Assembly: GCA_043746515.1 (NCBI GenBank)
Contig: JAYTQV010000048.1
Span: 6,676 to 70,675 of the forward strand
Source of the DNA: Actinomycetes bacterium
Lineage (GTDB): Bacteria > Actinomycetota > Actinomycetes > Nanopelagicales > Nanopelagicaceae
Reading direction: 5' to 3'
DNA length: 64,000 bases
The notes beneath the pieces were generated by a model, which did no database searches, was not told the DNA's origin, and saw only the letters and a list, made by a program, of their open reading frames with translations. The position numbers and the translations under genes were made by a program. Positions within the stretch are counted from its first letter, which is position 1. Each line of letters starts with the position of its first letter. Below are positions 1 through 64,000 of the stretch, piece after piece.

Positions 1-2831
1 AAGCGAAATGTCTCTCCTGGATATTTACTTGTAAGCAGCGATTGAACCACTACATCATTCATGAGATTCGCGGCGAATCGTGCATTGAGCCCACCATTAT
101 TTCCTCCACACGCCCCGCACTCATACATGCTGCGAAAAGGCGTATTGGAGGCATCTGCGCCGTGACCGACAAAGATCACTTCCTTGGTGAGCATCGCACT
201 ATGTGCGGTGATAACCGCCAGAATATTTGTTGCGTACTGAAGTTTTTGGGAGTCGGATAAAAATGAAAGATCCATACCCGTTGAGTCAAGCCACCTGGTT
301 GGTTCAAAATATCTATTTAATTTCTTAGATAGTCCTGGTGCAAAGGTGTTGAGCGCGCTCAAGACTCCGTTCACAAGACCAAATCCTTCGGCTATTGCCA
401 GCGCGCCACTTCCGCGCGCGGCATATTTCCATAAGGAAGGAAAATCCCATAGAAAGCGAGACTTTCGATTATCCGTGACCTCTAACGAGGGCGTAAGAAT
501 TATTGGAGCATGTGTATCACGGACGGTGCCGCTCTTCTCCAGATGTGTAAGGCAGAGATCCACCCCAAAGAATCCTGCCATTCCCACAGTGCGGACTCCC
601 GGAATTTGTTCCGCTTGTACTCTAAGGAGATCACTGCGGACATCGATACAGGTCACAATCGAGACTTCATGCTGAAAATCATTCGCAGACGACGTGCTGC
701 TTTTGAGAATTCCTGCCCTTAAATTTTCGGCATAGCTTCTCTCCAAGGCCAATTGCCATACCTTGGCATGAGGAGTCGTTAGAGAATCGCTACGCTCCAA
801 CTCGCTATCGCTGAGAAGAAGTAGTGCCGCCCGTAGGGCTAAGAGCGAAGTTTGCGCTTTAATTCCTAAACCCTTGGCATATGTAAACCACGAGATATCA
901 ATAGAAATGAGCTGCTGTAGGCATCCAAGGATTTGTGAATCTGTAATCTCACCCTGATGCTTCTTGATCAAAAAAGGGAGGATTTGGCACAAAGCATCGA
1001 TCGGTTGAGGTTCCAGTAATTCTCGATATTTATGAGGCAAAGCCTTATGCCACATTTGGTAAGCACCAGAACTGTCTCCTGAATCTCCGTCATACCAACT
1101 TTGAGAACTCCACCAATTGGCGTTTGCCGCTAGAGATTCCTCTGGAGTTGGAAAAGGTGTATCACTCGGCTCGCGCTCTAAATCTTCTAAAACGTGATGC
1201 GCCTTTGCAATGCTAACCAAGGAATCAAACTCAAGGTTTAGATCAGATTCCCGTAAGCATTGAATAATAACTTCAGGGCGAATCAAACCCTGTTCCAGCC
1301 ACGAGAGATACTGCGAAGCGGATGCGTAGAGCGATATCCCGTAACCCCTCGCAATTTCTGCTGCTTCATGAAAATCCATATGGTGTAACCCAACTAGGGA
1401 ATCCTGCGCAACAATTTTAGACAGAGCCATACCTTCGACAAATGGAGCCGATGCAACCTCTACGACCTGGTGCATACTCTCTACCTGTAAATCACTGATC
1501 GATACTTGCTGAAGATTTCTCAGAGCCACGGATAATTTCTTTCGCGAAGGTAGGTACCTGTTCGCCCGTGACGCTATCCGTAGCGTCCACTCTCTAGGAG
1601 TAAATCGCAATGCGTTGGTTATGAAGAGAAGCAGAGCTGACACCAAAACAACTAGAGAAATACCCGGATGTGAAATTTTAGGGAAAAGTTGAGATACAAA
1701 CCATTCCAAGCAGATATAAATAAAGAAGAGGACGGCACTCAAGGAGGCGGATTGTACTAAGAGTCTCTTGGGCAATTTACTGATAAAGATTAACGAACTA
1801 GCGAGTGCGATTGCGAAGATGGATATATTGAGAAGATACTCACTGCCAAGGAAGGCTACAGAAATACCAATTGAAATTGGGTAGATAAAGGCAAGGATTG
1901 TAATCGCCGCGCGGTTCTCCTTGCCCACTGGCAAGGGCATTGCATTCTTCTTTCGAAGTGGTGCACCACCCGCTCGTAGAAAACTCCAGCTTTTGTAACT
2001 ACCGTGTCCGACGATATGAAGGAGAACTATTCCTGGTATCCCCAAGATACCTTCCAGCGCCATGAAGGCCATCTGCATACTTGTGCCGTTGGCAAGTTTT
2101 CCTTTTTCATCATGACGATGGCGCATGATCGAAAGGGAGATCGTAATCGTAAGCAAAGAAACAACGATTATGCCAACCCACGCGCGATGAACTATCGGCA
2201 GGACGATAATAAGGTACCCAAATCCATTGACAATGCCCGCATGCAAAAAAGCAGAGAGGGGGCTAGGCGCTTCGCTCGTAAGAATAAGCCAACGCATTGC
2301 TGGAAATGCTCCACTTCTTATCAGCCCCGAAATCGTAATCAAAATAGCTATTGCGTTGTACAGAGTTGACTTACCTTCTGCCGAACTGTTGATGGCTGCA
2401 AATAATTTTATGTGATGGAAATGAGCCAAAAATAGCGCACCCCAAAAGGCGCTATCTGAAATAAGAAACCAGGTTCCAATTTCAAGGACCGCCCGGCGCG
2501 ACCTGCGGTTGTTTGCGTGATTAACCAAGAATATGGCTCCTAGACCACTTGCGGACCAGCCCACCCCCATGAGAAGTGAATTGGAAGAAGAAAAGAGCAG
2601 GTAAATTCCAAGAGAAGTGACCAATAAAAGCCAGCCAAACCGTTGATACCTCAATTGACCAACGAGGTTCTTCATTGCGAAGGTGGTGATCGTGGCAATC
2701 AAAAGAGAGCTATAGATCAAAAGAGCTAGTCGCAGATGTAATTCTGGATCACCGTGAGTGGAAACCAGCGCATAAAGCGCCAAGAGGCTTACCAGCAGGG
2801 CAATAGATTGGTTGAGGCGGTAGGTAATCAT
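1..2831 (-). CDS. Fusion of a DabB-like NuoL/ND5-type proton-conducting membrane domain with DabA (DUF2309), an inorganic-carbon pump; the C-terminus lies beyond the left window edge
   Basis: Absent from the ORF track because there is no in-window stop. My hand translation from ATG 2831..2829 stays open to position 1 (over 940 codons). The first ~400 aa are polytopic with ND5-type motifs (SPLSAFLHAGIVNGFGYLII; LHIVGHGSYKSWSFL). I re-read the junction 1480-1740 codon by codon and found no stop. The DUF2309-type part follows, including VTCIDVRSD (~637-657) and GHGADASNTPFRSMYECGACGG (~101-160). Confidence 0.75.
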   Translation of the reverse strand, partial: MITYRLNQSIALLVSLLALYALVSTHGDPELHLRLALLIYSSLLIATITTFAMKNLVGQLRYQRFGWLLLVTSLGIYLLFSSSNSLLMGVGWSASGLGAIFLVNHANNRRSRRAVLEIGTWFLISDSAFWGALFLAHFHHIKLFAAINSSAEGKSTLYNAIAILITISGLIRSGAFPAMRWLILTSEAPSPLSAFLHAGIVNGFGYLIIVLPIVHRAWVGIIVVSLLTITISLSIMRHRHDEKGKLANGTSMQMAFMALEGILGIPGIVLLHIVGHGSYKSWSFLRAGGAPLRKKNAMPLPVGKENRAAITILAFIYPISIGISVAFLGSEYLLNISIFAIALASSLIFISKLPKRLLVQSASLSAVLFFIYICLEWFVSQLFPKISHPGISLVVLVSALLLFITNALRFTPREWTLRIASRANRYLPSRKKLSVALRNLQQVSISDLQVESMHQVVEVASAPFVEGMALSKIVAQDSLVGLHHMDFHEAAEIARGYGISLYASASQYLSWLEQGLIRPEVIIQCLRESDLNLEFDSLVSIAKAHHVLEDLEREPSDTPFPTPEESLAANANWWSSQSWYDGDSGDSSGAYQMWHKALPHKYRELLEPQPIDALCQILPFLIKKHQGEITDSQILGCLQQLISIDISWFTYAKGLGIKAQTSLLALRAALLLLSDSELERSDSLTTPHAKVWQLALERSYAENLRAGILKSSTSSANDFQHEVSIVTCIDVRSDLLRVQAEQIPGVRTVGMAGFFGVDLCLTHLEKSGTVRDTHAPIILTPSLEVTDNRKSRFLWDFPSLWKYAARGSGALAIAEGFGLVNGVLSALNTFAPGLSKKLNRYFEPTRWLDSTGMDLSFLSDSQKLQYATNILAVITAHSAMLTKEVIFVGHGADASNTPFRSMYECGACGGNNGGLNARFAANLMNDVVVQSLLTSKYPGETFR

Positions 2832-2860
2832 AGGTAAATTATTGCCTGTATTTAATTACC

Positions 2861-2889
2861 TGTCAAAAAATTCCATATAGCCGTATAAT
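2861..2889 (+). promoter_or_regulatory. Probable promoter giving a leaderless mRNA for the wHTH gene
   Basis: TGTCAA (2861-2866), a 17-nt spacer and TATAAT (2884-2889). The GTG start at 2896 lies 6 nt after the -10 and has no Shine-Dalgarno sequence. Leaderless transcripts are common in actinobacteria. Confidence 0.45.
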
Positions 2890-2895
2890 AAGGGT

Positions 2896-3177
2896 GTGGC
2901 TGGCGGAAAATGGACTCTTCTCTCCAACCACGGCCATGTATTGGTCGCCCTCAGTAAAGATCCAACTTTGCGAATTCGAGACTTGGTGGAGTTAGTTGGT
3001 ATTACCGAGAGGTCGGTCCGAGCCATCATCATGGATCTCCAGGTTGGCGGCTACTTAACAATAAGGAAGATTGGCCGACGCAATGAATATCGGATTAACG
3101 CTGAGATGAATTTTCGCCACCCGGCAGAGGCCACCTACCAAGTTAATGAATTACTAGATATTTTCAAAAGTTCCTAA
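2896..3177 (+). CDS. Small winged-helix (ArsR/MarR-like) transcriptional regulator
   Basis: 93 aa. LRIRDLVELVGITERSVRAIIMDLQVGGYLTIRKIGRRNEY reads as an HTH plus wing. It is divergent from the dab fusion and upstream of the rhodopsin. Confidence 0.6.
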   Translation: MAGGKWTLLSNHGHVLVALSKDPTLRIRDLVELVGITERSVRAIIMDLQVGGYLTIRKIGRRNEYRINAEMNFRHPAEATYQVNELLDIFKSS

Positions 3178-3380
3178 AAACTGGTAGTGCTTTTGCCAAC
3201 TACTTGGAGTTCATTGAGAGCGAGATGAATCTTCGCTGATTTCAAGTGGCAGGCATTACCAAGTGGGTGAATTATTCTCCTTGCCCGTAGCCCGACCCTT
3301 AAGGCTACGAGCCTTTACAAAGTAAGGGTTCGACCGGGCCCCTATAAGACCGGCACCAAATTAGCCCATGGAGGTCTAAG

Positions 3381-4157
3381 TTGCTACAACTATCAAATGG
3401 TCAGTGGAGCTCGTTATTTAACGTGTTCTCCTTTGGTCTAGTTTCGATGCTTGCCTGCACCATCTTTACATTGGTCTCACAAGCCCGGGTGCTACCAAAA
3501 TACCGCAGCGCCCTTGTAATGTCTTCAATGGTCACTTTCATTGCTGGATATCACTACTTCCGTATTTTCAACTCATTCAATGAGGCCTCAATGGCCAATG
3601 GAGTGAAAATAGGAACAGCTCAAGGTTCTTTCAACGAGGCTTACCGTTACGTTGACTGGATTTTGACTGTACCACTGCTTCTTGCAGAGGTTGTAGCTGT
3701 ACTTGGTCTTGCCAAGGCAGCATCTTCATCACTGATTGGTCGCCTTGTCCCTGCATCTGCAGCCATGATTATTCTCGGCTATCCAGGTGAAATCTCAACG
3801 CACAACGGAACTAAGGTTCTCTTCGGTATTCTCTCCACGATTCCATTTATCTACATCCTCTACGTTCTCTTCGTAGAACTCACAAAATCGTTGGATCGTC
3901 AACCAGAAGGCGTCGCGGCAACGGTTTCGCGTCTGCGTCTGCTCTTGGTCGCAACATGGGGCGTCTATCCAATTTCATATCTGCTTCCAATTTTGATTAA
4001 GAATCCATCGGCTTCTCAAGCAGCCGGCCTCTTCGTTGGTCGTCAACTTGGTTATACAATCGCAGACGTACTTGCGAAGTGCGTTTTCGGTCTGACCATC
4101 TACAAGATCGCAAAGATGAAATCTGCAGCAGAAGGCATGAAGGAAGAAGTTCATTAG
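3381..4157 (+). CDS. Actinorhodopsin (xanthorhodopsin/proteorhodopsin-type light-driven H+ pump)
   Basis: 258 aa with 7 TM segments. RYVDWILTVPLLLAEV gives the D/T/E motif (D92, T96, E103), with Leu at the tuning position (D+8), predicting green absorption. ADVLAK carries the Schiff-base Lys. TTG start with GGAGG 7 nt upstream. The retinal genes are adjacent. Confidence 0.9.
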   Translation: MLQLSNGQWSSLFNVFSFGLVSMLACTIFTLVSQARVLPKYRSALVMSSMVTFIAGYHYFRIFNSFNEASMANGVKIGTAQGSFNEAYRYVDWILTVPLLLAEVVAVLGLAKAASSSLIGRLVPASAAMIILGYPGEISTHNGTKVLFGILSTIPFIYILYVLFVELTKSLDRQPEGVAATVSRLRLLLVATWGVYPISYLLPILIKNPSASQAAGLFVGRQLGYTIADVLAKCVFGLTIYKIAKMKSAAEGMKEEVH

Positions 4158-4174
4158 TCTCTCCTCAATTTAAA

Positions 4175-4206
4175 ATAGGCGCCCCGGTTGGGGCGCCTAT
4201 TTTTAT
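4175..4206 (+). terminator. Rho-independent terminator of the rhodopsin gene
   Basis: Perfect 11-bp stem ataggcgcccc / ggggcgcctat with a ggtt loop, followed by ttttat. Confidence 0.85.
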
Positions 4207-4222
4207 CCTATAAAGTTAAGGC

Positions 4223-4465
4223 GTGACGAACTATAGATACGCTGGCTACTTACTAGTGGCTCTGGGATTACTAAATTTTCGATATCACACTGGCCATCCC
4301 CACAATTTTCAGCACTCCATAGTGCTTATAGCCATTCCAGGTTTATTGATTCTAAGTTCTACGTTTACATCCAAAGCAAAACCCTTTCTGCGTTCTAAAG
4401 CTGGGGTTATATTTGTAACTTTGGTTGTTCTCTCAGCAGTGATCTGGGCTGCTATCAATAAATAG
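4223..4465 (+). CDS. Small hypothetical membrane protein (2-3 TM segments)
   Basis: 80-aa ORF with a GTG start and hydrophobic segments. It lies between the rhodopsin terminator and the cyclase genes. I recognise no family. Confidence 0.35.
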   Translation: MTNYRYAGYLLVALGLLNFRYHTGHPHNFQHSIVLIAIPGLLILSSTFTSKAKPFLRSKAGVIFVTLVVLSAVIWAAINK

Positions 4466-4468
4466 TTT

Positions 4469-4786
4469 TTATTTATTATTCTTGGTCCGTTCATTTTCAC
4501 GACGTCCTGTCCATACCCACATCGAGAGAACGCTTAAGATCAGGGAAAATCCGAAGAGCAAATCTTCAATCGGTGCACCGGCCAGCCGACGTCCGATAAT
4601 TGCAGCAGGGTTGTACATGACTATATTGCGATGAGTTAGCCAGTAGTTAGTAATTAATTGGAATGGAAAAATGATCGCATAGCTCGTCCAGAATATTGCC
4701 TTGGTGAGCAATTGGGTACGCGCGATGTAAAGATCAAAAACTAGGGCGAAGAGCACGCTAAAAAGTGCCATATCAGAGTAAATCAC
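4469..4786 (-). CDS. crtYd: Lycopene cyclase domain protein, second subunit of the heterodimeric lycopene beta-cyclase
   Basis: 105 aa, polytopic, with the PIEDLLF motif. It overlaps the upstream subunit by 4 nt. The c/d naming follows gene order only. Confidence 0.75.
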   Translation of the reverse strand: MIYSDMALFSVLFALVFDLYIARTQLLTKAIFWTSYAIIFPFQLITNYWLTHRNIVMYNPAAIIGRRLAGAPIEDLLFGFSLILSVLSMWVWTGRRENERTKNNK

Positions 4787-5133
4787 CGAACATTGCCCCC
4801 GATCTTTTCATCGCCCACCGGCCAGTGCTTCTTCACCGCACGCACTCCTTCAATGGTCATGATCGCGGCTATCGGGACAATGAGGAAAAATAAAAACTCT
4901 TCGAGAGGGATATGGCCGGGACCATAGATCCCAAGAATCTGTTTTCGGTCAAAAAACCAATGGTGCCGTCTAATAGCATATGCATCCCACAGCAAGAAGA
5001 AAAATGCAACAGGAGTGATACTCAGGGCCACCCGCTTAATGCGGACCAGGACGCGAACCTTCAAGACGATTTCCAACCAAAATGAACCTAGAACAGTGAA
5101 TGCTAGCATCGACATATAACTCCACTGCTTCAT
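4783..5133 (-). CDS. crtYc: Lycopene cyclase domain protein, first subunit of the heterodimeric lycopene beta-cyclase
   Basis: 116 aa, polytopic, with the PLEEFLFF motif typical of CrtYc/Yd-type cyclases. Confidence 0.75.
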   Translation of the reverse strand: MKQWSYMSMLAFTVLGSFWLEIVLKVRVLVRIKRVALSITPVAFFFLLWDAYAIRRHHWFFDRKQILGIYGPGHIPLEEFLFFLIVPIAAIMTIEGVRAVKKHWPVGDEKIGGNVR

Positions 5134-5159
5134 GGGATTAATCCTCCTACAATCACATC

Positions 5160-6065
5160 ATGAACGCGACCTTTGCATTAGTGCGCCGATTCTCAACGAT
5201 AGCCGTTTACGCCGCCATTGGGCTTGCGCTCATTTTTCGAGCCTCACTCGGTTCGGACCACATTGGATGGCAAATCGTGATGGCTCTCATCGCCTTGGCA
5301 ATCGGAATTCCACATGGGGCAGTTGATCACCTCATCACTATTCCACGTAGGTCCAAAGGAGCTTTTTATCGATTCATTGTGATTTACATATTAGTGGCGT
5401 TACTAGCGGCCTTCGCCATCCTGCGCTGGAACGTAGTTGGTTTTCAATTAGTGGTTTTGATGAGTGCGCTTCACTTTGGATTTGGTGATGCTGCTTTTCT
5501 CGCCGAATCGGGTGGGCAGAAGATGAATCGAGCGACAGAGGTTGCTTACTCACTCGCCGCTGGAAGTTTGCCAGTTGTTCTTCCCTTGGTTAACAGCAAA
5601 AGCACTTCAGCGCTGGAACATGTGCATCATCAACTCATCAATTGGCAACATGGCTTTACTCAAGGCTTGGAGATTTTGCTCTGGACTCTTGCCGCGATTG
5701 CATCACTACTACTTGTTACTCAACGTCGTTGGAGAGATCTCATCGATCTGATCGCCCTGGCACTCTTAGCGATTGTTGCTCCACCGCTCGTGGCCTTCGC
5801 GGTCTATTTTGGATGTTGGCACGCGGCACGACACACTGCACGACTGACTCTGTTACTGAAGCCAAGTTCCACCCCGCTATGGACAGCTTTCAAAGCTGGT
5901 CTTCCAGCACTTATTGGAACCGCGATTGTTGCAGCAGGACTAGCGATCTTAAGTAAAAATGGATTCTCATCATCGTTACTCTGGTCGCTGCTTGTTGTTA
6001 TTTGGGCGCTAACCGTTCCACACATGGCCACAACAGCTCGCTTTGATATCCAATCACTCAAGTAG
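5160..6065 (+). CDS. blh: Beta-carotene 15,15'-dioxygenase (Brp/Blh family, retinal synthase)
   Basis: 301 aa, polytopic. Conserved His sites are present: GIPHGAVDH, ALHFGFGD and CWHAARH. Confidence 0.85.
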   Translation: MNATFALVRRFSTIAVYAAIGLALIFRASLGSDHIGWQIVMALIALAIGIPHGAVDHLITIPRRSKGAFYRFIVIYILVALLAAFAILRWNVVGFQLVVLMSALHFGFGDAAFLAESGGQKMNRATEVAYSLAAGSLPVVLPLVNSKSTSALEHVHHQLINWQHGFTQGLEILLWTLAAIASLLLVTQRRWRDLIDLIALALLAIVAPPLVAFAVYFGCWHAARHTARLTLLLKPSSTPLWTAFKAGLPALIGTAIVAAGLAILSKNGFSSSLLWSLLVVIWALTVPHMATTARFDIQSLK

Positions 6066-6152
6066 TTCTTTCTCATTTTCACTTTCCGTAAATGAACTAA
6101 TGCAATCTCCGTAAGGAGAACTGACACAGGATTGTTCTGCTATTTTTAGATT

Positions 6153-6884
6153 ATGAATTCAAAAAAATATGCTTTAGTGACAGGAGCTGGTGGAGGAATT
6201 GGATACGCCATCTCAGCAAAATTGCAGGATTTGGGGTACTCCCTCATACTTGTGGATAACCGAGAGGAGCATCTTCAAAAAGCCAAAAGCTCAATTCCGG
6301 AATCGGTGAGTTACTCATGCGATATCAAAACCGAAGACTCAATCGTAGGTCTAGTTAGTTTTGTGAAGGGGCTAAACGCTGATTTGGAGATTGTTGTCAA
6401 TGCGGCAGGAGTCTTCTTTGAGCATGATGTCACCTCACTCAGTGAATCAGATTACGACCTGGTAATGGATGTAAATGTAAAAGGCACCTTCTTGATCTCA
6501 AAGCATTTCATACCCGAGCTCGAAAAGAACAAGGTCTCGCACCTCATCAATATTTCTTCAACTGCTGGCCTGCGAGGTAGCACCAATCGTGCTGTTTATT
6601 CAGCCTCGAAAGCTGCGGTCATCATGCTCACTAAATCGATCGCGAGAGATCATGGACCTAAGGGCTTGCGCGCGAATGTCATCTGTCCAGGCCTCATTGA
6701 TACGCCTATGGCCGACTGGATTAGGCTCGATGCAGAGCGGTTGAACGAATGGGAGAAGACAGTGCCTTCCCAACGAATTGGAACTCCGCAGGACATCGCT
6801 GGAGCTGTTGAATTCCTGATTTCAGAGAACGCTTCTTATGTGCAGGGGCATGCTTTGATAGTTGATGGTGGAGGAACCGCTTAG
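6153..6884 (+). CDS. Short-chain dehydrogenase/reductase (SDR)
   Basis: TGAGGGIG cofactor motif; NISS and YSASKAA catalytic motifs. Confidence 0.85.
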   Translation: MNSKKYALVTGAGGGIGYAISAKLQDLGYSLILVDNREEHLQKAKSSIPESVSYSCDIKTEDSIVGLVSFVKGLNADLEIVVNAAGVFFEHDVTSLSESDYDLVMDVNVKGTFLISKHFIPELEKNKVSHLINISSTAGLRGSTNRAVYSASKAAVIMLTKSIARDHGPKGLRANVICPGLIDTPMADWIRLDAERLNEWEKTVPSQRIGTPQDIAGAVEFLISENASYVQGHALIVDGGGTA

Positions 6885-6902
6885 CAACAGCTATAAAATG
6901 GT

Positions 6903-9083
6903 TTATAAATATTTAAAGAGAGTCGAATAAATTACATCGGCGATGACCAGCAACGAGAGGTCATCTCCGCGAACTGCACTCAGTTGCAACGCGAATGGTA
7001 GGTTACCCTCTCCCCGCCCTATTGGAAGGCTGATTGCTGGATCCCCAGTCACATTAAAGGTGCCGGTAAATAGCGCCTCTGCCTCACCTTCTGGAGTATC
7101 TATAGGTGGAGTCGTGATAGGCGCATTAAATGGAGTACAGGGAGATAGCAACACATCGATTCCCTGATAAACCTTTGCTGCCTGCTCCAAGTTATCACTT
7201 CGTAACTTCATCGCTTCGCGATATTCAACTTCACTCACAATGGCACAGGCTTGGATCAAGCGCAGTGTAGGAGGACCATAATGCTCCGGGTGTAAACGGG
7301 CACGCTCTCCATGTACTTGGAATAGTTCGTACATGACAATCGGAGCGAATGTCCCATCAAGCAGATCTAGGGTCGAACCATCTACATCGACGACCGTATG
7401 ACCGGCGGCAACCAACGCCGCCACGGCTCGATCAATCGCTGCTTTAACTTCTGGCTCTAAAACACTGGAGTTATTTCTACTGGCAATTATTCCAAAAGTG
7501 AAATGTGCCGGTAGGTTAGGGGCTGCAGTATGAGTCAAAGCGGTGAAGACCTCAAGGATGGATGCGGGCGTATCCCCAATGAGTCCGACGTGATCCAAGG
7601 TTGGCGCCAGGGCCGTTACACCTAATAAATCAAAAGTATTGTATGTGGGCTTAAATCCTGCAACACCGCAATAATGTGCCGGAATGCGGATGGAGCCACC
7701 AGTATCGGTTCCAATAGCAACTTTGCAGACTCCCGCCCCCACCATTGCTGCTGACCCTCCACTAGATCCGCCAGCCGTAAAGAGTGGATTCGCTGAATTC
7801 ATGGCTTCGGGAACATCTGGATGGAGCGCACCCGCCGCATATTCAAGAAGGGTCGTAGTGGCAAAAATATCTGCCCCTAAAGTACGCAAATCTCGCACAA
7901 TAGGTGAATCACTTATTGCGACAACTCCAGCCATATCGACGGGGTTCCCATTTCCGCGAGGCGTTCCCGCAATATCTACAATATCTTTCACTGCTACCGC
8001 ATGACCAAGTAAGGGTCCATCCATATTTCGCAGCGGTGAAGAAAGTAGTTCAACGTAAGCGTGCAGTGGTCCTCCGAGTCGAATAGCTCGCTCGTAAGTT
8101 GCGAGTAAATCTAAATTTGCAACTTGGCAGAGCCTCTCCCCGCGTTCGATTGATTCGATCATTTCAATCACAAGGTTGATGAGAGGACCGCTGAGAGCCT
8201 CTCTTAACATGGAAACTTCAGTCTTGCGCTTACGAATAGCAAGATCACGATAAACGCCAGAATGGGTCTTTGCACTATTCCTGTTGAGTTCAACAAGTTG
8301 ATCAATCGAACTTTCTAAATCATCAGGATCAAATCCGTCAAAGGGCTCGAGTTTCACCGGTGCTTGGGCGATCACTTCTCGAGCTAAAGCGAGCATTAGC
8401 TCCCGGTATTCCAATCGCCCTAAGGATTCTACGATCGGCAAGTCAGAGACCGCCCCTGCAAAGAGCATTGCGCCGTAGACCTCTTTACTCCACAAAAACC
8501 CGAGAATATTTTCAGTCGCTTGCGCATAGGGAATTACTTCCGCGAGAAACTCCGCACGCGTTGAGAGCACACCACTTATCTCACCAATACGAACTGCCGC
8601 TTTGTTGCCCTGTACAATCAGTCCAGGACGAATATAATCTGCGCCAAAATTGATCAAGGCGGGGAGAACTCGATCCACACCAAATTTTTCTATAAGTTGT
8701 TCATTTACCAACCCATTTTGCAAAGTAACTATGTATCCACTTGGACTCAAATGTGAAGAGATTTGTTCAATCGCATTAACCGAATGGTGCCCTTTTACCG
8801 CAAGGAAAATAATGTCGAATTCTCCGGAGAGTTCTTCTGGCGAAAAGGCATTTGCGCTCAGAGTCCGCTGTTCTCCCTGGTATTCAATGGTGAGACCCTG
8901 CTCGTTGATAGCATCCCTATGCTCTTGATCGATCTCAGAAAAAACAAGGTCGTGGCCGAGTCCAATAAGGTGGGAACCAACTACTCCACCTATGGACCCG
9001 GCCCCAATTACCAATAATTTAATTGCTGGCCTCACCGTAATTAAATGTGGTGACGCAACCACCGTCAACAGTAACAATGGCAC
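6903..9083 (-). CDS. Fusion protein: N-terminal ketopantoate-reductase-like (ApbA/PanE family) domain and C-terminal amidase-signature domain
   Basis: N-terminal LLVIGAGSIGG Rossmann motif and an ApbA_C-like part (SAKTHSGVYRDLAIRKRKTE). C-terminal AVKD, GGSSGGSAA and GTDTGGSIRIPA. The true start is probably GTG 9035 or nearby, because the listed ATG overlaps the upstream SDR by 65 nt. Confidence 0.8.
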   Translation of the reverse strand: MPLLLLTVVASPHLITVRPAIKLLVIGAGSIGGVVGSHLIGLGHDLVFSEIDQEHRDAINEQGLTIEYQGEQRTLSANAFSPEELSGEFDIIFLAVKGHHSVNAIEQISSHLSPSGYIVTLQNGLVNEQLIEKFGVDRVLPALINFGADYIRPGLIVQGNKAAVRIGEISGVLSTRAEFLAEVIPYAQATENILGFLWSKEVYGAMLFAGAVSDLPIVESLGRLEYRELMLALAREVIAQAPVKLEPFDGFDPDDLESSIDQLVELNRNSAKTHSGVYRDLAIRKRKTEVSMLREALSGPLINLVIEMIESIERGERLCQVANLDLLATYERAIRLGGPLHAYVELLSSPLRNMDGPLLGHAVAVKDIVDIAGTPRGNGNPVDMAGVVAISDSPIVRDLRTLGADIFATTTLLEYAAGALHPDVPEAMNSANPLFTAGGSSGGSAAMVGAGVCKVAIGTDTGGSIRIPAHYCGVAGFKPTYNTFDLLGVTALAPTLDHVGLIGDTPASILEVFTALTHTAAPNLPAHFTFGIIASRNNSSVLEPEVKAAIDRAVAALVAAGHTVVDVDGSTLDLLDGTFAPIVMYELFQVHGERARLHPEHYGPPTLRLIQACAIVSEVEYREAMKLRSDNLEQAAKVYQGIDVLLSPCTPFNAPITTPPIDTPEGEAEALFTGTFNVTGDPAISLPIGRGEGNLPFALQLSAVRGDDLSLLVIADVIYSTLFKYL

Positions 9084-9822
9084 CAGTCATAAATGAGGCA
9101 TCATCTGAAACTAAGAAAGTGGCGACTCGGCCAACTTCAATTGGTTGCGCCTGTCGGCCAAGAGGTTGCATTCCGGCAGCCTTTTCGCGACGAGCGATTG
9201 CTGCTCCCAACTCATCACCACTGAGGGTTGTACGACGACGACCAAGACTGGTATCGATATATCCAGGGCAAATTGCGTTGGTTCTGATCCCCGAAGGAGC
9301 GTAATCAACAGTCAGCTGTCTGGTGTAGTTAATAATGGCAGCTTTAGAAGCACAGTACGCGGGAGCTTTGGGGGCACCAATAAGCCCATAAGTAGAGGCA
9401 ATATTTACGATTCTTCCATCGCTCTTCTTCAAGAAATGTGGGAGGGCATATTTTGTACAGAGAAAGGTGCCCCCGATATTAATGGTGATGATCTTCATGA
9501 AGTCTCCAAATGAGATTTCGTGAGTCTTAGCCTGCGCTCCACCTACTCCAGCGTTGTTTATGAGAATGTCCAGAGTTCCATAAGTGGATACGGCGGTGTC
9601 AATCAGATTAACGACTTGTTCCTCATTGCTGATATCCGCAGGTACAAATATTGCTTTTCCACCTAAGCCAACAATTTGCGCAACTGTCTCTTCACCATCC
9701 TCAACCAATACATCTGAAACCACCACGCTTACTCCCTCTTTTGCCAACGAGAGAGCAGTGGCACGACCAATTCCATTTCCAGATCCTGTGACCACGCCAA
9801 CTTTGCCGTTAAGACCGTTCAT
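9019..9822 (-). CDS. Short-chain dehydrogenase/reductase (SDR)
   Basis: TGSGNGIG, NNAG and YCASKAA motifs. Confidence 0.85.
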   Translation of the reverse strand: MNGLNGKVGVVTGSGNGIGRATALSLAKEGVSVVVSDVLVEDGEETVAQIVGLGGKAIFVPADISNEEQVVNLIDTAVSTYGTLDILINNAGVGGAQAKTHEISFGDFMKIITINIGGTFLCTKYALPHFLKKSDGRIVNIASTYGLIGAPKAPAYCASKAAIINYTRQLTVDYAPSGIRTNAICPGYIDTSLGRRRTTLSGDELGAAIARREKAAGMQPLGRQAQPIEVGRVATFLVSDDASFMTGAIVTVDGGCVTTFNYGEASN

Positions 9823-9826
9823 TTGA

Positions 9827-10657
9827 TTAGTTCCATTCCATAATGGTGCGAGTGAGCATGACGGTGGTGATAAAGCGCTTGAAAAGGCTGAGTGGATCTG
9901 AATCAGTGATGGTTACTTCCTTGGAATTTAGCTTTACCGCGCCAGGTACCCATGTTGCAATCTCAGTGAAGTCACTATTGTGAAAGCGCATTTTGATAGT
10001 GGCTGGTAGCGCTATCTTTGGAGTTGAAATCGAGTCAAGATGTTTGATTGCATACTCAGCTTTTTCTGCAATGAGTGCACAGGCATCCGTTGGATGCATG
10101 CTGTCGGCAGCAAAACGAGTGATGCTTGTCTTTACCACGGCTGCCTGCACATCTGGTGACCAGACCTCGGTCTCTGTCTTTGTAATGTTATCTCCAGTAA
10201 CCAAGGCAATAGGTACCTGGTAATACTGCGCAACTAGCGCGTTGAGCCCAGCCTCAGAGACAAATTCATCATTGAGCCAGATATCTGAAATCGCGCGCGG
10301 ATTATAAGTATGTGAGAGGACGGATGAATCACTACTCATTGATCCATGGTAGGAGACAAAAAAGATTGCATCATAAGAACTGTCGAGACCTTGCATCATA
10401 TACATCGGCTTATATTTACCCGAAAGGTAACGAGCTTTACCGGCCAGTGTTGCAGGTCGCAGATTTTGCATTGATGAGTGAGAGTCATTTACTAAGAACT
10501 CAGTAGCTCCTGCTGCCATGGCGCCATCGATGCTGGCATTTGTCTCATTTTGAAGCAACCCGCGGTAGTACTCATACTCCGGCTTGCCTGGAATACATTG
10601 ATCCCAATCGACAACTCCAGCCGTGCCTTCCATATCCGTGCTAATAAAAATTTTCAT
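9827..10657 (-). CDS. M55 family metallopeptidase (DppA-type D-aminopeptidase)
   Basis: N-terminus MKIFISTDMEGTAGV is characteristic of peptidase M55. Confidence 0.8.
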   Translation of the reverse strand: MKIFISTDMEGTAGVVDWDQCIPGKPEYEYYRGLLQNETNASIDGAMAAGATEFLVNDSHSSMQNLRPATLAGKARYLSGKYKPMYMMQGLDSSYDAIFFVSYHGSMSSDSSVLSHTYNPRAISDIWLNDEFVSEAGLNALVAQYYQVPIALVTGDNITKTETEVWSPDVQAAVVKTSITRFAADSMHPTDACALIAEKAEYAIKHLDSISTPKIALPATIKMRFHNSDFTEIATWVPGAVKLNSKEVTITDSDPLSLFKRFITTVMLTRTIMEWN

Positions 10658-11607
10658 AATAAAACCTTTCGTGGTAAGAATTCAGGTTGGGTCGAGTTTT
10701 CGCCCATATATGTATATGTCGAACCTTCCATACCAGAGGCTCCGCCGTGACTACCATCCGCCGAGATTGCAAGGCAGCGAAGTTCGGCTCGAAAATCATC
10801 AGGCAAGGCGCGTGCCTCTTTGAGGGCTTCATAGCAAGCGAGCTCTGGTGAGGCTCCGTACCGCATGTTTTCAACGACTGTACGGGCCGTGCCGCTGCGT
10901 AGGGCTAGTTCGCCTCTACCGGTACATGCAGCTGCACCATAGCGAATATCGGCATAGTTACCTGCGCCAGCCACAGCAGAATCCCCGACACGACCTGGAT
11001 GCTTGTAAGGGTATCCACTCGTGCTTACTCCACAGACGATCTCACCAAACTTATCCATCGCGATGATATTGATCGTGCCCCATGGTCCATCATGCGGCGC
11101 CATGCGCCGAACAAGTTCAAGAGAGGCGAGACGATACCGCTCATCACCAGTGGTAGCCGCCGTGTTTTCACCTTCGATAGATTCCTCAGAAGCACTTTCA
11201 AGTTGCTTCTCCCAAAGTGCTTTTGACTCTGGGGTGAGCAAATCGGCTTTCGCAAATCCTAGAAATTCTGCAAACTCTTCGGCCCCAGCTCCAACCAATA
11301 ATGAATGTTGTGGCAATTTTTCAATTACAGCACGAGCTATCGAGATTGGATTTGGATAATTTTTGACTGCAGCCACTGCTCCAAATGCTCGTGATGAACC
11401 AATCATTAATGAAGCGTCGAGCTCAACGATTCCACGTGCATTTGGTAGGCCACTGGTACCAATGTAATGATCGGCAAGATTGTCTTCGCATAAAATCAGT
11501 CCACGTTCTACCGCATCAAGTGCGCTGCCTCCCCGTCGCAATATCTCCATCGCCGCAGGGATTCCCGCCTCACTTCTTTCGCTACCGATAATCAGAATTT
11601 CCGACAT
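10654..11607 (-). CDS. Isoaspartyl peptidase/L-asparaginase (Ntn hydrolase, asparaginase_2 family)
   Basis: Autoprocessing/nucleophile region HDGPWGTINIIAMD, GVSTSGYPYKHPGRVGDS and CTGRGE. Confidence 0.8.
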   Translation of the reverse strand: MSEILIIGSERSEAGIPAAMEILRRGGSALDAVERGLILCEDNLADHYIGTSGLPNARGIVELDASLMIGSSRAFGAVAAVKNYPNPISIARAVIEKLPQHSLLVGAGAEEFAEFLGFAKADLLTPESKALWEKQLESASEESIEGENTAATTGDERYRLASLELVRRMAPHDGPWGTINIIAMDKFGEIVCGVSTSGYPYKHPGRVGDSAVAGAGNYADIRYGAAACTGRGELALRSGTARTVVENMRYGASPELACYEALKEARALPDDFRAELRCLAISADGSHGGASGMEGSTYTYMGENSTQPEFLPRKVLL

Positions 11608-11641
11608 GTACCTCTCCTAGATTATTTTGATTTGTTTTTCT

Positions 11642-12655
11642 CTATTGCAAAACTTTAATGCAGGCGACCTCGTGTTGAATCTCTGGTGAGGAATTTGCCG
11701 CATTAGTACCGATTTTAAGCAGTTGTGGATCGGTACTTGCGCACTTCGAATCTGCAATTGAACAACGACTCATGAAGCGGCAACCGTCGTAATGACTTTG
11801 AAGTGTAGGCAACTCTCCGCTGCCCAGGTTTGCAACCTGAGAGTTAGCATGCATTTTCGGTACTGATCCAAGTAACAATTTTGTATATGGATGTCGCGGT
11901 TCAGTGAAAACTTGCTCGGTCGAACCAATCTCAACAATACGTCCTAAGTACATAACGGCAATGCGGTCACACATCTGACGCACTACGGAGATATTGTGGC
12001 TAATAAAGAGGATCGATAGCCCTAAGTCGCGCCTTAAATCAAGAAGTAAGTTCACGATCGTGGCCTGAACCGATACATCAAGTGCAGATACTGCTTCATC
12101 TGCAATAAGTATCTTTGGTTCCAATGCAAGCGCCCTTGCAATCCCTATTCTCTGTCGCTGGCCACCAGAAAATTGCCGTGGGTGAGAGTCAAGTGTTGCG
12201 AGAGGCAAACCAACGACTTTCATCAACTCTTCGCAACGAGCATCCACATTCTCTTTAGTGCGCAATTTATGAAATATGAGAATTTCCGAAAGCATCCTAC
12301 GAATCGTCATCTGTGGGTTCAGAGATGAGAATGGATCCTGGAAAATCATCTGCGCAATGCGGCGTTGCTCCAGCGTTCGCTGATCAGTTACGGCCTGCCC
12401 ATTGAGGTAGATAGTTCCAGACGTTGCGCCATAAAGCCCCACGAGAGTTCTGCCTAGGGTTGATTTACCACAACCAGATTCACCGACTAGTCCCAGCGTC
12501 TCGCCTTGATAAAGATCAATTGTTACACCATCAACCGCGGGGATTGTCAGAGGGGCTTCTTTGCGGATCTTTTTAGCAACGCTTTGACGACCAACAAAGT
12601 GTTTCGATAAATCCTTAGAATTTAGGGCTATCTGACGACCCTCTTGAACACTCAT
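11642..12655 (-). CDS. Peptide ABC transporter ATP-binding protein (DppF/OppF-like)
   Basis: Walker A GESGCGKST, signature FSGGQRQR, Walker B ILIADE, and a C-terminal oligopeptide-type extension. Confidence 0.9.
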   Translation of the reverse strand: MSVQEGRQIALNSKDLSKHFVGRQSVAKKIRKEAPLTIPAVDGVTIDLYQGETLGLVGESGCGKSTLGRTLVGLYGATSGTIYLNGQAVTDQRTLEQRRIAQMIFQDPFSSLNPQMTIRRMLSEILIFHKLRTKENVDARCEELMKVVGLPLATLDSHPRQFSGGQRQRIGIARALALEPKILIADEAVSALDVSVQATIVNLLLDLRRDLGLSILFISHNISVVRQMCDRIAVMYLGRIVEIGSTEQVFTEPRHPYTKLLLGSVPKMHANSQVANLGSGELPTLQSHYDGCRFMSRCSIADSKCASTDPQLLKIGTNAANSSPEIQHEVACIKVLQ

Positions 12656-13656
12656 GTACCTGCTCCTTTAATTCCAGTTAGTCCAGCTTTAAAAGAACCA
12701 ATGCGCAGACAAGCAGCCTCGCCATTTCCAGCCCGAGAAAGGTTGGGTTCAGTGGTCTGGCATTCAGAAGTAGCCGCAAAACAGCGAGGCGCGAAAGGGC
12801 ATCCTGCAACCGGTTTGGTTAGATCGGGAGCTTCACCGGCAATCGAGAAGAGTCGCTCAACCGGAATATCAGGGTCTGGTACCGATTTGAGGAGCGAGAA
12901 GGTATATGGGTGCTGAGGATCAGCATAAGTCTCTTGGACGCTACCTTTTTCTACAATGCGTCCCCCATACATAACTTGTAGGGATTCACATACTTCGTTG
13001 ATGACAGCCAGATCGTGGGTGACAAAGATCAGACCCATCTGCTCTCGCCTACGCAGGTCAATTAATAGGCGAAGAACTTGAGCTTGAATTGTCACATCCA
13101 AGGCCGTTGTTGGTTCATCACAAAAAAGCATCTTTGGCTCGCCGGCAAGTGCAAGAGCAATGGCTACTCGCTGCCTTAAACCACCAGATAACTGGTGCGG
13201 ATAACTCTTAAGTCGTTTCTCCGCCTCCGGTATGCCCACAAGATTCATTAACTCCAAGGCTTTGGCCTTGGCTTTATCTTTGGAGTAACCCAATCGATAC
13301 CGAGGGACTTCCATGATTTGATCTCCGACAGACAAGACTGGATTGAGAGCTGAGATTGCGTCTTGGAAGACGATGCCGAATTTTTTGGCGAGCACAGTTC
13401 TACGCTTCGATGCTGGCAATGAGAGAACGTTAACACCGTCGACAATAATTTCTCCGCGCGTAATAGTGGCATTGTTTGGGAGGAGATCGAGAATCGCTTT
13501 AAGCGTAATAGATTTTCCAGAACCTGATTCACCGACAATGCCCAACGCTTCACCAGCAGTTACTTCAAAGGAGACACCGCGGATAGCCTTTAACAGCCCT
13601 CGGGATGTGTGGATGTCTACGTGTAAATCATCTACTACCAATAATGGATTACTCAT
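12652..13656 (-). CDS. Peptide ABC transporter ATP-binding protein (DppD/OppD-like)
   Basis: [16 protein letters not shown] and [11 protein letters not shown]. Its C-terminus has the Cys motif CPFAPRC. Confidence 0.9.
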
Positions 13657-14453
13657 TTTGCAAACCTCCTCACAAATCCATCACCGATAAGTGAGAGGGA
13701 GAATCCAACGATAACAACCATGAATCCTGGAATAAATGGAATCCACCAACTTTGCAAAATATAGGCCTGACCTTCTTGGATCATGAGCCCCCATTCAGGA
13801 GTTGGAGAAGGGATTCCTAGACCCAAAAATGTGAGAGTCACAATCGCCAAGATACTCAAGACGATATCGCTCATTGAAAAGACAATTGCCTGCGAAATAA
13901 CATTTGGAAATACGTGGCGACGTAAAATTCTGAAAGTTGGTAGTCCACTCAACTTGGCGGCATGTATGTAGTCGAGTTCCTTCGTTACCAACACACCAGC
14001 GCGAACTATGCGGCAATATGCGACCCACCCCACAACAGTGATTGTGATGATTATTGCTTTGGCTCCAGCCCCGAAGACCAATGAGAGCGCAATTGCGAGG
14101 ACATAGAATGGGAAGGCGATCGTGATGTCGACGATACGCATGATCAGCACATCAAACCAACCTCCGTACCAGCCAGTCACCAACCCAAGAAAAGTTCCAA
14201 AGATAAAAGGAAAGAGAACGGCGAGAACTCCGATGACTAGATCTGTACGAATTCCGTAAATCAAGCGAGTGAGTACATCTCTGCCCAACTGATCTGTCCC
14301 AAGCAGGTGGTGCGAATTTGGCTTGAGTAATGTGTTGACCAAGTCTTGGGCGATGGGATCTTGATGAGTAATCCATGGCGCAAATATTGCTAATATGACA
14401 AGAGTTCCAAAGATGGCGATCCCTACCCAGAATCCGATATTTTTTATTTTCAT
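13653..14453 (-). CDS. Peptide ABC transporter permease (DppC/OppC-like)
   Basis: 266 aa, 6 TM segments, with the EAA-type loop AAKLSGLPTFRILRRHVFPN. Confidence 0.85.
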   Translation of the reverse strand: MKIKNIGFWVGIAIFGTLVILAIFAPWITHQDPIAQDLVNTLLKPNSHHLLGTDQLGRDVLTRLIYGIRTDLVIGVLAVLFPFIFGTFLGLVTGWYGGWFDVLIMRIVDITIAFPFYVLAIALSLVFGAGAKAIIITITVVGWVAYCRIVRAGVLVTKELDYIHAAKLSGLPTFRILRRHVFPNVISQAIVFSMSDIVLSILAIVTLTFLGLGIPSPTPEWGLMIQEGQAYILQSWWIPFIPGFMVVIVGFSLSLIGDGFVRRFAK

Positions 14454-15388
14454 ATTGATACCCTCGGATCAAGAGCAGCGTGAATCAGATCTGTGGCTAA
14501 GTTCACCAAAACAACCGCAACCGCAAAAAATAAAGTAACTCCTTGTACTATGGGAAAATCACGTTGACCAATTGCATTAATCATCAGACTTCCCGTCCCG
14601 GGCAGTGAGAAAACTCGCTCGATAACGACGGTAGCTCCAACCAAATAGGCAATGTTTACACCGAGCACTGTCACAGAGGCAATAAAAGCATTTCGCACCA
14701 CGTGAATTAATAAAATCCGAGAATTTTTCAAGCCTTTAGAACGGGCAGTGAGGACATAATCGGCCTCAAGGATAGAGAGCATGCTAGATCGCAAACTACG
14801 TATCAAAATGGGAGAGAGAGTTAACGCAATAGTTAGGCTGGGGAGAATCATTGCTCGCAGGTGCTCTAGAAAAGTGTTTCCAAATCCACTCACAGGAAAC
14901 CAATGGAGTTTAATTCCAAAGAGCAAGATAAGTTGTAAGCCAGTCCACACTTGCGGCATTCCAAGACCTACGATCGGAATAACTCGAATAATTTGATCGC
15001 GGGCGGATCCTTCGCGAGTAGCTGCCAATATGGCAAGAGGCAAGCTAATCAAAATCGAAAAAATAATTCCCCCGCCAAGAAGCAAAACGGTGACGTTAAG
15101 TCGAGAGTAAATGGCGGTGGAGACGGGTTGTTGAGTAAAGAAACTCGCACCTAGATTTCCATGAATGGCGTGGTTTAAAAAGTTCAGATACTGAGTGAGC
15201 AGAGGTCTATCAATGCCTAAAAGATGATGAATTTCGGCCGAACGTTGGGGGGTTGCTCGATTCCCCAAAATGGTATCCGCGGGATCTCCAGGTATCAGAT
15301 GAATAAGTGAAAATATTCCGATAGAGATACCGAAGAGAACGGGAAATACTTGCAACAATCTCTTACCTGTATAGGTTAAGAAATTCAT
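14450..15388 (-). CDS. Peptide ABC transporter permease (DppB/OppB-like)
   Basis: 312 aa with the EAA loop TARSKGLKNSRILLIHVVRNA. Confidence 0.85.
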   Translation of the reverse strand: MNFLTYTGKRLLQVFPVLFGISIGIFSLIHLIPGDPADTILGNRATPQRSAEIHHLLGIDRPLLTQYLNFLNHAIHGNLGASFFTQQPVSTAIYSRLNVTVLLLGGGIIFSILISLPLAILAATREGSARDQIIRVIPIVGLGMPQVWTGLQLILLFGIKLHWFPVSGFGNTFLEHLRAMILPSLTIALTLSPILIRSLRSSMLSILEADYVLTARSKGLKNSRILLIHVVRNAFIASVTVLGVNIAYLVGATVVIERVFSLPGTGSLMINAIGQRDFPIVQGVTLFFAVAVVLVNLATDLIHAALDPRVSI

Positions 15389-15452
15389 AAAACTACCACC
15401 TACACTTTCAGAAGGGATCTAGAAGGTGCGATTGACTTGCTCCGACTGAAGA

Positions 15453-15506
15453 AGTTCAACTCTCACTCAGCAATGTTTTTATAACAGGCTAAGCAAGAGT
15501 TGAACT
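15453..15506 (-). promoter_or_regulatory. Intercistronic stem-loop between the binding-protein gene and the permease genes
   Basis: Perfect 11-bp inverted repeat agttcaactct (15453-15463) / agagttgaact (15496-15506). It lies just downstream of the binding-protein stop, the position typical of mRNA-stabilising hairpins in ABC operons. Confidence 0.5.
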
Positions 15507-15532
15507 CACGAACTTCACTTCTCTGTGGAGCT

Positions 15533-17067
15533 TTAGTTCTTCTTTACATCCTCCATGTGGTACTGGAGTGTAGGTGTAACTTGGAAGCCAGTGATTTTGC
15601 TACTCCACGTGTACACATATGGTGCGTTGTACACATACATCATCGTTGCTTCATTAGCCGTAATTGTCTGAGCCAAAGAATAAGCCTTTTGGCGCGCAAT
15701 TGGGTTTACAGTGGTCTGACCCAACTTGACCGCTGCTACAACCTTTGGATTGTTGTAACTGGTATAGAAGTCGTTGGTTCCACCCTCAACTGGATTGAGC
15801 GCGAATGTCATAAGCTCATCAGGATCTGAAATATCCATCGTCCAACCAGTGCTGGTAATGTCATAGTTCTGGGCTTTCTGAGTTGCACGCTTGACCGATG
15901 GTTCCTGAGTCTTGATCAAGAGTGTCACGCCGATCTTCTTCAGCGCAGCCTGGAAGATTGAGCTAATAGCTGAATCTTGAACGCTACCGGCTGTAGATAG
16001 ATAGGTGAGCTTCAGGCCCTTCGCATATTTCTTGGAGAGAGCCAACTCTGCAGCGGCCTTCTTCAAGTTGTATTGGATTCCTGGAGTCTTGGGATCGTAG
16101 TAACCGACGTTTGGAGCCATGATCGAGTTCGATGCAGTTCCCAAGCCGGCTAAGACAACTTTAATGATTGATTTGCGATCCAAGGCATAAGAGAGTGCAC
16201 GGCGTACATGTACATCTGCGAGTGCTGGAACTTTTTCGTTCATAGCCAAGTATTCAGATTGCGCAGCCGGGAAAGCTTTACCCGTGATACCAGGAGTCTT
16301 TAGAGCTTGAGCGAATGAGGTTGAAGGGGGAAATTCGTTGATATCTGACTGTCCTGATTGGAGATCGAGTGCACGTGTATTGTCATCTGCAACATAACGC
16401 CAATCAACAGAGTTTAGATATGGCTTGCCTGGCTGCCAGTAGCTCTTGTTAGCTACAAACTTGATGTCGGTTCCTGGAGTCCATGATTGAAGCATGAACG
16501 GACCTGTTCCAACTGGTGCCTTGAAGAATGCATCTGCAGTCATTCCGCCGTAGTTATTTGGGAGGATTGCGTTAGAAAAGCAGGCAAGATCCGAGAGCAT
16601 TGGGGCCCAAGGGGTTTTGGTTTTGATGATAACTGTGTCAGGTGTTGGTGCCGTGACAGAGGCGACTTGAGTAAGAAGGAATCCCCAACCACTGCCCTTC
16701 TCAGCTGTATCCAGGGAGAATTTGACATCAGCAGAAGTCATTGGTGTGCCATCACTGAATTTTACATCTGTACGCAATTTGATCGTCCAAGTGAGTTTAT
16801 CCGACCCAACTGTTCCACTCTTTGCCAACCATGGCCGAACTGACTTGCCGTCCTGGTTAATCATGAAGAGAGGTTCGAAGATTTGCTGCTGAATAAAGAT
16901 GGAGTCATTCTGAGCAAGATCAGGATTAAATGTTGCAAAATCTTGGTTTCTCTCGAGGATCAAGTCCCCTTTAGGTGAGGCATTATCCGCGCGCGCCGAA
17001 ACGGCCATGGCTGAGGACATGACGACAGCCAGTGCCATTGTCAGACCCAGGATTTTTTTAGTTTTCA
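15533..17067 (-). CDS. ABC transporter substrate-binding protein, family 5 (peptide/nickel type)
   Basis: SBP_bac_5-like sequence. I moved the start to GTG 17067, which has AAGGAG 8 nt upstream. This gives the signal peptide VKTKKILGLTMALAVVMSSAMAVSARA. Confidence 0.85.
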
Positions 17068-17160
17068 CTATGTGGTGCTCCTTTTCTGGAATATATCCGA
17101 AAGCTCTACAGCTCTGAGGGAGAAGCGAAGGCTGCATAATCTTCGTTGAAGCAGCCCAAT

Positions 17161-17203
17161 TTTGCGTAACAGCATTCAACTCGCAGTTAGGAGATTACGC
17201 AAA
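17161..17203 (-). promoter_or_regulatory. Inverted repeat in the leader/promoter region of the peptide-transporter operon
   Basis: tttgcgtaa (17161-17169) / ttacgcaaa (17195-17203), 9 bp perfect, about 95-135 nt upstream of the binding-protein start. Function unknown. Confidence 0.3.
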
Positions 17204-17287
17204 TTAAGGTAAGTATGGTTGCGCGAGAGCCTTGAAAATTGACCATATTGTTAAGATGGGGTGACTTCTCCATGCAGCCAACAAAAT

Positions 17288-17977
17288 TTAAAAAAGTGAG
17301 TGGCCGCCATCAACAGATAAACATTGACCGGTTATCCAGGTGGATTCTTCATCGGCAAAGAATCGGACGGCGTGAGCAATATCGTTCGGCGCACCCAAAC
17401 GGCGCGTCGCGATTCCACTCAAAATCTTCGCTTGCCCCGCTTCACCGTAGCTCTCCCACTGCGCAATAGAGGAGGGGTTAGAGAGAATGAATCCTGGTGC
17501 GATGCAATTTACCGTTATCCCAAATTCTCCCAATTCGTGAGCCATTTGACGAGTAAATGCAATTTGAGCAGCCTTCGCTGAAGCATAAGCCTGAATTCCA
17601 GTAAGAGTGACGCTTCGCCCAGCGCCAGATGAAATATTAATGATTCTCCCCCACTTATTGCGCTTCATGCCAGCCGCAACTGCACGAGTGCAGTTGAACA
17701 TCGTCTGAACGTTGGCGTCAAAAATCGCTTTCCAACTCTGATCAGTTACTTCGTTAATCGGATGATGAACTTGACCCGCTACCCCACCCGCGTTGTTCAC
17801 AAGAATGTCGATATCACCCAGATAGGCAAAGAGTTCGGTGACGATTTCGGAATCAGAGAGGTCGTATTGCGGCAAATCTAAGCCATGAACTGTATGACCA
17901 AGTGCTGAGAAACCCTGTGCAATCTCTGCACCAATTCCATGACTTGCACCTGTCACAACAATCCGCCGAGTACTCAT
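17288..17977 (-). CDS. Short-chain dehydrogenase/reductase (SDR)
   Basis: TGASHGIG, NNAG and YASAKAA motifs. Confidence 0.85.
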   Translation of the reverse strand: MSTRRIVVTGASHGIGAEIAQGFSALGHTVHGLDLPQYDLSDSEIVTELFAYLGDIDILVNNAGGVAGQVHHPINEVTDQSWKAIFDANVQTMFNCTRAVAAGMKRNKWGRIINISSGAGRSVTLTGIQAYASAKAAQIAFTRQMAHELGEFGITVNCIAPGFILSNPSSIAQWESYGEAGQAKILSGIATRRLGAPNDIAHAVRFFADEESTWITGQCLSVDGGHSLF

Positions 17978-17993
17978 CAGGTGATGGTAGTGG

Positions 17994-19370
17994 TTAACGA
18001 ATAAAAGTTGGAGTCAAATCTTTCTGCCCCAAAATATTTTCCAACAGTTGCATGAAATGCAAGATGGTCCCTTCCGTATTTCGCGCACCGACAACTCCGA
18101 GACCGACAGGCAGCCCCCGAACTAATCCCATTGGGATAGTTCCGATAGGAGCGCCAGCGATAGAGGGTGTCATTGTAATCCACGAGGAACCTGTGTAATC
18201 ATCTCCTTCACCCAAAGTAGAAATCCAGGCAGGTCCATAAGTACAACCAATGAGAAGGTCTACATCGTGTAAACCAATCGCTAAGGTGTAGTTCGCCCAA
18301 GCAAGGTTGCGTTCACGCTTAATGAGGTACTCGGGTCCTCGCCCTCCACCACGTAGCGCTTCATCAAATATCTCTTGCTCAAAATATTGCATCTCAACAT
18401 CCCGGTGTTCAATGTTAAATGCCTGAACTTCTTCCAAAGAGCGCACACGAGCTCCAGCACGGTTCTTTAGGTATGTGCCGAGATCGCTCACTAATTCGTG
18501 TCTCAATACCCCGTACTCGTCTTCCCCCACCGATTCGTCGGGGGTCGGTAAGTCCACATCTACTAGTTCTATCCCGCCTCCGTAAGGTTGAGATAATTTA
18601 GCAATCGCGGCCAGTGCCTCACCCATCCGGGAGTTGGTCTCCTCGTCAGTAGTGAGCCAATTTTTTACAAAGCCAATGCGAAGCCCACGCGCCCGGCTAA
18701 GCCCGCTGAGATAGTCAGAGCGGCCTGTCATGGCTTCAAGCATGATCGCCGCTTGAGCCACCGTCTTAGTGAGAACTCCAGGAGAGTCCTGACTTCCACT
18801 AATCGGGATAACCCCCTCTCGCGAAGTCAGACCCACCGTTGGCTTGAGCCCAACACAGCCATTGAGGGAGGCGGGACAGGTAATTGATCCATCAGTCTCT
18901 GAGCCCACAGCGAAATCAACAAGTCCAGCCCCTACCGCAGCACCGGAGCCCGATGAAGAGCCACCGGCAGAGTGTTTATGGATCCAGGGATTTGCGGTGA
19001 GTCCACCAATTGCCGACCACCCAGACGTGGAATTCGTGGATCGAATATTCGCCCACTCCGAAAGATTGGTAGCTCCGATCACGATAGCACCGGCCGCCTT
19101 GAGGTTCGCAATGATTGTGGCATCTTTTATGGGAGGAGTATTTTTAAGGGCGAAAGAGCCAGCCGTTCCAGGAAGTCCGAGCGCCTCAACGTTGTCCTTA
19201 ACTAGAATTGGGGCTCCTCCTAGAGGAAGCTCAACCCCCGCCCTGTCATAGGCATCTGCTTCGGCAAGGGCTTCTTCTCTCAAGGCCAAGACGGAATTAA
19301 GGAAATAGCCCGACTGGTCAATAATTTTTATTCTTTCTAGGGCAGATTCGACTTGCTCACGTGAATTCAT
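17994..19370 (-). CDS. Amidase (amidase-signature family)
   Basis: ILVKDN, GGSSSGSGAAV and GSETDGSITCPA motifs. Confidence 0.85.
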   Translation of the reverse strand: MNSREQVESALERIKIIDQSGYFLNSVLALREEALAEADAYDRAGVELPLGGAPILVKDNVEALGLPGTAGSFALKNTPPIKDATIIANLKAAGAIVIGATNLSEWANIRSTNSTSGWSAIGGLTANPWIHKHSAGGSSSGSGAAVGAGLVDFAVGSETDGSITCPASLNGCVGLKPTVGLTSREGVIPISGSQDSPGVLTKTVAQAAIMLEAMTGRSDYLSGLSRARGLRIGFVKNWLTTDEETNSRMGEALAAIAKLSQPYGGGIELVDVDLPTPDESVGEDEYGVLRHELVSDLGTYLKNRAGARVRSLEEVQAFNIEHRDVEMQYFEQEIFDEALRGGGRGPEYLIKRERNLAWANYTLAIGLHDVDLLIGCTYGPAWISTLGEGDDYTGSSWITMTPSIAGAPIGTIPMGLVRGLPVGLGVVGARNTEGTILHFMQLLENILGQKDLTPTFIR

Positions 19371-19425
19371 AACCCCATTCTGCTGGATCAGCCAAGCAAA
19401 TCAACTTTAAAGATACAGTCGCATA

Positions 19426-19731
19426 ATGGATCTCTTCGATGTACGAGTAACGGTGGAATCGATAGCAGGTCGCTCCGTTTGTGGATTAATTCCAGGCGAT
19501 TATTTCGAGGTTACCAACAGCAATGAAATCCGCATTCCTGATGGAAAGCACTTCTGCATGTATGCCCTGCAATCGGTGATGCCCTTGCTACCTGCCAAGC
19601 AGCGCCAACTAGCCGCAGATGATTGGCTCGAACAAGATTCTTTAGTCGCTTGCCCAGATCCCGAAGAGAGATTGGTGATGAAGATAGAGCGAATTCGAAA
19701 GATCACCTTGACGGCTGCCGATCTGACTTAA
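19426..19731 (+). CDS. TIGR04076-family small protein
   Basis: 101 aa. The pattern SVCGLIPGDYFEV...GKHFCMYALQSVMPLLPAKQR matches my memory of TIGR04076. Function unknown. Confidence 0.55.
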   Translation: MDLFDVRVTVESIAGRSVCGLIPGDYFEVTNSNEIRIPDGKHFCMYALQSVMPLLPAKQRQLAADDWLEQDSLVACPDPEERLVMKIERIRKITLTAADLT

Positions 19732-20768
19732 TTATTGTTTGTGTGCATGATTTGGCTGTGCTTCTTCGAATAACGCTCCAAGTCATAGACCGGACCAGCA
19801 GGTCCTGAACTTTTAGCGAATACCTTTTCTAATATTTCGACATCTTCAGGAGTAAATTCAATAGTGGGAATCTCTTTGTGCGCTTCAAGGTAAGAGAGAT
19901 TACGAGCACCAATAATCACTCCTTTCACTCCCGGTCTTTGAAGGATATAAGCCGATGCGACCGTACTGATATCTGTCTCCTGCTTTAGGGCAATTTCATA
20001 AAGAGTACGCAAGAGCTCTTGAAAAGCATTCCATCCACCAAACTCTTCAATAATCAATCCATATTTAGTCCAAGAGCGAGTTTCGTCTTCAACTGGCGCT
20101 GGTGCACCTAAGAATTTGTTCGATAAAAATCCGCCAGCAACCGTTCCGTAAGCAAGCATCCCAATCCCATGTTCCTGACAAAATTCTGCCATCTCTCCTT
20201 CTGGGCGATGATCGAGAACCGAATATTGAAGCTGGATACTTGCTGGAGTAAATCCGGCAGTAACAAACTCACGAAGTCGATTCACGTCAAAGTTCGTGAC
20301 TCCAACATGTCGAATCTTTCCGACCTCTTTTAAACGGAAGAGCTCTGCCATGGCATCCATATATCGGGTGGATTCATAATTCCACCAATGAAATTGCACC
20401 AGGTCTACACGTTCAACCCCAAGACGGGTGAGAGAACGGTCAACAATCTTTTCAACGTCGCGGTTATCAAAACTCTGCAGCGCAGCCATATTAGGTACAT
20501 ATTTAGTATGAAGTTGAACCAGGTTCCGAGCGTCTTTGCCGTATTCCCGCTTTAAATCGAGAATGGCCGTGCCGATCAACTCTTCAACTCCTGTGTAGAT
20601 ATCCCCAAAATCTAGGGTGCTTATTCCATTTTCGATATACGAGACAGTGCCAGCAACTGCCTCATGATTCTGAATCTTGGTGGTGAGCGAGTGCCCGTCG
20701 CTGAGCTGCCAACCACCTTTTATGACTGGGGATATTTCGTATCCTCGAACCAACTCAATTTTTTCCAT
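19728..20768 (-). CDS. Aldo/keto reductase
   Basis: 346 aa with AKR-type segments DFGDIYTG, VDLVQFHWW, HVGVTNF and LAYGTVAGGFLS. Confidence 0.85.
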   Translation of the reverse strand: MEKIELVRGYEISPVIKGGWQLSDGHSLTTKIQNHEAVAGTVSYIENGISTLDFGDIYTGVEELIGTAILDLKREYGKDARNLVQLHTKYVPNMAALQSFDNRDVEKIVDRSLTRLGVERVDLVQFHWWNYESTRYMDAMAELFRLKEVGKIRHVGVTNFDVNRLREFVTAGFTPASIQLQYSVLDHRPEGEMAEFCQEHGIGMLAYGTVAGGFLSNKFLGAPAPVEDETRSWTKYGLIIEEFGGWNAFQELLRTLYEIALKQETDISTVASAYILQRPGVKGVIIGARNLSYLEAHKEIPTIEFTPEDVEILEKVFAKSSGPAGPVYDLERYSKKHSQIMHTNNN

Positions 20769-20777
20769 CGGTTGATA

Positions 20778-22241
20778 TTAGTCGGCCAAAATTGCTTCGG
20801 CCTCGATCTCAACCAAGTATTCATCACCAATCAATGCAGATTGAACCAAAGTATTGGCAGGACGAATGTCTCCAAAGCGCTCTCCGTGTACCTTGGAAAC
20901 TGCGAGCGCATGTTTGACATCACTTACATAAATCCGAGTTCTCACGACATCACTTAGTTGCGCACCCAATGACTCAAGAGAGGCTTCAATTTTGTCAAAA
21001 ATAAAGTGCGATTGAGCAATCGGATCGTCTCCACCAATAATTCGATCTCCATGGGTCGCCGTAGTTCCAGATGTAATTACGCGGTTTCCGACTCGGACAG
21101 CGCGGCTATAGCCTGCCAATCCTTCCCACACGGTTCCAGAATCTATGTTCTGCCTCTGAGGAGATACTAATTTTGGTTCATAGATCGGTGTAAAGTGATC
21201 GAAATGATCAGTCAGATCACCGCTAGCCGTTAAAAATGGAGGCTTGCGATATTCGTCCCCACAGTCACCAGCAATCTTAGTTAACTTAGCAATCGCTCGC
21301 TTGATTCTCTTGCGTTGCTCTTTAGATAGTTCAAATGTGAAAAGTGTTTGGGAATCATCCACGTGATTATTTTCGCCGAGTCTGGCTCCAATAATAATTG
21401 CAGCTACCGCCTTCTGACTTAGAATGTATTTGCTCGCTACGCTAGAGATGCTCCTATCCACCTCAGCCGCCACCTCTTTAACTTCTCGTAAAACCTCTTG
21501 AAATAGACTCCATCCCCCAGCAGCATCGATAAACCGCTTGTATTTCATAAGAGACATGGTCTTGAGTTCGGTAGTGGCGGGCTCTGGTTGACCCAGCCAT
21601 TTCTCCGAGAGAAAGCCTCCCAAAAGGGTTCCATAGGCGAAAATGCCGATTCCTTCTTTGTCGCAATAGTCAGCGAGTCTTCCACCGGCCCGTTGATCTA
21701 TCAATGAATACGAAACCTGGTTTGAAACAATTTCTATTCCGCTGGCTCTAGCCAGGCGTAAGTGAGCTGTGTCGAAATTCGTAACCCCAAGATTCCCGAT
21801 CAATCCCTCTTCTTTAAGTTCCTGCAACCAAAACATAATGTCCAACCAGTGCAAATCTGCGAACTTCCATGCATGAAATTGCAGTAGGTCGACTCTTTCT
21901 GCTTGTAATCTAACTAAACGCTCTTGAACCGCTAAACGAACATCGTGCTTAGTAAGGTTTCCAGGTTGAGGCACCCATTTGGTAAGCATGGTCGCCAGGG
22001 CACCTAAAGGATTATTCTTCGAGAAGTATCCCGCGATTAACTCCGCACTTCCATAATGATCTGCCATGTCAAAAGTTGTAAAACCAGCCGCAACATAATC
22101 CTCCATTTGCGCCGAAGTAAGTGCAGGATCCAAAGTGTTTCCGCCTTTTTCCATATCAGCAATCTGCCAAAGGCCAGTAATTGCTCGCGATACCTTTAGC
22201 GATTTTGAGATTCGATAACGCTCCACTTTAATTCTCGCCAT
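20778..22241 (-). CDS. Fusion protein: aldo/keto reductase plus a C-terminal RidA/YjgF (endoribonuclease L-PSP) domain
   Basis: Residues 1-~330 are AKR-like (FDMADHYGSAE, VDLLQFHAW, LGVTNF). The last ~125 aa are RidA-like (YSRAVRVGNRVITSGTTA...RTRIYV...PANTLVQ...LVEIEAEA). Confidence 0.75.
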   Translation of the reverse strand: MARIKVERYRISKSLKVSRAITGLWQIADMEKGGNTLDPALTSAQMEDYVAAGFTTFDMADHYGSAELIAGYFSKNNPLGALATMLTKWVPQPGNLTKHDVRLAVQERLVRLQAERVDLLQFHAWKFADLHWLDIMFWLQELKEEGLIGNLGVTNFDTAHLRLARASGIEIVSNQVSYSLIDQRAGGRLADYCDKEGIGIFAYGTLLGGFLSEKWLGQPEPATTELKTMSLMKYKRFIDAAGGWSLFQEVLREVKEVAAEVDRSISSVASKYILSQKAVAAIIIGARLGENNHVDDSQTLFTFELSKEQRKRIKRAIAKLTKIAGDCGDEYRKPPFLTASGDLTDHFDHFTPIYEPKLVSPQRQNIDSGTVWEGLAGYSRAVRVGNRVITSGTTATHGDRIIGGDDPIAQSHFIFDKIEASLESLGAQLSDVVRTRIYVSDVKHALAVSKVHGERFGDIRPANTLVQSALIGDEYLVEIEAEAILAD

Positions 22242-22725
22242 TTTTGGATGCTACCAAACGCCTAAACTCTTCACCGAGTTTGGGAGGTGAATTTCGAGTC
22301 GCATTAAATCCAGGAGAGTCCGAACCTAAGCAATGATCTAAAGCGCGACATACCTGTTGATAGTCCGAAGGAGACATGTGGCCGAGCATAGCCATACTAT
22401 CGCCAGCATTTTTGATGCAAAGCATAATTCGGAGTATTAGTTGCCGAACCATGCGAAGATTGTCAACCTTTTACCCAAGCCTTCAAGTATCTAATCGGGC
22501 TAAACGAAGGCCGAGAGGTTCACATTGACAAATATATTGAGATAGAAGATCTGTTAAAAATTTATGGAGATCAGTACGAAGTATTTAAAAGCGTTCCTTA
22601 AGTAAACTCCTGTTCTCAAGGAGCATTGGCGCATCTAGTTCGAAGGGGAATTAATACCTAAATTCCTTTGCTAGAACTGTAAGACTTCGTAATTCACTGC
22701 AGCGTTCTTCGCTCTTACCTCTTCA

Positions 22726-23895
22726 CTATGGAGTTGGATTGGTATAAATAAAAGAATTGACCGTGTTTTGAGACTCGCTCTTCGGAATGTTGATCACTCC
22801 CTCAACTTGATTAGCCTCAGGAATACGAGAAGCTCCAGGACGCATGGCCCCACTCTCCAACAAGAGTGCAACTGTTCCGGTAACATGAGGGGTTGCCATC
22901 GAAGTTCCACTTATCGTCTTGATCGCATCACTACCGCCAATCCATGCAGAGGTAATCTCTGAGCCTGGGGCAATGATGTCTACACACTTGCCATAATTTG
23001 AGTAGTAGGCATAATTGTTTGAGCTATCACTGGCAGCTACTGTGATCGCCTTAGAATCTCGAGCTGGAGAATAATTACAGGCATCGGCTGCACTATTTCC
23101 GGCTGCAACCACCACCGAAATTCCATCGTTAACAACTTTGTTTACCGCCTTATCAAGTGCCCGCGAAACCCCAGTACTCAAACTCATATTAACTACTGCT
23201 TTCCCGCCTTGTTGGTGTTGAACTACCCAATCAAGTCCCGCAATCACTCCACTTACAGTTCCGCTGCCAAAGCAATCGAGTACTCGAACTGGAGTAATCG
23301 TTGCTTGTTTGGCAACCCCATAAACCGTACCTGCGATTGTTCCGGAGACGTGCGTCCCATGACCCTGACAATCTTCAATTCCGTGTCCATCATTAACGCC
23401 CGCGAATCCAGGATTTATCCGTCCAGTAAATTCACTATTGGTCGTATTAATCCCCGTATCTAAAACATATACCGTGACACCTTTTCCAGTGAATGAATAT
23501 GTATACGTGGAGTCAACCACATTTGGTGAGTCAATACGAGAAATTCCCCACGTAGCCGGATTCTCAATTTGTAGGGCATCAGCTTTAACCACCTGGTCTG
23601 GTTCTATAAATTCAACGCTGGCTCTCTGTTGAAGATCGCACACTTCCCCTGAAGTGAGCGATCCAGCGAAACCATTTAGAATCGCGGAATAACTCTCCTG
23701 GGGAATGACATGATTTCCATCTACGTTTTGGAGTTCATTGTTTTCTGAAACTCCATTATTAAAAGAGACAATATAGTTACCTGCCGTCGCGCCACAATTC
23801 AACTTAGACTTTGCAGCAAATGAATCAGGGGCAAAAGTTGATATCAATACGACAATGGATATCACGGGGATGATAAAACGCATCTTTGAAGTCAT
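22726..23895 (-). CDS. Secreted subtilisin-like serine protease (peptidase S8, proteinase-K-like, with an I9-type propeptide)
   Basis: Catalytic motifs VLDTGI, HGTHVSGT and GTSMATPHV. Signal peptide MTSKMRFIIPVISIVVLISTFAPDSFAA. The start is ambiguous (23916 GTG, 23895 ATG or 23883 ATG). Confidence 0.85.
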   Translation of the reverse strand: MTSKMRFIIPVISIVVLISTFAPDSFAAKSKLNCGATAGNYIVSFNNGVSENNELQNVDGNHVIPQESYSAILNGFAGSLTSGEVCDLQQRASVEFIEPDQVVKADALQIENPATWGISRIDSPNVVDSTYTYSFTGKGVTVYVLDTGINTTNSEFTGRINPGFAGVNDGHGIEDCQGHGTHVSGTIAGTVYGVAKQATITPVRVLDCFGSGTVSGVIAGLDWVVQHQQGGKAVVNMSLSTGVSRALDKAVNKVVNDGISVVVAAGNSAADACNYSPARDSKAITVAASDSSNNYAYYSNYGKCVDIIAPGSEITSAWIGGSDAIKTISGTSMATPHVTGTVALLLESGAMRPGASRIPEANQVEGVINIPKSESQNTVNSFIYTNPTP

Positions 23896-23912
23896 ATTGA
23901 AGTCTAACCTAC

Positions 23913-24680
23913 TCACGCGCCACTACCGAGTAATGACGTTGTTAAACAGACAGAAATTAACGCGCCTAAGATCATAAATGGACCAAAGGGGAGAGCTGTT
24001 TTACGTGTACCTTTTTGCGAAATTATGATTGCTATTCCTACGACACTACCCATCGCGAAACTCACCATTGCAGCGATGTAAACCGAAATTGCGCTGATAT
24101 AACCCACATAGAGGCCAATGGAGGCAGCGAGTTTGACATCTCCCATCCCCATTCCACCTTTAGATAATAAATTTACCAACCAAAAGAAGGCGCTATACAA
24201 AATAGATGCAATAAGTGCACTGCGAAGATGCTCAAAGTGATGATTCATGAAGGCATCCAGAGTTAATAGCACTAACCCACATAAATAAAGTGCAGCATTG
24301 AGACCATTAGGAAGTCGATGCCATTGAAAATCAATTGCTGAGAGTGCCACACCCAAAATCACAAAGACTGCCCAGGCTGCGATCAGTGTAAGGTGATGAA
24401 AAACGATGAAAGGTATGAAGGTCGCTGCTGCTGTGATCAGTTCTAAGTAGAGATAACTTCTGGAGAAACTTTCACTGCAATTTCTACATTTACCTCTCAA
24501 TCGTAGATATCCTAGAAGAGGAATATTGTCCTTATTTTGGATTTGTATTCCGCAGAGCGTGCATTTAGATCGACCCAACAGACTCTCTCCGTGAGGTACC
24601 CGAGCCACTAAAACCGTATTAAATGATCCAAAAGTGAGTCCCAAAATAAGAACAAGAAGATAAAGCAAGAGCGGTGGCAT
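23913..24680 (-). CDS. pilD: Prepilin peptidase (A24 family)
   Basis: CTLCG and CRNCS zinc-type pairs, the GMGDVKL aspartyl-protease motif, and a polytopic topology. I moved the start to ATG 24680 (MPPLLLYLLV) to clear the pilin gene. Confidence 0.85.
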   Translation of the reverse strand: MPPLLLYLLVLILGLTFGSFNTVLVARVPHGESLLGRSKCTLCGIQIQNKDNIPLLGYLRLRGKCRNCSESFSRSYLYLELITAAATFIPFIVFHHLTLIAAWAVFVILGVALSAIDFQWHRLPNGLNAALYLCGLVLLTLDAFMNHHFEHLRSALIASILYSAFFWLVNLLSKGGMGMGDVKLAASIGLYVGYISAISVYIAAMVSFAMGSVVGIAIIISQKGTRKTALPFGPFMILGALISVCLTTSLLGSGA

Positions 24681-24712
24681 ATTCACTCCTACCACCGCTC
24701 CCACTTTAGGGG

Positions 24713-25186
24713 TTATATTCCGGCCGCGGCGCAACCTGCGGGACTACTACCCACCGCAGGACCAACAATAATCACAGGTGCTGCTAACGCGACACCGGCT
24801 TTTGCAGTTACGAGATAGGCAGTGACATCCGTTGGTATTTTTGAAATGAATGAGGGCGTGAGTGCAGCAAGATCAGCTGCTTGATATGGAGTGAAGTCGT
24901 ATAACACAGTGCTTCCGATATTAGGTATTACCCCGCCAGTGACAGCAGTTCCAGTTGCCGCAGGAAGGGTTGCATTCACAGCGTAGTTCGAGAATGCAGA
25001 GTGAACATTTGAGGTATCTTGTGAACAGGCCTTTGCCTTGGCATCGGCACTAGTGCCAGAAAGAGCAACCACGACAATGGCTGCCAAAATTCCGATGATC
25101 AGGATAACAATCAAGAGTTCGATAAGCGTGAACCCGTCTTGACCAGCATCCTTGCGGGCTTTTGCCCTTCGTAGTACTTCGTGCAT
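24713..25186 (-). CDS. Type IV pilin-like protein (probable major pilin)
   Basis: Prepilin leader ending in G, then FTLIELLIVILIIGILAAI (E at +5). I moved the start to ATG 25186, which has AAGGAG upstream. Confidence 0.8.
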   Translation of the reverse strand: MHEVLRRAKARKDAGQDGFTLIELLIVILIIGILAAIVVVALSGTSADAKAKACSQDTSNVHSAFSNYAVNATLPAATGTAVTGGVIPNIGSTVLYDFTPYQAADLAALTPSFISKIPTDVTAYLVTAKAGVALAAPVIIVGPAVGSSPAGCAAAGI

Positions 25187-25209
25187 GATTGTTCTCCTTC
25201 TATGTGGGG

Positions 25210-25857
25210 TTAGTTCAGCAGAGTGCAAGCCGAGGGAGCCGTATTTCCAAGACGGTCCCCTTTGGCGTTGTAAAGATAGACATCGTATGAACTTGCATTA
25301 TTTGTCAAGGCGTTGAGAATTCCACCGGACGAGTTGATAGGTGTAGGTGGAATAGTCAGTACCGATGTGACACTGAATGTCACTGTGTATGTAGGGCCAG
25401 TACCAGCGAAAGAAGCAACCGTCCAGGTTCCATCTATATTCACGGAATCTATTCCGAAAACTTGGATCGTCTCCCCTACGGTTATTGGTGGAAAATACGA
25501 AGAGGCGAATGACAAAGTAGCCACCTGCGAAGCCAGTGCATAGTTGGTAATCGAGTAGGAACCTAATTGCATAGTAAAATTGTTCGAAAAAGAACTAATC
25601 AATCCAGCATTGATATATGTTGGTTGTAAAGATAAGAGTGATGGAGGTAGAACCCCATTGTTATCACTTTGATATGAAGATACACCTAAGGAAACAGCTT
25701 GATAGGCCGTTTTACAAGCATTCTGCATGGAAGTAACACGACTAGAACCTAAAGCAACATAGGTTATTCCCGAAAGAATGCCTAAGACGCAAAGAACAAC
25801 GATTAATTCAATCAATGTGAGTCCACTTTCCTGCCGATGAGGTGGCGCAATTTTCAT
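25210..25857 (-). CDS. Pseudopilin/minor pilin with a prepilin-type N-terminus
   Basis: ESG|LTLIELIVVLCVLGILSG. It overlaps the upstream gene by 4 nt. Confidence 0.7.
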   Translation of the reverse strand: MKIAPPHRQESGLTLIELIVVLCVLGILSGITYVALGSSRVTSMQNACKTAYQAVSLGVSSYQSDNNGVLPPSLLSLQPTYINAGLISSFSNNFTMQLGSYSITNYALASQVATLSFASSYFPPITVGETIQVFGIDSVNIDGTWTVASFAGTGPTYTVTFSVTSVLTIPPTPINSSGGILNALTNNASSYDVYLYNAKGDRLGNTAPSACTLLN

Positions 25858-27392
25858 GATCCAGTACTCGTAATCGAGAAGTTGCTGGACGGATTTAGTC
25901 CAGATTTATCGTCAATAACAATTACATGTTGAATGACCCTGCCACTTGGAGTTGTAAAGGAAATTTTCAGATGACGGCCAGTGACTGCAGGTCCGACTAA
26001 AACTGGAAAGGCACAGGAGCCACCCCCAGTCATGCAGGTGAACTTCGCACCGTTTGACACCACCCCTCCGTCAATTTCATGTTGATCTCTCTGGCCTTCG
26101 TCAACTCTTACATTCGATCCCGAAGCTAATACCGTTCCGTAGATAAATGTCTTTGCAGTTGCCGTTGCGTACGCGTAAAAAAGAGGAGTATTACCAGTAT
26201 GAACTGCTGGACAATTTGAACTATTTCCTCGTTTAACGGCACACACTATTGCGTGACTACTGTCGGCAGAGATGATGGCAAAACTCTGTCCTATTGCTTG
26301 ACGAGGTCCACAAATTCTAAAATCTCCATCACGGTTTGAAAGAGTTGCCGAGTCACCAAATACCAACTGGGTTCCAGATACCTCCGTACTTGTTTGCGGA
26401 TCAGCAGGCGTAACACCGTGATTGTAAGAACACCCTGTGGCTAATCCTGAAATGTCATACTTAACATTTGCATCAGAAGGATCATTGTGAACCAGAATGC
26501 TCTCTGAAAGATCGTTTGTGTCCCGCCTTACATCAAGAACTTTCGTCCCTTTAAAGTAAAGCACGCCTCGCCCTAACTCGATATCGATCCCGTGAGACCA
26601 ACTTTCAGAATCAGAGCAATCTCTATCAGTGTATGTACCATTTGATTTATAGGTGCGGATTCTCTCTTGTGAGAATAGAACATTTAATTGGTCAATCGCC
26701 TCATCATTGTAATTTCCACTTGGGATCAAGATTGGAGTATTGAGTGCGGAACAACTCTTGGGCAGATAAGAATTTATTGACCCCGTATTTCCGGTCCCTG
26801 GATCAAAGACAGGTAAAACCGGGATGACAGAGCTTGTTGGAAGATTAGACGCATTTGTTGAAATAACTCCCGCAGAAGCTGAAACTCCAGATATAGCTCC
26901 TCCTGAAGGAGTAAGAATTTGAGTTGCAGTAACGCTTCCGGAAGTCACGCTGACGTTATCGCTTTGCGATTCAATAGAACTATTAAATGCATAAGACCCG
27001 ATAATAGAAACCCCATTATCCACGCCGGTGGAGGTTCCGTTTGGAGAAGTAGTCGTCACCGATGAGGTGGCTAAAGGTTGATTACTGCCGGTAACAGGTA
27101 CACAAGAAACAGTTACACCAGAAACAACTGTTGGAAGTCCACAATTTGGTTGGGTAATGGAGTCAAACGCGGCTGAACCGAGAGTCGGATTAATAGTCAA
27201 TTGCTCCAGGACTGTTGAAGTAGCAACAGCCACTTGGCTCGCACTCATTGTTTGTGCTGCGAGTCGCTGACCTCCTGACCCTGATGCCTGCGTGAGCAAG
27301 AGTGAAACTCCGAGCCAACCACCGAGAATCGTTACGAAGATTAAAACAACAGCTAGAACAGAACCAACCTCAGAATCTCGACCGTTCATCAT
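25854..27392 (-). CDS. Large pilus-operon protein with a TadG/TadE-like N-terminal anchor; the rest is unassigned
   Basis: I moved the start to ATGATG 27392, which has AAGGAG upstream and an ATGA overlap with the preceding stop. N-terminus MMNGRDSEVGSVLAVVLIFVTILGGWLG. The ~480 aa that follow are Ser/Thr/Gly/Cys-rich with no motif I recognise. Confidence 0.6.
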   Translation of the reverse strand: MMNGRDSEVGSVLAVVLIFVTILGGWLGVSLLLTQASGSGGQRLAAQTMSASQVAVATSTVLEQLTINPTLGSAAFDSITQPNCGLPTVVSGVTVSCVPVTGSNQPLATSSVTTTSPNGTSTGVDNGVSIIGSYAFNSSIESQSDNVSVTSGSVTATQILTPSGGAISGVSASAGVISTNASNLPTSSVIPVLPVFDPGTGNTGSINSYLPKSCSALNTPILIPSGNYNDEAIDQLNVLFSQERIRTYKSNGTYTDRDCSDSESWSHGIDIELGRGVLYFKGTKVLDVRRDTNDLSESILVHNDPSDANVKYDISGLATGCSYNHGVTPADPQTSTEVSGTQLVFGDSATLSNRDGDFRICGPRQAIGQSFAIISADSSHAIVCAVKRGNSSNCPAVHTGNTPLFYAYATATAKTFIYGTVLASGSNVRVDEGQRDQHEIDGGVVSNGAKFTCMTGGGSCAFPVLVGPAVTGRHLKISFTTPSGRVIQHVIVIDDKSGLNPSSNFSITSTGS

Positions 27393-28474
27393 GAGATGCT
27401 CCTTGCGGCCAATATGACTTGCGTAGGATATTGGTTGGCACTGGAACCGATCGTTGCAGGAACGGTAAATGTAAGTCCAGGATTTGTCGCAGCAACATTG
27501 AGAAATGTATTCGTTGGGCAAGTTCCACTTGAAACCACTGAAGCAACAAAGGTTGCACATTTGAGTGCCGTTGACCAGTCCACGTTTGAATTTGATAGAG
27601 CAAGATTGTTCCGCAACATTTGTGAAGTAGCGCTGGTAATTGCGATCTGTGGAGCCGCACATTGGATTCTCCACAACTGACCATACGAACTACCAACTGA
27701 GCGCACCTCATAGCCCACGAATTTGTTATAGACAAGGATTCCGGGGCTGGTAGTAACACCTGTCCCAAAATTATTTAATGTGAAAGTTTTATTTCCTGGG
27801 TTGGTAGCAATAACTATGGCACCAATAGAGTTATAAGTCGTCGGAACCATTCCTGAAACAGTAATGCTCTGTCCAGGTGCAAAGGCAATCTGACCTGAAT
27901 ACGTATAGGTTGCAATCACACCTGTTCCGATCGCGGAGGTGATCGTTGCTCCCGATTGCTGACTAAAAGTGACTATCGGGCGTACAAATGAATAAGTCGA
28001 ATCGCTGGGAAGCCAGGTACTACATTGAGTAAGAAAGCTCCCCACTCCACTAGCAATTCCAGTGGTGGAATTGAGAATTGTAAATGTGGTTGCCGATGGA
28101 ACGGAGGTAATCGTTGCATTTGAAACATCATATCCACTCGGTACTAAGCCTGAAATAGAAATATTTTGACCCACAGTTAGTGTGTTAGTCCCGGAGTGTG
28201 TGTAGGTAACGGTTACTCCATCACCGGAAACACCTGTGATCGAACTAGCTCCCGCGGCTGTCGGTATGATAAAACCATTGGATTGCTCTACATCTTTAGT
28301 GAATGTGGCATCCAATATAGACACTCCTGAACTGACAAGTGATGTACTTTGACTGTGGCTAATGGACGCCACGCTGGCATCAAAAGTTTTTGCTATTCCC
28401 AATGTCAGAATGGATGAAAGAAAAACTGTTAAAATTACCTCGAGAAGAGTGACTCCCTGATCGGAAGTATTCAA
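27389..28474 (-). CDS. Long pseudopilin with a prepilin-type N-terminus and two copies of a ~60-aa repeat
   Basis: MNTSDQG|VTLLEVILTVFL. TTG start directly after the upstream TAA. The internal repeats are described in the findings. Confidence 0.65.
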   Translation of the reverse strand: MNTSDQGVTLLEVILTVFLSSILTLGIAKTFDASVASISHSQSTSLVSSGVSILDATFTKDVEQSNGFIIPTAAGASSITGVSGDGVTVTYTHSGTNTLTVGQNISISGLVPSGYDVSNATITSVPSATTFTILNSTTGIASGVGSFLTQCSTWLPSDSTYSFVRPIVTFSQQSGATITSAIGTGVIATYTYSGQIAFAPGQSITVSGMVPTTYNSIGAIVIATNPGNKTFTLNNFGTGVTTSPGILVYNKFVGYEVRSVGSSYGQLWRIQCAAPQIAITSATSQMLRNNLALSNSNVDWSTALKCATFVASVVSSGTCPTNTFLNVAATNPGLTFTVPATIGSSANQYPTQVILAARSIS

Positions 28475-29410
28475 TTAGATCGCCGCCACTATGGTTCTTG
28501 ACAATTGTTTTCCATGTACTGTCGTACTCACTGTAATTTGCTGAATACTCACGCACTTGGTCAGACCAACAAAACCGCCTGATGCAAAAGTACCGGTAGC
28601 AGAGTTGGCCACCACAAATTGGGTACTCGTAGCACTGACAACCGTCGCAGAGGCTAGATTAAAGACTGAGGGGCTAACGCCAGAAATAGATACGTTGTCT
28701 CCCACCGCAAAAGGAGTTGGCGACACATAAGTGTAGGTAATAGCAGAGCCATTGGCAGATATTCCCGTGATATTTGCCTTAGGAACACTCTGACAAGGAG
28801 TCCAATTGATTGAAGAATTGTTCACTTGCACCAAAACTGAAACGATTGTAAGCGGAAGATTTTTGGAGACGGAAACGCCTTGACTAGTAACTGTGAACTT
28901 ATAAATCGCAGAACTTTCGGCTATCGGGGTTCCGGAAATAACACCATTCGCAGAGAGTGAGAGCCCGGTAGGTAAAACAGGAGAGACACCCCATGTGTAG
29001 GTTGACAGACCATTCACAGCCGAAAGAGCCGTTGAGTAAGGGTGAAAGATTCCTCCAGATGGAGACTGCGCAATCGGCAGTGCCGAAGTGGAAATTGCAA
29101 GGGATCCTGAGGTTACGGACGGTGGCGCAATAGCCGCGGTTGATAGCTGGTATGGCTCAGGATTTACAGGTGAGCAAGGTTGAAAAATCTGTAGTTGAAT
29201 TTGTTGCGAAGCCGAGTTCAAGTTAGCCATCGCGGTGCCCGTGAGATTAACCCTGTCCGAGAGAGGTTGAGATAGTGCAATCGTTCCTACAATTGTCAAC
29301 CCGAGCAAGCCCATGATCACGGCTGAAACGATTACTTCTACCAAAGATTCACCACGGTCGTAACGGCGTTTTTTATAGTTATATTTTTCGAAATTTTCTC
29401 TCATACTCAT
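28475..29410 (-). CDS. Long pseudopilin with a prepilin-type N-terminus, an Ig-like (He_PIG-type) segment and one copy of the ~60-aa repeat
   Basis: RG|ESLVEVIVSAVIMGLLG (E at +5). The segment YTWGVSPVLPTGLSLSANGVISGTPIAE resembles the putative-Ig-domain pattern. Confidence 0.65.
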   Translation of the reverse strand: MSMRENFEKYNYKKRRYDRGESLVEVIVSAVIMGLLGLTIVGTIALSQPLSDRVNLTGTAMANLNSASQQIQLQIFQPCSPVNPEPYQLSTAAIAPPSVTSGSLAISTSALPIAQSPSGGIFHPYSTALSAVNGLSTYTWGVSPVLPTGLSLSANGVISGTPIAESSAIYKFTVTSQGVSVSKNLPLTIVSVLVQVNNSSINWTPCQSVPKANITGISANGSAITYTYVSPTPFAVGDNVSISGVSPSVFNLASATVVSATSTQFVVANSATGTFASGGFVGLTKCVSIQQITVSTTVHGKQLSRTIVAAI

Positions 29411-30735
29411 ACTTTTACCCCGTTATATATTCCATACATCGCCGATACCAGGGCAACAGCTACGAACCCAACTCCGCCACCAATCAATAGGAGAGTAATC
29501 GGCTCTAGGAGAGAAGTGAAATTCTTCATGCGGTGATCTAGTTCATCAGAGTAGAAGCTGGCTGCTTGTTGCAACTGAGATTGAAGTTGACCGGACTCTT
29601 CCCCAATGCGAAGAATTTGAATAGCAGCAATTGGGAAAATTTTGTACTCGGATAATGGCTCAGCTAGGCCCTCACCATTTAAAACTCTCACTCGAGTCGC
29701 ACTCACAGCCTGTTGAAAGACCATGTTTCCAGTTGCTTTCCCAGACAGTTCCAGCGCGTCAGGAAGCGGTACCTTTGATTTCACTAGGGTTGCCAACACG
29801 CGACAGAAACGTTCCAGAGATACCAGTCGTGCTAAACCACCAAACACTGGGACAGATAGAACTAAACGATCGAGAATCAAACGACTCCTACGATTACGTA
29901 ACGCTAGTACGAAGGCAATAATAAATAGCAATATGACCGAACCAATAGCCCACCACCACTTCGTAATGAAATGTGTGCCGTTAAGAAGCATCCGAGTAGT
30001 GAGTGGTAGCCGAACATTCAGAGAAGCGAAGAAGTCTTGGAACCGTGGTAACACCACTAGCGACATGACGGTAACAGCGACAAGAGTGAGTGTGAGAAGG
30101 ACTGCAGGATAAATCATCGCCGAACGCACAGCACGGCGAGATCGAAGGTCTCGTTCCAAATAAATATTGAGGGTTTGTAGCGCTTCTACTAGGTCCCCGC
30201 TTCGTTCAGCTGCTCCTAAAATGGTGGCATAGTAAGTAGGAAAAACATGTGGATGCCGTGAGACGGACTCACTAAGAGTTGCTCCTCCTTCGATATCTTG
30301 CACCAACTCCCCCAAAATTAACTGCATTTTCTTGTGGTCAGTTGTCTTGGCTAAAATTGCCAGCCCGCGAGCTGCAGAAATACCAGCTTGCGAAAAGGAG
30401 GAGAGTTGTCGAGTCGTTTGCAAGAGAACTTCCAGTGGAACTGATTTTCCAAACTCCATAGCAAGTAAAGATTTGTGAACCTTGAGCTCGAGACTTTGGA
30501 TTCCATCACGCTGTAATCCGTACTGTGCTTCACCCCAAGTGGCCGCCTTGACAGTTCCTTTCTTTTTTTCTCCTGTTTCCAAAACTCCAGAATACTTGTA
30601 CATGTTAATAATTTTCTTCTGCTTCTTGGCATTCGCTTTAAGCCCCTTTTTCGCCTTTGGTAACTTTGCCTGCTTCTGCTTTTTTACTGACTCTGTTGAA
30701 TTTATAACCTCTATTGGGTTCGCTAGATCAGTCAT
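29407..30735 (-). CDS. pilC: Type IV pilus/T2SS platform protein (GspF/PilC family)
   Basis: 442 aa with two T2SSF-type repeats and 3 TM segments. It has a Lys-rich N-terminal extension. Confidence 0.85.
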   Translation of the reverse strand: MTDLANPIEVINSTESVKKQKQAKLPKAKKGLKANAKKQKKIINMYKYSGVLETGEKKKGTVKAATWGEAQYGLQRDGIQSLELKVHKSLLAMEFGKSVPLEVLLQTTRQLSSFSQAGISAARGLAILAKTTDHKKMQLILGELVQDIEGGATLSESVSRHPHVFPTYYATILGAAERSGDLVEALQTLNIYLERDLRSRRAVRSAMIYPAVLLTLTLVAVTVMSLVVLPRFQDFFASLNVRLPLTTRMLLNGTHFITKWWWAIGSVILLFIIAFVLALRNRRSRLILDRLVLSVPVFGGLARLVSLERFCRVLATLVKSKVPLPDALELSGKATGNMVFQQAVSATRVRVLNGEGLAEPLSEYKIFPIAAIQILRIGEESGQLQSQLQQAASFYSDELDHRMKNFTSLLEPITLLLIGGGVGFVAVALVSAMYGIYNGVKV

Positions 30736-32350
30736 CTGACACCATTAACGTAAGGGCTTCGGCGAGAGTTGTAATTCCTTCAGTCGCTAAGCGAACGGCT
30801 TCATAATCCATTCCAGTCATTCCAGATTCAGAAGCATATTTGCGAAATTCATTTGGTTCAGGTCGAGAGACAATGAGGTCACTTAGCGCCTCTGTCATCT
30901 CTAGTACTTGATACGTCGCGATGCGGTCGCGGAACCCAGAGCCCCCACAAAGAGTGCAGCCAACTCCACGTGCTAATTTTGTTGTGGTAAATCCATATGA
31001 CTTTAAAGTTCTTAACTCATCAACATTGGCTGCGTATACGACAGTACAAAAACGACAATTTCTCCTTACCAATCTTTGGGAGATGACTCCCCTTAGGGAT
31101 GAAGCGACGAGGTGAGGTTCAATATCCATTTGGAGCAATCGATAGATGGCCCCCACTGAATCTGTCGCGTGGATCGAACTGAAAACTAAATGTCCTGTGA
31201 GGGCAGCTTGCACTGATATTCTCGCTGTTTCAGCATCTCGAGTTTCGCCAACCAAAATGATGTCAGGATCTTGGCGCAGTACCGCGCGCAGTTGAACCGC
31301 AAAACCTGCATTGACCGGATCGATAATGGGAATCTGAGTGATTCGAGGTACTACATATTCAACAGGATCTTCAATTGTTACGATATTTTTCCATTCAACT
31401 GTCACTGCTTTGATTCCACTATGAAGCGTTGTTGTCTTTCCACTACCAGTTGGCCCAGCCACCATAACCAACCCACTAGTTGATCGAATCATGGTGGAAA
31501 AAATGTCTAGTTGTTTGCCGCTCATGCCGAGCGTTTCCAGCGAGACCGATTGTTTGCGTGCATCATGCAGACGCAAAACTAACTTCTCACCATGCATTGT
31601 TGTAACTGACGAAACGCGTATATCAATATGACGATCACCAACAGTGGCGGAAAATTGACCGTCTTGGGGGCGCCTGCGCTCCACGATATTCATTTGAGAA
31701 AGTACTTTTACTCGACTATTAACGGCTGGACCCAACCGTGCGGGCAACACCACAAGTAGACGCAGACGACCATCCACACGAATTCTCACTACCAGTTCAT
31801 CTTTATAAGGTTCGAAATGCACATCGCTAGCACGTTCCAGGACGGCACGTTCGATTACTTGTTGTACCAAATTGGAGATTGGTGCTTCTCCAACTTCCGA
31901 GATGAGAATGTCAAAAAGATGTCCTTTTGATTTGGCAATACTTGCAGTTAAGGAAATGGCTTCGCGTATCTCATTGGGAGTAGCTGGCTTCAATTTGATT
32001 TTAAGATCAACACTGGCCGCATAATCTCGAATCGACTGCCAGGATTCTTTGGGAGCTCCGATGACGAGCGTGTCCCCGTCCCAACGAAGTCCTAGGCAAT
32101 CGAACTCGCTCATTAAAGAATCAGGTAAAGCGGCATTTGCAGAGAGGAAGGACTCAGTCGTGAGGGCTGCGACTATCGGATCTTGAATATTGAGATTTGT
32201 CGGAATTAGGGAGAAATCATCTGAACTATTCGATTCTTGGGGTTCTGGCTGAGCTTGGAGTGAAGCGAGGGTTGGGAATGGAAGTACGTCGGCGCCAGCA
32301 CCCTCGTTCTCGCCTGAATCAAAAAGCGGCGCTACTTCCAGGATTGACAT
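30728..32350 (-). CDS. pilB: Type IV pilus assembly ATPase (GspE/PilB family)
   Basis: Walker A GPTGSGKTT, Asp/His boxes, and the tetracysteine CRFC...CTLCGGSG. GGAGGGG RBS upstream. Confidence 0.9.
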   Translation of the reverse strand: MSILEVAPLFDSGENEGAGADVLPFPTLASLQAQPEPQESNSSDDFSLIPTNLNIQDPIVAALTTESFLSANAALPDSLMSEFDCLGLRWDGDTLVIGAPKESWQSIRDYAASVDLKIKLKPATPNEIREAISLTASIAKSKGHLFDILISEVGEAPISNLVQQVIERAVLERASDVHFEPYKDELVVRIRVDGRLRLLVVLPARLGPAVNSRVKVLSQMNIVERRRPQDGQFSATVGDRHIDIRVSSVTTMHGEKLVLRLHDARKQSVSLETLGMSGKQLDIFSTMIRSTSGLVMVAGPTGSGKTTTLHSGIKAVTVEWKNIVTIEDPVEYVVPRITQIPIIDPVNAGFAVQLRAVLRQDPDIILVGETRDAETARISVQAALTGHLVFSSIHATDSVGAIYRLLQMDIEPHLVASSLRGVISQRLVRRNCRFCTVVYAANVDELRTLKSYGFTTTKLARGVGCTLCGGSGFRDRIATYQVLEMTEALSDLIVSRPEPNEFRKYASESGMTGMDYEAVRLATEGITTLAEALTLMVSDD

Positions 32351-32388
32351 CTCTACCCCTCCATTCCATCTGGTCTGTAACCCAAAAC

Positions 32389-32440
32389 TTTACAAAATTT
32401 TGTCACATTAAATTACAAAATTGCCCCAATAAATTGACAA
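32389..32440 (-). promoter_or_regulatory. Putative pilB-operon promoter with a palindromic operator candidate
   Basis: Read on the minus strand: TTGTCA (32440-32435), a 17-nt spacer and TGTAAT (32417-32412). The perfect 12-bp palindrome ACAAAATTTTGT (32392-32403) lies at about +1. The direct repeat TTACAAAATT occurs at 32390-32399 and 32413-32422. Confidence 0.4.
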
Positions 32441-32515
32441 TTTACTCGCTTTGCCAAGGAATGTAAAGAATTTTTAGATTTAATTTAGAATTTCTGTTTA
32501 GTGGGAGTGTGGAAC

Positions 32516-32564
32516 AAAAAGAGAGCACCCCATGGGCGAAATGCCCTTGGGGTGCTCTCTTTTT
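32516..32564 (-). terminator. Strong, bidirectional-looking rho-independent terminator downstream of the small peptide ORF
   Basis: Arms aaaaagagagcacccca (32516-32532) / tggggtgctctcttttt (32548-32564), with an inner gggc/gccc pairing. T-runs follow on both strands. Confidence 0.8.
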
Positions 32565-32581
32565 GAAGAAAACGTATTAGC

Positions 32582-32743
32582 TTAGGAGAATTGGCAGCAC
32601 GTTGGCGGGCCAGCCATGGTGACGGTTTGACTCGAAGCAGTTGAAGTGGATGACTTCTTAAGCGTGGAAGCGAAAGAAGGTGTTGCACTGAGAACGATTC
32701 CCATCGAGAGTGCAACGGATATTGCAATTACCTTTTTGACCAT
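32582..32743 (-). CDS. Small secreted peptide precursor (53 aa) ending in a vicinal Cys pair; hypothetical
   Basis: Hand-translated because it falls below the ORF-track cut-off: MVKKVIAISVALSMGIVLSATPSFASTLKKSSTSTASSQTVTMAGPPTCCQFS*. GAGGGGA lies 9 nt upstream of ATG 32743. It has a Sec-type signal with an SFA|S site. The terminator begins 17 nt after the stop. Confidence 0.6.
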   Translation of the reverse strand: MVKKVIAISVALSMGIVLSATPSFASTLKKSSTSTASSQTVTMAGPPTCCQFS

Positions 32744-32873
32744 GTGATTCATTCCCCTCGATTAAAGCGTGAAACCGGTCTCATGATCGGCTTTATGAAA
32801 CTCCGTATTTTTTTGCTGATGTCAATATGTGTAACACTCGAAGTAAAGCACTGTCATGTGATACTGTCAAGAT

Positions 32874-34235
32874 ATGGGAAATCAAACATTTGGCGAACGT
32901 CTTCGTCAAATTCGAGTGAATGCAGGATTAACTCAACCTGAACTTGCTACGGGGATAACTAGCGTAAGCCACATCTCACTGATCGAGTCTAATAAGCGAC
33001 AGCCTTCTTCAGAGATTGTTTCTAACCTTGCCACTCGTCTAGGTGTGCCGGTCGATTTTCTGCGCGAAGGGCCTGAATCGGAATCTAATCTAAATCGACG
33101 CAAAGAATATCTCTTCGCGGAAATTTCCTTCAAAAATGGTGATGCTAAATTTGCCCAAGGCTTATTAGAAAAAGTCATTAAACAGAGTTCGTACCCTACG
33201 GATTTGCAGTTCGAAGTAAATGTGCGATCTCTATTTGCTCAAACATTCGCTAAATTCGGCGACTTTGAGCGAGCCTCGGCAGAACTGCAGGAGGCTATCT
33301 CATTAGCTGAAATTGCTGGGCTTCCGCTTCAGGTGATTGAAATGAAAATTGCTCAATCGTACTTTTTCAAAGAATCAGGTGATTTTGTCACCGCACTCGA
33401 AATAATTGAGAATGCTGAAAAAGCAGTTCCAGCGCAATTACAAAAGAGTGCTCCCTTTGCGCGATTACTTTCCAGCAAGATTTCGATTCATTACCTACGT
33501 GGAGATTACATTCGCGCAACTCAAATCTCCCAAAATGCCATGGCAATATTCGATGATCAAACGGATCCAGTTGCTCGAGCATCTATTTACTGGAATGCCA
33601 GTCTGGCAGCTGATGCGATGCAAAACTCCAGCCAAGCACTTTTACTGGCACAAAGAGCTGCTGGTCTTTTTTCTGAATCTGAAGATCGCCAAGCGGAAGG
33701 AAATCTACGTGTTGCTATTGCATGGTTGCTGACTCGTCAGACTCCACCCGATGTCAATGGTGCTAGATCACAATTAGATCGTGCACATATTCTTCTCGAA
33801 GCTAATGGGACATCAGTTGATGTAACTTATTATCACATTGAATTGGCAAGAGTTGAGTGGCTAAGTGGCAACTATGAAGAGGCACTCGCATTAAGCCAGC
33901 TTGCTATTGCAGATACCGATCCCATGAAGGAACGTTTACAACGAGCTGATGCATATTTGCTTTCTGCCCGCTCTCACATCAGTTTAGGTAATGAAGCAGA
34001 GTCAACCATGAACTTACTTGCTGCGAGAAGTAGTCTCTTGGAGATGGAGCCATCTAGGCAGAACGCTTTAGCGTGGCGTGAATTAGGTGATATTTACTCT
34101 AGTCTTGATTATCTCGAAGATGCGATTAATGCATATCGAGAAGCCCTGCAGGAGGCCGGTGTCTCCGCGAGCCCGCTAGCATTCTCCGAATTCGAACGCG
34201 CAAAAGAGACTGTAAAAGTCCTTAGAAAAAATTAA
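32874..34235 (+). CDS. HTH (XRE family) transcriptional regulator with a long C-terminal TPR-like domain
   Basis: N-terminal FGERLRQIRVNAGLTQPELATGITSVSHISLIESNKRQPSSEIVSNLATRLGV is an XRE-type HTH. The remaining ~380 aa are repetitive helical hairpins (e.g. YEEALALSQLAI, LEDAINAYREALQ). There is no Shine-Dalgarno sequence. TGtGATACT lies 8 nt upstream of the ATG, so the mRNA is probably leaderless. Confidence 0.75.
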   Translation: MGNQTFGERLRQIRVNAGLTQPELATGITSVSHISLIESNKRQPSSEIVSNLATRLGVPVDFLREGPESESNLNRRKEYLFAEISFKNGDAKFAQGLLEKVIKQSSYPTDLQFEVNVRSLFAQTFAKFGDFERASAELQEAISLAEIAGLPLQVIEMKIAQSYFFKESGDFVTALEIIENAEKAVPAQLQKSAPFARLLSSKISIHYLRGDYIRATQISQNAMAIFDDQTDPVARASIYWNASLAADAMQNSSQALLLAQRAAGLFSESEDRQAEGNLRVAIAWLLTRQTPPDVNGARSQLDRAHILLEANGTSVDVTYYHIELARVEWLSGNYEEALALSQLAIADTDPMKERLQRADAYLLSARSHISLGNEAESTMNLLAARSSLLEMEPSRQNALAWRELGDIYSSLDYLEDAINAYREALQEAGVSASPLAFSEFERAKETVKVLRKN

Positions 34236-34264
34236 GGTAATACTAACCTAATAAAAGAAGTACG

Positions 34265-34337
34265 TGCCCCGGGTCGGACTCGAACCGACACTGGAAGGAT
34301 TTTAAGTCCTCTGTCTCTGCCATTGGACTACCGGGGC
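34265..34337 (-). tRNA. tRNA with anticodon UAA (nominally Leu) by hand fold, but with a 5-nt variable loop
   Basis: Minus strand, dot-separated by structural element: GCCCCGG.TA.GTCC.AATGGCAG.AGAC.A.GAGGA.CTTAAAA.TCCTT.CCAGT.GTCGG.TTCGAGT.CCGAC.CCGGGGC.A. The fold has a 7-bp acceptor stem, a canonical T-arm GTTCGAGTC, U33, the anticodon TAA and discriminator A73. CCA is not encoded. Confidence 0.75.
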
Positions 34338-34416
34338 GGCAGTACTTAATCAGCCACCGGAGGCGTGATTGAAGCGCGGGAGCAGAGTCTACTAGTCCCC
34401 ACCGGTACTTAAGTAT

Positions 34417-35013
34417 GTGGCACCCTTAGGCATGGCCTCTGTTGGAATTGATACCTCACTTGCACTACACCTCAATAATTGGGGAACTGCTCATAAAACT
34501 ATTGCAATATTCGCTGCAAAAGAATTTGTTTATTTGGTAATAGCCGCTGGGATGATCTGGTTGACCGTACGCACTTATCACGCGGTAACCCCATTTTCAC
34601 CCATCTCGTTCCTCAAACGAGGTGTACTGGATGGGATATTTATACTCGCTATCCCTGTTGGTATCGCGACATTAATCTCTGAATCAATATCCCAAATTTA
34701 CTCCCGGCCCCGCCCATTCTCCGCTCTCACCAATATCCACCTATTGACCCCCCATTCGGCAGATGGAGGGATGCCATCACACCACACTGTATTTATGATT
34801 GCCATAGCGACCGCAATCTACCTTCGCAATAAGTTACTGGGCCTGACCCTTGCTGCATTCACGATTCTCTGTGGAGTAGCCAGGGTGGCTGCCGGGGTTC
34901 ACTACCCAACAGATGTACTTGTTGGTTTAATAATCGGGGTTGGAACCGTTCTGATTATTGACAAAATATTGAAGGATCTACGCTGGCGTAAAGATAAATT
35001 GATTTCAAAGTGA
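34417..35013 (+). CDS. PAP2-family phosphatase (undecaprenyl-diphosphatase-like)
   Basis: Motifs YSRPRP, PSHHT and ARVAAGVHYPTDV; polytopic; GTG start. Confidence 0.8.
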   Translation: MAPLGMASVGIDTSLALHLNNWGTAHKTIAIFAAKEFVYLVIAAGMIWLTVRTYHAVTPFSPISFLKRGVLDGIFILAIPVGIATLISESISQIYSRPRPFSALTNIHLLTPHSADGGMPSHHTVFMIAIATAIYLRNKLLGLTLAAFTILCGVARVAAGVHYPTDVLVGLIIGVGTVLIIDKILKDLRWRKDKLISK

Positions 35014-35114
35014 CTGCCCTCTTTCTACTCTCTGCCCATGGGTCTGGTATTTTCATTCTTTTATTCATTTAATGCGACTACACAAAACAGGGAGAAGACT
35101 CCTACAATTAGACG

Positions 35115-35573
35115 ATGAATAGTCAAGACCTGTTTCGTACCTACGCTGAAAATGCTCAAGCTTTTCTGATTGCGGCCCGCGAGATCTCCGCTGGTTCACT
35201 TAGTCATGCGCCAAACGCGGGGGAGTGGTCAGCCGCTTACGTAATTCATCATATGGCTGATGCAGAACTGCAATTCGGAGTTAGGTATGCAAATCTTTTG
35301 TCAGAAGACATCCCAGATATCGTTCCTTTTGATGAGGCAAAGTTTCCAGATGGCTTGAATTATGGCCTGCGGAGCGTCACACATTCACTAGCCGCCTTTG
35401 AAGCTACAAACAACATGAATTGCGAGATTCTGCGTAACGTCTCACCTGATGGCTGGAATCGAGTCACACTTCATCCAGCTCGCGGTTTGATCAGTTTGAC
35501 AGAGCTGGTAACGCTTTGCGGCAATCACATCGGCAATCACATTCCGCAGTTACGGGCCGCTAGCACTTCCTGA
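35115..35573 (+). CDS. DinB-family (four-helix-bundle metal-binding) protein
   Basis: 152 aa. It has the HHMADAELQF and HIGNHIPQL His motifs typical of DinB_2-like proteins. Confidence 0.55.
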   Translation: MNSQDLFRTYAENAQAFLIAAREISAGSLSHAPNAGEWSAAYVIHHMADAELQFGVRYANLLSEDIPDIVPFDEAKFPDGLNYGLRSVTHSLAAFEATNNMNCEILRNVSPDGWNRVTLHPARGLISLTELVTLCGNHIGNHIPQLRAASTS

Positions 35574-35600
35574 GATTATCTTTTTTCTAAGCCCTATCTA

Positions 35601-36425
35601 TTATGGAAGCACCTCTACCAGATTTTGTAATTGACCAAGCACTCCGGCGTTAATCGTTACTAGGTCGCCTTCATGCAGTGTGAAATTCGAATCTGGGACA
35701 ATTCCCGTGCCGGTAAGAATAAATACTCCATATGGCATGGAGAGTAAACGGTAAAGCCAAGAAACCAAGTCTGGAAAGGTCCGTTTCATCTGAGAACTTG
35801 AAGATTCTCCAAAAAAGACAATTTCGTTACTCCGCTCTACTTGCAGTGAAATTGGAAAAGTTGGATCCGGTATCTCCCAGGCGGGCACGATGAAACTCCC
35901 AAGTGTGCAAGACTTTTCATAAGATTTAGCTTGAGGTAGGTAGAGAGTATTTTCCCCCTCAATGGAACGTGAACTCATATCGTTGCCAATTGTGTACCCA
36001 AATATTTCGGCACTTGAGTTCACTACTAGAACGATCTCAGCTTCGGGAACATCCCAACCTGAGTCGTTGCGAATCCCAACTGCTCCCCCGTTAGGTACGA
36101 CTCTCCAACCCGCTGTCTTGTAAAAGATTTCGGGGCGTTCCGCTTCATAGACTTTGCTGTACAGATCAGGGATCTCAGACTCTTCCATACGTCCGACCTT
36201 GCTCCGTAAATAAGTGACTCCGCAAGCCCAAATTTCTTGCGTGGGATCGACCGGTGTTAACCAATGTGAACTAAGAGGAATTATTTCGTGGTTAGCTGCT
36301 TGAACTATCGATTGCGCCTCTTCAAGGTTCATCGATAGGAGCTCTGAGATTGTATGTTTCATTTCAAAATATCGACGCTCTCTTTCAACCACAAGAGCAT
36401 CCGAACTCCGATAGATCTTTGTCAT
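35601..36425 (-). CDS. Fumarylacetoacetate hydrolase (FAH) family protein
   Basis: The segments CGVTYLRS, PEIFYK, EAEIVLVV, GYTIGNDMSSR and LTGTG fit the FAH fold family. Confidence 0.7.
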   Translation of the reverse strand: MTKIYRSSDALVVERERRYFEMKHTISELLSMNLEEAQSIVQAANHEIIPLSSHWLTPVDPTQEIWACGVTYLRSKVGRMEESEIPDLYSKVYEAERPEIFYKTAGWRVVPNGGAVGIRNDSGWDVPEAEIVLVVNSSAEIFGYTIGNDMSSRSIEGENTLYLPQAKSYEKSCTLGSFIVPAWEIPDPTFPISLQVERSNEIVFFGESSSSQMKRTFPDLVSWLYRLLSMPYGVFILTGTGIVPDSNFTLHEGDLVTINAGVLGQLQNLVEVLP

Positions 36426-36513
36426 TTAAGAATCCTACTAAAATCGTATAGGAGCAGATACGTCTGATGAGACATAATCTGCGCTAACTCGTATTTGCAG
36501 ATAAATTAAAGGT

Positions 36514-37098
36514 ATGAGCAAATTCAATCCTGTACGTCGAACTCTTCTTATCGGGGCAACCTCCTCGATTTTCTTGGCTCGATTTCCATTGATTGCGCAG
36601 GCTCAGGGACCTACCGCGGTCTGTTCGCATGCAGGTCAAAAGATCATCTTCTCCGGCAAACATTATCTCTGTAAGAAAATTAACGGAAAATTGAGGTGGC
36701 AGCCCCTCACACCACTAAAACCTGTTGTAAAAGTCCATCCCTCCCCCGCAACAGCGTCGGCGCATCCGTCCGAGACAACTACTAAGCCCTCTGGATTTCT
36801 AGTTACTAAGCTTTCCAATTTGGTGGATGGCCAGGCGAAAGTTGTCACGGCCAAAGATCTCAACGGAAATTCTGTCGGGATTGCGTTATTTCTTTCAGGA
36901 GGGGTCGTTACTGCTCACTCTGTTATCTGTACTCATCAAGGCTGCATCGTTGCCGAAATGGGAAAGAACCTTGCGTGCCCCTGCCATGGTTCACTCTTTA
37001 ATGGGGAATCTGGGGCGGTAATAAATGGTCCAGCCCAATCTTCTTTGAATGCCTTTAAAGTGGCGGAAGTCAATGGAGATATTTATATCATTAGTTAG
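36514..37098 (+). CDS. Exported Rieske [2Fe-2S] domain protein
   Basis: Tat-like VRRTLLIGATSS...AQA signal and the Rieske motifs CTHQGC and CPCHGS. Confidence 0.8.
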   Translation: MSKFNPVRRTLLIGATSSIFLARFPLIAQAQGPTAVCSHAGQKIIFSGKHYLCKKINGKLRWQPLTPLKPVVKVHPSPATASAHPSETTTKPSGFLVTKLSNLVDGQAKVVTAKDLNGNSVGIALFLSGGVVTAHSVICTHQGCIVAEMGKNLACPCHGSLFNGESGAVINGPAQSSLNAFKVAEVNGDIYIIS

Positions 37099-38194
37099 TT
37101 CGAACTCCCACGGTAAATACGATCGTCACCAAGGCACTCAACATGATTGCTCCCGCCTGCGCAGAATTTAAAACTCCATTCGCAGCCCCCAGAGTTACCG
37201 CAGCGGCCGGTATCCCCAACTGGGCTGCCGAGAGCAGAACATTCCCTCTGGGCTGTCCATATAAAATTGATGGTATGTGCGCCATTAAGGCACCGAGGCA
37301 AAGAAGAAGAGCCAATAAAATCGTTTGCGAAGAGTGAAAGGTGAGTTTGACATTGATAGAAGCTCCTAGCCACACAAAATAAAGGGGAGCGAAAAACCCT
37401 TCGCTAACACCAAATAATTGTCGAGCCAGACGGTGCGGTACTCCTACGCTTGCAAGGACTACTCCGAGGGTAAATCCAGCGATCATCACGGAGGCATGGA
37501 AGTGCAGCGCTAAAGCGCAAACTAACAAGAGCAGAGCCAGGCTGATGCGTAGTTCCAATCCGAGATGATCTTGCTTTGAGATTTCGTGAGTACTAGCCAA
37601 CCAGCCACGGGACTTGGCGAACTTGAGAAGAAAAAAAATGATCGCAGCGGCGATTACTACTAAAATTGCACCCTCTAATGCATTTAAGTGACCATTTTTC
37701 TGAGTGACAAAAGGTAGAGCAATAAAGGCAAGGGCATCGGCAAGCGTGACTTGGGTAATCAAAATACTTTTTGAATCAGAGGGAGAAATATTCTCTATCA
37801 AGGGAATTACAAGTGCAGCCGAACTCGAAAAAGATATGACTGCAAGCAATTTCCAATTTGAGAAATTGACTAAGTGATCAATTATCACTCCAATAAACAC
37901 TGCTAAAATAAAATTTAATAGTAATATCCACCCGGCTTTTTCGATAGAATTTTTGCTTAAGGTCCGGTAGTCGATGTGGCTTCCTGCAGTAAACATGAGT
38001 AGAGCAAATCCAACTGTTGCAAGTAAAGTCAACGTGTGATCTTGGTATGGAATCTTATTAAATCCACTGACACCAAAGAGCGTGCCAATTGCAAGTTCAC
38101 CAACCGCTACCGGTACACCCCATTTTTTTGGTACTCGCAGAATTGGTCCCACCAATCCCGCAACTACCAGCGCTCCCAATAGTTGAATGCTCAT
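37091..38194 (-). CDS. Cation:proton antiporter (CPA/Na+-H+ exchanger family) membrane protein
   Basis: 367 aa with ~11 TM segments and a Kef/NhaP-like sequence character. The assignment is at family level only. Confidence 0.6.
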   Translation of the reverse strand: MSIQLLGALVVAGLVGPILRVPKKWGVPVAVGELAIGTLFGVSGFNKIPYQDHTLTLLATVGFALLMFTAGSHIDYRTLSKNSIEKAGWILLLNFILAVFIGVIIDHLVNFSNWKLLAVISFSSSAALVIPLIENISPSDSKSILITQVTLADALAFIALPFVTQKNGHLNALEGAILVVIAAAIIFFLLKFAKSRGWLASTHEISKQDHLGLELRISLALLLLVCALALHFHASVMIAGFTLGVVLASVGVPHRLARQLFGVSEGFFAPLYFVWLGASINVKLTFHSSQTILLALLLCLGALMAHIPSILYGQPRGNVLLSAAQLGIPAAAVTLGAANGVLNSAQAGAIMLSALVTIVFTVGVRTN

Positions 38195-38220
38195 GTCGCA
38201 AGGCTAATAGAATCATCCCT

Positions 38221-39582
38221 ATGAATACGATCAATAGAGGGCACTTACGCAAACTGATATCTCTAGAGAAATCGCGATTCCTAGCTCTTCATCCAAAAAG
38301 TGGAGAACTCTTTGAGCAAGCAAAAGTGGTAATGCCAAGCGGAGTTCCGATGTCCTGGATGTCAAAGTGGCCAGGGGCTTACCCGATATTCGTTGACTCA
38401 GCGCAAGGCGCCCACTTCACAGATGTAGATGGAAACGAATATATAGACCTCTGTCTTGGGGATACCGGCTCCATGACGGGGCACTCACCAGTCGCCACGG
38501 TTGTGGCAATAAAGTCTCAACTCTCCCGTGGACTGACGGCGATGCTGCCTACGCAGGACGCAGTCATTGTTGCTACTGAACTATCGCGTCGCTTTGGTTT
38601 ACCCCTGTGGCAATTTACAGTAACTGCCACGGATGCAAATCGCCATGTAATTCGATATTCCAGATTAATAACAGAGAGATCGAAAATAATCGTGATTGAT
38701 AAGTGCTATCACGGATCAGTTGATGAAACATTTGCCACCTTGGATGATGCAGGAAATACGGTAAAGCGCCAGGGCAATTTGGGTGCGCCTATTGATTTAG
38801 CGCAGACAACACGAGTCGTTGAATTTAATAATTTAGAGGCCATGGAAAGCGCCTTGTCACTGGGTGATGTAGCCGCAATTTTGATGGAACCCGCTATGAC
38901 CAATATTGGAATTGTTCTCCCGCAAGAAGGTTACTTACAGGGGGTCAGTGAACTCGCTAAAAAATATGGAGCAATGTGGATTATCGATGAGACCCACACA
39001 ATTTCCGTTGGCCCTGGGGGTATGACTGCACAACTTGGACTAGAACCTGACTTTTTAACAATAGGAAAAGCTATCGCTGGTGGAATTCCTACCGGAACAT
39101 TCGGAATGCGCTCAGAAATTGCTGCACGCATTGCGGCGAAGGTCGAGAGAGAACTCATCGATACCAGTGGAATCGGAAGCACCCTAGCTGGCAATGCGTT
39201 GAGTATGGCGGCAATGCGCGCAACTTTGACTGAGGTACTCACAGAAGAAGCGTTTGTGCGTATGGTCACCTTGGGTGCCCTTTGGTGTGATGGTGTTGAC
39301 GCTGCAATAAGAGAATTTGAACTTCCTTGGCATTGCTCCCGCCTAGGCGCACGTGGTGAATATCTTTTTCAAGCGACCGCTCCACGAACAGGGCGCGAAG
39401 CATCTGATGCAGGGGACTTCGAGCTAGAGCAGTACGTTCATCTGCGCCTCCTCAACGAAGGCTTCCTTATCACTCCTTTTCATAACATGGCGCTTATTTC
39501 ACCTGTCACCACACGCGCTGATATTGAATCTCACACCAAAGTATTTAAAGAGATGTGCGCACAATTGGTCAATACGCAGTGA
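38221..39582 (+). CDS. Class-III (GSA-aminomutase-like) PLP-dependent aminotransferase
   Basis: Segments DVDGNEYIDLCLGD, WIIDETHT and TIGKAIAGG (PLP Lys). I moved the start to ATG 38221, because the listed 38089 start overlaps the antiporter gene. Confidence 0.75.
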   Translation: MNTINRGHLRKLISLEKSRFLALHPKSGELFEQAKVVMPSGVPMSWMSKWPGAYPIFVDSAQGAHFTDVDGNEYIDLCLGDTGSMTGHSPVATVVAIKSQLSRGLTAMLPTQDAVIVATELSRRFGLPLWQFTVTATDANRHVIRYSRLITERSKIIVIDKCYHGSVDETFATLDDAGNTVKRQGNLGAPIDLAQTTRVVEFNNLEAMESALSLGDVAAILMEPAMTNIGIVLPQEGYLQGVSELAKKYGAMWIIDETHTISVGPGGMTAQLGLEPDFLTIGKAIAGGIPTGTFGMRSEIAARIAAKVERELIDTSGIGSTLAGNALSMAAMRATLTEVLTEEAFVRMVTLGALWCDGVDAAIREFELPWHCSRLGARGEYLFQATAPRTGREASDAGDFELEQYVHLRLLNEGFLITPFHNMALISPVTTRADIESHTKVFKEMCAQLVNTQ

Positions 39583-40259
39583 ATGTAAAGAGCATTTTAA
39601 GACCTCATCATACGATTCCTCGTACCTCCTGGACAGCTTCTTCACAGTGGTCACTCACTCCGCAACGCCTACTAATTTTGGCTTTTGGGCTCATAATTTT
39701 TGGCTTTGGAGAGGCCCTGCTCATTCAGTCAACACTTGGAAATTCCCCATGGGCAGTTCTTTCTCAGGGCTTAAGTAAGCACACACCCTTTTCTTTGGGT
39801 TGGTCTACATTTTTTATTGGCGTCTTAGTTTTACTCGGGTGGATTCCTTTGAGACAGCGACCTGGATTTGGGACACTGGCTAATATCGTTCTCATCTCAC
39901 TCGCTCTACAAATCGGAACCGACATATTTCCGATTGTTCACCACAATTTTTTGGTTAGATTTGTATATGTATTTGGCGGGATCGCTCTCATCGGTTGCGG
40001 CTCATCTTTATACATTACCTGCGGGTTAGGCACTGGCCCACGCGATGGACTCATGACTGGAATTCACAAAAGGTCTGGAGTGCGGGTAGGACGGGTACGT
40101 CTTGTCTTAGAAATTCTCGTTCTTTCCATCGGTTGGGCGATAGGTGGAAGAGTTGGAATTGGAACTCTTTGCTTCGCGCTCTTTATCGGAAATTCAGTTG
40201 CTATCTGGCTCGGAATTGTTCGCCATCTGGAAAATGCCATCCAACATCGACGGAGTTAA
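39579..40259 (+). CDS. YczE-like polytopic membrane protein
   Basis: Segments GNSPWAVLSQGLS and GTGPRDGLMTG. I chose the GTG at 39579 as start because it forms a GTGA start/stop overlap with the aminotransferase gene. The listed ATG 39555 is the alternative. Confidence 0.55.
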   Translation: MNVKSILRPHHTIPRTSWTASSQWSLTPQRLLILAFGLIIFGFGEALLIQSTLGNSPWAVLSQGLSKHTPFSLGWSTFFIGVLVLLGWIPLRQRPGFGTLANIVLISLALQIGTDIFPIVHHNFLVRFVYVFGGIALIGCGSSLYITCGLGTGPRDGLMTGIHKRSGVRVGRVRLVLEILVLSIGWAIGGRVGIGTLCFALFIGNSVAIWLGIVRHLENAIQHRRS

Positions 40260-40925
40260 CTTTCTGGTAAATGTGTTCTGTTGGCTAGGGTGATAACTCC
40301 CAATCACTTTTATTACTGCGCCTTGAACAGATGTGACCAAAAATGTTGCTCCGTGGCCAAATTTTGGTCTAGGCGTGGGTAACTTAAATCCCATCGTTAA
40401 CAATTGTGCGATGAGTCCGGTCCAAGCAAAATTACCGAGCGCGACGAAAACCTTTACGGTGGGTAGTAACAGCTCAATTTCATTTGCCATAAATGCAGCG
40501 CATGTTGCCTTTTCTGCCGGGCTCGGCTTGTTATCAGGTGGGGCGCAACGTACCGCGCAGAGAATGCGGGTTTTATAAAGTTCTTGTCCATCATCACGAG
40601 ATTCGCTACTGGGCAACTTCGCTAACCCAGTTCTATAAAGAGATGAAAATAAAAAGTCCCCTGAACTATCACCTGTAAATATCCGACCTGTCCGATTTGC
40701 TCCGTGCGCTCCTGGAGCAAGTCCAACGATCACTATCTCGGCTTTACTATCTCCAAACCCAATAACTGGTCTTCCCCAATAAACATGGTCTGAATATGAC
40801 TTGCGTTTTGTGAACGCAACTTCTTCACGCCAGGCGACTAGTCTCGGGCAGAGTGTGCATGCAGTGATGGCTCGATCCAGCGCCGCAATTGTTCTATAGC
40901 GTGGCAAGGTTCCACGCAATGCCAT
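40194..40925 (-). CDS. Uracil-DNA glycosylase, family 4/5 type (UdgB-like, Fe-S)
   Basis: CTLCPRL, then VGLAPGAHGANRTGRIFTGDSSG (a GLAPG motif rather than GEAPG), and HPSQQN. I moved the start to ATG 40925. Confidence 0.75.
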   Translation of the reverse strand: MALRGTLPRYRTIAALDRAITACTLCPRLVAWREEVAFTKRKSYSDHVYWGRPVIGFGDSKAEIVIVGLAPGAHGANRTGRIFTGDSSGDFLFSSLYRTGLAKLPSSESRDDGQELYKTRILCAVRCAPPDNKPSPAEKATCAAFMANEIELLLPTVKVFVALGNFAWTGLIAQLLTMGFKLPTPRPKFGHGATFLVTSVQGAVIKVIGSYHPSQQNTFTRKLTPSMLDGIFQMANNSEPDSN

Positions 40926-41808
40926 CGAGTATGTCCGACTCAGATGCAACAAATTCTGAGGCACCAGTAAGCGCCATTACGCGAGAGAGGACCAAAGATC
41001 CAGCAGTTATTACATCTACCCTTCCTGGGTGCATAAATCCAAGAGATGCAATCGCATCGCGATCCATAGATGCAAAATTTGCCGCTACCTCATGAACGCT
41101 TTGGGCGGAGATTCGTGAGAGATGGATCGAATAACGGTCATACTCCGAAAGACCTAGCGCGGCTGCAGCAACTGTAGTTGCTGTACCCGCCACTGCAATA
41201 AGCGTTTGTGCTTGCGAAAAATCAACTCTTTGAGCTGCCTCTGCAATCGCGGCATCGATATCAACAATTGCCGATTCACACTCTGCCTGAGAAGGGGGTT
41301 GAGAGACTAGGTGACGCTCTGACATGCGAACACAACCAATATTTACCGATTGCGCCGAAATAACGCCCTCTCTCCCCAGCACAAATTCGGTTGAACCTCC
41401 GCCGATATCCACCACGAGAAAAGGTGCGAGCTCTTGACCTAGTTCTTTGGTAGCGCCAAGGAAGGAAAGGGATGCTTCTTCCTGGCCTGAAATTACATCA
41501 GGGGCGATACCTAAAATTTCGGTAACACCTCCAATAAAAATATCTCGATTTGAAGCATCTCTAGTCGCACTTGTCGCAACGAAACGAATTCGTTCGACTC
41601 CTTTGGAGCGAGCAAAATTTGCATAGCGTTGGGTGGCTACGAGAGTTCGATCAATCGCTTCCGGAGCAAAGGCATGATTTTTATCTACACCTTGTCCCAG
41701 ACGAACAACCTGCATCTCGCGGTGAACTTCTCTAAAATTATGTCCTTCAATATCTGCAATAAGTAAGCGCAGAGAATTGGTACCGCAATCTATTGCTGCT
41801 ACTCGCAT
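40894..41808 (-). CDS. Ppx/GppA-family phosphatase (exopolyphosphatase)
   Basis: MRVAAIDCGTNSLRLLIA, VDIGGGSTE and ASEF. The alternative upstream start is 41826. Confidence 0.85.
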   Translation of the reverse strand: MRVAAIDCGTNSLRLLIADIEGHNFREVHREMQVVRLGQGVDKNHAFAPEAIDRTLVATQRYANFARSKGVERIRFVATSATRDASNRDIFIGGVTEILGIAPDVISGQEEASLSFLGATKELGQELAPFLVVDIGGGSTEFVLGREGVISAQSVNIGCVRMSERHLVSQPPSQAECESAIVDIDAAIAEAAQRVDFSQAQTLIAVAGTATTVAAAALGLSEYDRYSIHLSRISAQSVHEVAANFASMDRDAIASLGFMHPGRVDVITAGSLVLSRVMALTGASEFVASESDILDGIAWNLATL

Positions 41809-42290
41809 GGATTTGCCATCCACCAATCGGGTAGAGCAGCAAGCGCCTCATCACCCAATGGATTTACACCGCTACCTGCTCCTAATGAATGAGCAACTAA
41901 TGAATGCAAACATTTCACTCGATCTGGCATGCCACCCGCTGAAATTCCCTCTACCTCCGTGACGTTCATTCCAAGTGCTGCGCGCGCGGCCAAGTAATCA
42001 TGATGTGCAGCGTAGTACTCACCCATCAGCACCACATCATCCTCCAAACGACTTTGCATTTCTGCCATCATTCCAGAACTCTCTAGTGTCGAAATTGCAC
42101 CCGTTAGCCTGGGGCACGTCGCATAGTAAAAGGTTGGGAAAGGAGTTCCATCAGTTAACCGCGGTGGGGTTTCAACAACATCAGGCTTGCCACATGAGCA
42201 GCGGTGTGCGACGGCGTGCACATCACGAGGTGTACGCCCCAACTGAATGGCAATTGTGTCTAGATCACTATGTGTGGGCTTCTCGCTCAT
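41799..42290 (-). CDS. DUF501 domain protein
   Basis: 163 aa with CSCGKP and PFPTFYYATCP. It sits between the ftsB-like gene and ppx, as is conserved in actinobacteria. Confidence 0.7.
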   Translation of the reverse strand: MSEKPTHSDLDTIAIQLGRTPRDVHAVAHRCSCGKPDVVETPPRLTDGTPFPTFYYATCPRLTGAISTLESSGMMAEMQSRLEDDVVLMGEYYAAHHDYLAARAALGMNVTEVEGISAGGMPDRVKCLHSLVAHSLGAGSGVNPLGDEALAALPDWWMANPCE

Positions 42291-42304
42291 CCTTAATGCA
42301 CCGG

Positions 42305-42685
42305 TTAATTCGTGGTTCTAATTGTTGAGATTAAACGAGAATACCAGGGAGTGCCCCCAGGCACGACTCCTTCAATCGGCGCAACAGGCACAGTGGCGGA
42401 AGTGTTCGGTGCCTGATTTGATAAAACTATGTACTCGCGCTCTCCAGGAAAAACATAATGCAATCGAATTCTGGCTTGGGAGGCTACGTACGTGGGGTCG
42501 GCCCATTTTGTTAATTCCCTTTCTGCTTCTTCCAAAGTTGACTGAGAGGCAGAAAGTTGAGCGCTATACGCATTTATTTGAGCTCTTTGCGCGAAATAAC
42601 TGTGGAGCGGTGGCGCTAAGGTGATTGCAAGAATCAAGAGCACTGTGGCGAAAGCTAAGCTCCGCCCTGACACGCTTTTGATCAC
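42305..42685 (-). CDS. Septum formation initiator (FtsB/DivIC-like)
   Basis: 126 aa with an N-terminal TM segment and a coiled coil, directly downstream of eno. Confidence 0.65.
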   Translation of the reverse strand: MIKSVSGRSLAFATVLLILAITLAPPLHSYFAQRAQINAYSAQLSASQSTLEEAERELTKWADPTYVASQARIRLHYVFPGEREYIVLSNQAPNTSATVPVAPIEGVVPGGTPWYSRLISTIRTTN

Positions 42686-42701
42686 TAATGGATATTACGT
42701 A

Positions 42702-43991
<1,290 letters not shown>

Positions 43992-44011
43992 TTAGTTGTT
44001 ATTGGGTAATT

Positions 44012-44677
44012 CTAGCGAGTTGAATCCCACGGCTTGTTCTCCGCTTCATATTCATGAATTCGAGCAATATACGATTTAGTTGCCGCACGAAGGGCAATTT
44101 CAGCATCCAAACCTAATTTCTGGGCTTGATCTAAAATTCCAAGAAGAACATCCCCGAGCGCACCTTGATCAGTATCACGTGCAATCGTTACTGGATGAGA
44201 AACAGGAAGTGAATATCCGTATTTATCAGCTCGGTAGATCATCTTTGCCGCTAGTGCCATCGCTGGCTGGGCGGTAGGAACGCCATCTGTCGCCGAACTA
44301 CGACCTTTCTCTTCACGTTTCTGTTTCTCCCAATTTTCTAGCACATCATCAAAAGTTACTTCCGAATCTGTAAATACATGAGGATGACGTCTCACCAATT
44401 TATCTGCAATTCCACCAGCAACTTCCTCAATAGAGAAAGGATCTGCGGCGTCTTCTTCAGCGATAGCGGAGTGAAAATAAACTTGGAGCAGAACGTCGCC
44501 TAACTCTTCTCGCATAGACGCTCGATCTCTTTCATCGACGGCTTCAGAGAACTCATAGGATTCTTCGAGCAAATATTTTAAGAGTGACTCATGGGTTTGC
44601 TCGGCATCCCAAGGACAACCACCGGGAGAGCGCAGTCGATGCATTACCTCTTTGAGTCGCACCAGTTCAGAGGTCAT
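44012..44677 (-). CDS. mazG: MazG nucleoside-triphosphate pyrophosphohydrolase
   Basis: GGCPWDAEQTHESLLKYLLEESYE and EELGDVLLQV. Confidence 0.85.
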   Translation of the reverse strand: MTSELVRLKEVMHRLRSPGGCPWDAEQTHESLLKYLLEESYEFSEAVDERDRASMREELGDVLLQVYFHSAIAEEDAADPFSIEEVAGGIADKLVRRHPHVFTDSEVTFDDVLENWEKQKREEKGRSSATDGVPTAQPAMALAAKMIYRADKYGYSLPVSHPVTIARDTDQGALGDVLLGILDQAQKLGLDAEIALRAATKSYIARIHEYEAENKPWDSTR

Positions 44678-44692
44678 CGCGTCTTGAATCGC

Positions 44693-45292
44693 TTACTTAG
44701 TGGCAGTTGGAGGAGTAACGCTCACCTGTGCGGCGTTCCATGTTCCATACTTAGGATCAATGGTTACCCCTTCTTTAACAGCCTGAGCATGGACTAGGGC
44801 AACGACTGCGGATCCGGAGTTAGCCACCGACGAACCTTGCTTCTCCACAAGGGCGGTTAACGCTTCAACATACATAAAGCGGCGGACTAAGCTCGGGAAA
44901 TCAGTGGTTGCAATGTCGCCAGAAACCTCTTCAGCTTTTAACTTGGAAGCTGATCCGGCTTGAGTGAGGTACTTAGCTTCGCGCGCTGCTACTTGCGCAT
45001 CGGTCACGACAACTTTATTCGCGGCGGCAGTATCAGCTAGCAATATTGCAATGACGTAATTATTTAATTGCTCAGTAGTGAGATTTACACCTGACGCTAA
45101 GGTCATTCCCGTCGTTGATACCGTCTTGCGATCTGCTAAGACCTGCTTTACAGAGGCTTGAACCTGACTGGCACTAACTTTAGTTTTCCCGACAGTGGCA
45201 GCCGCTTTAACAGAGTCAAGCCCTAGCCAGAGCCCCACACCCGCTCCGAGTACGACCACGACACCAACTACGCCAGCGATTAACTTCTTCAC
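44693..45292 (-). CDS. Membrane-anchored hypothetical protein (SurA-N-terminal-like)
   Basis: 199 aa with an N-terminal TM segment, Ala/Val-rich. It lies between mfd and mazG. The family call is tentative. Confidence 0.4.
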   Translation of the reverse strand: MKKLIAGVVGVVVVLGAGVGLWLGLDSVKAAATVGKTKVSASQVQASVKQVLADRKTVSTTGMTLASGVNLTTEQLNNYVIAILLADTAAANKVVVTDAQVAAREAKYLTQAGSASKLKAEEVSGDIATTDFPSLVRRFMYVEALTALVEKQGSSVANSGSAVVALVHAQAVKEGVTIDPKYGTWNAAQVSVTPPTATK

Positions 45293-45308
45293 ACGCGACT
45301 CCTAAAAA

Positions 45309-48300
45309 TTAAAGGTTATGAAGGACGTCCATGGTCCAAGTCAGGACCGAAGTATCGCCTACCGACCCATTCTCTAGCCAATTTGGAGCTGCGCTATGGG
45401 CCACGAGAACACTCGAAGTGGCTGGTTTCACTAAAGTTCCAGGATAAATCCGAGTTAAACGCAATTGGGCAGACTCCAGAAGGGTCACTGGTGCGATTTT
45501 GAGGAATTTTCCTTGCCAGACCACTTCTGTCAGATTTTTAGACTTAGCCAAAGCACGCACCTTAGCAACTGCAATCAAACTCATTGCAGCCTCTGGTAAA
45601 TCTCCAAAACGATCTATGAGCTCCTCGACTATGGCGGTCAAAGCCACCTCATTCGAGCAATCGGCCATGCGGCGATAGAGATCCAGACGTAACCGTTCAG
45701 AGGGAACATACTCGACAGGTAGATGAGCTGTAATCGGAAGTTCAACTTTGCAATCTTTGATTCTGGGATTGACATCCACATACCCAGTCTTAAAATCTTC
45801 AACAGCTTCACCCACCATGCGCATATACAGATCAAATCCCACTTCTGCAATATGACCGGATTGCTCTCCGCCTAACATATTTCCAGCGCCTCGAATTTCT
45901 AGATCCTTGAGAGCAACTTGCATTCCAGAGCCAAGATCAGTGTTGGTCGCAATGGTTGTCAATCGATCATGTGCAACTTCAGTCAATGGCTTGTCCGGAG
46001 AATACAAGAAATATGAATATGCCCGGTCTCTTCCTCGTCCAACGCGTCCACGCAATTGGTGAAGTTGAGAGAGGCCAAATACATCTGCGCGATCAACAAT
46101 CAGCGTATTGGCATTTGGGATATCAATCCCACTCTCAATAATTGTTGTGCAGACCAATATATCGAAATCGCGTTGCCAAAAGCCAAGAATTACCTCTTCA
46201 AGTTCTCGTTCCCCCATCTGGCCGTGTGCGACTCTCACACGTGCTTCAGGAACCAACTCTTTAAGCCGAACTGCTATCGCATCAATACTTTCGACCCTAT
46301 TATGAACAAAGTAAATCTGTCCATCCCGCAATAACTCTCTATGAATTGCTGCAGTGACTTGTTTCTCATCATAAGGACCCACATATGTTAAAACCGGGTG
46401 GCGCTCTTCAGGTGGCGTTGTGATATTCGACATCTCACGAATTCCAGTAATGGCCATCTCTAACGTGCGAGGAATTGGAGTTGCTGACATTGAGAGTACA
46501 TCTATGTTGGTTCGAGCTTTCTTCAACTCTTCTTTGTGCTCTACTCCAAATCTTTGCTCTTCGTCAACAATTACAAGACCAAGGTCCCGAAAAATGACAT
46601 CTTTGGAGAGAAGGCGATGAGTCCCTATCACGATATCTATGCTGCCGGTGGTCAAACCGTCCAGTATCTCTTTAGATTCTTTTGCAGTGTTGAATCGCGA
46701 TAGCCCTGCAACTCGCACAGGAAAACCTGCATAGCGTTCAGCGAAGGTCTTCACGTGTTGTTGAACCAGGAGAGTTGTTGGGACTAATACTGCAACTTGC
46801 TTGGCATCTTGCACCGCCTTAAATGCGGCTCGAATCGCAATCTCTGTCTTTCCATACCCAACATCCCCACAGACCACTCGATCCATTGGATGGTTACGTT
46901 CCATGTCGCGTTTGACTTCTTCAATAGTCGATAGTTGGTCAACCGTCTCAACATAAGGAAATGCTGCTTCTAACTCCCGCTGCCATGAAGTATCTTGAGA
47001 GAAAGCAAAGCCTGGTGCGCTCATTCTGGCCGCATACAGCTGAATAAGTTCAGCCGCTATCTGCTTTACCGCCTTGCGCGCTTTGCGTTTAGTGTTCTGC
47101 CAATCGGCTCCACCTATTCGATGAACGGACGGTGCTTCGCCGCCGACATACTTTGTAACTTGTTCCAGAGTATCAGTAGGCACGAAAAGGCGATCACCAG
47201 GCTGGCCTTTCTTTGAAGCGGCGTACTCAATGACGAGATACTCTCGCGAAATTCCCATCACGGTGCGAGCGACCAACTCTAAGTAACGACCAACTCCATG
47301 TTGCTCATGAACTACGTAATCGCCAGGCCTCAATTCAATAGGATCAATAGCTTTTTTGCGACGCGAGGGCATACGTGCTTGATCCTTATTAGAACTTCGT
47401 ACTCCGGTAATATCCTTCTCGGTGATCAATGCACACTTAAATTCGTGCGAGATAAAGCCATGTTCGATCGGCGTAGCTAGAACGTAAATGGCATCTCGAG
47501 TGAGACCTGAAGAGATATTTTTCAGCAACCGTACTGGCATGCCTGATTGTTGAAAGAGTTTGGCATAGCGCTCCACAATTCCAGGTCCTGCGGCGGTAAA
47601 GATTAGGAGATACTTTTCGCTCAACCATTCTTGTAGATCCGAGATCAAGCGCTCGCTCCGACCGCGATATTCGGGAATGCTTTGCAAGGAGATGCTTTCC
47701 TCTGCCTCTTTAAATTCGTTGACATATGGATCGATAGATGCCCAATGGTTTGCTCGCTCCCGCAATTGATCAAGAGTGAAATAACCACCACCAGCAAGTT
47801 CAGAAGTTAACGTGACAGGAGTACTCCCGCCAAATGCGGCGTTGGACCATGATGCATCTAGAAATTCACGGTTGGTTGCTACTAAATCCAAGGCACGAGA
47901 ATTAACTCGGGGTTCATCGATGAGCACAATTTGAAATTGAGGGGGAAGGAGATCAACTAGCGAGGTGAGGTCGTCGCGGAGCAGCCCTTGGAGTGACTCC
48001 ATCCCATCCACATAGATTCCTTCAGATAACTTACTCGTAATTTCATCAACCTCAGGAAAGGCTGTCGATAAATATCGTGCTCTCTCTCGGACAGCGTCAG
48101 TTAGAAGAATCTCTCGGCACGGAAAGATCGTCACCTCTCCTGTTACCCGCTCAAAAGTTCTCTGATCAGAAACGGTGAACCAGGCGAGCTCTTCAATGCG
48201 CTCTCCAAAGAAATCAATGCGAAGTGGGTGATCGTGATCCGGCAGGAAGAGATCTAATATCCCCCCTCGAATTGCAAAATCCCCTCTTCGCTCCACCAAA

Positions 48301-48743
48301 TCACTTCTTACATATCCTAAAAGTACAAGATGTGAAATTAAATACCCCATTGCGACCTCTTGCTCTATCTCAAGACTAATCAATGGAATCTCAAGTGGCG
48401 CAATTGGTTGAATGAGGGCTCGAACGGAGGTGACGATGATCTTTGATTCGGTCAAACCGGTTAAAACTTTAACTCTGGCGGCGACGGTATCGCTCTTCGG
48501 ACTTAACTTTTCATGCGGAAGAGTCTCCCAAGCGGGCAACTCCAAGACTGAGCCTTCCCCCAGATATGTCTCTAACTCGTCCTTCAAATCGTTGGCTCGG
48601 CGAGAGGAGGCGGTGACTATCACCAAGGGTGAACTCTGGCTTCTGGCAGCCAAAAGTAGCCCAATTGTTGATGAAGGAGCCGCGATATGGGGTGCGGACT
48701 GGTCAATTTCAATCTCTGAAAAGGCGCGAAGCAGTGCGCTCAT
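45309..48743 (-). CDS. mfd: Transcription-repair coupling factor
   Basis: CarD-like domain (GDYVVHEQHGVGRY), helicase motifs GDVGYGKTE and DEEQRFG, and a TRG/TRCF C-terminus. I moved the start to ATG 48743 (MSALLRAF). Confidence 0.95.
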   Translation of the reverse strand: MSALLRAFSEIEIDQSAPHIAAPSSTIGLLLAARSQSSPLVIVTASSRRANDLKDELETYLGEGSVLELPAWETLPHEKLSPKSDTVAARVKVLTGLTESKIIVTSVRALIQPIAPLEIPLISLEIEQEVAMGYLISHLVLLGYVRSDLVERRGDFAIRGGILDLFLPDHDHPLRIDFFGERIEELAWFTVSDQRTFERVTGEVTIFPCREILLTDAVRERARYLSTAFPEVDEITSKLSEGIYVDGMESLQGLLRDDLTSLVDLLPPQFQIVLIDEPRVNSRALDLVATNREFLDASWSNAAFGGSTPVTLTSELAGGGYFTLDQLRERANHWASIDPYVNEFKEAEESISLQSIPEYRGRSERLISDLQEWLSEKYLLIFTAAGPGIVERYAKLFQQSGMPVRLLKNISSGLTRDAIYVLATPIEHGFISHEFKCALITEKDITGVRSSNKDQARMPSRRKKAIDPIELRPGDYVVHEQHGVGRYLELVARTVMGISREYLVIEYAASKKGQPGDRLFVPTDTLEQVTKYVGGEAPSVHRIGGADWQNTKRKARKAVKQIAAELIQLYAARMSAPGFAFSQDTSWQRELEAAFPYVETVDQLSTIEEVKRDMERNHPMDRVVCGDVGYGKTEIAIRAAFKAVQDAKQVAVLVPTTLLVQQHVKTFAERYAGFPVRVAGLSRFNTAKESKEILDGLTTGSIDIVIGTHRLLSKDVIFRDLGLVIVDEEQRFGVEHKEELKKARTNIDVLSMSATPIPRTLEMAITGIREMSNITTPPEERHPVLTYVGPYDEKQVTAAIHRELLRDGQIYFVHNRVESIDAIAVRLKELVPEARVRVAHGQMGERELEEVILGFWQRDFDILVCTTIIESGIDIPNANTLIVDRADVFGLSQLHQLRGRVGRGRDRAYSYFLYSPDKPLTEVAHDRLTTIATNTDLGSGMQVALKDLEIRGAGNMLGGEQSGHIAEVGFDLYMRMVGEAVEDFKTGYVDVNPRIKDCKVELPITAHLPVEYVPSERLRLDLYRRMADCSNEVALTAIVEELIDRFGDLPEAAMSLIAVAKVRALAKSKNLTEVVWQGKFLKIAPVTLLESAQLRLTRIYPGTLVKPATSSVLVAHSAAPNWLENGSVGDTSVLTWTMDVLHNL

Positions 48744-48931
48744 CACAGCCTCCTCCACGCCAAAACACCCCAACTTCCACAGGGAAGGGGGGTTGAATGG
48801 AGGCAATACTATCTCGCAAGAGATGCGATGATTTACCCCTGATTAAAGCCCCCAGTGGTGTGGGCAGCAACGCTTACCAAGCGCTTGAATGCGGAAACTT
48901 GGAGACACGGAAACTCGGAGAAAATGCGAGT

Positions 48932-51568
48932 ATGAGTAATCTCAATCCTGCTGCCCATCTAAATCCTTACATAGCTCGCGATGACCAGGCGCTGCGCAGT
49001 GATGTGCGCACCCTTGGTGAATTGCTCGGCGAAACGTTAGTGCGACAAGAAGGCGCGCAATTACTTGCACTTGTCGAGTCAGTGCGCAAAGCAGTGCGAG
49101 AAGGTGGAGGAGAGGAGATCCTCTCTCAACTCTCTGTTGAAGATAGTGTCAAATTGGTGCGAGCATTTAGTACGTATTTTCATCTCGCAAATGTCGCAGA
49201 GCAGGTACACCGTGCGCGCGTACTAAACGATGAACGCGAAGAGAGTGGTTCGTGGATATCACGCGCTGTTAATCGCATACAAGAAACTCAAGAAAGCACC
49301 AAGGAATTTTCTACCGCGGATCTCCAGCACTGGATGAATGAGTTTGCGGTACGTCCCGTCTTTACTGCTCATCCCACTGAAGCTGCTCGCAGATCAGTAT
49401 TGAGTAAACTCGGAACAATCGCAGATTTATTAGATGATAAGAAAGATTCTCTCCGTGAACGGCGGTTGGCCGAGACCGTGGATCTTTTATGGCAGACCGA
49501 TGAACTTCGATTAGGGCGGCCAGAACCTTTAGACGAGGCGGTCAACGCTCTCTACTATTTAGATGATTTATTTTCGCATACCGTTCCGGATGTCCTCGAT
49601 GATTTCGCCCGTGAACTAGCAAGGCTCGGTGTCATAATTTCACCAACTGCAAGGCCTCTCTCCTTTGGGACGTGGATTGGCGGGGATAGAGATGGAAATC
49701 CAAATATCACCGCATCTGTTACCAGTGAAGCAATAACACTTCAGATTGGTCACTTCATCAGAGCCATGTTGACCGCCCTTGACCCACTCCGACAAGCTCT
49801 ATCCGTATCAACTCGTATCGCCGGCGCTTCGCGAGAACTGCAGAGTTCGGTGATACGTGATTTGGAGAACCTTCCAGAGATTGAAGCGAGGTTTAAACGA
49901 CTTAATGTAGAAGAGCCTTATCGCCTCAAGGCAACTGCAATTCGACATCGCTTGATTCTTACCCAGCGCCGTCATGCCGCTGGTGCCGTGCATCAATCTG
50001 GGCGCGATTATGAAAGTACGCATGAACTACTGAGTGATCTGATATTAATGCGGGAATCTTTGTTAGCTCATAAGGGTGAATTAATTGCTCACGGTCTGCT
50101 GGAGCGGTTAATCCGGGCTGTCTCCGCCTTTGGAATTACACATGCCACCATGGATGTGCGCGAACATTCTGAGGCTCATCATCATGCTTTGGCGCAATTG
50201 GGTGCTCATCCAAATTTGCTGGATGCACCTGCCCAGAACACATTTGATACATTCAAAACAATCGGTGAATTGATTACGAAGTTTGGTCCTGAAGTTATTG
50301 AGACCTACATAATTTCTATGACGAAATCACACAAGGATGTTCTAGCGGCAGTAGAACTAGGGAGGCTTACAGGTCTCATTATTAATAATCACTCGCAAGT
50401 GGGTTTTGCACCTCTTTTAGAGACTGTCGCAGAACTCCGATCGGCAGATAGTATTTTGGACCTCTTGCTATCCGATTCCACATATCGCGAGATTGTTCGA
50501 AATCGGGGAGACATTCAAGAAGTCATGCTTGGTTACTCCGACTCTAACAAGGATGCGGGTATCGCAACGTCGCAATGGGAGATTCACAAGGCTCAGCGTA
50601 AGTTACGTGATATTTCGATCAAGCATGGAGTCAAGCTTCGCCTATTTCATGGTCGAGGCGGATCGGTCGGTCGCGGCGGCGGGCCGACCTACGATGCACT
50701 CATCGCACTACCCTGGGGCTCTATCGATGGTCAGGTAAAAATGACTGAACAGGGTGAAGTGATCTCAGATAAATACTCACTCCCTGCTCTAGCTAGAGAA
50801 AATGTCGAACTGACTTTGGCGGCGGCGCTGGAGGCGACCGTGCTCAACCGAGCGCCGAGGCAGAGCGCATCTGACTTAGCACAGTGGAGTTCTTGCATGG
50901 ATCTGATAAGTGAGAGCGCTTTTGATTGTTATCGAACTCTTATCGATCATCCTGATCTTCCAGCTTATTTCTACTCTTCAACTCCCGTTGAACAACTTGG
51001 AGATCTCTTCCTTGGTTCAAGGCCATCTCGTCGACCTGATGCAGCGGGTGGATTGGGCAGCTTGCGGGCAATTCCTTGGGTATTTGGGTGGACCCAATCT
51101 AGGCAGATCGTTCCAGGTTGGTTCGGCGTTGGCTCAGGTCTTAAGGCTGCCCGCGAAGCGGGCCACTCCGAGATTTTGCAGACGATGCTCAAGGAGTGGC
51201 ATTTCTTCAGAACATTTATCTCTAATGTAGAGATGACGCTTGCAAAGACGGACTTAAGTATGGCTGGCAGGTACGTTGAACGACTTGTTGAACCACACCT
51301 GCATCACTTCTTTGAGAGTATCAAGGTGGAGTTCGAACTCACCCGCAGTGAAGTCTTGTTGGTAACGCAGAAAACCCAGATTCTAGGTGATCAACCGATT
51401 TTGGCACGTACGCTCGGTGTTCGTGATGCGTATTTAGCACCACTCCACCTACTGCAAATTTCACTTTTGGAACGAGTTCGAGCAGATGAAAGTTCAGATA
51501 GCACGATTCGTCGCGCTCTGCTCCTAACCATAAATGGCGTTGCAGCGGGGTTACGAAATACTGGTTGA
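48932..51568 (+). CDS. ppc: Phosphoenolpyruvate carboxylase
   Basis: VFTAHPTE, GYSDSNKDAG, FHGRGGSVGRGGGP and the C-terminal AAGLRNTG. I moved the start to ATG 48932, because the listed start overlaps mfd. Confidence 0.95.
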   Translation: MSNLNPAAHLNPYIARDDQALRSDVRTLGELLGETLVRQEGAQLLALVESVRKAVREGGGEEILSQLSVEDSVKLVRAFSTYFHLANVAEQVHRARVLNDEREESGSWISRAVNRIQETQESTKEFSTADLQHWMNEFAVRPVFTAHPTEAARRSVLSKLGTIADLLDDKKDSLRERRLAETVDLLWQTDELRLGRPEPLDEAVNALYYLDDLFSHTVPDVLDDFARELARLGVIISPTARPLSFGTWIGGDRDGNPNITASVTSEAITLQIGHFIRAMLTALDPLRQALSVSTRIAGASRELQSSVIRDLENLPEIEARFKRLNVEEPYRLKATAIRHRLILTQRRHAAGAVHQSGRDYESTHELLSDLILMRESLLAHKGELIAHGLLERLIRAVSAFGITHATMDVREHSEAHHHALAQLGAHPNLLDAPAQNTFDTFKTIGELITKFGPEVIETYIISMTKSHKDVLAAVELGRLTGLIINNHSQVGFAPLLETVAELRSADSILDLLLSDSTYREIVRNRGDIQEVMLGYSDSNKDAGIATSQWEIHKAQRKLRDISIKHGVKLRLFHGRGGSVGRGGGPTYDALIALPWGSIDGQVKMTEQGEVISDKYSLPALARENVELTLAAALEATVLNRAPRQSASDLAQWSSCMDLISESAFDCYRTLIDHPDLPAYFYSSTPVEQLGDLFLGSRPSRRPDAAGGLGSLRAIPWVFGWTQSRQIVPGWFGVGSGLKAAREAGHSEILQTMLKEWHFFRTFISNVEMTLAKTDLSMAGRYVERLVEPHLHHFFESIKVEFELTRSEVLLVTQKTQILGDQPILARTLGVRDAYLAPLHLLQISLLERVRADESSDSTIRRALLLTINGVAAGLRNTG

Positions 51569-51569
51569 G

Positions 51570-54260
51570 TTAAGCAGCCGCTCCATGACAACGCTTGTAC
51601 TTGCGTCCAGATCCACAAGGACAGGGTGCGTTCTTGGGAGTTCCTCCACGCTCTACCGCATTTCCCGATTCATCTGCCCCGGTATAGCGAAGTTCGTTCA
51701 CTTCTGGTTGATCTGGAATTTCAAGTCCTGGAGCTGCAATTATTGGTGCACCAGTTTCATCCACCGACTCAACATTAACTTCTACATGAAAGAGCAATCC
51801 AACTAACTCTTCTTTAATGCCATCCATCATCGCTGAAAACAATTCATATCCTTCGCGTTGATATTCCACAAGTGGATCACGTTGAGCCATAGCGCGCAAT
51901 CCAATGCCTTCTTGCAGATAATCCATTTCATATAGATGTTCCCGCCATTTGCGATCAAGAACAGATAGCAAAACTTTACGCTCGAGCTCACGCATAACCG
52001 GGGCAGATAGAAATTCTTCACGTGCTGCATACTGAGTTTGCGCATCTTGGAGGATACGGTTAAGAATTAAATCTGCATCAAGATTTGGAAGGCCTCCTAC
52101 CTCTTTAGATAGTGATTCCGAAGAGACTGAAGCGGGATAGAGAACCGTTAGCGCCACGAAGAGCGCTTCTAGATCCCATTGCTCGGGATATCCCTCTGCA
52201 GTGGCACCCTTTACATATGCAGTCAAAGTATCGTCCATAAACTTACGGACTTGCTCACTTATGTCAGCACCTTCCAAGACTTCGCGGCGTTCAGAGTAAA
52301 CAACGGTTCGTTGGCGGTTCATGACATCGTCATACTTCAAAACATTTTTTCTCATTTCAAAATTAAGAGATTCAACTTGAGTTTGAGCTGAACGAATTGC
52401 ATTGGAGACCATCTTGGACTCGATAGGTACATCATCAGCGATTCCCGCGGCACCGAGAAATCTCTCCACTAAACCAGAGTTAAAGCGTCGCATCAGGTCA
52501 TCTTGCAAGGAAAGATAGAAGCGCGACTCTCCAGGGTCTCCTTGTCTTCCAGACCGGCCACGCAACTGATTGTCGATGCGGCGAGATTCGTGACGCTCTG
52601 TTCCTAAGACATAAAGTCCACCTGCCGCAACTACAGTTTCATGTTCTAGAGCAACAGCAGCCTTCTGTTTTGCAATCTCCGCCGGCCACGCAGCTTCATA
52701 CTCTTCGGGAGAGTCCGCTGGATTAAGGCCCTGCCGCTGCAACTCGAAGTCCGCCATAAATTCGGGGTTTCCTCCAAGCATAATATCCGTACCACGACCA
52801 GCCATATTTGTGGCTACAGTAACCGCTCCTATAGTTCCGGCCCGCGCGATTACCGCAGCTTCGCGCTCGTGCTGTTTTGCATTCAAAACTTCATGTCTAA
52901 TCCCTCGCTTAGTAAGAACCGCAGAAAGTTCTTCTGATTTCTCGACGGAGACCGTTCCAACCAATACGGGCTGCCCCGCTTTATGTCGCCTAACGATATC
53001 TTCAGCTACCGCTAAGAACTTCGCACTTTCGGTCTTGTAAATAAGATCAGCTGAGTCCACACGAGCGGTTGGCATATTTGTTGGAATAGGAATAACACCA
53101 AGCTTATAAATCTGCATAAACTCCGCAGCTTCTGTCATTGCAGTACCGGTCATACCTGAAAGCTTTTCGTAAAGGCGGAAATAGTTCTGTAACGTGATTG
53201 TTGCAAGAGTTTGATTTTCATCTTTAATTTCAATTCGCTCTTTAGCTTCCAAAGCCTGATGCAAGCCTTCGGCGTACCTACGTCCAGCGAGCATCCGTCC
53301 GGTGTGTTCATCAACTATTAGAAGCTCACCCCCCATGACAACATAATCCTTGTCGCGCTTAAAGAGCTCCTTTGCCCGAATGCCATTATTGAGATATCCG
53401 ATCAATGGAGTGTTTACAGATTCGTAGAGATTCTCAATTCCTAGAATCTGTTCAACCTTCGAAACACCATCTTCCAGAATGGAGACCGTCTTCTTCTTCT
53501 CATCGATCTCATAATGCAGATCTCTTTGCAATTGACCGCAAATATTTGCAAACTCCACGTACCATTTCGTGGCTTTATCTGCTGGACCACTAATAATTAA
53601 TGGAGTACGCGCTTCATCGATGAGGATCGAGTCAACTTCGTCTACGATTGCAAAATTATGTTCGCGTTGGACACAATCCTCTAGAGCCCACGCCATATTA
53701 TCCCGCAGGTAATCAAAACCAAATTCATTGTTGGTTCCATAAGTAATATCTGCCAAATATGCCTCACGCCTTTCGCTCGGAGTCATACTCGCCAGAATTA
53801 CACCTACTCGCAGGCCGAGAAAGCGATGAACGCGTCCCATCCATTCACTATCGCGCTCGGCAAGATAATCGTTAGTGGTAACAACGTGTACACCCTTACC
53901 AGTGAGTGCATTGAGATATGCGGGTAGAGTTGAAACCAAGGTCTTACCTTCACCCGTACGCATCTCTGCGATATTGCCTAGATGTAACGCCGCTCCACCC
54001 ATAATCTGGACGTCATAATGGCGTTGACCGAGTGTACGAACTGCCGCTTGCCGCACCGTAGCAAAGGCCTCAGGAAGGAGGGCACTTAACTCCTCGCCAG
54101 CCGCTAAACGATCACGAAATTTTTGAGTTTGAGCGCGGAGTTCTTCATCCGTAAGAGCGAGGATCTTGGACTCCCAGGAATTGACCTCTTCGGCAATTTT
54201 CTCGAGGTTGCGAACCGCACGACCTTCTCCAGCACGAAGGATTTTATCTAGAACAGCCAC
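51570..54260 (-). CDS. secA: Preprotein translocase ATPase SecA
   Basis: [27 protein letters not shown] and the C-terminal zinc motif [14 protein letters not shown]. Confidence 0.97.
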
Positions 54261-54307
54261 GAACCCTCATTTCAGAAACATTTATCATTTACTAGTCCCC
54301 TATCGTA

Positions 54308-54991
54308 TTATGTAATAAGACGGGGTGAGACCCCTGCACAAAGAGCCCCGACCACGCTAATCCCAGCTTCCTTTAAGGCTCTCTCCCCTTCTAGTACGGT
54401 ACTTCCAGTAGTGATTAGGTCATCAACCAAGAAGCAAACGCTCTGTCGTGCCTGCCCAATTCCTCGAGCCTTTAGAGTATGTGCGGAGTAGGCACCTCCA
54501 ACATTTTGAATTCTCTCGGCTCTATTGAGGGCACTCTGATCTACAACCTTTCTATTCACCCGTAGCAATTCCAAGAATCGAATTTCTCTATTACCCTTCT
54601 TTCCCGCCATATGAGCCAGCGCTTTTGAAAGCAAAAAGGCATGCCTAAATCCCCGCCGTCGGTTGGCGCTAGGGCTTGAAGGAATTGGGATCAGTGCTAT
54701 CCCCGCATCTATATCCAGTTCTATATATGCTTCCGTAAGAGCACTAAAGAGCATCTGCACCAGAATATTCCTAGCAGGAGCGCTGTTCTGATCTTTCGCC
54801 GCCACAATTACCTTGGCCAACTCATCTCCATACAAGGCACCTGACCAAATTGTGAGCTTTCCTATCTGGCAACACCTATTAGGCCGCATGATTTTATAGT
54901 CACAGGTTCGACACAGTGATTCTCCAGGCTCCCGGCAAATAAGGCAGGTGGGCGGATATAGTAGATATAGTAAATGAGAGATTGATTCCAT
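54308..54991 (-). CDS. comF: ComF-family protein (phosphoribosyltransferase domain)
   Basis: N-terminal CLICREPGESLCRTC zinc finger and the PRT motif FLVDDLITTGST. Confidence 0.8.
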   Translation of the reverse strand: MESISHLLYLLYPPTCLICREPGESLCRTCDYKIMRPNRCCQIGKLTIWSGALYGDELAKVIVAAKDQNSAPARNILVQMLFSALTEAYIELDIDAGIALIPIPSSPSANRRRGFRHAFLLSKALAHMAGKKGNREIRFLELLRVNRKVVDQSALNRAERIQNVGGAYSAHTLKARGIGQARQSVCFLVDDLITTGSTVLEGERALKEAGISVVGALCAGVSPRLIT

Positions 54992-55009
54992 CTCCCAACT
55001 ATCACAAGA

Positions 55010-56584
55010 TTAAATATCATCCTCATCGAAGGAGAGAAATGATGTGGAGATTTCATTGTTGGGGTTAACAGAGATGGGTTCACCTTGGATTGGAATACCT
55101 GGAGCCTTAGGCACTGTAAGGACGAAATGAGCTCCCTTCCCAGGTGCGCCCCAAGCCTTGAGAGTCCCTTGGTGCAACTTGGCGTCATCAAGTGAGATAG
55201 AGAGTCCGAGCCCCGTACCTCCGCGTAGGCGAGATCGAGATGGATCGGCGCGCCAAAAGCGATCAAAGAGCCGTTCTGACTCTCGCTCTGTAAATCCAAC
55301 GCCAAAATCTCGAACACCGACTGCAACCTCACGTTCAGACTGGCGAATTGTTATTTCAATTGATTTACCCTCACTGTGGTCAATCGCATTTGAGATGAGA
55401 TTTCGCAATACTCGTTCAATACGCCGTGGATCAACGGAGGCTAAAACAGGATTATTTGAAAAATCTGTTCTCACTTGTCCTAAATTGCTTATAGCTAATT
55501 GATCAATGGCTTGTATTACTAAATTTTTTATATCGGTCTCTTTCAACTCTAAAATCGACGCACTTGCATCAAATCGACTCACCTCGAGTAAGTCGGTAAG
55601 GAGAGATTCAAAGCGGGCAATTTGGGATTGAAGTAGCTCAGCACTTCGGGCAGCCGCCGGCTCCATTTTCATCTTATTTTCAGCGATAACTTCTGAGGCC
55701 ATTCGGATTGTTGTGAGGGGAGTGCGCAATTCATGCGAAACATCTGAAACAAATCGCTGTTGCAGCCTTGAGAGATTTTCGAGTCTAGAAATTTGCTGCT
55801 GCATAGATAGAGCCATCTCATTAAAGGAGATTGCCAGTCTTGCCATTTCATCCTGCCCAGACACCCGCATTCGACGATTTAGATCTCCGGCAGTTAATTG
55901 TTCGGCAATTTCTGCGGCATCTCGTACGGGATTAATCGCTTGACGAATCACATACCAAGATATGCCACCAATCATGAAGATCAGCAAGAAGCCGGCTAAA
56001 AGTAAAAGCTGTCCGATGAAATTAACGATCGTTTCTTGTTCTGTCAGGAGAAACACGTAATACAACTCGTAAGGAGATTTAGGTGGAATCTGAACCGCAT
56101 GTCCAACCACAATGGCACGCTTTTTAGTACCATCTTTGAAAGATACTGTGCTTTGTAGCCATTCGGTAAGACCAGACTTGCGCACCTGTACTCGCAGAGC
56201 ATCGGGGATTGATCTCGAATCAAAATTGCCTGAGGCACCGTTAAAGGCGCCATTTGGGGTATGCGGCATGGGTGAACCTAATAAGACTACTTCGCGAGGC
56301 GAAGTAGCAACAGTTAAATCACTCGACTGTAAAACCCTTGATACAACGGTAGTTAACTTTAAAGAGGGGAGGTATAACGTGGCATCTAGTTGTCCTTGAG
56401 CGTAATCATAAAGTGATAAGGCCTCGGAGACCGATTCATTTGTCTTCTCACGGACAATCCCATTAGAAATCTGAATAAATAATATCCCGCCAACCAATGA
56501 AATTAAGATAATTGAAAGGATAAATGTGGTTGTGATGACGCGAAATAGGATTGAACTTCGCCATTTCACGCCCAGCCATTTCAT
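55010..56584 (-). CDS. mtrB: Sensor histidine kinase MtrB
   Basis: Two TM segments, a HAMP domain, the H-box SDVSHELRTPLT and the G-box GGTGLGLSI. It follows mtrA with a 4-nt overlap. Confidence 0.85.
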   Translation of the reverse strand: MKWLGVKWRSSILFRVITTTFILSIILISLVGGILFIQISNGIVREKTNESVSEALSLYDYAQGQLDATLYLPSLKLTTVVSRVLQSSDLTVATSPREVVLLGSPMPHTPNGAFNGASGNFDSRSIPDALRVQVRKSGLTEWLQSTVSFKDGTKKRAIVVGHAVQIPPKSPYELYYVFLLTEQETIVNFIGQLLLLAGFLLIFMIGGISWYVIRQAINPVRDAAEIAEQLTAGDLNRRMRVSGQDEMARLAISFNEMALSMQQQISRLENLSRLQQRFVSDVSHELRTPLTTIRMASEVIAENKMKMEPAAARSAELLQSQIARFESLLTDLLEVSRFDASASILELKETDIKNLVIQAIDQLAISNLGQVRTDFSNNPVLASVDPRRIERVLRNLISNAIDHSEGKSIEITIRQSEREVAVGVRDFGVGFTERESERLFDRFWRADPSRSRLRGGTGLGLSISLDDAKLHQGTLKAWGAPGKGAHFVLTVPKAPGIPIQGEPISVNPNNEISTSFLSFDEDDI

Positions 56585-57261
56585 CCCTGACTCGATCCCG
56601 CCTTATAACCAACTCCGCGCACAGTAAGGACGACTTGAGGATTGTCTACATCCTCTTCAACTTTCGCACGCAACCTCTGGACGTGAACATTTACCAACCT
56701 CGTATCAGCGGCATGCTGATACCCCCACACCTCACTCAGTAAAGCATCTCTCGTGAAAACTCGACCCGGCTCTCTAGCCAAGGCCACCAAGAGGTCAAAC
56801 TCAAGACGAGTGAGTGGAATAGTTTTACCTTCGCGGATTATTGTGTGAGCAACTTGATCAATCACGATGTCACAAATTCGCAAAGTGGTAGAAACTTCAC
56901 TAGTAGAGCGACGTAAGCGCACCTTGATTCGTGCGACGAGTTCAGTTGGGTTAAAAGGTTTAACCATATAGTCATCAGCACCCGCCTCCAGCCCTTTCAC
57001 TACATCGTAGCTATCACTTTTGGCAGTCAACATAACTATTGGAACCATAGATTTTTCGCGGATATTTTTACAGACTTCAATCCCGTTCAGTCCAGGGAGC
57101 ATCACATCTAAGAGCACAAGATCTGGTTCATGCGAATTAAAAATATTCATCACTTGATCGCCAGAGTTGACAAGATCAACCTCAAAACCAGCACTTGTTA
57201 AAACGATACCGAGCATCTCTGCCAAGTCTTGGTCGTCATCTACCACCATGATCAGCGTCAT
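56581..57261 (-). CDS. mtrA: OmpR-family response regulator MtrA
   Basis: IMVVDDD, LLDVMLPG, and the winged helix LTVRGVGYK. I chose ATG 57261, which gives a TAATG overlap with ahcY. Confidence 0.85.
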   Translation of the reverse strand: MTLIMVVDDDQDLAEMLGIVLTSAGFEVDLVNSGDQVMNIFNSHEPDLVLLDVMLPGLNGIEVCKNIREKSMVPIVMLTAKSDSYDVVKGLEAGADDYMVKPFNPTELVARIKVRLRRSTSEVSTTLRICDIVIDQVAHTIIREGKTIPLTRLEFDLLVALAREPGRVFTRDALLSEVWGYQHAADTRLVNVHVQRLRAKVEEDVDNPQVVLTVRGVGYKAGSSQG

Positions 57262-58535
57262 TAGGATCCATGCTCCCAAGAGTTTAAATATAGTTCTTGC
57301 GCCGAAGTCAAAGTGTCGATTGTGACCCCCATGCTTGCCAACTTGAGACGAGCTACCTCCTTATCAATTTCTGTTGGAACTTCATGAATACCAGCTCCTA
57401 GCGTTGCTGCTGCCTTAACCAACCACTCTGCGGTAAGTGCTTGATCAGAGAAAGACATATCCATCACTGAAGCAGGATGCCCTTCAGCGGCCCCTAAATT
57501 AACCAATCTCCCTTCGGCAATAAGAAGCAAACGACGACCATCAGCCAGGACATACTCATCAGTTTGGTGGCGAATTCGACGGTTTTTGTGCGCATTTTTC
57601 TCCAGCCAGGCCACATCAATCTCAATATCAAAGTGTCCAGAATTAGCGAAAATTGCGCCATCTTTCATTACCGCAAAATGCTCTTCGCGTAGCACGTCGC
57701 GGTTGCCGGTTACTGTGATGAAAAAATCCCCAATCTTTGCCGCTTCGAGTGAGTTCATCACCCGATACCCCTGCATCATGGCATCGAGCGCCTTTGTTGG
57801 ATCAATTTCCGTAACAACTACATTCGCACCCATTCCACGAGCACGCTCAGCAACGCCTTTTCCACAATATCCAAAGCCGCAAACGACTAACGTTGATCCC
57901 GCGATGAGGCCATTCGTGGCACGGAAAATTGCATCCATTGTGGATTGACCGGTACCGAAACGATTATCGAACATGTGCTTTGTATCAGTGTCGTTAACCG
58001 CAATCATAGGAAATTTAAGTGCACCATCTTTGGTCATTTGGCTGAGGCGAATAACACCAGTTGTTGTTTCTTCGCAGCCGCCCATGATTCCATCGAGAAG
58101 TTCGGTACGAGTCGTATGAAGGGTATTTACCAAGTCACAGCCATCATCAAAAACTAAATTTGGTTTAATATCAAGAGCAGCGTTGAGATCGCGATAATAA
58201 CCTTCACGGTCAACACCATTGTGGGCAAAAACATTAATTCCATATTCATGAACAAGCGCCGCTGCTGTGTCATCTTGTGTTGAAAGCGGATTGGAAGCAC
58301 ATAACGCAAGTTCGGCTCCTCCAGCCTTGAGTGCACGCATCAAATTAGCGGTCTCTGTGGTTACATGCATACACGCCGCAATTCGAATACCAGCAAACGG
58401 CTTCTCGATTTCAAAGCGCTCTTTTATTTGGGCGAGTACCGGCATATTGCGTTGCGCCCACTCAATCCGCTTTTTACCATCCGCTGCTAATGCGGCATTT
58501 GTAATGTCATGGCCAACAGTTGTTTCAACCGACAC
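57261..58535 (-). CDS. ahcY: Adenosylhomocysteinase
   Basis: CNPLSTQD-type motif (SNPLSTQDD), GFGYCGKG and [12 protein letters not shown] start with AAGGAG upstream. Confidence 0.95.
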
Positions 58536-58611
58536 GTGAACTCCTTATTGATTTTAGAACATGTTACTTACATGCCTATATATGCTGGGATCGGATCCGT
58601 AGGACAAAAGA

Positions 58612-59979
58612 TTACCTGATGAGAGACAATACCTCATTGCTGATTTTAAGTACCTGCTCCTTGGAGTTGGCCTCAACATTGAGTCGTAGTAGGGGCTCAG
58701 TGTTAGATGGACGCAGGTTAAACCACCAATCTGATGCCTTAACGGTTAATCCATCTAATTCATCGATCTCATAATCCACTTCGTAATTTGCCTTAATGAG
58801 CGCGATACTTTCATCAGGATTTGCCACCACGGTATTGATCTCCCCGCTGGATTCATATCTGCTCAAAGGCGCCAACAATTCCGAAAGAGCGCGCTCAGAG
58901 TAGGAGAGCTCAGCAATCGCGAAAAGCGCTGCCAGCGCCCCCGAGTCCGCTCTCCAGAAGTCGTCGAAGTAAAAATGACCGGAATGCTCGCCACCAAAAA
59001 TTGCCCCACTTTCAGCCATCATCTTTTTAATATAAGAGTGCCCAACTCGGGAACGAAGCGGGATACCGCCATGCTCCACAATGATTTCAGGAACCGCTTG
59101 AGAAGATATGAGATTATAAATAATCGCAGAACCTGGCTTCCGTTTTAACTCCCGGATCGCTATCAACGCAGTGAGTGCAGATGGATTCACAATCTCACCG
59201 CGCTCATCGACGAGGAAACAGCGATCGGCATCTCCATCAAAGGCTAGTCCAATATCAGCCTTTACCTGCTTCACTTTTTTTATCAAATCTCTAAGATTTT
59301 TTGGGTCGATCGGATTTGCTTCATGATGTGGAAAATTGCCGTCGAGTTCGAAGAAAAGTGGAGTCAACTCCACATTAAGTCGGGAGAAGATCGCAGGCGC
59401 GGTAAACCCTGCCATCCCATTGCCAGCATCCACTACTACCTTTAATTTTCTTCCAGAGGAAAATTCGTCTGTTTTAAAAAGACTTAAAAGAAAATCAACA
59501 TAATCCTCTAATAACTCAATTTTGCTCGTTCTGCCCATGGCTCCCATAGACATTGGAACCCCATCGTGTATCAACTGTTTAATTCGAAGTAATCCCGAAT
59601 CCGAACCAATAGGACGAGCTCCAGATTTGGATAATTTAATTCCGTTATAAGCCGCTGGATTATGGCTCGCAGTGAACATAGCCCCAGGAAGATTGAGGGA
59701 ACCAGATGCAAAGTAGAGCATGTCAGTGGAGGCGAGACCAATGCGAACTGCATCCATACCCTGTGAGTTAAGTCCGTCGGCAAATGCAGTTGCTAAATCC
59801 TCTGAGGAAGGGCGCATATCTTCACCGATGACAACACGTGCCGGCTCTCTCTCCTCCATCAAGAAGCGGGCAAAGGCTGTTCCTAGTACAAAGGTGAACT
59901 CAGGAGTTATCTCATCAACTACTAGTCCCCGTATATCGTAAGCCTTAATTATTTTATCGAGTTCTTCGTTGGTGAACAT
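58612..59979 (-). CDS. Phosphomannomutase/phosphoglucomutase
   Basis: Active-site motif TASHNP, then DGDADR and GGEHSGH. Confidence 0.9.
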   Translation of the reverse strand: MFTNEELDKIIKAYDIRGLVVDEITPEFTFVLGTAFARFLMEEREPARVVIGEDMRPSSEDLATAFADGLNSQGMDAVRIGLASTDMLYFASGSLNLPGAMFTASHNPAAYNGIKLSKSGARPIGSDSGLLRIKQLIHDGVPMSMGAMGRTSKIELLEDYVDFLLSLFKTDEFSSGRKLKVVVDAGNGMAGFTAPAIFSRLNVELTPLFFELDGNFPHHEANPIDPKNLRDLIKKVKQVKADIGLAFDGDADRCFLVDERGEIVNPSALTALIAIRELKRKPGSAIIYNLISSQAVPEIIVEHGGIPLRSRVGHSYIKKMMAESGAIFGGEHSGHFYFDDFWRADSGALAALFAIAELSYSERALSELLAPLSRYESSGEINTVVANPDESIALIKANYEVDYEIDELDGLTVKASDWWFNLRPSNTEPLLRLNVEANSKEQVLKISNEVLSLIR

Positions 59980-60065
59980 GGAGTAAATCTACTTCAGAAA
60001 ACCGAACCCACAATGATGAGTGGCCCGTGACTACTCGAAGAAGAGGGACTACCCCATTAATTGGC

Positions 60066-60431
60066 TCAATGTGAAGGTAGGGCTCGCAAGTGACCTCGGC
60101 GGCCAAGTTCTGGTGGGGACGGTGGAGCGGATGGCGGAGTGGCTTGCTGGTGACCAATTTCTCGCACAGCATTGGCAATCATCATCAGGTCATCTTCGCT
60201 AGGTCCAGAATCCTGCGCTTCTGGCTCGATTTTGGTAACGCTCCACCCGTTGGGAAGGGTCAATTTTTCGCCATGCGCTAGACACAAATCATAAGAATGA
60301 GGTTCGGCATACATCGCTAGAGGGCCCAAAATCGCAGTGGAGTCGGCGTACACATACGTTAACGTTTTGACCGCGGGGAGATTGCAGCTGGCACGCGAGC
60401 AGGTCCGACTAGATCGTTGTTGGGCGCGCAT
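60066..60431 (-). CDS. DUF3499 domain protein
   Basis: CSRASCNLPAVKTLTYVYADSTAILGPL...DLCLAH. It neighbours the PMM gene, as is conserved in actinobacteria. Confidence 0.65.
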   Translation of the reverse strand: MRAQQRSSRTCSRASCNLPAVKTLTYVYADSTAILGPLAMYAEPHSYDLCLAHGEKLTLPNGWSVTKIEPEAQDSGPSEDDLMMIANAVREIGHQQATPPSAPPSPPELGRRGHLRALPSH

Positions 60432-60481
60432 AATTGGGAGATTACTGCCTCTTCTAAGAGAAGTGTTGGATTTCGTAGATC

Positions 60482-61789
60482 TCAGTGGCGAGTCAAAACT
60501 CGTAGGTCAGCCATTGGCGCCCGAGCGCGCGAAATGAGCCCATTAGAGAGCAAGGGCAAATAACTCAGACCTCCTGCGGCCCTAGTAAGGATTGCTCCAC
60601 CATAAATTGGAGCTCTCGAACGCGTCTTAAAAGTTATCCCTGACAAAAGACCAGATGGTTGCCAGTATGCCGATGAATCTCCAGTAATGAGCGCACGCCG
60701 GGATCTGCCCCTCTCATCTCGCCAGAGAGCTAGAACGGAGAGTGATTTACCCATAAAGAAAAATCCCACTTTAGATCCAGCGAAGTTAACAGCAAAATTT
60801 GAAATGGGCAAGAGTTGATTTGCCCATGAAAAATCTTTCCCACCAAGAGTTGACTGAGTAATTGTTGCGGCGAATATTGGTTGATCCGAAGTGACCTCAA
60901 TGCCAAATGGTTTAGACAAGGAGAGTCGAGGAAGAGGTAAATCAACCACCCTTTGATGGAAGATTTGAAGTGAATCAAAACCTATAGGCGTAAACGTTCC
61001 CCCATCTGAATAGACCGTGAGATGAACGTGGGCATTGACTGCACCCGGGACCAGGAATCTCATCGTAGAAGAAACACCTTTTGTGGAGCCGTACAGGCCA
61101 GCAATGTAACTAACAGTTGCTGGAGCGGAAACTGGAGAGACAAAACTTGCACCTAAATCATGAAGCCCACTTCTGCGATGATCCAGTAAAAATGAGGTCA
61201 CTCGACCTGAAATTGTCACTATGTGAAGAGCTACAGATTCCTCCCCTGGGATAATTGAAGCTAGGGGAATGTTTCTTGAAGAATTTGCCTTTACAGTTAT
61301 TGAAAACGCTGCAAGCACAACTTTAGAATTAAATGGAACAATCTGAACTGTGGAATCACTCAGACCACTATTTATGATCTGCAGTACACCTTGACTTGTG
61401 ACTCCGGCCGACCCTCCTATGAACCACTGATCCGATCCTCCAACTTCACAGACAGCGTCAGCTATTCCCGTTCCTGCGACAGATTCAAATGCAATTTCTG
61501 AACCTGGATTTCCACTAATAAGAGTCGGGGCGCTTGAACCTGTTATGGAGAGAAATTTATACACTTTAAGAATTGCACTCTTTCCAAGAACTGTCCTGGT
61601 GGAGAGATTCTTAGTTGGCAAAGAGATTTCTTCGGTTCCTCCCCCTAACGCGCCAGGACAAACTACTGATGGATAACTTCCATTAAAAACAATATGTTCT
61701 TTAGCTTGCGGCACCAAAGTCGAGACAGCAACGGCAAGTGCGATAAATAGTGGAGCTAATAAACCACTCATCGTTCTTTTGAATTTCAT
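60482..61789 (-). CDS. Secreted DUF5719-like protein
   Basis: 435 aa with a signal peptide and beta-rich sequence. It lies immediately downstream of a large membrane protein. The family is called from synteny and general resemblance. Confidence 0.45.
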   Translation of the reverse strand: MKFKRTMSGLLAPLFIALAVAVSTLVPQAKEHIVFNGSYPSVVCPGALGGGTEEISLPTKNLSTRTVLGKSAILKVYKFLSITGSSAPTLISGNPGSEIAFESVAGTGIADAVCEVGGSDQWFIGGSAGVTSQGVLQIINSGLSDSTVQIVPFNSKVVLAAFSITVKANSSRNIPLASIIPGEESVALHIVTISGRVTSFLLDHRRSGLHDLGASFVSPVSAPATVSYIAGLYGSTKGVSSTMRFLVPGAVNAHVHLTVYSDGGTFTPIGFDSLQIFHQRVVDLPLPRLSLSKPFGIEVTSDQPIFAATITQSTLGGKDFSWANQLLPISNFAVNFAGSKVGFFFMGKSLSVLALWRDERGRSRRALITGDSSAYWQPSGLLSGITFKTRSRAPIYGGAILTRAAGGLSYLPLLSNGLISRARAPMADLRVLTRH

Positions 61790-61791
61790 GG

Positions 61792-64000
61792 CTAAACCAA
61801 TTCCTCTAGAGGAACTTGACGTCGCCGTCTTCCTGACGGGATTGACATTACAATTGTAAAGAGAAGTGCAATCAATTGCAGTGATATTAAACCTCGATGA
61901 AGAGTTCCATCGAAGAGCAGAGTGACTTTCCCTGGAGTGGAGAGATTAAAAACTGGTAGTCCGCTGGTTGCATGTTCCAGCGGAATCTCTATCCCGTTGT
62001 CTAAAAGTCTCCAACCGCGATCATATTTCTCAGCCAAAGTAATGAACCCCGACGTTTTAGTTGAACCCAGGGCTCCGATATCACTGGCAGGAATCAAATA
62101 ATTCTTTCCATTAGCGTTGGTTAACATTACTCGAGGCGAAGCTCCAACTATTCGCCAGACAATTCCAATATTTGTCGCAGACATTCGGTTATATCCGCCA
62201 ACTCCATCAATAATCCGAGCCGTATCTGCAGAAACTGGGGCGCGCAAGAAAAGATATTGGATTCCAAAACTTCCGAGGATCTTCGCTGAGTTCACACCTG
62301 ATCCTGATATCAACTCTGCAATTGCTCCTTGAATTTGTGGTGGAGTTATTGTTGAAACATCTGCATCCCCGATAAACAGTGGGTTTCCACGTGAAATGAA
62401 AAAGGTTGTAGATGTTGCGCCAGAGATCACGACCAGTGTTTTGGGTTTTGCCGAACTTTGAGCAAGTGAGGAGACAAAAGCAGGCACCACATCGCTTTGA
62501 TCTGATTGAACAGGTGACAAGGATTGACCGATAAGAATCCAACCTGCAAAAAGCACCGTGCTTACCATGCAAAGTGCACTCGCTAGCGCAATCGACAGGT
62601 GAACGACCCCCAAATTTCGAATTCGTAGAGTAGGAATTACCCTCTGGATCACCGCAAGCATCGGTGGGATCAACACAATTGATATTGCTAAAAACAGAGT
62701 CCCAACATAGACCCGCTCGATCGCTCCATGTCCTGAAATATGAAAAGTATTAAGAATGATTGCAAGAGCTAACAACATCGAACCGGCGAGGGAGCGGCGG
62801 CGCATACTTCGAATAAAAAAACTAAAGAGAATAAAAAGTGGCAGGGGGGCAAGTACCCACCAAGGTGGTGCCCCTAATCCACCCGGATTTATTGCAAGTG
62901 TTGAAAGAGTGCCCCCATTTGCCAGAGGTAATCCAGGCGCTAACAGAAATTGAGTTGGGTGTATCAAGATTCCAATTGACCAAGGCAGAGTTAAGAGGAA
63001 GGTAGTTAAAATCACGATAAAGCGCCGTGAAATTGGACGGACTCGAGCGCTTTCAAGTAAGTCAATCCAACCTCCTGATTTGTCTTGCCCCCTTATGACA
63101 GACGCTACCGAATTTATAAATAAGAGCACTTGGCTGATAAGCCAGATAGCGAGCAATAATGGAGAGAATGCACATGCAGAGGTCACAAGGAGTGTTTGTG
63201 CAATAACTCTACGCCAAGAAAGTTCTGAAATATTTAGCATCAAGGGTTTGATAAAAATAAATACTGGGGCAATTAAATAAAGAATGAGGATGTCAATTCG
63301 ACCTTGATTAAGTGCGCTCCACAGAAGTGGAGAGAACACATAGACCAAGCCTCCAAATGTTGAAGTTCCTTGTGAAATGCCAATCCTTCGCAGCGAATTT
63401 ACAAAAATAATAAATGAAGTAGTAGGTGTCAAAAGAAATAGTGCGGTGATAAAAATGGAAAGGTGGCCCCACGTAACGATTGAGATGGCGCCAAGAATCG
63501 CAACCCATGGCGGAGAAGAAACTGAAGATCCCATACCGACCAAATGCCAAGCTTGTGCATAATTTTGAAAAAGATCGCGGCCACTCGGTGGAATAAATCC
63601 CAAGACTCCACCCGATAGAGAACCAAACCGAGCACGCGAAGATAAAATTGAGAGAATCATGATCGCAATCAGCGCTAAAGAATCAGTTCTTCGCACCAAG
63701 CTCCGGATAATTGATGGTCGTCCCGCTTGAGAGAATTCCGGTTCATCAAATTCCTCCGTGATGAGACCGATATCCGAATAACTTTGTACCGCAATATCCG
63801 TGCCAATTGAAATCTCACCCTTAAGTTTCTGAGAGAGAGTACTTGCAATACGATCAAATCCAGACCGAATCTGACTACCACGCGGCGGTATGTAAGGCGC
63901 AACAACTGATGGAGATAGCAATCTCTTTTTACGTCTGATCCGCCTGCCCTTTATAAGATCTGTCGGGTGAATCAAAAGGAACGCGATCGCACCAATTTCA
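61792..64000 (-). CDS. Large polytopic membrane protein, partial (the frame is open to the right window edge); possibly the membrane part of a GT2-type glycosyltransferase
   Basis: The listed TTG at 63975 is only the first start-like codon, and the frame stays open to 64000. There are more than 12 TM segments and then a soluble C-terminal domain. No GT domain is visible in the window. Confidence 0.5.
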   Translation of the reverse strand, partial: EIGAIAFLLIHPTDLIKGRRIRRKKRLLSPSVVAPYIPPRGSQIRSGFDRIASTLSQKLKGEISIGTDIAVQSYSDIGLITEEFDEPEFSQAGRPSIIRSLVRRTDSLALIAIMILSILSSRARFGSLSGGVLGFIPPSGRDLFQNYAQAWHLVGMGSSVSSPPWVAILGAISIVTWGHLSIFITALFLLTPTTSFIIFVNSLRRIGISQGTSTFGGLVYVFSPLLWSALNQGRIDILILYLIAPVFIFIKPLMLNISELSWRRVIAQTLLVTSACAFSPLLLAIWLISQVLLFINSVASVIRGQDKSGGWIDLLESARVRPISRRFIVILTTFLLTLPWSIGILIHPTQFLLAPGLPLANGGTLSTLAINPGGLGAPPWWVLAPLPLFILFSFFIRSMRRRSLAGSMLLALAIILNTFHISGHGAIERVYVGTLFLAISIVLIPPMLAVIQRVIPTLRIRNLGVVHLSIALASALCMVSTVLFAGWILIGQSLSPVQSDQSDVVPAFVSSLAQSSAKPKTLVVISGATSTTFFISRGNPLFIGDADVSTITPPQIQGAIAELISGSGVNSAKILGSFGIQYLFLRAPVSADTARIIDGVGGYNRMSATNIGIVWRIVGASPRVMLTNANGKNYLIPASDIGALGSTKTSGFITLAEKYDRGWRLLDNGIEIPLEHATSGLPVFNLSTPGKVTLLFDGTLHRGLISLQLIALLFTIVMSIPSGRRRRQVPLEELV

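Follow-up and report, generated by a model that had tools for sequence, protein, structure and literature searches.

Among the closest described systems, DAB2 of Halothiobacillus neapolitanus (DabA2/DabB2; PDB 9rd0) is built from two polypeptides (Desmarais et al., 2018; Desmarais et al., 2019; Lo et al., 2026, preprint). Mutagenesis of DAB2 indicates that, in DabA2, C351, D353, R355, H524, C539, and E444 all matter, the role of the finger glutamate E444 having been described in bioRxiv 10.64898/2026.03.13.711513, and that the K235A replacement in DabB2 merely lowers DAB2 activity. A natural DabB-DabA fusion is known from the actinobacterium Acidimicrobium ferrooxidans (bioRxiv 10.1101/476713; PMC6689103; bioRxiv 10.64898/2026.03.13.711513), whose single-subunit DAB/Mps has been cited as the model for an engineered DabB2-DabA2 fusion; the latter, with the same domain order as the gene reported here, rescues CA-free E. 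coli. In Staphylococcus aureus, the DabB/DabA homologue pair MpsAB supplies DIC to a heterotroph, where it replaces carbonic anhydrase, and is down-regulated at 5% CO2. The cyanobacterial NDH-1 modules (CupA/CupB, NdhF3/NdhD3) embody the same concept, in that a complex-I-type antiporter-like subunit gives direction to the reaction of a CA-like subunit; however, Cup proteins are unrelated to DabA, and these modules are powered by electron transfer within a large complex, whereas DAB is stand-alone and PMF-driven.

The window analysed here is a stretch of 64,000 nucleotides from an Actinomycetes bacterium (GCA_043746515.1 JAYTQV010000048.1:6676-70675). Positions 1-4157 hold not one gene but three (Table 1): dabBA, a small winged-helix (wHTH) regulator gene, and a rhodopsin gene. 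The minus-strand open frame of dabBA (3..2855) comprises 951 codons, with an ATG start at 2831 ('MITYRLNQ'), and was missing from the ORF list because it runs off the start of the window. Its product within the window is 100% identical to a protein of 1180 amino acids at full length (P0001), encoded on a 235,837-bp contig, and the complete gene was seen at 10001-13543 of locus L001. The in-frame DabB-DabA fusion described in the first-pass annotation was thus borne out by the full protein, in which a NuoL/DabB-like membrane domain of about 412 residues is joined to a complete DabA (PF10070) domain. Chance could not plausibly yield a frame of this length in which two domains are strongly matched. 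The A and B parts, separate genes in S. aureus, are here covalently linked, and the AF2 prediction for the fused protein is a single compact model (pLDDT 83, pTM 0.86) in which the linker connects the final TM helix with the N-terminal domain of DabA. Based on its sequence, dabBA is a real and intact gene for a one-protein DAB, a predicted CO2-to-bicarbonate pump.

Table 1. Positions of dabBA, its parts, and the adjoining features in the window.
Feature	Coordinates	Strand	Basis or remark
dabBA, single-chain DAB gene	3..2831	-	codons 1-943 of 1180; 3' end beyond window start
DabA (PF10070) domain, aa 466-943 within window	3..1436	-	PF10070, 9rd0_A matches
H890...C905(/C908), second half of predicted Zn site	108..164	-	alignment, residue survey, translation
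Amphipathic 'finger' helix-loop-helix, aa 793-839	315..455	-	alignment, AF2, residue survey
CIDVRS: predicted Zn ligand C728, Asp730-Arg732 dyad, S733	633..650	-	alignment to 9rd0_A
Junction: basic/amphipathic cytoplasmic linker, aa 413-465	1437..1595	-	AF2 secondary structure, translation
DabB-like membrane domain, putatively proton-conducting, aa 1-412	1596..2831	-	NF006029, 9rd0_B, AF2, Foldseek
Shared divergent promoter/operator (predicted)	2832..2895	.	promoter scan, conservation
ArsR/SmtB-like minimal winged-helix regulator, 93 aa	2896..3177	+	weak Pfam HTH_24/PaaX matches
Xanthorhodopsin/actinorhodopsin-type proton-pumping rhodopsin, 258 aa	3381..4157	+	PF01036 E=1e-40

The portion of DabA encoded in the window consists of the helical N-terminal domain and the beginning of the beta-CA-like core. 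PF10070 (DUF2309; gathering cutoff 25 bits) matched residues 467-935 of this portion with 171 bits (E=7e-50) and the full protein with 361 bits (E=1.5e-107; profile positions 11-747 of 747), and the domain also matched H. neapolitanus DabA2 (PDB 9rd0_A; E=4e-49), although identity in the CA core is only about 30-35%. The beta-carbonic-anhydrase-like zinc site that had been read from TCIDVRSD and an H-x14-C pair is present in both halves: C728, D730, R732, and S733 align residue for residue with C351, D353, R355, and S356 of DabA2, and GHGADASNTPFRSMYECGACGG aligns with H524/C539 as H890/C905. The CIDVRS motif is invariant across 98 loci, and C728, H890, C905, D730, and R732 are invariant both in these loci and in the family alignment. 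In the finger, E815 (387-389; AIAEGFGL) aligns with E444 of DabA2 and is kept in 20 of 20 fused loci. Indeed, all positions of DabA2 found to matter by mutagenesis are conserved in the window protein and in all 19-20 fused loci. Along with the Cys2-His site, the Asp-Arg dyad, S356, and Glu444, L658 and W656 are also conserved, whereas the tunnel-gate residue R653 of DabA2 is replaced by Phe.

The membrane domain (~14 predicted TM helices in the AF2 model) is homologous to DabB/NuoL, as established by searches outside Pfam. The best model for residues 32-418 was that of the DabB-type NuoL paralogues (NF006029; E=2.6e-32), followed by matches to H. neapolitanus DabB2 (PDB 9rd0_B; E=4.6e-17) and mycobacterial NuoL (E=1e-11), and Foldseek returned NuoL/ND5 matches at a probability of 1.0. 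NF006029, which has a curated cutoff of 380 bits, scored 112 bits here, however, as compared to 463-512 bits for NuoL paralogues that are linked to dab genes in Alcanivorax and Alteromonas. Of the two profiles proposed for a check of the fusion, PF10070 was recovered as described above but PF00361 (Proton_antipo_M) was not, with no match to the window part or the full protein even at E<=0.1, an outcome named in the first-pass annotation as counting against the fusion. The low NF006029 score and the lack of a PF00361 match therefore indicate a highly diverged membrane domain. It is also about 140 residues shorter than DabB2 (412 versus 551 residues), falls below PF00361 detection, and appears to lack one of the 15 helices described for DabB2. 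The NuoL-type proton pathway is marked by a Lys in TM7, a His in TM8, and a His/His/Lys set in TM11. The residue survey identified E187, H197, K243, H272, H276, and K280 as conserved, among which H272/H276/K280 and H197 are NuoL-type channel residues, the His/His/Lys set being common to DAB2; D126 is kept, and the E144-equivalent Glu is absent, as it is in DabB2. The TM7 lysine (K235 in DabB2) is replaced by R172 (2316-2318).

The regulator gene is transcribed divergently from dabBA, and both genes are near-leaderless. The predicted dabBA promoter (TTGACA-17-AATAAT; 2866..2838, minus strand) faces a predicted wHTH promoter (CTGTCA-18-TATAAT; 2860..2889, plus strand), and the former has its -35 and -10 boxes overlapped by a pair of direct ACAGGYAAT repeats (2841-2863). 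This 56-bp promoter/operator is near-identical in at least 11 lineages, with the same layout in a Mycolicibacterium locus (L067), and the paired motif occurs once in the window, at the dab promoter. Upstream of dab genes and divergent from them, the regulator gene was found in 17 GTDB-species loci from several phyla and, L084 excepted, in every close fused locus whose upstream sequence was long enough to show it. Conservation of mpsC does not extend beyond staphylococci, and the conserved companions of dabBA are instead the wHTH gene and DUF6671. Like the metal-sensing ArsR/SmtB repressors, the regulator is a small protein, encoded divergently and probably subject to autoregulation, and its winged-helix core aligns to SmtB and CadC. 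These matches are weak, at E about 1e-4 (profile against PDB: SmtB, 1.6e-4; AspA, 4e-4), and the protein lacks a recognised ArsR/SmtB metal-site motif but has invariant N-H-x-H and R-H-P signatures of its own (invariant residues W6, N11, H12, R28, G35-T37-E38-R39, and R74-H75) together with direct-repeat operators. Conservation suggests that the regulator binds the pair of ACAGGTAAT repeats that lie across the -35 and -10 boxes and thereby probably represses dabBA, which would be transcribed from a leaderless promoter, in response to some signal.

As a whole, these observations are very probably best explained by a functional single-polypeptide DAB, DabBA, with the architecture and regulation described above and the following mechanism. 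The N-terminal NuoL-like module would let cations, in all likelihood protons, flow down their gradient across the membrane, and the short basic cytoplasmic linker would tether it covalently to the DabA module, which is predicted to hold a buried zinc site and the Asp-Arg dyad. The finger hairpin may insert beside the membrane module such that E815 completes the outer half-channel. Ion flow would be coupled to one-way hydration of passively entering CO2, and bicarbonate would therefore build up in the cytoplasm. In this rhodopsin-bearing and apparently heterotrophic actinobacterium, which, in contrast to H. neapolitanus, offers no carboxysome context, the bicarbonate could feed housekeeping carboxylases, much as MpsAB replaces carbonic anhydrase in S. 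aureus.

Both the activity of DabBA and the ion that it uses are predictions, and three other explanations bear on them or on the locus. Na+ could be the ion, as claimed for MpsAB, or, instead of hydrating CO2 at the expense of a proton gradient, the protein could translocate cations in connection with the membrane potential, the role first put forward for the staphylococcal system. MpsAB can make up for Na+-transport defects and owes its name to the generation of membrane potential, and the Lys to Arg change in TM7 of the window protein might point the same way. However, Arg also occupies this position in 19 of 71 separate, ordinary DabB proteins, DAB2 is Na+-independent and a proposed proton conductor, and the window protein retains the His/His/Lys and finger-Glu residues of the pathway, while its complete zinc site favours the chemistry of CO2 hydration. 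This explanation is considered unlikely. It is far less probable again, to the point of being nearly negligible, that the single frame arose from an assembly error or a spurious frameshift, or that it is a pseudogene in decay made up of two once-separate genes. It is true that the window is one assembly only and that dabB-dabA pairs in other phyla are mostly separate genes, often overlapping or abutting. Yet the fusion was recovered as uninterrupted frames of 1156-1196 amino acids in more than 30 independent clusters at 50-73% identity (ENA, JGI, NCBI, and Logan assemblies) and in 20 fetched loci, the junction is uninterrupted in all fused homologues, and the model shows the linker as helical and running without a break into both flanking domains. 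Moreover, dabBA is under purifying selection (dN/dS ~0.13 against P0002; 0.08-0.21 per domain), which speaks against decay.

The remaining explanation concerns the neighbouring rhodopsin, which matched PDB 9hfk (E=1.6e-80) and xanthorhodopsin (3ddl; E=5e-70) from residue 4 onward. It has the PF01036 fold, a DTE motif in helix C (RYVDWILTVPLLLAE; D-x3-T-x6-E), and a Schiff-base Lys in helix G (ADVLAK; D-x3-K), starts with TTG behind a GGAGG Shine-Dalgarno sequence, and is followed by retinal-synthesis genes (two lycopene-cyclase (crtY) halves and blh; 4469-6065). The arrangement noted in the first-pass annotation, with dabBA divergent from the wHTH gene next to a proton-pumping rhodopsin, is therefore correct, and it was taken there to suggest an axis from light through PMF and bicarbonate uptake to anaplerotic fixation. 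As a dedicated module, rhodopsin and DabBA would be co-regulated (through a shared wHTH/divergent promoter or wHTH-to-rhodopsin read-through), and light-generated PMF would specifically drive bicarbonate accumulation for anaplerotic fixation by PEP carboxylase. The gap between the regulator and rhodopsin genes is only 203 bp and contains no consensus terminator that could be found, a sister lineage (L082/L083) retains the gene order, the P0017 lineage has blh and lycopene cyclase at a distance of 5.5-7 kb from dabBA, and DAB activity requires a cation gradient. However, the adjacency is limited to the window contig (L001) and that sister lineage (P0003), which, with SecA 95% identical, is too close to provide independent evidence, so that conservation across independent lineages, as a rhodopsin-DAB module would show, is not seen. 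The rhodopsin cassette is absent beside the same fused gene in the P0008, P0015, P0076, P0022, P0017, and P0033 lineages and at loci L084-L090, L092, and L097-L101, these including at least six other fused-gene lineages (L084, L085, L097-L101) and metagenome loci (L087-L089, L092), and no rhodopsin was found within 10 kb in any of 80 GTDB-species dab loci. Two of these loci (L099/L100) share the outer neighbours of the window locus (Opp ABC, asparaginase, and peptidase M55) but not the cassette. Of the at least six lineages that have the fused gene without the adjacent rhodopsin, most carry the same wHTH regulator, which also accompanies dab genes without rhodopsin in Planctomycetota, Bdellovibrionales, and Mycobacteriaceae, so its sequence context assigns it to the DAB locus and not to rhodopsin. 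In the window, the operator pair is absent upstream of rhodopsin and of PEP carboxylase, a housekeeping gene 46 kb from dabBA (48797-51568), and the region upstream of rhodopsin is conserved in its own right. Because the adjacency is peculiar to one lineage, a light-powered carbon-uptake unit is not supported; it is regarded as improbable, slightly more so than the use of Na+, and light-to-bicarbonate coupling is speculative. By genomic comparison, rhodopsin is a lineage-specific neighbour rather than part of the conserved DAB unit, and would add to the general proton-motive force as for any PMF consumer, with no evidence of a dedicated DAB link.

The fusion itself is already known and not new. 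The first-pass annotation had implied that it is unusual, but in addition to the A. ferrooxidans precedent described in the literature, 79 of the best 150 cluster representatives at 50% identity are of fused-protein length. The window protein belongs to a compact fused clade (1056-1196 amino acids). Longer fused proteins (P0044-P0051, L003, L012, and L047; 1263-1388 amino acids) are only 26-34% identical to it, and a PF00361 match was detected in those P00xx members of this longer group that were checked.

The span 1-4157 of the window holds three genes: a dabBA frame encoding a single-chain DabB-DabA protein (DabBA) of the DAB inorganic-carbon (Ci) pumps, a divergent gene for a small winged-helix regulator (wHTH), and a rhodopsin gene. 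The dabBA frame is absent from the mechanical ORF list because it runs off the start of the window, which has a GC content of ~47%. Public assemblies contain the identical protein at its full length of 1180 aa (P0001, from a 235,837-bp contig; gene at L001 10001-13543), and the window therefore encodes DabBA residues 1-943.

Features of the dabBA locus and correspondences between DabBA and DabA2 of Halothiobacillus neapolitanus (window positions unless marked L001, the window's own contig as fetched)
Feature	Position	Strand	Remarks
dabBA open frame	2855 to 3	-	951 codons, continuing past window start
dabBA start codon	ATG at 2831	-	MITYRLNQ...
wHTH gene	2896-3177	+	93 aa
Rhodopsin gene	3381-4157	+	258 aa
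Two lycopene-cyclase halves	4469-5133	-
blh	5160-6065
DUF6671 gene	L001 13569-14390		after dabBA, just past window start
DabBA C728/D730/R732/S733	633-650		DabA2 C351/D353/R355/S356
DabBA E815	387-389		DabA2 finger Glu444
DabBA H890 and C905	108-164		DabA2 H524 and C539
DabBA W1013 and L1015			DabA2 W656 and L658

The in-frame joining of DabB to DabA that was proposed in the first-pass annotation is real. Uninterrupted products of 1156-1196 aa occur in more than 30 clusters at 50-73% identity that derive from independent ENA, JGI, NCBI, and Logan assemblies, and the gene is a single frame in all 20 of the close or intermediate loci that were fetched. Moreover, comparison with a 74%-identical gene (P0002) gave a dN/dS of 0.13 overall; by part, the membrane domain had 0.08, the linker and N-terminal domain 0.21, and the carbonic anhydrase (CA) core 0.13. 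The fusion is not new: a natural fused gene in Acidimicrobium ferrooxidans is mentioned in three papers (Desmarais et al., bioRxiv 10.1101/476713; Fan et al., PMC6689103; Lo et al., bioRxiv 10.64898/2026.03.13.711513), the last of which also reports full activity in CA-free E. coli for an engineered DabB2-DabA2 protein with the same domain order. The window protein is a divergent addition to these known fused DABs. Of the 150 best matches in a HMMER search that exhaustively covered 1.84 billion representatives clustered at 50% identity, 79 were long enough (at least 1050 aa) to be fused proteins. A profile search of genome contigs with the family alignment listed 80 GTDB-species dab loci, all distant (at most 34% identity among the matches listed), three of which are fused (an Actinomycetota MAG, Humibacillus sp. 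DSM 29435, and a Nanopelagicales MAG); the remainder carry separate genes, dabB first and then dabA. A metagenome scan for dab loci yielded 8. Stop-codon read-through in separate dabB/dabA pairs was considered and rejected, as a single in-frame stop (~14 loci) was no commoner than the 1-in-3 chance expectation.

The DabA part of the protein matches PF10070 with E=7e-50 for the portion in the window and 1.5e-107 for the full protein, with the entire profile covered; its match to the cryo-EM entry for DAB2 of H. neapolitanus (PDB 9rd0, chain A) has E=4e-49. PF00361 gave no Pfam match to the membrane part (aa 1-412) even at E<=0.1; the best NCBIfam model for this part is NF006029 (E=2.6e-32), which is also the top model for dab-linked NuoL paralogues of Alcanivorax, Alteromonas, Xanthomonas, and Mycolicibacterium (204-512 bits). 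Direct matches of the membrane part include DabB2 (9rd0_B; E=4.6e-17) and mycobacterial NuoL (1e-11). The window protein falls in a divergent sub-clade of compact proteins (1056-1196 aa) in which the membrane domain has drifted out of reach of the Pfam model. An AlphaFold2 model built from 30 family members was confident (pLDDT 83.4, pTM 0.86) and comprises ~14 TM helices, a linker of two short basic helices (413-442), a helical DabA N-terminal domain, and an alpha/beta core. Foldseek matched the model to NuoL/ND5 chains in the PDB at probability 1.0; the 50 matches listed were NuoL/ND5/Mrp chains only, and 9rd0, found by PDB sequence search, was not among them.

Residue correspondences were read from the HMMER alignment to 9rd0. 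The zinc site named in the first-pass annotation is borne out by published work (bioRxiv 10.1101/476713; bioRxiv 10.64898/2026.03.13.711513, a 2026 structure paper), and the functional residues are essentially invariant in a survey of 101 loci. The membrane domain keeps the His/His/Lys of 'LLHIVGHGSYK' along with H197, E187, and K243; as in DabB2, there is no Glu at the NuoL E144 position. The TM7 Lys (K235 of DabB2) is replaced by Arg172 in DabBA, but this substitution was rejected as a hallmark of fusion since 19 of 71 separate DabB proteins also have Arg there and it is therefore not peculiar to fused proteins.

In the reading with the strongest support, DabBA is probably a single-chain vectorial CO2 hydratase that would be driven by the proton motive force (PMF), would supply bicarbonate to the cell, and would be regulated by its own small wHTH. 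If active, it would represent a compact, one-gene PMF-driven CO2 hydratase in abundant rhodopsin-bearing freshwater actinobacteria, with implications for the bicarbonate supply of streamlined heterotrophs and for anaplerotic CO2 fixation in lakes, whether dark or light-stimulated. Additionally, for engineering cells that accumulate bicarbonate, the compact fused clade (~1180 aa, with a minimal DabB domain) could offer a convenient one-gene part.

The wHTH belongs to the DAB locus. In 17 of the 80 listed GTDB-species loci, a homologue with 38-57% identity is encoded upstream of dabB in divergent orientation, in hosts that include Planctomycetota, Bdellovibrionales/Oligoflexales, Acidobacteria, Mycobacteriaceae, Pseudonocardia, Nocardiopsis, Promicromonospora, Humibacillus, and Nanopelagicales, and the gene is present at all close fused loci with sufficient upstream sequence except one (L084). 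Invariant residues of the family are W6, N11, H12, R28, G35, T37, E38, R39, R74, and H75, and its profile weakly resembles SmtB, CadC, and AspA (E about 1e-4). The intergenic region between dabBA and the wHTH gene (64 bp in the window, 2832-2895; 56 bp in relatives) was compared among the window, L082, L087-L101, and Mycolicibacterium hodleri (L067 9700-9740). It is near-identical (...TTTGACAGGTAATTwAATACAGGTAATAATTyncCTATG) where DabBA shares just 51-73% identity. A promoter scan placed two sigma-70-like promoters back to back in this region, their -35 boxes overlapping, and each start codon lies 6-8 nt past its -10 box, such that both predicted mRNAs would have little or no leader. The dabBA promoter is overlaid at its -35 and -10 by two direct ACAGGYAAT repeats (ACAGGTAAT) spaced 14 bp; within the 64-kb window, the pair occurs at this site only. 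A similar layout precedes the ATG in M. hodleri (ACATGTAAT-N5-ACAGGTAAT), where dabB and dabA are not fused, and variants of it were found at other loci. These features suggest that the wHTH and the repeats act as a dedicated repressor and operator of dab expression. A Ci-related signal for the wHTH is plausible by analogy, because 5% CO2 represses mpsA in S. aureus (PMC6689103). In a lineage at 35% identity (P0033; L085/L086 4700-7609), a zinc-uptake cluster (ZnuA, ABC ATPase, ABC-3 permease, and Fur-family regulator) lies directly past the wHTH gene, a position worth noting given the likeness of the wHTH to SmtB-type metal sensors and the fact that DabA is a zinc enzyme.

A further companion of dabBA encodes a 273-aa DUF6671 protein with four C-terminal CxxC pairs. 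DUF6671 occurs alongside dab genes in ~20 of the 80 listed distant loci, in several phyla (loci with the gene include L002, L009, L011, L034, L044, L054, L067, and L071), and is positioned 3' of dabA or, at some loci, in a divergent wHTH-DUF6671 operon. Searches of the PDB and NCBIfam returned no relatives, and no literature on DUF6671 was found.

The rhodopsin is a proton pump of the xanthorhodopsin/actinorhodopsin type, with top matches to PDB 9hfk (1.6e-80), xanthorhodopsin (3ddl), and Gloeobacter rhodopsin, and with a readable DTE motif and Schiff-base Lys. Every fetched locus was searched by tblastn with the window's rhodopsin, Blh, and cyclase proteins. Among these loci, the adjacency of rhodopsin and dabBA was found only in the window's contig and in a sister lineage (P0003; L082/L083). 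SecA of the sister lineage is 95% identical to that of the window, and the adjacency there thus reflects shared ancestry and is not independent evidence. In the P0008 lineage (60% identity), downstream synteny is kept (MFS, ABC, GreA, DUF4307, and SURF1), and DUF305, UDG, and Ppx lie past the wHTH gene in place of the rhodopsin cassette. The P0076 and P0015 lineages share the outer neighbours of the window's contig (Opp ABC, asparaginase, and peptidase M55) and have CorA and a hydrolase at the expected position of the cassette. The cassette is absent by tblastn from the P0022, P0033, L087-L089, and L092 loci. The P0017 lineage encodes blh and cyclase 5.5-7 kb from dabBA on its other side, with no rhodopsin detected by tblastn within 8 kb downstream of dabBA, and no rhodopsin was found within 10 kb at any of the 80 listed distant dab loci. 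These comparisons mark the adjacency as a rearrangement specific to this lineage and not a conserved module. Divergence between the window and the P0003 lineage (L082) is uneven: SecA is 95% identical, rhodopsin 96%, the cyclases 90-91%, the wHTH 84%, Blh 76%, DabBA 64-65%, and DUF6671 63%. The evolution of DabBA and DUF6671 is thus far more rapid than that of the genes around them, yet under purifying selection. In the P0015 lineage (L100 13851-16885), a 364-aa RuBisCO-large-family protein, to judge by length and context probably a RuBisCO-like protein of form IV, is encoded convergently just 3' of dabBA, alongside split transketolase genes.

The first-pass annotation had suggested an axis leading from light through PMF and bicarbonate uptake to PEP carboxylase (PEPC). 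The PEPC is genuine (NF000584, 843 bits), but it lies 46 kb from dabBA amid housekeeping genes (SecA, Mfd, enolase, and MtrB, the last marking the source as an actinomycete), and the operator motif was not found upstream of the rhodopsin or PEPC genes; together with the lineage-specific adjacency, these observations speak against the axis. No literature linking DabA/DUF2309 to rhodopsin was found. A dedicated light-to-bicarbonate unit finds no support in comparative genomics and is improbable, while rhodopsin can add to the PMF that would drive DabBA as it can for any PMF consumer. Another reading would have the rhodopsin/retinal cassette recruited beside the DAB regulator gene in this freshwater actinobacterial lineage and expressed from or with the wHTH transcript, such that PMF generation and CO2-to-bicarbonate pumping are co-switched as a minimal light-driven Ci unit in a heterotroph. 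Between the wHTH and rhodopsin genes, no consensus-like terminator was found, only a weak imperfect hairpin (3283-3312), and read-through from the wHTH gene may therefore occur; nevertheless, such co-switching is unlikely. A likelier reading than any light-driven unit is that the wHTH, its ACAGGTAAT operator, and DUF6671 constitute an undescribed, phylum-spanning regulatory and accessory set for DAB pumps. The most useful leads are the DAB-linked wHTH with its invariant operator and DUF6671, both of which are candidates for a part in regulating DAB pumps or in their maturation across many phyla.

Of the spacer between the wHTH and rhodopsin genes (3178-3380), the 3' two-thirds is strongly conserved between the window and L082, including GGCCCCTATAAGACCGGC, as is the GGAGG Shine-Dalgarno sequence before the TTG start of rhodopsin. 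Elsewhere in the window, a 726-aa protein (6903-9083, minus strand) that is kept in the sister lineage (L082) joins an N-terminal ApbA/ketopantoate-reductase-like domain to an amidase domain. Further, four same-strand ORFs (27389-32350, minus strand) are headed by a 540-aa ORF (30728-32350) that matches models of GspE/PilB-type secretion/pilus ATPases, with a best NCBIfam E of 3.7e-130 that is under the curated cutoff.

Follow-up and report, generated by a model that had tools for sequence, protein, structure and literature searches.

A putative PlcR-type peptide-signalling cassette next to a type IV pilus operon in Actinomycetota

Genes and features of the locus

The window analyzed here is a stretch of actinobacterial DNA of 64,000 nucleotides. 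A sequence-only reading had delineated three neighboring units within it, and each is confirmed: a pilB-pilC-pilins-pilD operon and a divergent gene for a 453-aa HTH plus TPR regulator, both recognized by Pfam, and a gene for a small secreted peptide. The regulator and peptide genes and their flanking elements, with the evidence for each, are as follows.

32874-34235, plus strand: receptor/regulator, 453 aa (Pfam, AF2 model, PlcR alignment)
32818-32873: conserved divergent promoter and candidate operator block, about 55 bp (alignment A2, PWM; promoter assignment predicted from consensus)
32865-32870 and 32842-32847, minus strand: predicted peptide promoter P_pep, -35 TTGACA and -10 TTTACT with a 17-nt spacer (consensus)
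32859-32867, plus strand: predicted regulator promoter, extended -10 TGATACTGT (consensus)
32753-32759, minus strand: Shine-Dalgarno sequence GAGGGGA of the propeptide gene (12-locus alignment)
32582-32743, minus strand: propeptide gene, 53 aa from Met4 (translation, homologues, specificity control)
32669-32743, minus strand: signal peptide MVKKVIAISVALSMGIVLSATPSFA (translation)
32585-32668, minus strand: 28-aa pro-region STLKKSSTSTASSQTVTMAGPPTCCQFS (translation)
32585-32611, minus strand: conserved C-terminal GPPTCC(QFS) motif (translation, homologues)
32516-32564, minus strand: intrinsic terminator hairpin 3' of the propeptide gene (folding energy; conserved in L038, an 81% relative)

The small ORF was first listed at 32582-32752 on the minus strand, where it encodes MNHMVKKVIAISVALSMGIVLSATPSFA followed by STLKKSSTSTASSQTVTMAGPPTCCQFS. 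Its Shine-Dalgarno sequence (TCCCCTC in the alignment) is nearly invariant at its position across 12 aligned loci and directly abuts the first ATG, so the listed start at 32752 probably has to give way to Met4 at 32743.

The regulator begins with an XRE-type HTH (about residues 5-65), and residues 70-452 form about nine TPR-like helix pairs. This domain assignment, originally made from the sequence alone, is borne out by Pfam matches to HTH_3 (38.5 bits) and TPR_12 (48.1 bits), both above cut-off, and to TPR_MalT, as well as by an all-helical AlphaFold (AF2) model with a mean pLDDT of 89.4. Among solved structures, the top natural match is PlcR (2qfc), which is colinear with the regulator from residues 4-183 to 4-183 (E = 2e-7 with the single sequence, E = 2.2e-18 with a family profile) in an alignment that spans the HTH, the linker and the first TPRs. 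Comparing the fold with known receptors, as had been envisaged, also recovers PlcR, at Foldseek ranks 24 and 39 (E = 3e-7); none of the other matches among the 50 listed is an HTH-TPR transcription factor. However, generic peptide-binding TPR proteins (LGN/Pins and designed CTPRs) rank above PlcR in both the fold and the profile searches, and the TPR part alone is therefore no proof of RRNPP ancestry.

Conservation of the peptide-regulator pair

The small gene adjoins the regulator gene in 16 of the 16 distinct, sufficiently sampled related loci whose regulators are at least 52% identical. Among more remote loci, with regulators at 26-35% identity, 5 of 13 have an adjoining propeptide gene, including those of the cultured species Streptomyces goshikiensis (WP_008741297.1, peptide end ...DIPLCC) and Nonomuraea gerenzanensis (peptide end ...DAGCC). 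A CC peptide is absent from the other eight remote homologues and from one locus (L020) at 46% identity. The pair occurs in both freshwater and soil Actinobacteria. In most loci the peptide gene is divergent from and upstream of the regulator gene; a Streptomyces locus (L053) is alone in having it downstream on the same strand.

Members of the peptide family combine a signal peptide of the Sec type with a C-terminal (G)P-x-x-C-C motif, joined by a spacer that varies. Conservation among homologues is confined to the character of the signal peptide and to the P-x-x-C-C end, and the sole invariant positions in the propeptide alignment (A6) are Met1 and both cysteines. Spacer length changes by whole codons, and in the shortest peptide (L045) the signal peptide is followed by GPAMCC alone, a total of six residues.

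A chance ORF beside an ordinary orphan XRE/TPR transcription factor might account for two observations, namely that gene callers overlooked the ORF at several loci (L038 and L039 among them) and that it has no match in Pfam or NCBIfam. Against this, the ORF, its Shine-Dalgarno sequence, the signal-peptide character and the CC end are kept down to 26% regulator identity, and the spacer indels preserve the reading frame. As a specificity control, 4,242 small ORFs from about 650 kb of fetched DNA were screened for a signal-peptide-like N-terminus, called by a simple rule rather than by SignalP, together with CC near the C-terminus. Both features occur in 16 ORFs, all of which adjoin a regulator gene, leaving zero false positives. 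The small ORF cannot plausibly be fortuitous because a homologue adjoins the regulator in every adequately sampled relative above the identity threshold, and a chance origin, effectively refuted by these neighbors, the control set and the spacer alignment, is scarcely credible.

The pair shows all five characteristics of the published RRNPP signature (PMC10075063). Taken with its conservation in many lineages, the C-terminal peptide motif and the PlcR homology, this supports the proposal that the locus encodes an RNPP/RRNPP-like receptor and its propeptide. We consider it fairly probable that positions 32582-34235 (1.65 kb) make up a self-contained cassette for peptide signalling of the RRNPP (PlcR/NprR) type. 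RRNPP surveys cover Firmicutes and viruses, or present the family as a Firmicutes one (PMC10075063, PMC9765709), and we found no actinobacterial case in the literature searched. This PlcR-type, RRNPP-like cassette family, which is widespread in Actinomycetota, is apparently undescribed in that phylum.

Promoter block and terminator

The intergenic block is nearly invariant in alignment A2 although the regulators are just 52-81% identical. It carries TGTCA repeats, to which several clades add a CTTTAC-N5-7-GTAAAG dyad. A PWM built without the window returns the site at 32818-32873 as its unique top match (20-25 bits). Judging by consensus match, two promoters would overlap back to back here. 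The extended -10 of the regulator promoter ends 6 nt before the regulator ATG, which indicates a leaderless regulator mRNA.

The hairpin between the peptide gene and pilB has a 17-bp stem, an inner stem and a U-tract (dG = -41.9 kcal/mol, z = -9.3), and its symmetry is sufficient for action on both strands.

Function of the secreted peptide

The cysteine pair raises the alternative that the peptide is an effector (thiol-, metal- or redox-active, antimicrobial, or a modification substrate) and that the HTH-TPR protein regulates in response to another ligand. RRNPP pheromones do not usually have an invariant vicinal Cys pair, and we know of no counterpart among them; the pair could point to other chemistry, for example metal sensing, redox sensing or a modification. 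Locus L048 resembles a modified-peptide cluster, with two more small ORFs and a radical-SAM gene after the peptide gene. Copper-related genes (CopC, SCO1 and YHS) lie close to the cassette in some clades, and the near-consensus -35 of P_pep would be expected of a strongly expressed product. However, those copper genes lie beyond the regulator, away from the peptide gene, and are confined to some clades, no conserved modifying enzyme or dedicated exporter lies next to the pair, and the peptide N-terminus is an ordinary Sec signal containing an AxA site rather than a RiPP leader. The six-residue product of L045 is also a better fit to a ligand than to an effector, and the RRNPP signature consists in just such a strict pairing between a tiny secreted peptide and a TPR receptor in the cytoplasm. 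An effector role consequently seems improbable to us.

If the peptide is instead a signal, we infer its export, processing, import and binding, together with the sign and targets of the regulation, along the following lines. P_pep would drive an mRNA for the 53-aa pre-propeptide that ends at the terminator hairpin. The peptide would be exported by Sec with cleavage after SFA, and the 28-aa pro-form would then probably be trimmed extracellularly, leaving a short C-terminal piece that includes G-P-P-T-C-C. Re-import is probably by an Opp-type ABC transporter. An Opp/Dpp-type oligopeptide ABC importer is encoded at 11642-17179 on the minus strand (Pfam: SBP_bac_5, two permeases and two oligo_HPY ATPases). 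This importer, which is not specific to the cassette, is a candidate for the re-import step, and its presence in the window is counted in support of the cassette reading. The re-imported peptide would bind the TPR superhelix of the regulator, whose HTH would act on the conserved block. Since the two predicted promoters overlap, an autoregulatory loop would follow.

Relationship to the pilus operon

The peptide gene is followed on its own strand by the pilus genes.

32351-32515, minus strand: pilB upstream region, with a promoter-like TTTACA-17-TAAATT at 32439-32467 (conserved with L038)
30728-32350, minus strand: pilB-type assembly ATPase, 540 aa (Pfam T2SSE, 350 bits, E = 2e-104)
29407-30735, minus strand: pilC-type platform protein, 442 aa (Pfam T2SSF, two domains; NCBIfam GspF/PilC)
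28475-29410, minus strand: pilin-like gene with a He_PIG Ig domain (N_methyl motif)
27389-28474, minus strand: pilin-like gene (N_methyl motif)
25854-27392, minus strand: 512-aa protein, no family assigned (start from L038 gene calls)
25210-25857, minus strand: pilin-like gene (N_methyl motif)
24713-25228, minus strand: probable major pilin (N_methyl motif)
23913-24734, minus strand: pilD prepilin peptidase (Pfam A24_N_bact and Peptidase_A24)

Pfam confirms the minus-strand pilB to pilD operon described in the sequence-only reading, and the L038 gene calls most likely shorten its "606-aa" ORF to 512 aa with a start at 27392. The best NCBIfam matches of the pilB product are GspE and PilB, under equivalog cut-offs, and the 171-aa pilin protein matches TIGR02532 at 35 bits. 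The operon may also include a gene at 22726-23916 that overlaps the stop of pilD and encodes a secreted subtilisin-like protein. As had been noted, the window contains no second T2SSE (pilT-like) gene. A comF gene had been placed at 54.3 kb; a comF-like gene does exist there (54308-54991), with a weak ComF-family match (62 bits versus a cut-off of 234).

The sequence-only reading had interpreted the cassette as a dedicated density- or signal-dependent switch of this operon, in which the regulator, once bound to the peptide, would turn on the pilB promoter by activation or de-repression, just as neighboring genes are controlled by Rgg/SHP and ComRS. In both the window and L038, the operon does come immediately after the peptide gene. 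Among further relatives, L002, L004-6 and L039 have a bicistronic peptide and pilin-like unit without a terminator, pilD fragments come after the peptide gene in L049 and L050, and a pilin pseudogene does so in L051. In other clades the next gene likewise shares the strand of the peptide gene, and its product in two of these clades is a giant secreted surface protein. In addition, the sole exact copy of TTGTCAATTT in the window is upstream of pilB, and this sequence belongs to the cassette consensus in sister clades.

Intact adjacency is nevertheless limited to the window and L038. All pilus-linked loci come from one group of close relatives with regulators 72-81% identical, so they have the adjacency from common ancestry and do not count as independent evidence. 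Within the 72-77% identity clades the pilus genes have decayed to a pilin-like gene that lacks the -1 Gly, a pilin pseudogene and pilD fragments, with large deletions, whereas the cassette stays intact. Clades at or below 63% identity have different genes downstream of the peptide gene and no pilus genes within 10 kb of the cassette. The strong terminator stands 5' of pilB, where the PWM finds no second copy of the promoter block (12-14 bits versus 20-25 bits for the cassette, within noise), and the dyad pattern shows no enrichment. A dedicated pilus switch is accordingly doubtful, although it keeps an appreciable chance. Regulation of the pilus by the cassette is possible, and the link between them is weakly supported. 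The genes downstream of the peptide gene vary by clade and look like exchangeable cargo; the best reading of the adjacency to the pilus operon is synteny retained from an ancestor, or possibly cargo, rather than a demonstrated regulatory link.

Comparison with known systems

PlcR-PapR of the Bacillus cereus group includes the best natural match by sequence among solved structures. Like the cassette, it has an N-terminal XRE HTH fused to a TPR peptide-binding domain, adjacent receptor and propeptide genes, and a Sec-signal propeptide whose conserved, presumably active, part is C-terminal. PapR is re-imported by Opp, a type of system that the window also holds. The receptor described here is larger (453 aa with about nine TPR-like pairs, versus about 285 aa and five for PlcR). 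Moreover, papR is downstream on the same strand, an arrangement that a single cassette locus (L053, Streptomyces) shares. The P-x-x-C-C end differs from the active end of PapR, which to our knowledge lacks cysteine. The host phylum differs as well, and the candidate operator block lacks a defined PlcR-box-like palindrome.

NprR-NprX and Rap-Phr of Bacillus have receptors closer in size (about 380-420 aa, about 7-9 TPRs) and Sec-exported propeptides processed extracellularly to short peptides, as proposed here. Neither NprR nor Rap is a significant sequence match to the regulator in PDB searches, Rap proteins lack an HTH, and the NprX and Phr peptides also differ in chemistry.

Many streptococcal Rgg/SHP systems have a peptide gene divergent from the regulator gene and targets downstream of the peptide gene, and ComRS controls competence genes, including those of the Com pilus. 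The analogy to ComR/ComS is not supported in the form drawn earlier: ComR resembles the regulator in the HTH only, and the pilus proteins score short of the equivalog cut-offs for ComGA and ComGC. The canonical Sec signal of the cassette peptide is also unlike SHP and ComS, which have no Sec signals and use PptAB (PMC10075063, PMC7564271). PrgX/PrgQ of the enterococcal plasmid pCF10 likewise has divergent overlapping promoters, comparable to the overlap of the P_pep -35 with the start of the predicted leaderless regulator transcript. PrgX has no sequence match to the regulator, the peptides derived from PrgQ do not rely on a Sec signal in this manner, and the pCF10 system is plasmid-borne and controls conjugation.

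The pilus operon itself resembles monoderm type IV pili (the Com pilus and Clostridial or Actinobacterial T4P) in its pilB-pilC-pilins-pilD content, apparently without a secretin. The GspE/PilB models score higher than ComGA (245 against a cut-off of 300) on the pilB product, and the pilin-like protein with a He_PIG Ig domain sets this operon apart from the monoderm T4P compared.

A Cys-Cys peptide gene paired with the regulator

The three units described in the sequence-only reading are all present, namely a pil operon (by Pfam), a small ORF and a divergent HTH-TPR regulator (also by Pfam). The latter two make up a compact cassette:

32582-32752, minus strand: small CC-peptide (propeptide) gene
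32874-34235, plus strand: 453-aa regulator, HTH_3 + TPR_12/TPR_MalT (Pfam)

The propeptide has 53 aa from Met4 or 56 aa from the first ATG, and the divergent intergenic gap to the regulator is ~130 bp from Met4 or 121 bp from the first ATG. A GAGGGGA Shine-Dalgarno sequence of the peptide gene is conserved, and its copy in the window abuts the first ATG, which makes Met4 the likely start. Related loci with a regulator homologue (L001-L058; percentages below are identities to the window regulator) were drawn from genomes, metagenomes, assemblies and plasmids. An ORF of 40-58 aa lies on the opposite strand, 120-150 bp upstream of the regulator, in 16 of the 16 close loci, defined as distinct loci with enough upstream DNA whose regulator shares 52-81% identity with that of the window. 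The peptide gene also adjoins the regulator in 5 of 13 remote loci.

CC peptides at remote loci
L021 (regulator 35% identical): ends ...LNPPKCC
L045 (32%): GPAMCC alone after the signal peptide
L046 (30%): ends ...FAGCC
Streptomyces goshikiensis plasmid (31%): WP_008741297.1, annotated hypothetical, ...DIPLCC; same strand, downstream of the regulator (WP_328777711.1)
Nonomuraea gerenzanensis (26.5%): divergent, 44-aa ORF, ...DAGCC

Among all relatives the peptides span 34-71 aa, and 18 that were aligned have in common only the initiator Met, a Sec-type signal, a spacer and a C-terminal motif. The signal, called by a heuristic rule, is present in all 18 and consists of a K/R n-region, a hydrophobic core of 13-15 residues and a small-x-Ala site (SFA|S in the window). 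The spacer varies from 0 to 25 residues and changes length by whole codons. It is followed by [G/x]-P-x-x-C-C and then 0-6 residues, with several clades having no tail past the cysteines. Of 4,242 distinct small ORFs (25-70 aa), read on either strand in the window and in the loci fetched up to then, exactly 16 pair a signal-peptide-like N-terminus with a CC among the final eight residues, and every one of them is the regulator's neighbor.

The terminal cysteines are C-terminal and downstream of a normal SPI site, and we therefore rejected them as a lipobox or sorting signal. Eukaryotic Rab prenylation motifs are formally similar to C-terminal CC, CCxx and CCxxx. We regard this likeness as coincidence because there is no linked prenyltransferase and the peptide is predicted to be Sec-exported.

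No CC peptide was found at L020 (46%) or at eight remote homologues; loci where none was found include Streptomyces L054, L055, L056 and L058 and Gaiellaceae L052. Small signal-peptide-like ORFs with a Trp/Pro ending instead of CC (...RTPIWPP, ...AAFYPHW, ...ADAPWPGK) adjoin some remote homologues, several of 25-28% identity and one from Gaiellaceae (L036 9779-9877, minus strand; L037 7973-8071, minus; L047 within 4810-4980, minus; L052 4890-4979, plus). They may represent a second peptide type in a sister subfamily.

At L023-L033, the regulator is reduced to its last 124 codons, carried as a 142-aa ORF (e.g., L032 9962-10390); deletions have removed the peptide gene, the HTH and most of the TPRs. 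The CopC/CHRD and SCO1 flanks of these loci match those of L039, so the cassette has been lost recently in some populations. The lineage is apparently abundant, with contigs up to 365 kb.

Predicted overlapping promoters in the intergenic region

The ~55 bp preceding the regulator start, TTGTCAATTTTCnTTACAnnnTnAGTAAAGCAGTGTCATGTGnTAnTGTCAAGnC-ATG, are almost invariant among loci whose regulators are only 52-81% identical. On its minus strand, this block contains TTGACA-17-TTTACT, a near-consensus promoter for the peptide gene. Its plus strand contains an extended -10 element (TGnTAnTGT) that ends 6 nt upstream of the regulator ATG, with no Shine-Dalgarno sequence. If these promoter assignments are correct, then the regulator mRNA would be leaderless, an arrangement that is common in Actinobacteria. 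The two predicted promoters overlap, and RNA polymerase probably cannot hold both at once. TGTCA repeats and a CTTTAC-N5-7-GTAAAG dyad present in several clades are candidate operator elements. The one Rfam match in the whole window is a tRNA, and neither a riboswitch nor a known leader was seen in 32351-32873.

Homology of the regulator to PlcR

By sequence, the top natural protein among solved structures is PlcR (2qfc), with E 2.1e-7 from the single sequence and E 2.2e-18 from the family profile. Residues 4-183 of the two proteins align colinearly, in register and without gaps, a stretch that takes in the HTH, linker helix and first TPRs. TPR_12 scores 48.1 bits in Pfam against a cut-off of 30.1. 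An AlphaFold (AF2) model from a 40-sequence alignment is confident and all-helical (pLDDT 89.4), with an HTH of five helices and about nine helix pairs forming a TPR-like superhelix. Residues conserved across the family include W240/N241, D211 and R395. In a Foldseek search with this model, eukaryotic peptide-binding TPR domains (LGN/Pins) come out on top and PlcR-PapR complexes take ranks 24 and 39 (E 3e-7, TM 0.54 by PlcR length), with MalT domain III also among the matches. Since PlcR ranks behind generic TPR proteins here, the modeled TPR part by itself lends moderate support to homology with the RRNPP peptide receptors. A Foldseek search of a viral structure library gave no AimR-like or other specific match.

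The regulator belongs to a large family. Searched with a profile, 1.84 billion representative proteins yield 1,220 clusters at E <= 1e-30. Nearly all of the best 150 of these are full-length proteins of about 435-490 aa. All homologues have generic names only. The window comes from an uncultured freshwater actinobacterium that is probably Nanopelagicales-like, as judged from a homologue at 54% identity bearing the name Candidatus Nanopelagicaceae, from lake metagenome sources and from a GC content of 47%. In the window, GC is 0.44-0.46 across 22-34 kb, slightly below the window mean. The 3' neighbors of the regulator are a tRNA-Leu(TAA) on the opposite strand, 29 bp past the stop codon (34264-34337, minus strand), and then a PAP2 phosphatase gene.

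Comparison with known peptide-receptor systems

RRNPP systems have been defined by five features: a propeptide of 10-100 aa, a Sec/SPI signal or else an SHP-type peptide, a receptor of ~250-500 aa, TPRs, and direct adjacency of the two genes (Bernard et al. 2023; PMC10075063). All five are found in the window pair, with the Sec signal called by the heuristic rule and the 453-aa receptor inside the size range, as are family members at about 435-470 aa. The pair also shows the colinear HTH-linker-TPR likeness to PlcR. The sequence-only interpretation is thus partly supported: the evidence for a peptide-receptor cassette is strong, firmer than could be known from the sequence alone, and the pair is best described as RRNPP-like, in a phylum new to such systems and with a peptide signature of its own. 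The proposed analogy with ComR/ComS had to be abandoned. ComS-type propeptides have no Sec signal, whereas the window propeptide has a Sec-type one, and similarity to ComR is confined to the ~65-aa HTH (E 0.07-0.3 from the single sequence; 3e-9 from the profile, against HTH-only fragments).

In the literature consulted, peptide signaling through cytoplasmic TPR receptors counts as a Firmicutes trait. The published RRNPP survey covered Firmicutes and viruses only and describes Actinomycetota as typically signaling by small molecules such as butyrolactones (PMC10075063). Actinobacteria are not mentioned in an evolutionary study of RRNPPA systems (PMC9765709). Literature searches yielded no report of an actinobacterial RRNPP system and nothing relevant on pilus regulation in acI bacteria.

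The pilus operon as a possible target

The operon downstream of the peptide gene runs, on the minus strand, from pilB and pilC through four N_methyl genes and one 512-aa protein to pilD (Pfam):

30728-32350, minus strand: pilB, Pfam T2SSE
29407-30735, minus strand: pilC, Pfam T2SSF
28475-29410, minus strand: pilin-like gene with a He_PIG Ig-like domain and N-methylation motif, the first of four prepilin genes
start 27392, minus strand: 512-aa protein of unknown family, previously listed as 606 aa; L038 gene calls fit this start
23913-24734, minus strand: pilD, Pfam A24_N_bact + Peptidase_A24
32516-32564: hairpin terminator separating the peptide gene from pilB (dG -41.9 kcal/mol, z = -9.3)
upstream of pilB: promoter-like TTTACA-17-TAAATT

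The ATPase, platform protein, prepilin peptidase and four N_methyl proteins complete the generic assembly set for a type IV filament. No second T2SSE gene was found within the window, as the sequence-only reading had said of pilT. Its description of the pilus as Com-like is not supported by the family models. The equivalog models for ComGA (244.7 against a cut-off of 300), ComGB (119.9 against 240) and ComGC (35.6 against 75) are not reached, and the nearest NCBIfam models, GspE/PilB for PilB and GspF/PilC for PilC, outscore the ComG models with all scores below the equivalog cut-offs. By these scores and the lack of a second T2SSE gene in the window, the operon is of a generic monoderm type IV filament type in which a Com pilus is not demonstrable.

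The largest two of the pilin-like proteins, of 311 and 361 aa, have a ~75-aa internal domain in common (42% identity), located at residues 212-286 of the former and 77-151 of the latter (window 28022-28246 and 28553-28777, minus strand). A gene for a subtilisin-like (S8, mycosin-like) secreted protease (22726-23916, minus strand) has a 4-nt overlap with the pilD stop and may therefore be the last gene of the operon; L038 lacks it.

The cassette might directly control this adjacent operon, which the peptide gene precedes on the same strand both in the window and in L038, a relative with an 81% identical regulator. In sister clades, too, the peptide gene is followed by pilus-related genes, but these are remnants. 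In the 72-73% clade, one He_PIG pilin-like gene begins ~30-50 nt past the peptide gene with no intervening terminator; its prepilin cleavage site no longer has the -1 Gly, and it carries large C-terminal deletions. The pilin-like gene of L051 is fragmented, and L049 and L050 retain pilD fragments. When every pilus protein of the window was compared with all loci by tblastn, in two separate runs, pilB and pilC were matched only in L038. All pilus-linked loci are close relatives, so the adjacency was inherited once, and the cassette outlives the pilus genes.

The regulatory DNA also speaks against direct control. The strong terminator before pilB is conserved in L038. Sliding 16-nt position weight matrices of the conserved intergenic block, built without the window sequence, pick out the site within the cassette itself as the single best match (20-25 bits), whereas the region upstream of pilB scores 12-14 bits, at noise level. 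The exact word TTGTCAATTT is found only upstream of pilB in the window, and allowing one mismatch brings it to chance level. The dyad CTTTAC-N7-GTAAAG shows no enrichment and is absent near pilB. These three results led us to reject a binding site shared by the cassette and pilB. Other clades, moreover, carry different genes downstream of the peptide gene. Weighing both sides, we consider direct control of the pilus operon unlikely, and the idea of a pilus switch is weakly supported: its adjacency stands here and in L038, and the remnants, terminator and site search count against it.

L050 (a 74% relative, GCA_038905535.1) has a full Tad/Flp pilus cluster adjoining its cassette (316-9423), with Flp, TadE, RcpC, a TadZ-like protein, a CpaF-like ATPase and two T2SSF genes. 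A separate, different A24 peptidase accompanies this cluster, in addition to the fragment of window-like pilD.

Downstream genes in other clades

In the 62-63% clade and L001, the peptide gene is followed by a gene for a giant secreted surface protein. This gene lies beyond one or two terminators (L041 1-4083, L042 1-3085, L008 1-2817 and L001 3-1427, all minus strand), and the proteins, of at least 939-1361 aa, have Cadherin-like, fn3 and BNR matches. The 57% clade has a 2-oxoacid:ferredoxin oxidoreductase operon at this position.

A second family of 27-aa ORFs follows the CC-peptide gene in the 52-54% clade, and a radical-SAM gene comes next in L048. Examples are MKQLvFPlQV..GMxLCLSLALPxLxR and MRQSISPFSLLVATAFCLTFALPFLSR (L012 9527-9610, L034 9539-9652, and L048 7592-7675 and 7263-7376, all minus strand). 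The two copies in L048 and the radical-SAM gene behind them (5932-7122, minus strand) may constitute a modified-peptide cluster that acts as cargo. At L053, from Streptomyces goshikiensis, genes for another small secreted protein, of 68 aa (5842-6048, plus strand), and for a large BTAD/SARP-type regulator (6200-9283, minus strand) come after the CC-peptide gene, a hint of a link to secondary-metabolite regulation on this linear plasmid.

A possible actinobacterial signaling family

A broader reading, which we put forward tentatively and at slightly less than an even chance, is that these loci represent an RRNPP-type peptide quorum-sensing family across Actinomycetota (freshwater plankton, Streptomyces and Nonomuraea) and the first outside Firmicutes. 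It would combine a PlcR-like HTH-TPR receptor with a propeptide that is exported by Sec and has (G)P-x-x-Cys-Cys as its active end, and it would drive exchangeable cargo: the type IV pilus operon here, giant adhesin-like surface proteins in other clades and a radical-SAM peptide cluster in another. As part of the same reading, the vicinal cysteines might make the signal redox- or metal-sensitive.

Such a receptor-propeptide family would widen the known range of the mechanism and add a new type of pheromone with two terminal cysteines. Streamlined freshwater plankton are very abundant and usually viewed as solitary, and the question would arise of why abundant bacteria with such reduced genomes keep a cassette for cell-cell signaling. 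If the pilus is cargo in this lineage, then signaling would be tied to pili in lake bacterioplankton, possibly placing DNA uptake or attachment under signal control. The hypothesis is directly testable, because the family is also found in Streptomyces and Nonomuraea, which are in culture and open to genetic manipulation.

Proposed mechanism

By analogy with PlcR-PapR and NprR-NprX, the propeptide would be exported by Sec and cleaved by signal peptidase. Extracellular trimming could then release a short peptide with a P-x-x-C-C core, although the L045 peptide would need no trimming on its N-terminal side. Processing by the secreted protease encoded at 22726-23916 is speculation. The trimmed peptide would be re-imported and bound in the TPR groove of the regulator. 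Binding would alter how the HTH acts on the overlapping promoters, so that the synthesis of both peptide and receptor comes under feedback; neighboring cargo might be affected as well. A candidate for the re-import step is encoded in the window:

11642-17179, minus strand: complete Opp/Dpp-type oligopeptide ABC importer (SBP_bac_5, two permeases, two oligo_HPY ATPases)

Its presence provides a prerequisite for re-import at the level of gene content only. Asparaginase and amidase genes adjoin the importer.

Follow-up and report, generated by a model that had tools for sequence, protein, structure and literature searches.

A conserved small-peptide gene paired with an HTH-TPR regulator in a freshwater actinomycete: a candidate RRNPP-like signalling cassette

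The minus strand of a 64-kb stretch of DNA from an uncultured freshwater actinomycete, hereafter the window, contains a 53-codon open reading frame lying between a pilus operon and a regulator gene. The locus poses the question of whether this frame is a gene and, if it is, what its product does. An earlier note had suggested that it is a true gene with its own expression, for a Sec-exported peptide whose C-terminal Cys pair is functional, and those refuting checks that were run support this proposal. The note left out the neighbouring regulator, however, and it is the conserved pairing with this protein that gives the peptide a probable function. On the evidence of frame and motif conservation and of dN/dS we conclude that the frame is a real coding gene. 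We also lean towards its product being the secreted pro-peptide of a two-gene RRNPP-like (PlcR/PapR-type) signalling cassette, with the regulator as receptor; binding, import and density dependence are all inferred in this reading.

The frame translates to MVKKVIAISVALSMGIVLSATPSFASTLKKSSTSTASSQTVTMAGPPTCCQFS (Table 1). An in-frame ATG at 32752 would give a longer, 56-aa version, which is the one in the ORF listing, but since this ATG abuts the GAGGGGA and the homologues align from 32743, we take 32743 to be the right start. GAGGGGA or GAGAGGA stands at an equal distance from the start in 13 aligned loci. The pro-peptide is laid out as a Sec-type signal peptide (residues 1-25), a Ser/Thr-rich variable linker, a C-terminal M-A-G-P-P-T-C-C and a 3-residue tail, QFS. 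The n-region of the signal peptide carries two Lys (charge +2), its hydrophobic maximum over 12 residues is 2.43 (Kyte-Doolittle), and the predicted cut is S-F-A^S, where ^ marks the cut, SFA is residues 23-25 and Pro stands at -4. Cleavage after residue 25 is predicted to release a 28-aa product. The Sec/SPI signal was judged from sequence heuristics and not with SignalP, which the RRNPP definition uses; by these heuristics the same pattern is shared by all 22 relatives examined. A strict filter, which asked for a signal-peptide-like N-terminus and CC within the last 8 residues, left this ORF alone on both strands of the window. The description given from sequence alone therefore held in its start codon and GAGGGGA 9 nt upstream and in the 80-aa ORF (32485-32727) that runs through the hairpin in another frame, and by heuristics in its KK n-region, hydrophobic core, SFA^S site and product of about 28 aa. 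Other classes of exported protein were considered and rejected. A type IV prepilin or pseudopilin would need a class III signal (G^F/M-x-x-x-E), which is absent, and the peptide has no Pfam match, unlike its four N_methyl neighbours. A lipobox ([LVI][ASTVI][GAS]C), and with it a lipoprotein, is excluded, the only cysteines being C-terminal at residues 49-50.

Table 1. Coordinates of the features discussed, in positions of the window.
Feature	Position	Strand	Basis or description
Type IV pilus or pseudopilus operon, candidate regulated neighbour	22726..32350	-	Pfam, NCBIfam
Opp/Dpp-type peptide ABC importer	11642..17179	-	Pfam: SBP_bac_5, two permeases, two ATPases with oligo_HPY
Intrinsic terminator	32515..32565	-	Imperfect 22-pair stem, 5-nt loop, then T-run
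Pro-peptide gene	32582..32743	-	53 codons and stop; ATG 32743, TAA 32584-32582
Shine-Dalgarno GAGGGGA	32753..32759	-	9 nt between GAGGGGA and ATG 32743
Small 5' leader hairpin AGCCG...CGGTT	32773..32792	-	RNAalifold, weak support
Conserved divergent promoter/operator block	32820..32873	.	Alignment of 13 loci; promoter and operator roles inferred
HTH-TPR regulator, putative cognate receptor	32874..34235	+	453 aa; XRE-type HTH at residues 5-65, then TPR superhelix of ~19 helices

The case for a gene comes from its relatives, which are found in soil actinomycetes and on Streptomyces plasmids. Among the 38 related loci with enough flanking DNA, 31 have a signal-peptide ORF ending P-P-x-C-C next to the homologous regulator, giving 27 distinct peptides, and for five of the 38 regulators no such peptide lies nearby. 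These loci span 25-74% regulator identity to the protein of the window and 47-73% GC. Small signal-peptide CC ORFs number 31 in the 56 kb beside the regulators against one in 145 kb elsewhere in the same loci. In 11 pairs the dN/dS of the peptide ORF was 0.10-0.44, which indicates purifying selection; dS is saturating in these pairs, and dN/dS is well below 1. The conserved parts are the N-terminal export signal and the C-terminal 6-8 residues, while the linker between them varies in sequence and from 0 to 17 residues in length, a pattern of kept ends and variable middle that is that of a pro-peptide. The peptides are 39-71 aa long (53 aa in the window), their secreted products are 14-30 residues by predicted cleavage, and most terminate exactly at CC. 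Two claims that relatives could have overturned, an intact frame in syntenic loci and conservation of the signal peptide and CC motif, thus both held.

The C-terminal motif shifts with the clade of the regulator, from MAGPP[T/V/L]CC at 71-100% regulator identity through GPD[L/F]CC (57-63%) and PP[T/S/V]CC[Y/V/S][Y/V] (52-54%) to PP[K/R]CC (32-36%), although plain co-inheritance would also yield such variation. A Streptomyces plasmid carries both genes on one strand, with the peptide gene (..KDIPLCC) 3' of the regulator, and the pairing thus survives rearrangement. The peptide gene was never called in the source assemblies, and its relatives are labelled "hypothetical". The peptide of the window is also absent from a collection of 15 billion proteins that includes its regulator, which exposes a gap in annotation. 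A word-index homology search with the 53-aa peptide alone returned no homologue, and no Pfam, NCBIfam or PADLOC model matches it; the family surfaced through regulator neighbourhoods and later through a peptide profile.

The gene is followed, 16-17 nt past its stop, by a terminator that stands between it and pilB. The stem consists of 18 + 4 pairs around a one-base bulge on each side, with arms (32515-32537 and 32543-32565) that are 96% complementary. Its folding energy is -41.9 kcal/mol (z = -8.8), a value that none of 200 shuffles equalled, and it is the strongest 56-nt hairpin on either strand of the window, at -42.6 against -31.5 for the next. Rfam gave only sub-threshold hairpin look-alikes here and no family match. 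The earlier note's claim that the strongest hairpin in the window directly follows the stop held, and so, for the window, did its monocistronic unit, given the strong terminator 3' of the gene. The closest clade (L002, L004, L006 and L007) differs: there a pilin-like gene begins 26-32 nt past the stop with no hairpin, so that the peptide gene is probably co-transcribed with it.

The regulator has the architecture expected of a peptide receptor of the RRNPP kind, whose computational signature has five criteria (Bernard et al. 2023, PMC10075063). The pro-peptide is small (53 aa, within 10-100 aa) and carries a Sec/SPI signal, the latter met by heuristics only; the receptor falls within 250-500 aa (453 aa) and contains TPRs (TPR_12, 1.3e-12, above the cut-off of that model); and the genes are direct neighbours, 130 bp apart, with adjacency in 31 of 38 loci. 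Pfam also identified HTH_3 (1.2e-9), and a TPR_MalT match fell below its cut-off. Within the TPR domain Pfam found only generic TPR families and no significant RNPP_C-type match, and PADLOC returned matches at the level of the HTH only. The AF2 model (pLDDT 87.5) is an all-helical superhelix. Invariant residues of the regulator include W240-N241, W284, R326/W329 and W401-R402-E403. By sequence the best PDB match is PlcR (3.3e-12), ahead of PrgX and ComR, with 36.9 of the 49.4 bits coming from the HTH and 13.6 bits from the TPR stretch. Using Foldseek, the PlcR:PapR7:DNA complex was matched over the whole PlcR chain with an E value of 1.3e-7 but ranked 27th, the top fold matches being generic TPR proteins such as LGN and OGT. 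The regulator family comprises 348 clusters at 50% identity (E<=1e-30), with representatives mostly of 435-475 aa.

The two genes are divergent, and the intergenic DNA near the regulator start shows much stronger conservation than one would expect from the proteins. On the peptide strand it contains TTGACA (32870-32865) and TTTACT (32847-32842) separated by a 17-nt spacer. A sigma-70 scan did not flag this element because its -10 has no A at position 2, and we therefore treat it as a weak promoter, which may be activator-dependent, and not as an established one. On the regulator strand an invariant TGnTAnTGT extended -10 ends 6 nt before the ATG, from which we infer that the regulator mRNA would be leaderless. 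A dyad-like TGTTA-N7-TGACA is present at 32836-32820 and takes the general form TGTnA-N7-TGACA among the loci. A conserved 29-nt box (43 of 45 bits, once per locus) is confined to the cassette's own promoters; both this box and an 18-nt pattern occur once in the window, and neither was found upstream of pilB. A 9-nt match, ATTGACATC, at the pilB start codon was rejected as a regulon site and is probably due to chance.

How might such a cassette work? We propose that the 53-aa precursor would leave the cell through Sec and be cleaved after S-F-A by signal peptidase I, and that the 28-aa product, or a shorter C-terminal fragment with M-A-G-P-P-T-C-C, would build up outside the cell; both steps are inferred. 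The variable tail past CC would probably be dispensable or trimmed. The peptide would then be taken back into the cell, plausibly by an Opp-type permease, Opp being the import route of RRNPP peptides (PMC4701985, PMC10569065). The importer in the window is a possible candidate by inference only, being a generic transporter at a distance of 15 kb. Bound to the concave face of the TPR superhelix, the peptide would alter HTH binding to the conserved 50-bp divergent promoter/operator, with feedback on the peptide gene and on the leaderless regulator gene, as inferred from the architecture and the conserved DNA. The output may be the adjacent surface and lifestyle genes, here the type IV pilus operon and in relatives pilin-like genes, giant adhesin-like proteins or EAL c-di-GMP phosphodiesterases, an inference resting on adjacency only.

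The pilus operon encodes a PilB/GspE-like ATPase, PilC/GspF, an A24 prepilin peptidase, four N_methyl pilin-like proteins (one with a He_PIG Ig domain), a 606-aa protein of unknown function and, at its end, an S8 subtilase. The ATPase also matches ComGA (8.2e-73), below the cut-off of that model. A link between cassette and operon is possible, but it rests on adjacency and control has not been shown; that the subtilase processes the pro-peptide is likewise possible and speculative. Across the family the downstream genes vary by clade (pili, adhesins, isochorismatase, EAL) while the regulator partner is constant, and the neighbours include pilin-like He_PIG proteins, giant fn3/cadherin-like adhesin-like proteins and EAL c-di-GMP phosphodiesterases. 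A conserved third gene, whether protease, transporter or modifying enzyme, was looked for and rejected, as downstream genes differ among clades. At one locus, L004, a ferric-reductase-like gene and a SCO1/SenC copper-chaperone gene are found further downstream.

Several points weigh against the cassette reading. The relation between ligand and receptor rests on synteny, architecture and the variation of motif by clade, without data on binding, import or density. The HTH supplies most of the sequence match to PlcR, and the TPR domain resembles TPR proteins only in a generic way. Five of the 38 regulators have no peptide of this type close by, and the conserved box is confined to the cassette's own promoters, with no copy upstream of pilB. 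Few Sec-exported RRNPP signals contain cysteine, and once outside the cell two adjacent Cys would become oxidised. Planktonic freshwater actinobacteria living at low density are also not obvious users of quorum sensing.

It is possible that the peptide is secreted and its gene merely controlled by the regulator, and that it acts outside the cell without being the regulator's ligand, for example by binding thiols or metals (Cu/Zn), by redox chemistry or as a small pilus- or adhesin-associated factor. The invariant Cys pair suggests chemistry, either disulfide formation or metal binding, over recognition of shape, the neighbours are surface structures (the pilus operon, He_PIG pilin-like and giant fn3/cadherin-like proteins), and the ferric-reductase-like and SCO1/SenC genes of L004, together with a regulator TPR domain of no more than generic kind, point the same way. 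Against this reading, it is the regulator partner and not the downstream genes that is kept from clade to clade, the pairing persists through a change of gene order, and products of 14-30 residues with a disposable linker are more in keeping with a signal than with a structural or enzymatic role.

Much less likely is a RiPP precursor or Sec-dependent bacteriocin whose cysteines carry modifications or make up the active fold. The shortness of the precursor and its conserved C-terminal Cys residues would suit this reading, and actinomycetes are rich in RiPPs with modified C-terminal Cys, such as the AviCys of linaridins. However, in no clade is the peptide accompanied by a conserved modifying enzyme, dedicated transporter or immunity gene, the N-terminus is a classical Sec signal and not a RiPP leader, the mature part is mostly low-complexity linker, and no Pfam or NCBIfam model matches; lanthipeptide, linaridin and thioamitide precursors were rejected for want of a conserved modifying enzyme and because the leader is Sec-type. 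That the ORF is untranslated, a 5' leader, small RNA or terminator-bearing spacer between the regulator and pilB, can be all but dismissed. Gene callers did pass over it in the source assemblies, and the word-index search with the 53-aa sequence found nothing, but dN/dS is well below 1 at saturating dS, the amino-acid motif is kept across GC contents of 47-73% where the DNA is unalignable, the Shine-Dalgarno spacing is kept, and no Rfam family matches.

Of these readings we still prefer the signalling cassette, and its closest counterpart in layout is PlcR-PapR of the Bacillus cereus group. Both consist of an XRE-HTH and TPR factor beside a Sec-exported pro-peptide of ~50 aa with its conserved part, which is active in PapR and here by inference, at the C-terminus; the PapR signal is re-imported by Opp (PMC4701985), and PlcR acts on a palindromic box at its own locus, as we infer for the regulator here. 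The systems differ in host (Actinomycetota against Bacillota), in receptor size (453 aa and ~9-10 TPR-like repeats against ~285 aa), in gene orientation, divergent here and co-directional there, and in the sequence of the box, and similarity outside the HTH is marginal (13.6 bits). The core of PapR is ADLPFEF, to which P-P-x-C-C is unrelated. NprR-NprX of Bacillus and AimR-AimP, the arbitrium system of SPbeta-like phages, combine HTH and TPR receptors of ~390-420 aa with Sec-exported pro-peptides of ~43 aa that are processed to signals of 6-8 residues, and their peptide code diversifies by clade. The variation of motif by clade seen here resembles such pherotypes, but apart from the HTH and generic TPR no relationship can be detected in sequence, and neither system is known to have a Cys-Cys core. 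A phage origin, as for arbitrium, was rejected, as a search of viral contigs turned up no relative of the regulator.

Rap-Phr of Bacillus shares the Sec-exported pro-peptide, the C-terminal active oligopeptide, the TPR receptor and import by Opp (PMC10569065). Subtilisin-type S8 proteases mature Phr peptides, and an S8 subtilase closes the pilus operon here. Rap has no HTH and acts as a phosphatase or inhibitor, whereas the receptor here has a DNA-binding domain. AgrD of staphylococci and clostridia is also a short ribosomal precursor with a Cys a few residues from its C-terminus (YSTCDFIM, the AgrD signal sequence, against ..PPTCCQFS). It lacks a Sec signal, however, and depends on AgrB; its product is a thiolactone, which a histidine kinase in the membrane detects. 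The peptide gene in the window has no AgrB-, AgrC- or kinase-type gene beside it, and because most family members end exactly at CC they have no ring to close. An Agr-type precursor was rejected on its neighbours, an HTH-TPR regulator and PilB, and on its Sec-type signal. ComR-ComS of streptococcal competence pairs an RRNPP-type HTH-TPR receptor with a small peptide gene and switches on DNA-uptake and pilus machinery, and the cassette here abuts a PilB/PilC/pseudopilin operon. ComS has no Sec signal and is exported by PptAB, unlike the Sec-type peptide described here.

RRNPP cassettes, and peptide quorum sensing through cytoplasmic TPR receptors, are treated as a trait of Firmicutes, and small molecules such as gamma-butyrolactones are given as the signals of Actinomycetota (PMC10075063). 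We found no actinobacterial HTH-TPR and pro-peptide system in the full-text literature searched, which excluded subscription-only papers. A bolder reading, which we regard as no more than a possibility, is that this system would be the first of the RRNPP kind, with a native peptide pheromone, to be found in Actinomycetota, where it would range from abundant planktonic freshwater lineages to soil actinomycetes and plasmids of Streptomyces. Its vicinal-dithiol signal (P-P-x-C-C) would have an activity set by extracellular redox or metal state as well as by cell density, and its output would be pili, adhesins and c-di-GMP turnover. If true, a cassette with hundreds of diverged actinomycete members would extend RRNPP logic to a second major Gram-positive phylum. 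The chemistry of the signal would also be new, as to our knowledge no signal of the RRNPP kind has a Cys-Cys core, and the cassette would provide a regulatory input for surface structures, no such regulator being known to us for the pili or adhesins of uncultured freshwater actinobacteria. The homologues on Streptomyces plasmids, with the plasmid pair of Streptomyces goshikiensis or Streptomyces sp. Mg1 (peptide end ..KDIPLCC) as examples, offer a genetically tractable system.

A further, minor feature is found in the 5' leader of the peptide gene, where RNAalifold predicts a small hairpin of 6 pairs, 4 of them with compensatory changes, but with a folding energy of just -2.1 kcal/mol. In some relatives this hairpin is followed by a T-run.

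The minus-strand ORF of 53 codons, whose product ends PPTCCQFS, is very likely translated into a small secreted protein, its sequence-level features being shown and its secretion inferred. Related loci were collected by anchoring on the regulator encoded by the divergent gene beside it, giving a single genome contig (MAG label Actinomycetes bacterium, 74% regulator identity), 64 metagenome loci (25 to 73%) and Streptomyces plasmids. We counted peptides only in the 38 loci whose flanking DNA reached 350 nt or more, requiring that an n-region with basic residues precede a hydrophobic core and a small-x-small cleavage site, and that CC fall within the final eight residues. A small ORF (39-71 aa) passing this filter adjoins the regulator in 31 of the 38, giving 27 distinct peptides; none was found near five regulators (loci L027, L031, L057, L065 and L067). 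The 56 kb beside regulators held 31 such ORFs, against one in the 145 kb that these loci contain elsewhere; the 64-kb window holds exactly one, the peptide ORF itself. Across 11 pairs the peptide dN/dS was 0.10-0.44 at a dS of 0.4-2.5 (Nei-Gojobori), and the motif is kept from freshwater contigs of 47% GC to soil contigs of 73% GC, where DNA alignment breaks down. The check proposed in an earlier note made without database searches, that frame, signal peptide and CC motif be conserved in relatives, therefore held. A peptide-profile search retrieved additional members of 42-50 aa with the C-terminus [H/I/N/A/G]PP[K/R/T]CC, all unnamed or called "hypothetical protein" and without Pfam domains. 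The window's own peptide was not found in a collection of 15 billion proteins, which does contain its regulator (100% identity); in the source assemblies no gene has been called between pilB, the first gene of a pilus operon, and the regulator.

The translation proposed earlier for the frame from ATG 32743 to the stop at 32582 matched exactly, and the GAGGGGA reported upstream was located with a spacing of 9 nt. The ORF tool also lists an in-frame ATG at 32752, giving a 56-aa version; 32743 is the likely start, because ATG 32752 abuts the Shine-Dalgarno sequence and homologues align from 32743. An inverted repeat begins 16-17 nt past the stop and has a T-run on its 3' side; its folding energy of -41.9 kcal/mol (z = -8.8) was equalled by none of 200 shuffles. 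The claim that this is the strongest hairpin in the window also held (-42.6 versus -31.5 kcal/mol for the runner-up in a sliding 56-nt fold of both strands), as did the observation that an 80-aa ORF at 32485-32727 crosses it in a different frame.

Features of the peptide locus and its surroundings
Feature	Coordinates	Strand	Basis or content
Peptide ORF	32582-32743	-	Translation and homologues
Shine-Dalgarno GAGGGGA	32753-32759	-	Sequence
Terminator hairpin	32515-32537 / 32543-32565	-	Folding and T-run
Regulator	32874-34235	+	HTH_3, TPR_12, AlphaFold2 model
Dyad element, window version	32836-32820		TGTTA-CACATAT-TGACA
AT-rich leader before pilB (~165 nt)	32351-32514		
Direct repeat in leader, 23 nt apart	32390-32399, 32413-32422		TTACAAAATT twice
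Promoter-like element in leader	32467-32439	-	TTTACA-17-TAAATT
Pilus operon: PilB/GspE-like ATPase and PilC/GspF		-	
Pilus operon: four N_methyl pilin-like proteins		-	One with He_PIG Ig domain
Pilus operon: 606-aa protein	25854-27674	-	Unknown function
Pilus operon: A24 prepilin peptidase	23913-24734	-	
Pilus operon: S8 subtilase	22726-23916	-	Final gene
Peptide ABC importer, Opp/Dpp-type	11642-17179	-	548-aa SBP_bac_5 binding protein; two permeases (one OppC_N); two ATPases with oligo_HPY tails
Strong terminator hairpin in importer region	15453-15508		
Further strong hairpin	8949-9004	-	-31.5 kcal/mol
Further strong hairpin	24657-24712	-	-29.7 kcal/mol, 19-bp perfect stem

Comparison of the peptides reveals an N-terminus of M-x-[K/R]-K, approximately 16 hydrophobic residues and (T/A/S)-P-S-x-A, after which (residue 25 in all freshwater clades) signal peptidase is predicted to cut, leaving a putative secreted product of 14-30 residues. 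The middle is a variable linker rich in Ser, Thr and Lys, differing in length by 0-17 residues. It leads to a C-terminal core, [G/x]-P-[P/D/Q]-x-C-C, in which no column is invariant apart from the two cysteines. Soil members mostly have no residue beyond CC. Freshwater clades carry 2-5 more, hypervariable between close relatives (QFS, GSVFN, GRILN, GGSHS, GSIAG), and the eight residues before this tail are nearly fixed (..I/V-x-M-A-G-P-P-x-C-C). Judged from sequence alone, conserved ends around a disposable middle have the look of a pro-peptide with an active C-terminal piece.

The C-terminal motif varies by regulator clade, being MAGPP[T/V/L]CC plus a tail at 71-100% regulator identity to the window, QGPQTCCVM at 74% (locus L001), FGPD[L/F]CC at 57-63%, PP[T/S/V]CC plus two residues at 52-54% and PP[K/R]CC at 32-36%. 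In freshwater clades the two genes are divergent with a constant spacing of 130-146 bp. On a 630-kb Streptomyces plasmid the peptide gene, annotated as hypothetical protein WP_123083198.1 (C-terminus ..KDIPLCC), lies 144 nt downstream on the regulator's strand. These patterns indicate that peptide gene and regulator behave as a unit. In L066 (Streptomyces sp. ADI95-16 plasmid pADI95-16a, 4518-7284) the CC-peptide gene lies 3' of the regulator and is followed by a second small secreted-looking hypothetical protein (4813-5025) and a convergent BTAD/SARP-type regulator.

The regulator has 453 residues, with an XRE-type HTH (HTH_3, 1.2e-9) and TPRs (TPR_12, 1.3e-12); a TPR_MalT match fell below its cut-off. 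Its AlphaFold2 model, built from a 32-sequence alignment, is confident (pLDDT 87.5, pTM 0.72) and predicts a five-helix HTH followed by a TPR superhelix of approximately 19 helices. In a profile search of all PDB sequences PlcR came first (3.3e-12), its match split between the HTH (36.9 bits) and one TPR stretch (13.6 bits), followed by PrgX, ComR and other XRE proteins. Most Foldseek matches were generic TPR proteins whose superhelices take up extended peptides (LGN/Pins, OGT); MalT domain III was also among the matches, and the PlcR:PapR7:DNA complex ranked 27th, over the full PlcR chain (E 1.3e-7). The family comprises 348 cluster representatives (50% identity, E<=1e-30), nearly all full length at 435-475 aa, from sources named, where given, as Actinomycetes bacterium or Candidatus Nanopelagicaceae MAGs, Streptomyces, Nonomuraea and Streptosporangium.

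Alignment of 13 intergenic regions showed a block of approximately 50 nt abutting the regulator start codon to be far better conserved than the remaining spacer. On the peptide strand it contains TTGACA, 17 nt and TTTACT, a -10 candidate missed by the promoter scan because it has no canonical A at position 2; we infer a weak promoter that may need an activator. On the regulator strand an invariant TGnTAnTGT forms an extended -10 ending 6 nt before ATG 32874, which no Shine-Dalgarno sequence precedes, and the regulator mRNA therefore appears to be leaderless. Leaderless mRNAs are common in actinobacteria. A second element, TGTnA-N7-TGACA, forms a perfect dyad in both L016 and L021; it resembles sites that HTH dimers recognise, and its operator role is inferred. 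The 29-nt conserved box occurs once per locus and was not found upstream of pilB. The peptide mRNA leader contains a small, energetically weak hairpin with compensatory changes in four of six pairs.

The earlier note had proposed a dedicated monocistronic unit, and in the window the terminator does separate the peptide gene from a type IV pilus or pseudopilus operon downstream on its strand. In the closest clade (L002, L004, L006 and L007) 26-32 nt of hairpin-free DNA separate the peptide gene from a He_PIG pilin-like gene downstream, so the two are likely co-transcribed there. The downstream gene encodes a giant secreted repeat or fn3/cadherin-like protein in L001, L008 and L009, an isochorismatase in L014, and an EAL-domain (c-di-GMP phosphodiesterase) protein in two high-GC soil loci with peptides ending IPPRCC (L052:2351-3628 and L055:1006-2184). 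The regulator is thus the only constant partner of the peptide gene, and the variable neighbours are mostly surface or lifestyle genes. The window also encodes a complete peptide importer.

We lean towards an RRNPP-like mechanism of the PlcR/PapR type, with the peptide as the regulator's signalling ligand, since the cassette meets the five criteria of the published computational signature (PMC10075063), namely a small pro-peptide, Sec export (by heuristics only), a receptor of 250-500 aa, TPRs and adjacency, and PlcR has the HTH closest to the regulator's. The pro-peptide would be exported and a C-terminal Cys-Cys peptide released outside the cell, re-imported and bound by the TPR domain, and the bound regulator would control the promoter region common to both genes, with the adjoining surface genes as its probable output. 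Secretion, processing, import, binding and regulon are all inferred, and similarity to RRNPP receptors is confined to the HTH and generic TPR features. The main rival, which remains possible, is a secreted thiol- or metal-active peptide whose gene is merely controlled by the regulator; a ferric-reductase-like membrane protein and a SCO1/SenC copper-chaperone homologue encoded 2-3 kb downstream of the cassette in the freshwater relative L004 (97-1863) may bear on the metal-binding reading. That the product is a RiPP or bacteriocin seems unlikely, as does a non-coding reading of the ORF region, where the frame is conserved and Rfam gave no family, only sub-threshold hairpin look-alikes. The RRNPP survey assigns peptide systems to Firmicutes and small-molecule signalling to Actinomycetota (PMC10075063), and we found no description of an actinobacterial HTH-TPR/pro-peptide pair in the open-access literature searched. 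If the inferred signalling function is correct, a cassette working in the RRNPP manner would be present in a phylum new to such systems, and its Cys-Cys signal motif would also be new.

As for the pilus operon, the repeat and promoter-like element in the pilB leader suggest a promoter of its own and regulation at a separate site. The 606-aa ORF has no Pfam match and, as listed, overlaps the preceding pilin-like ORF (27389-28474, minus strand) by 285 nt, which makes a start codon further downstream probable. The subtilase directly after the prepilin peptidase is of secreted type with an I9 inhibitor pro-domain, and could possibly process pilins, adhesins or the pro-peptide. The hairpin with the 19-bp stem is found immediately 3' of the N_methyl gene (24713-25228), inside the 5' end of the prepilin-peptidase ORF that overlaps this gene.
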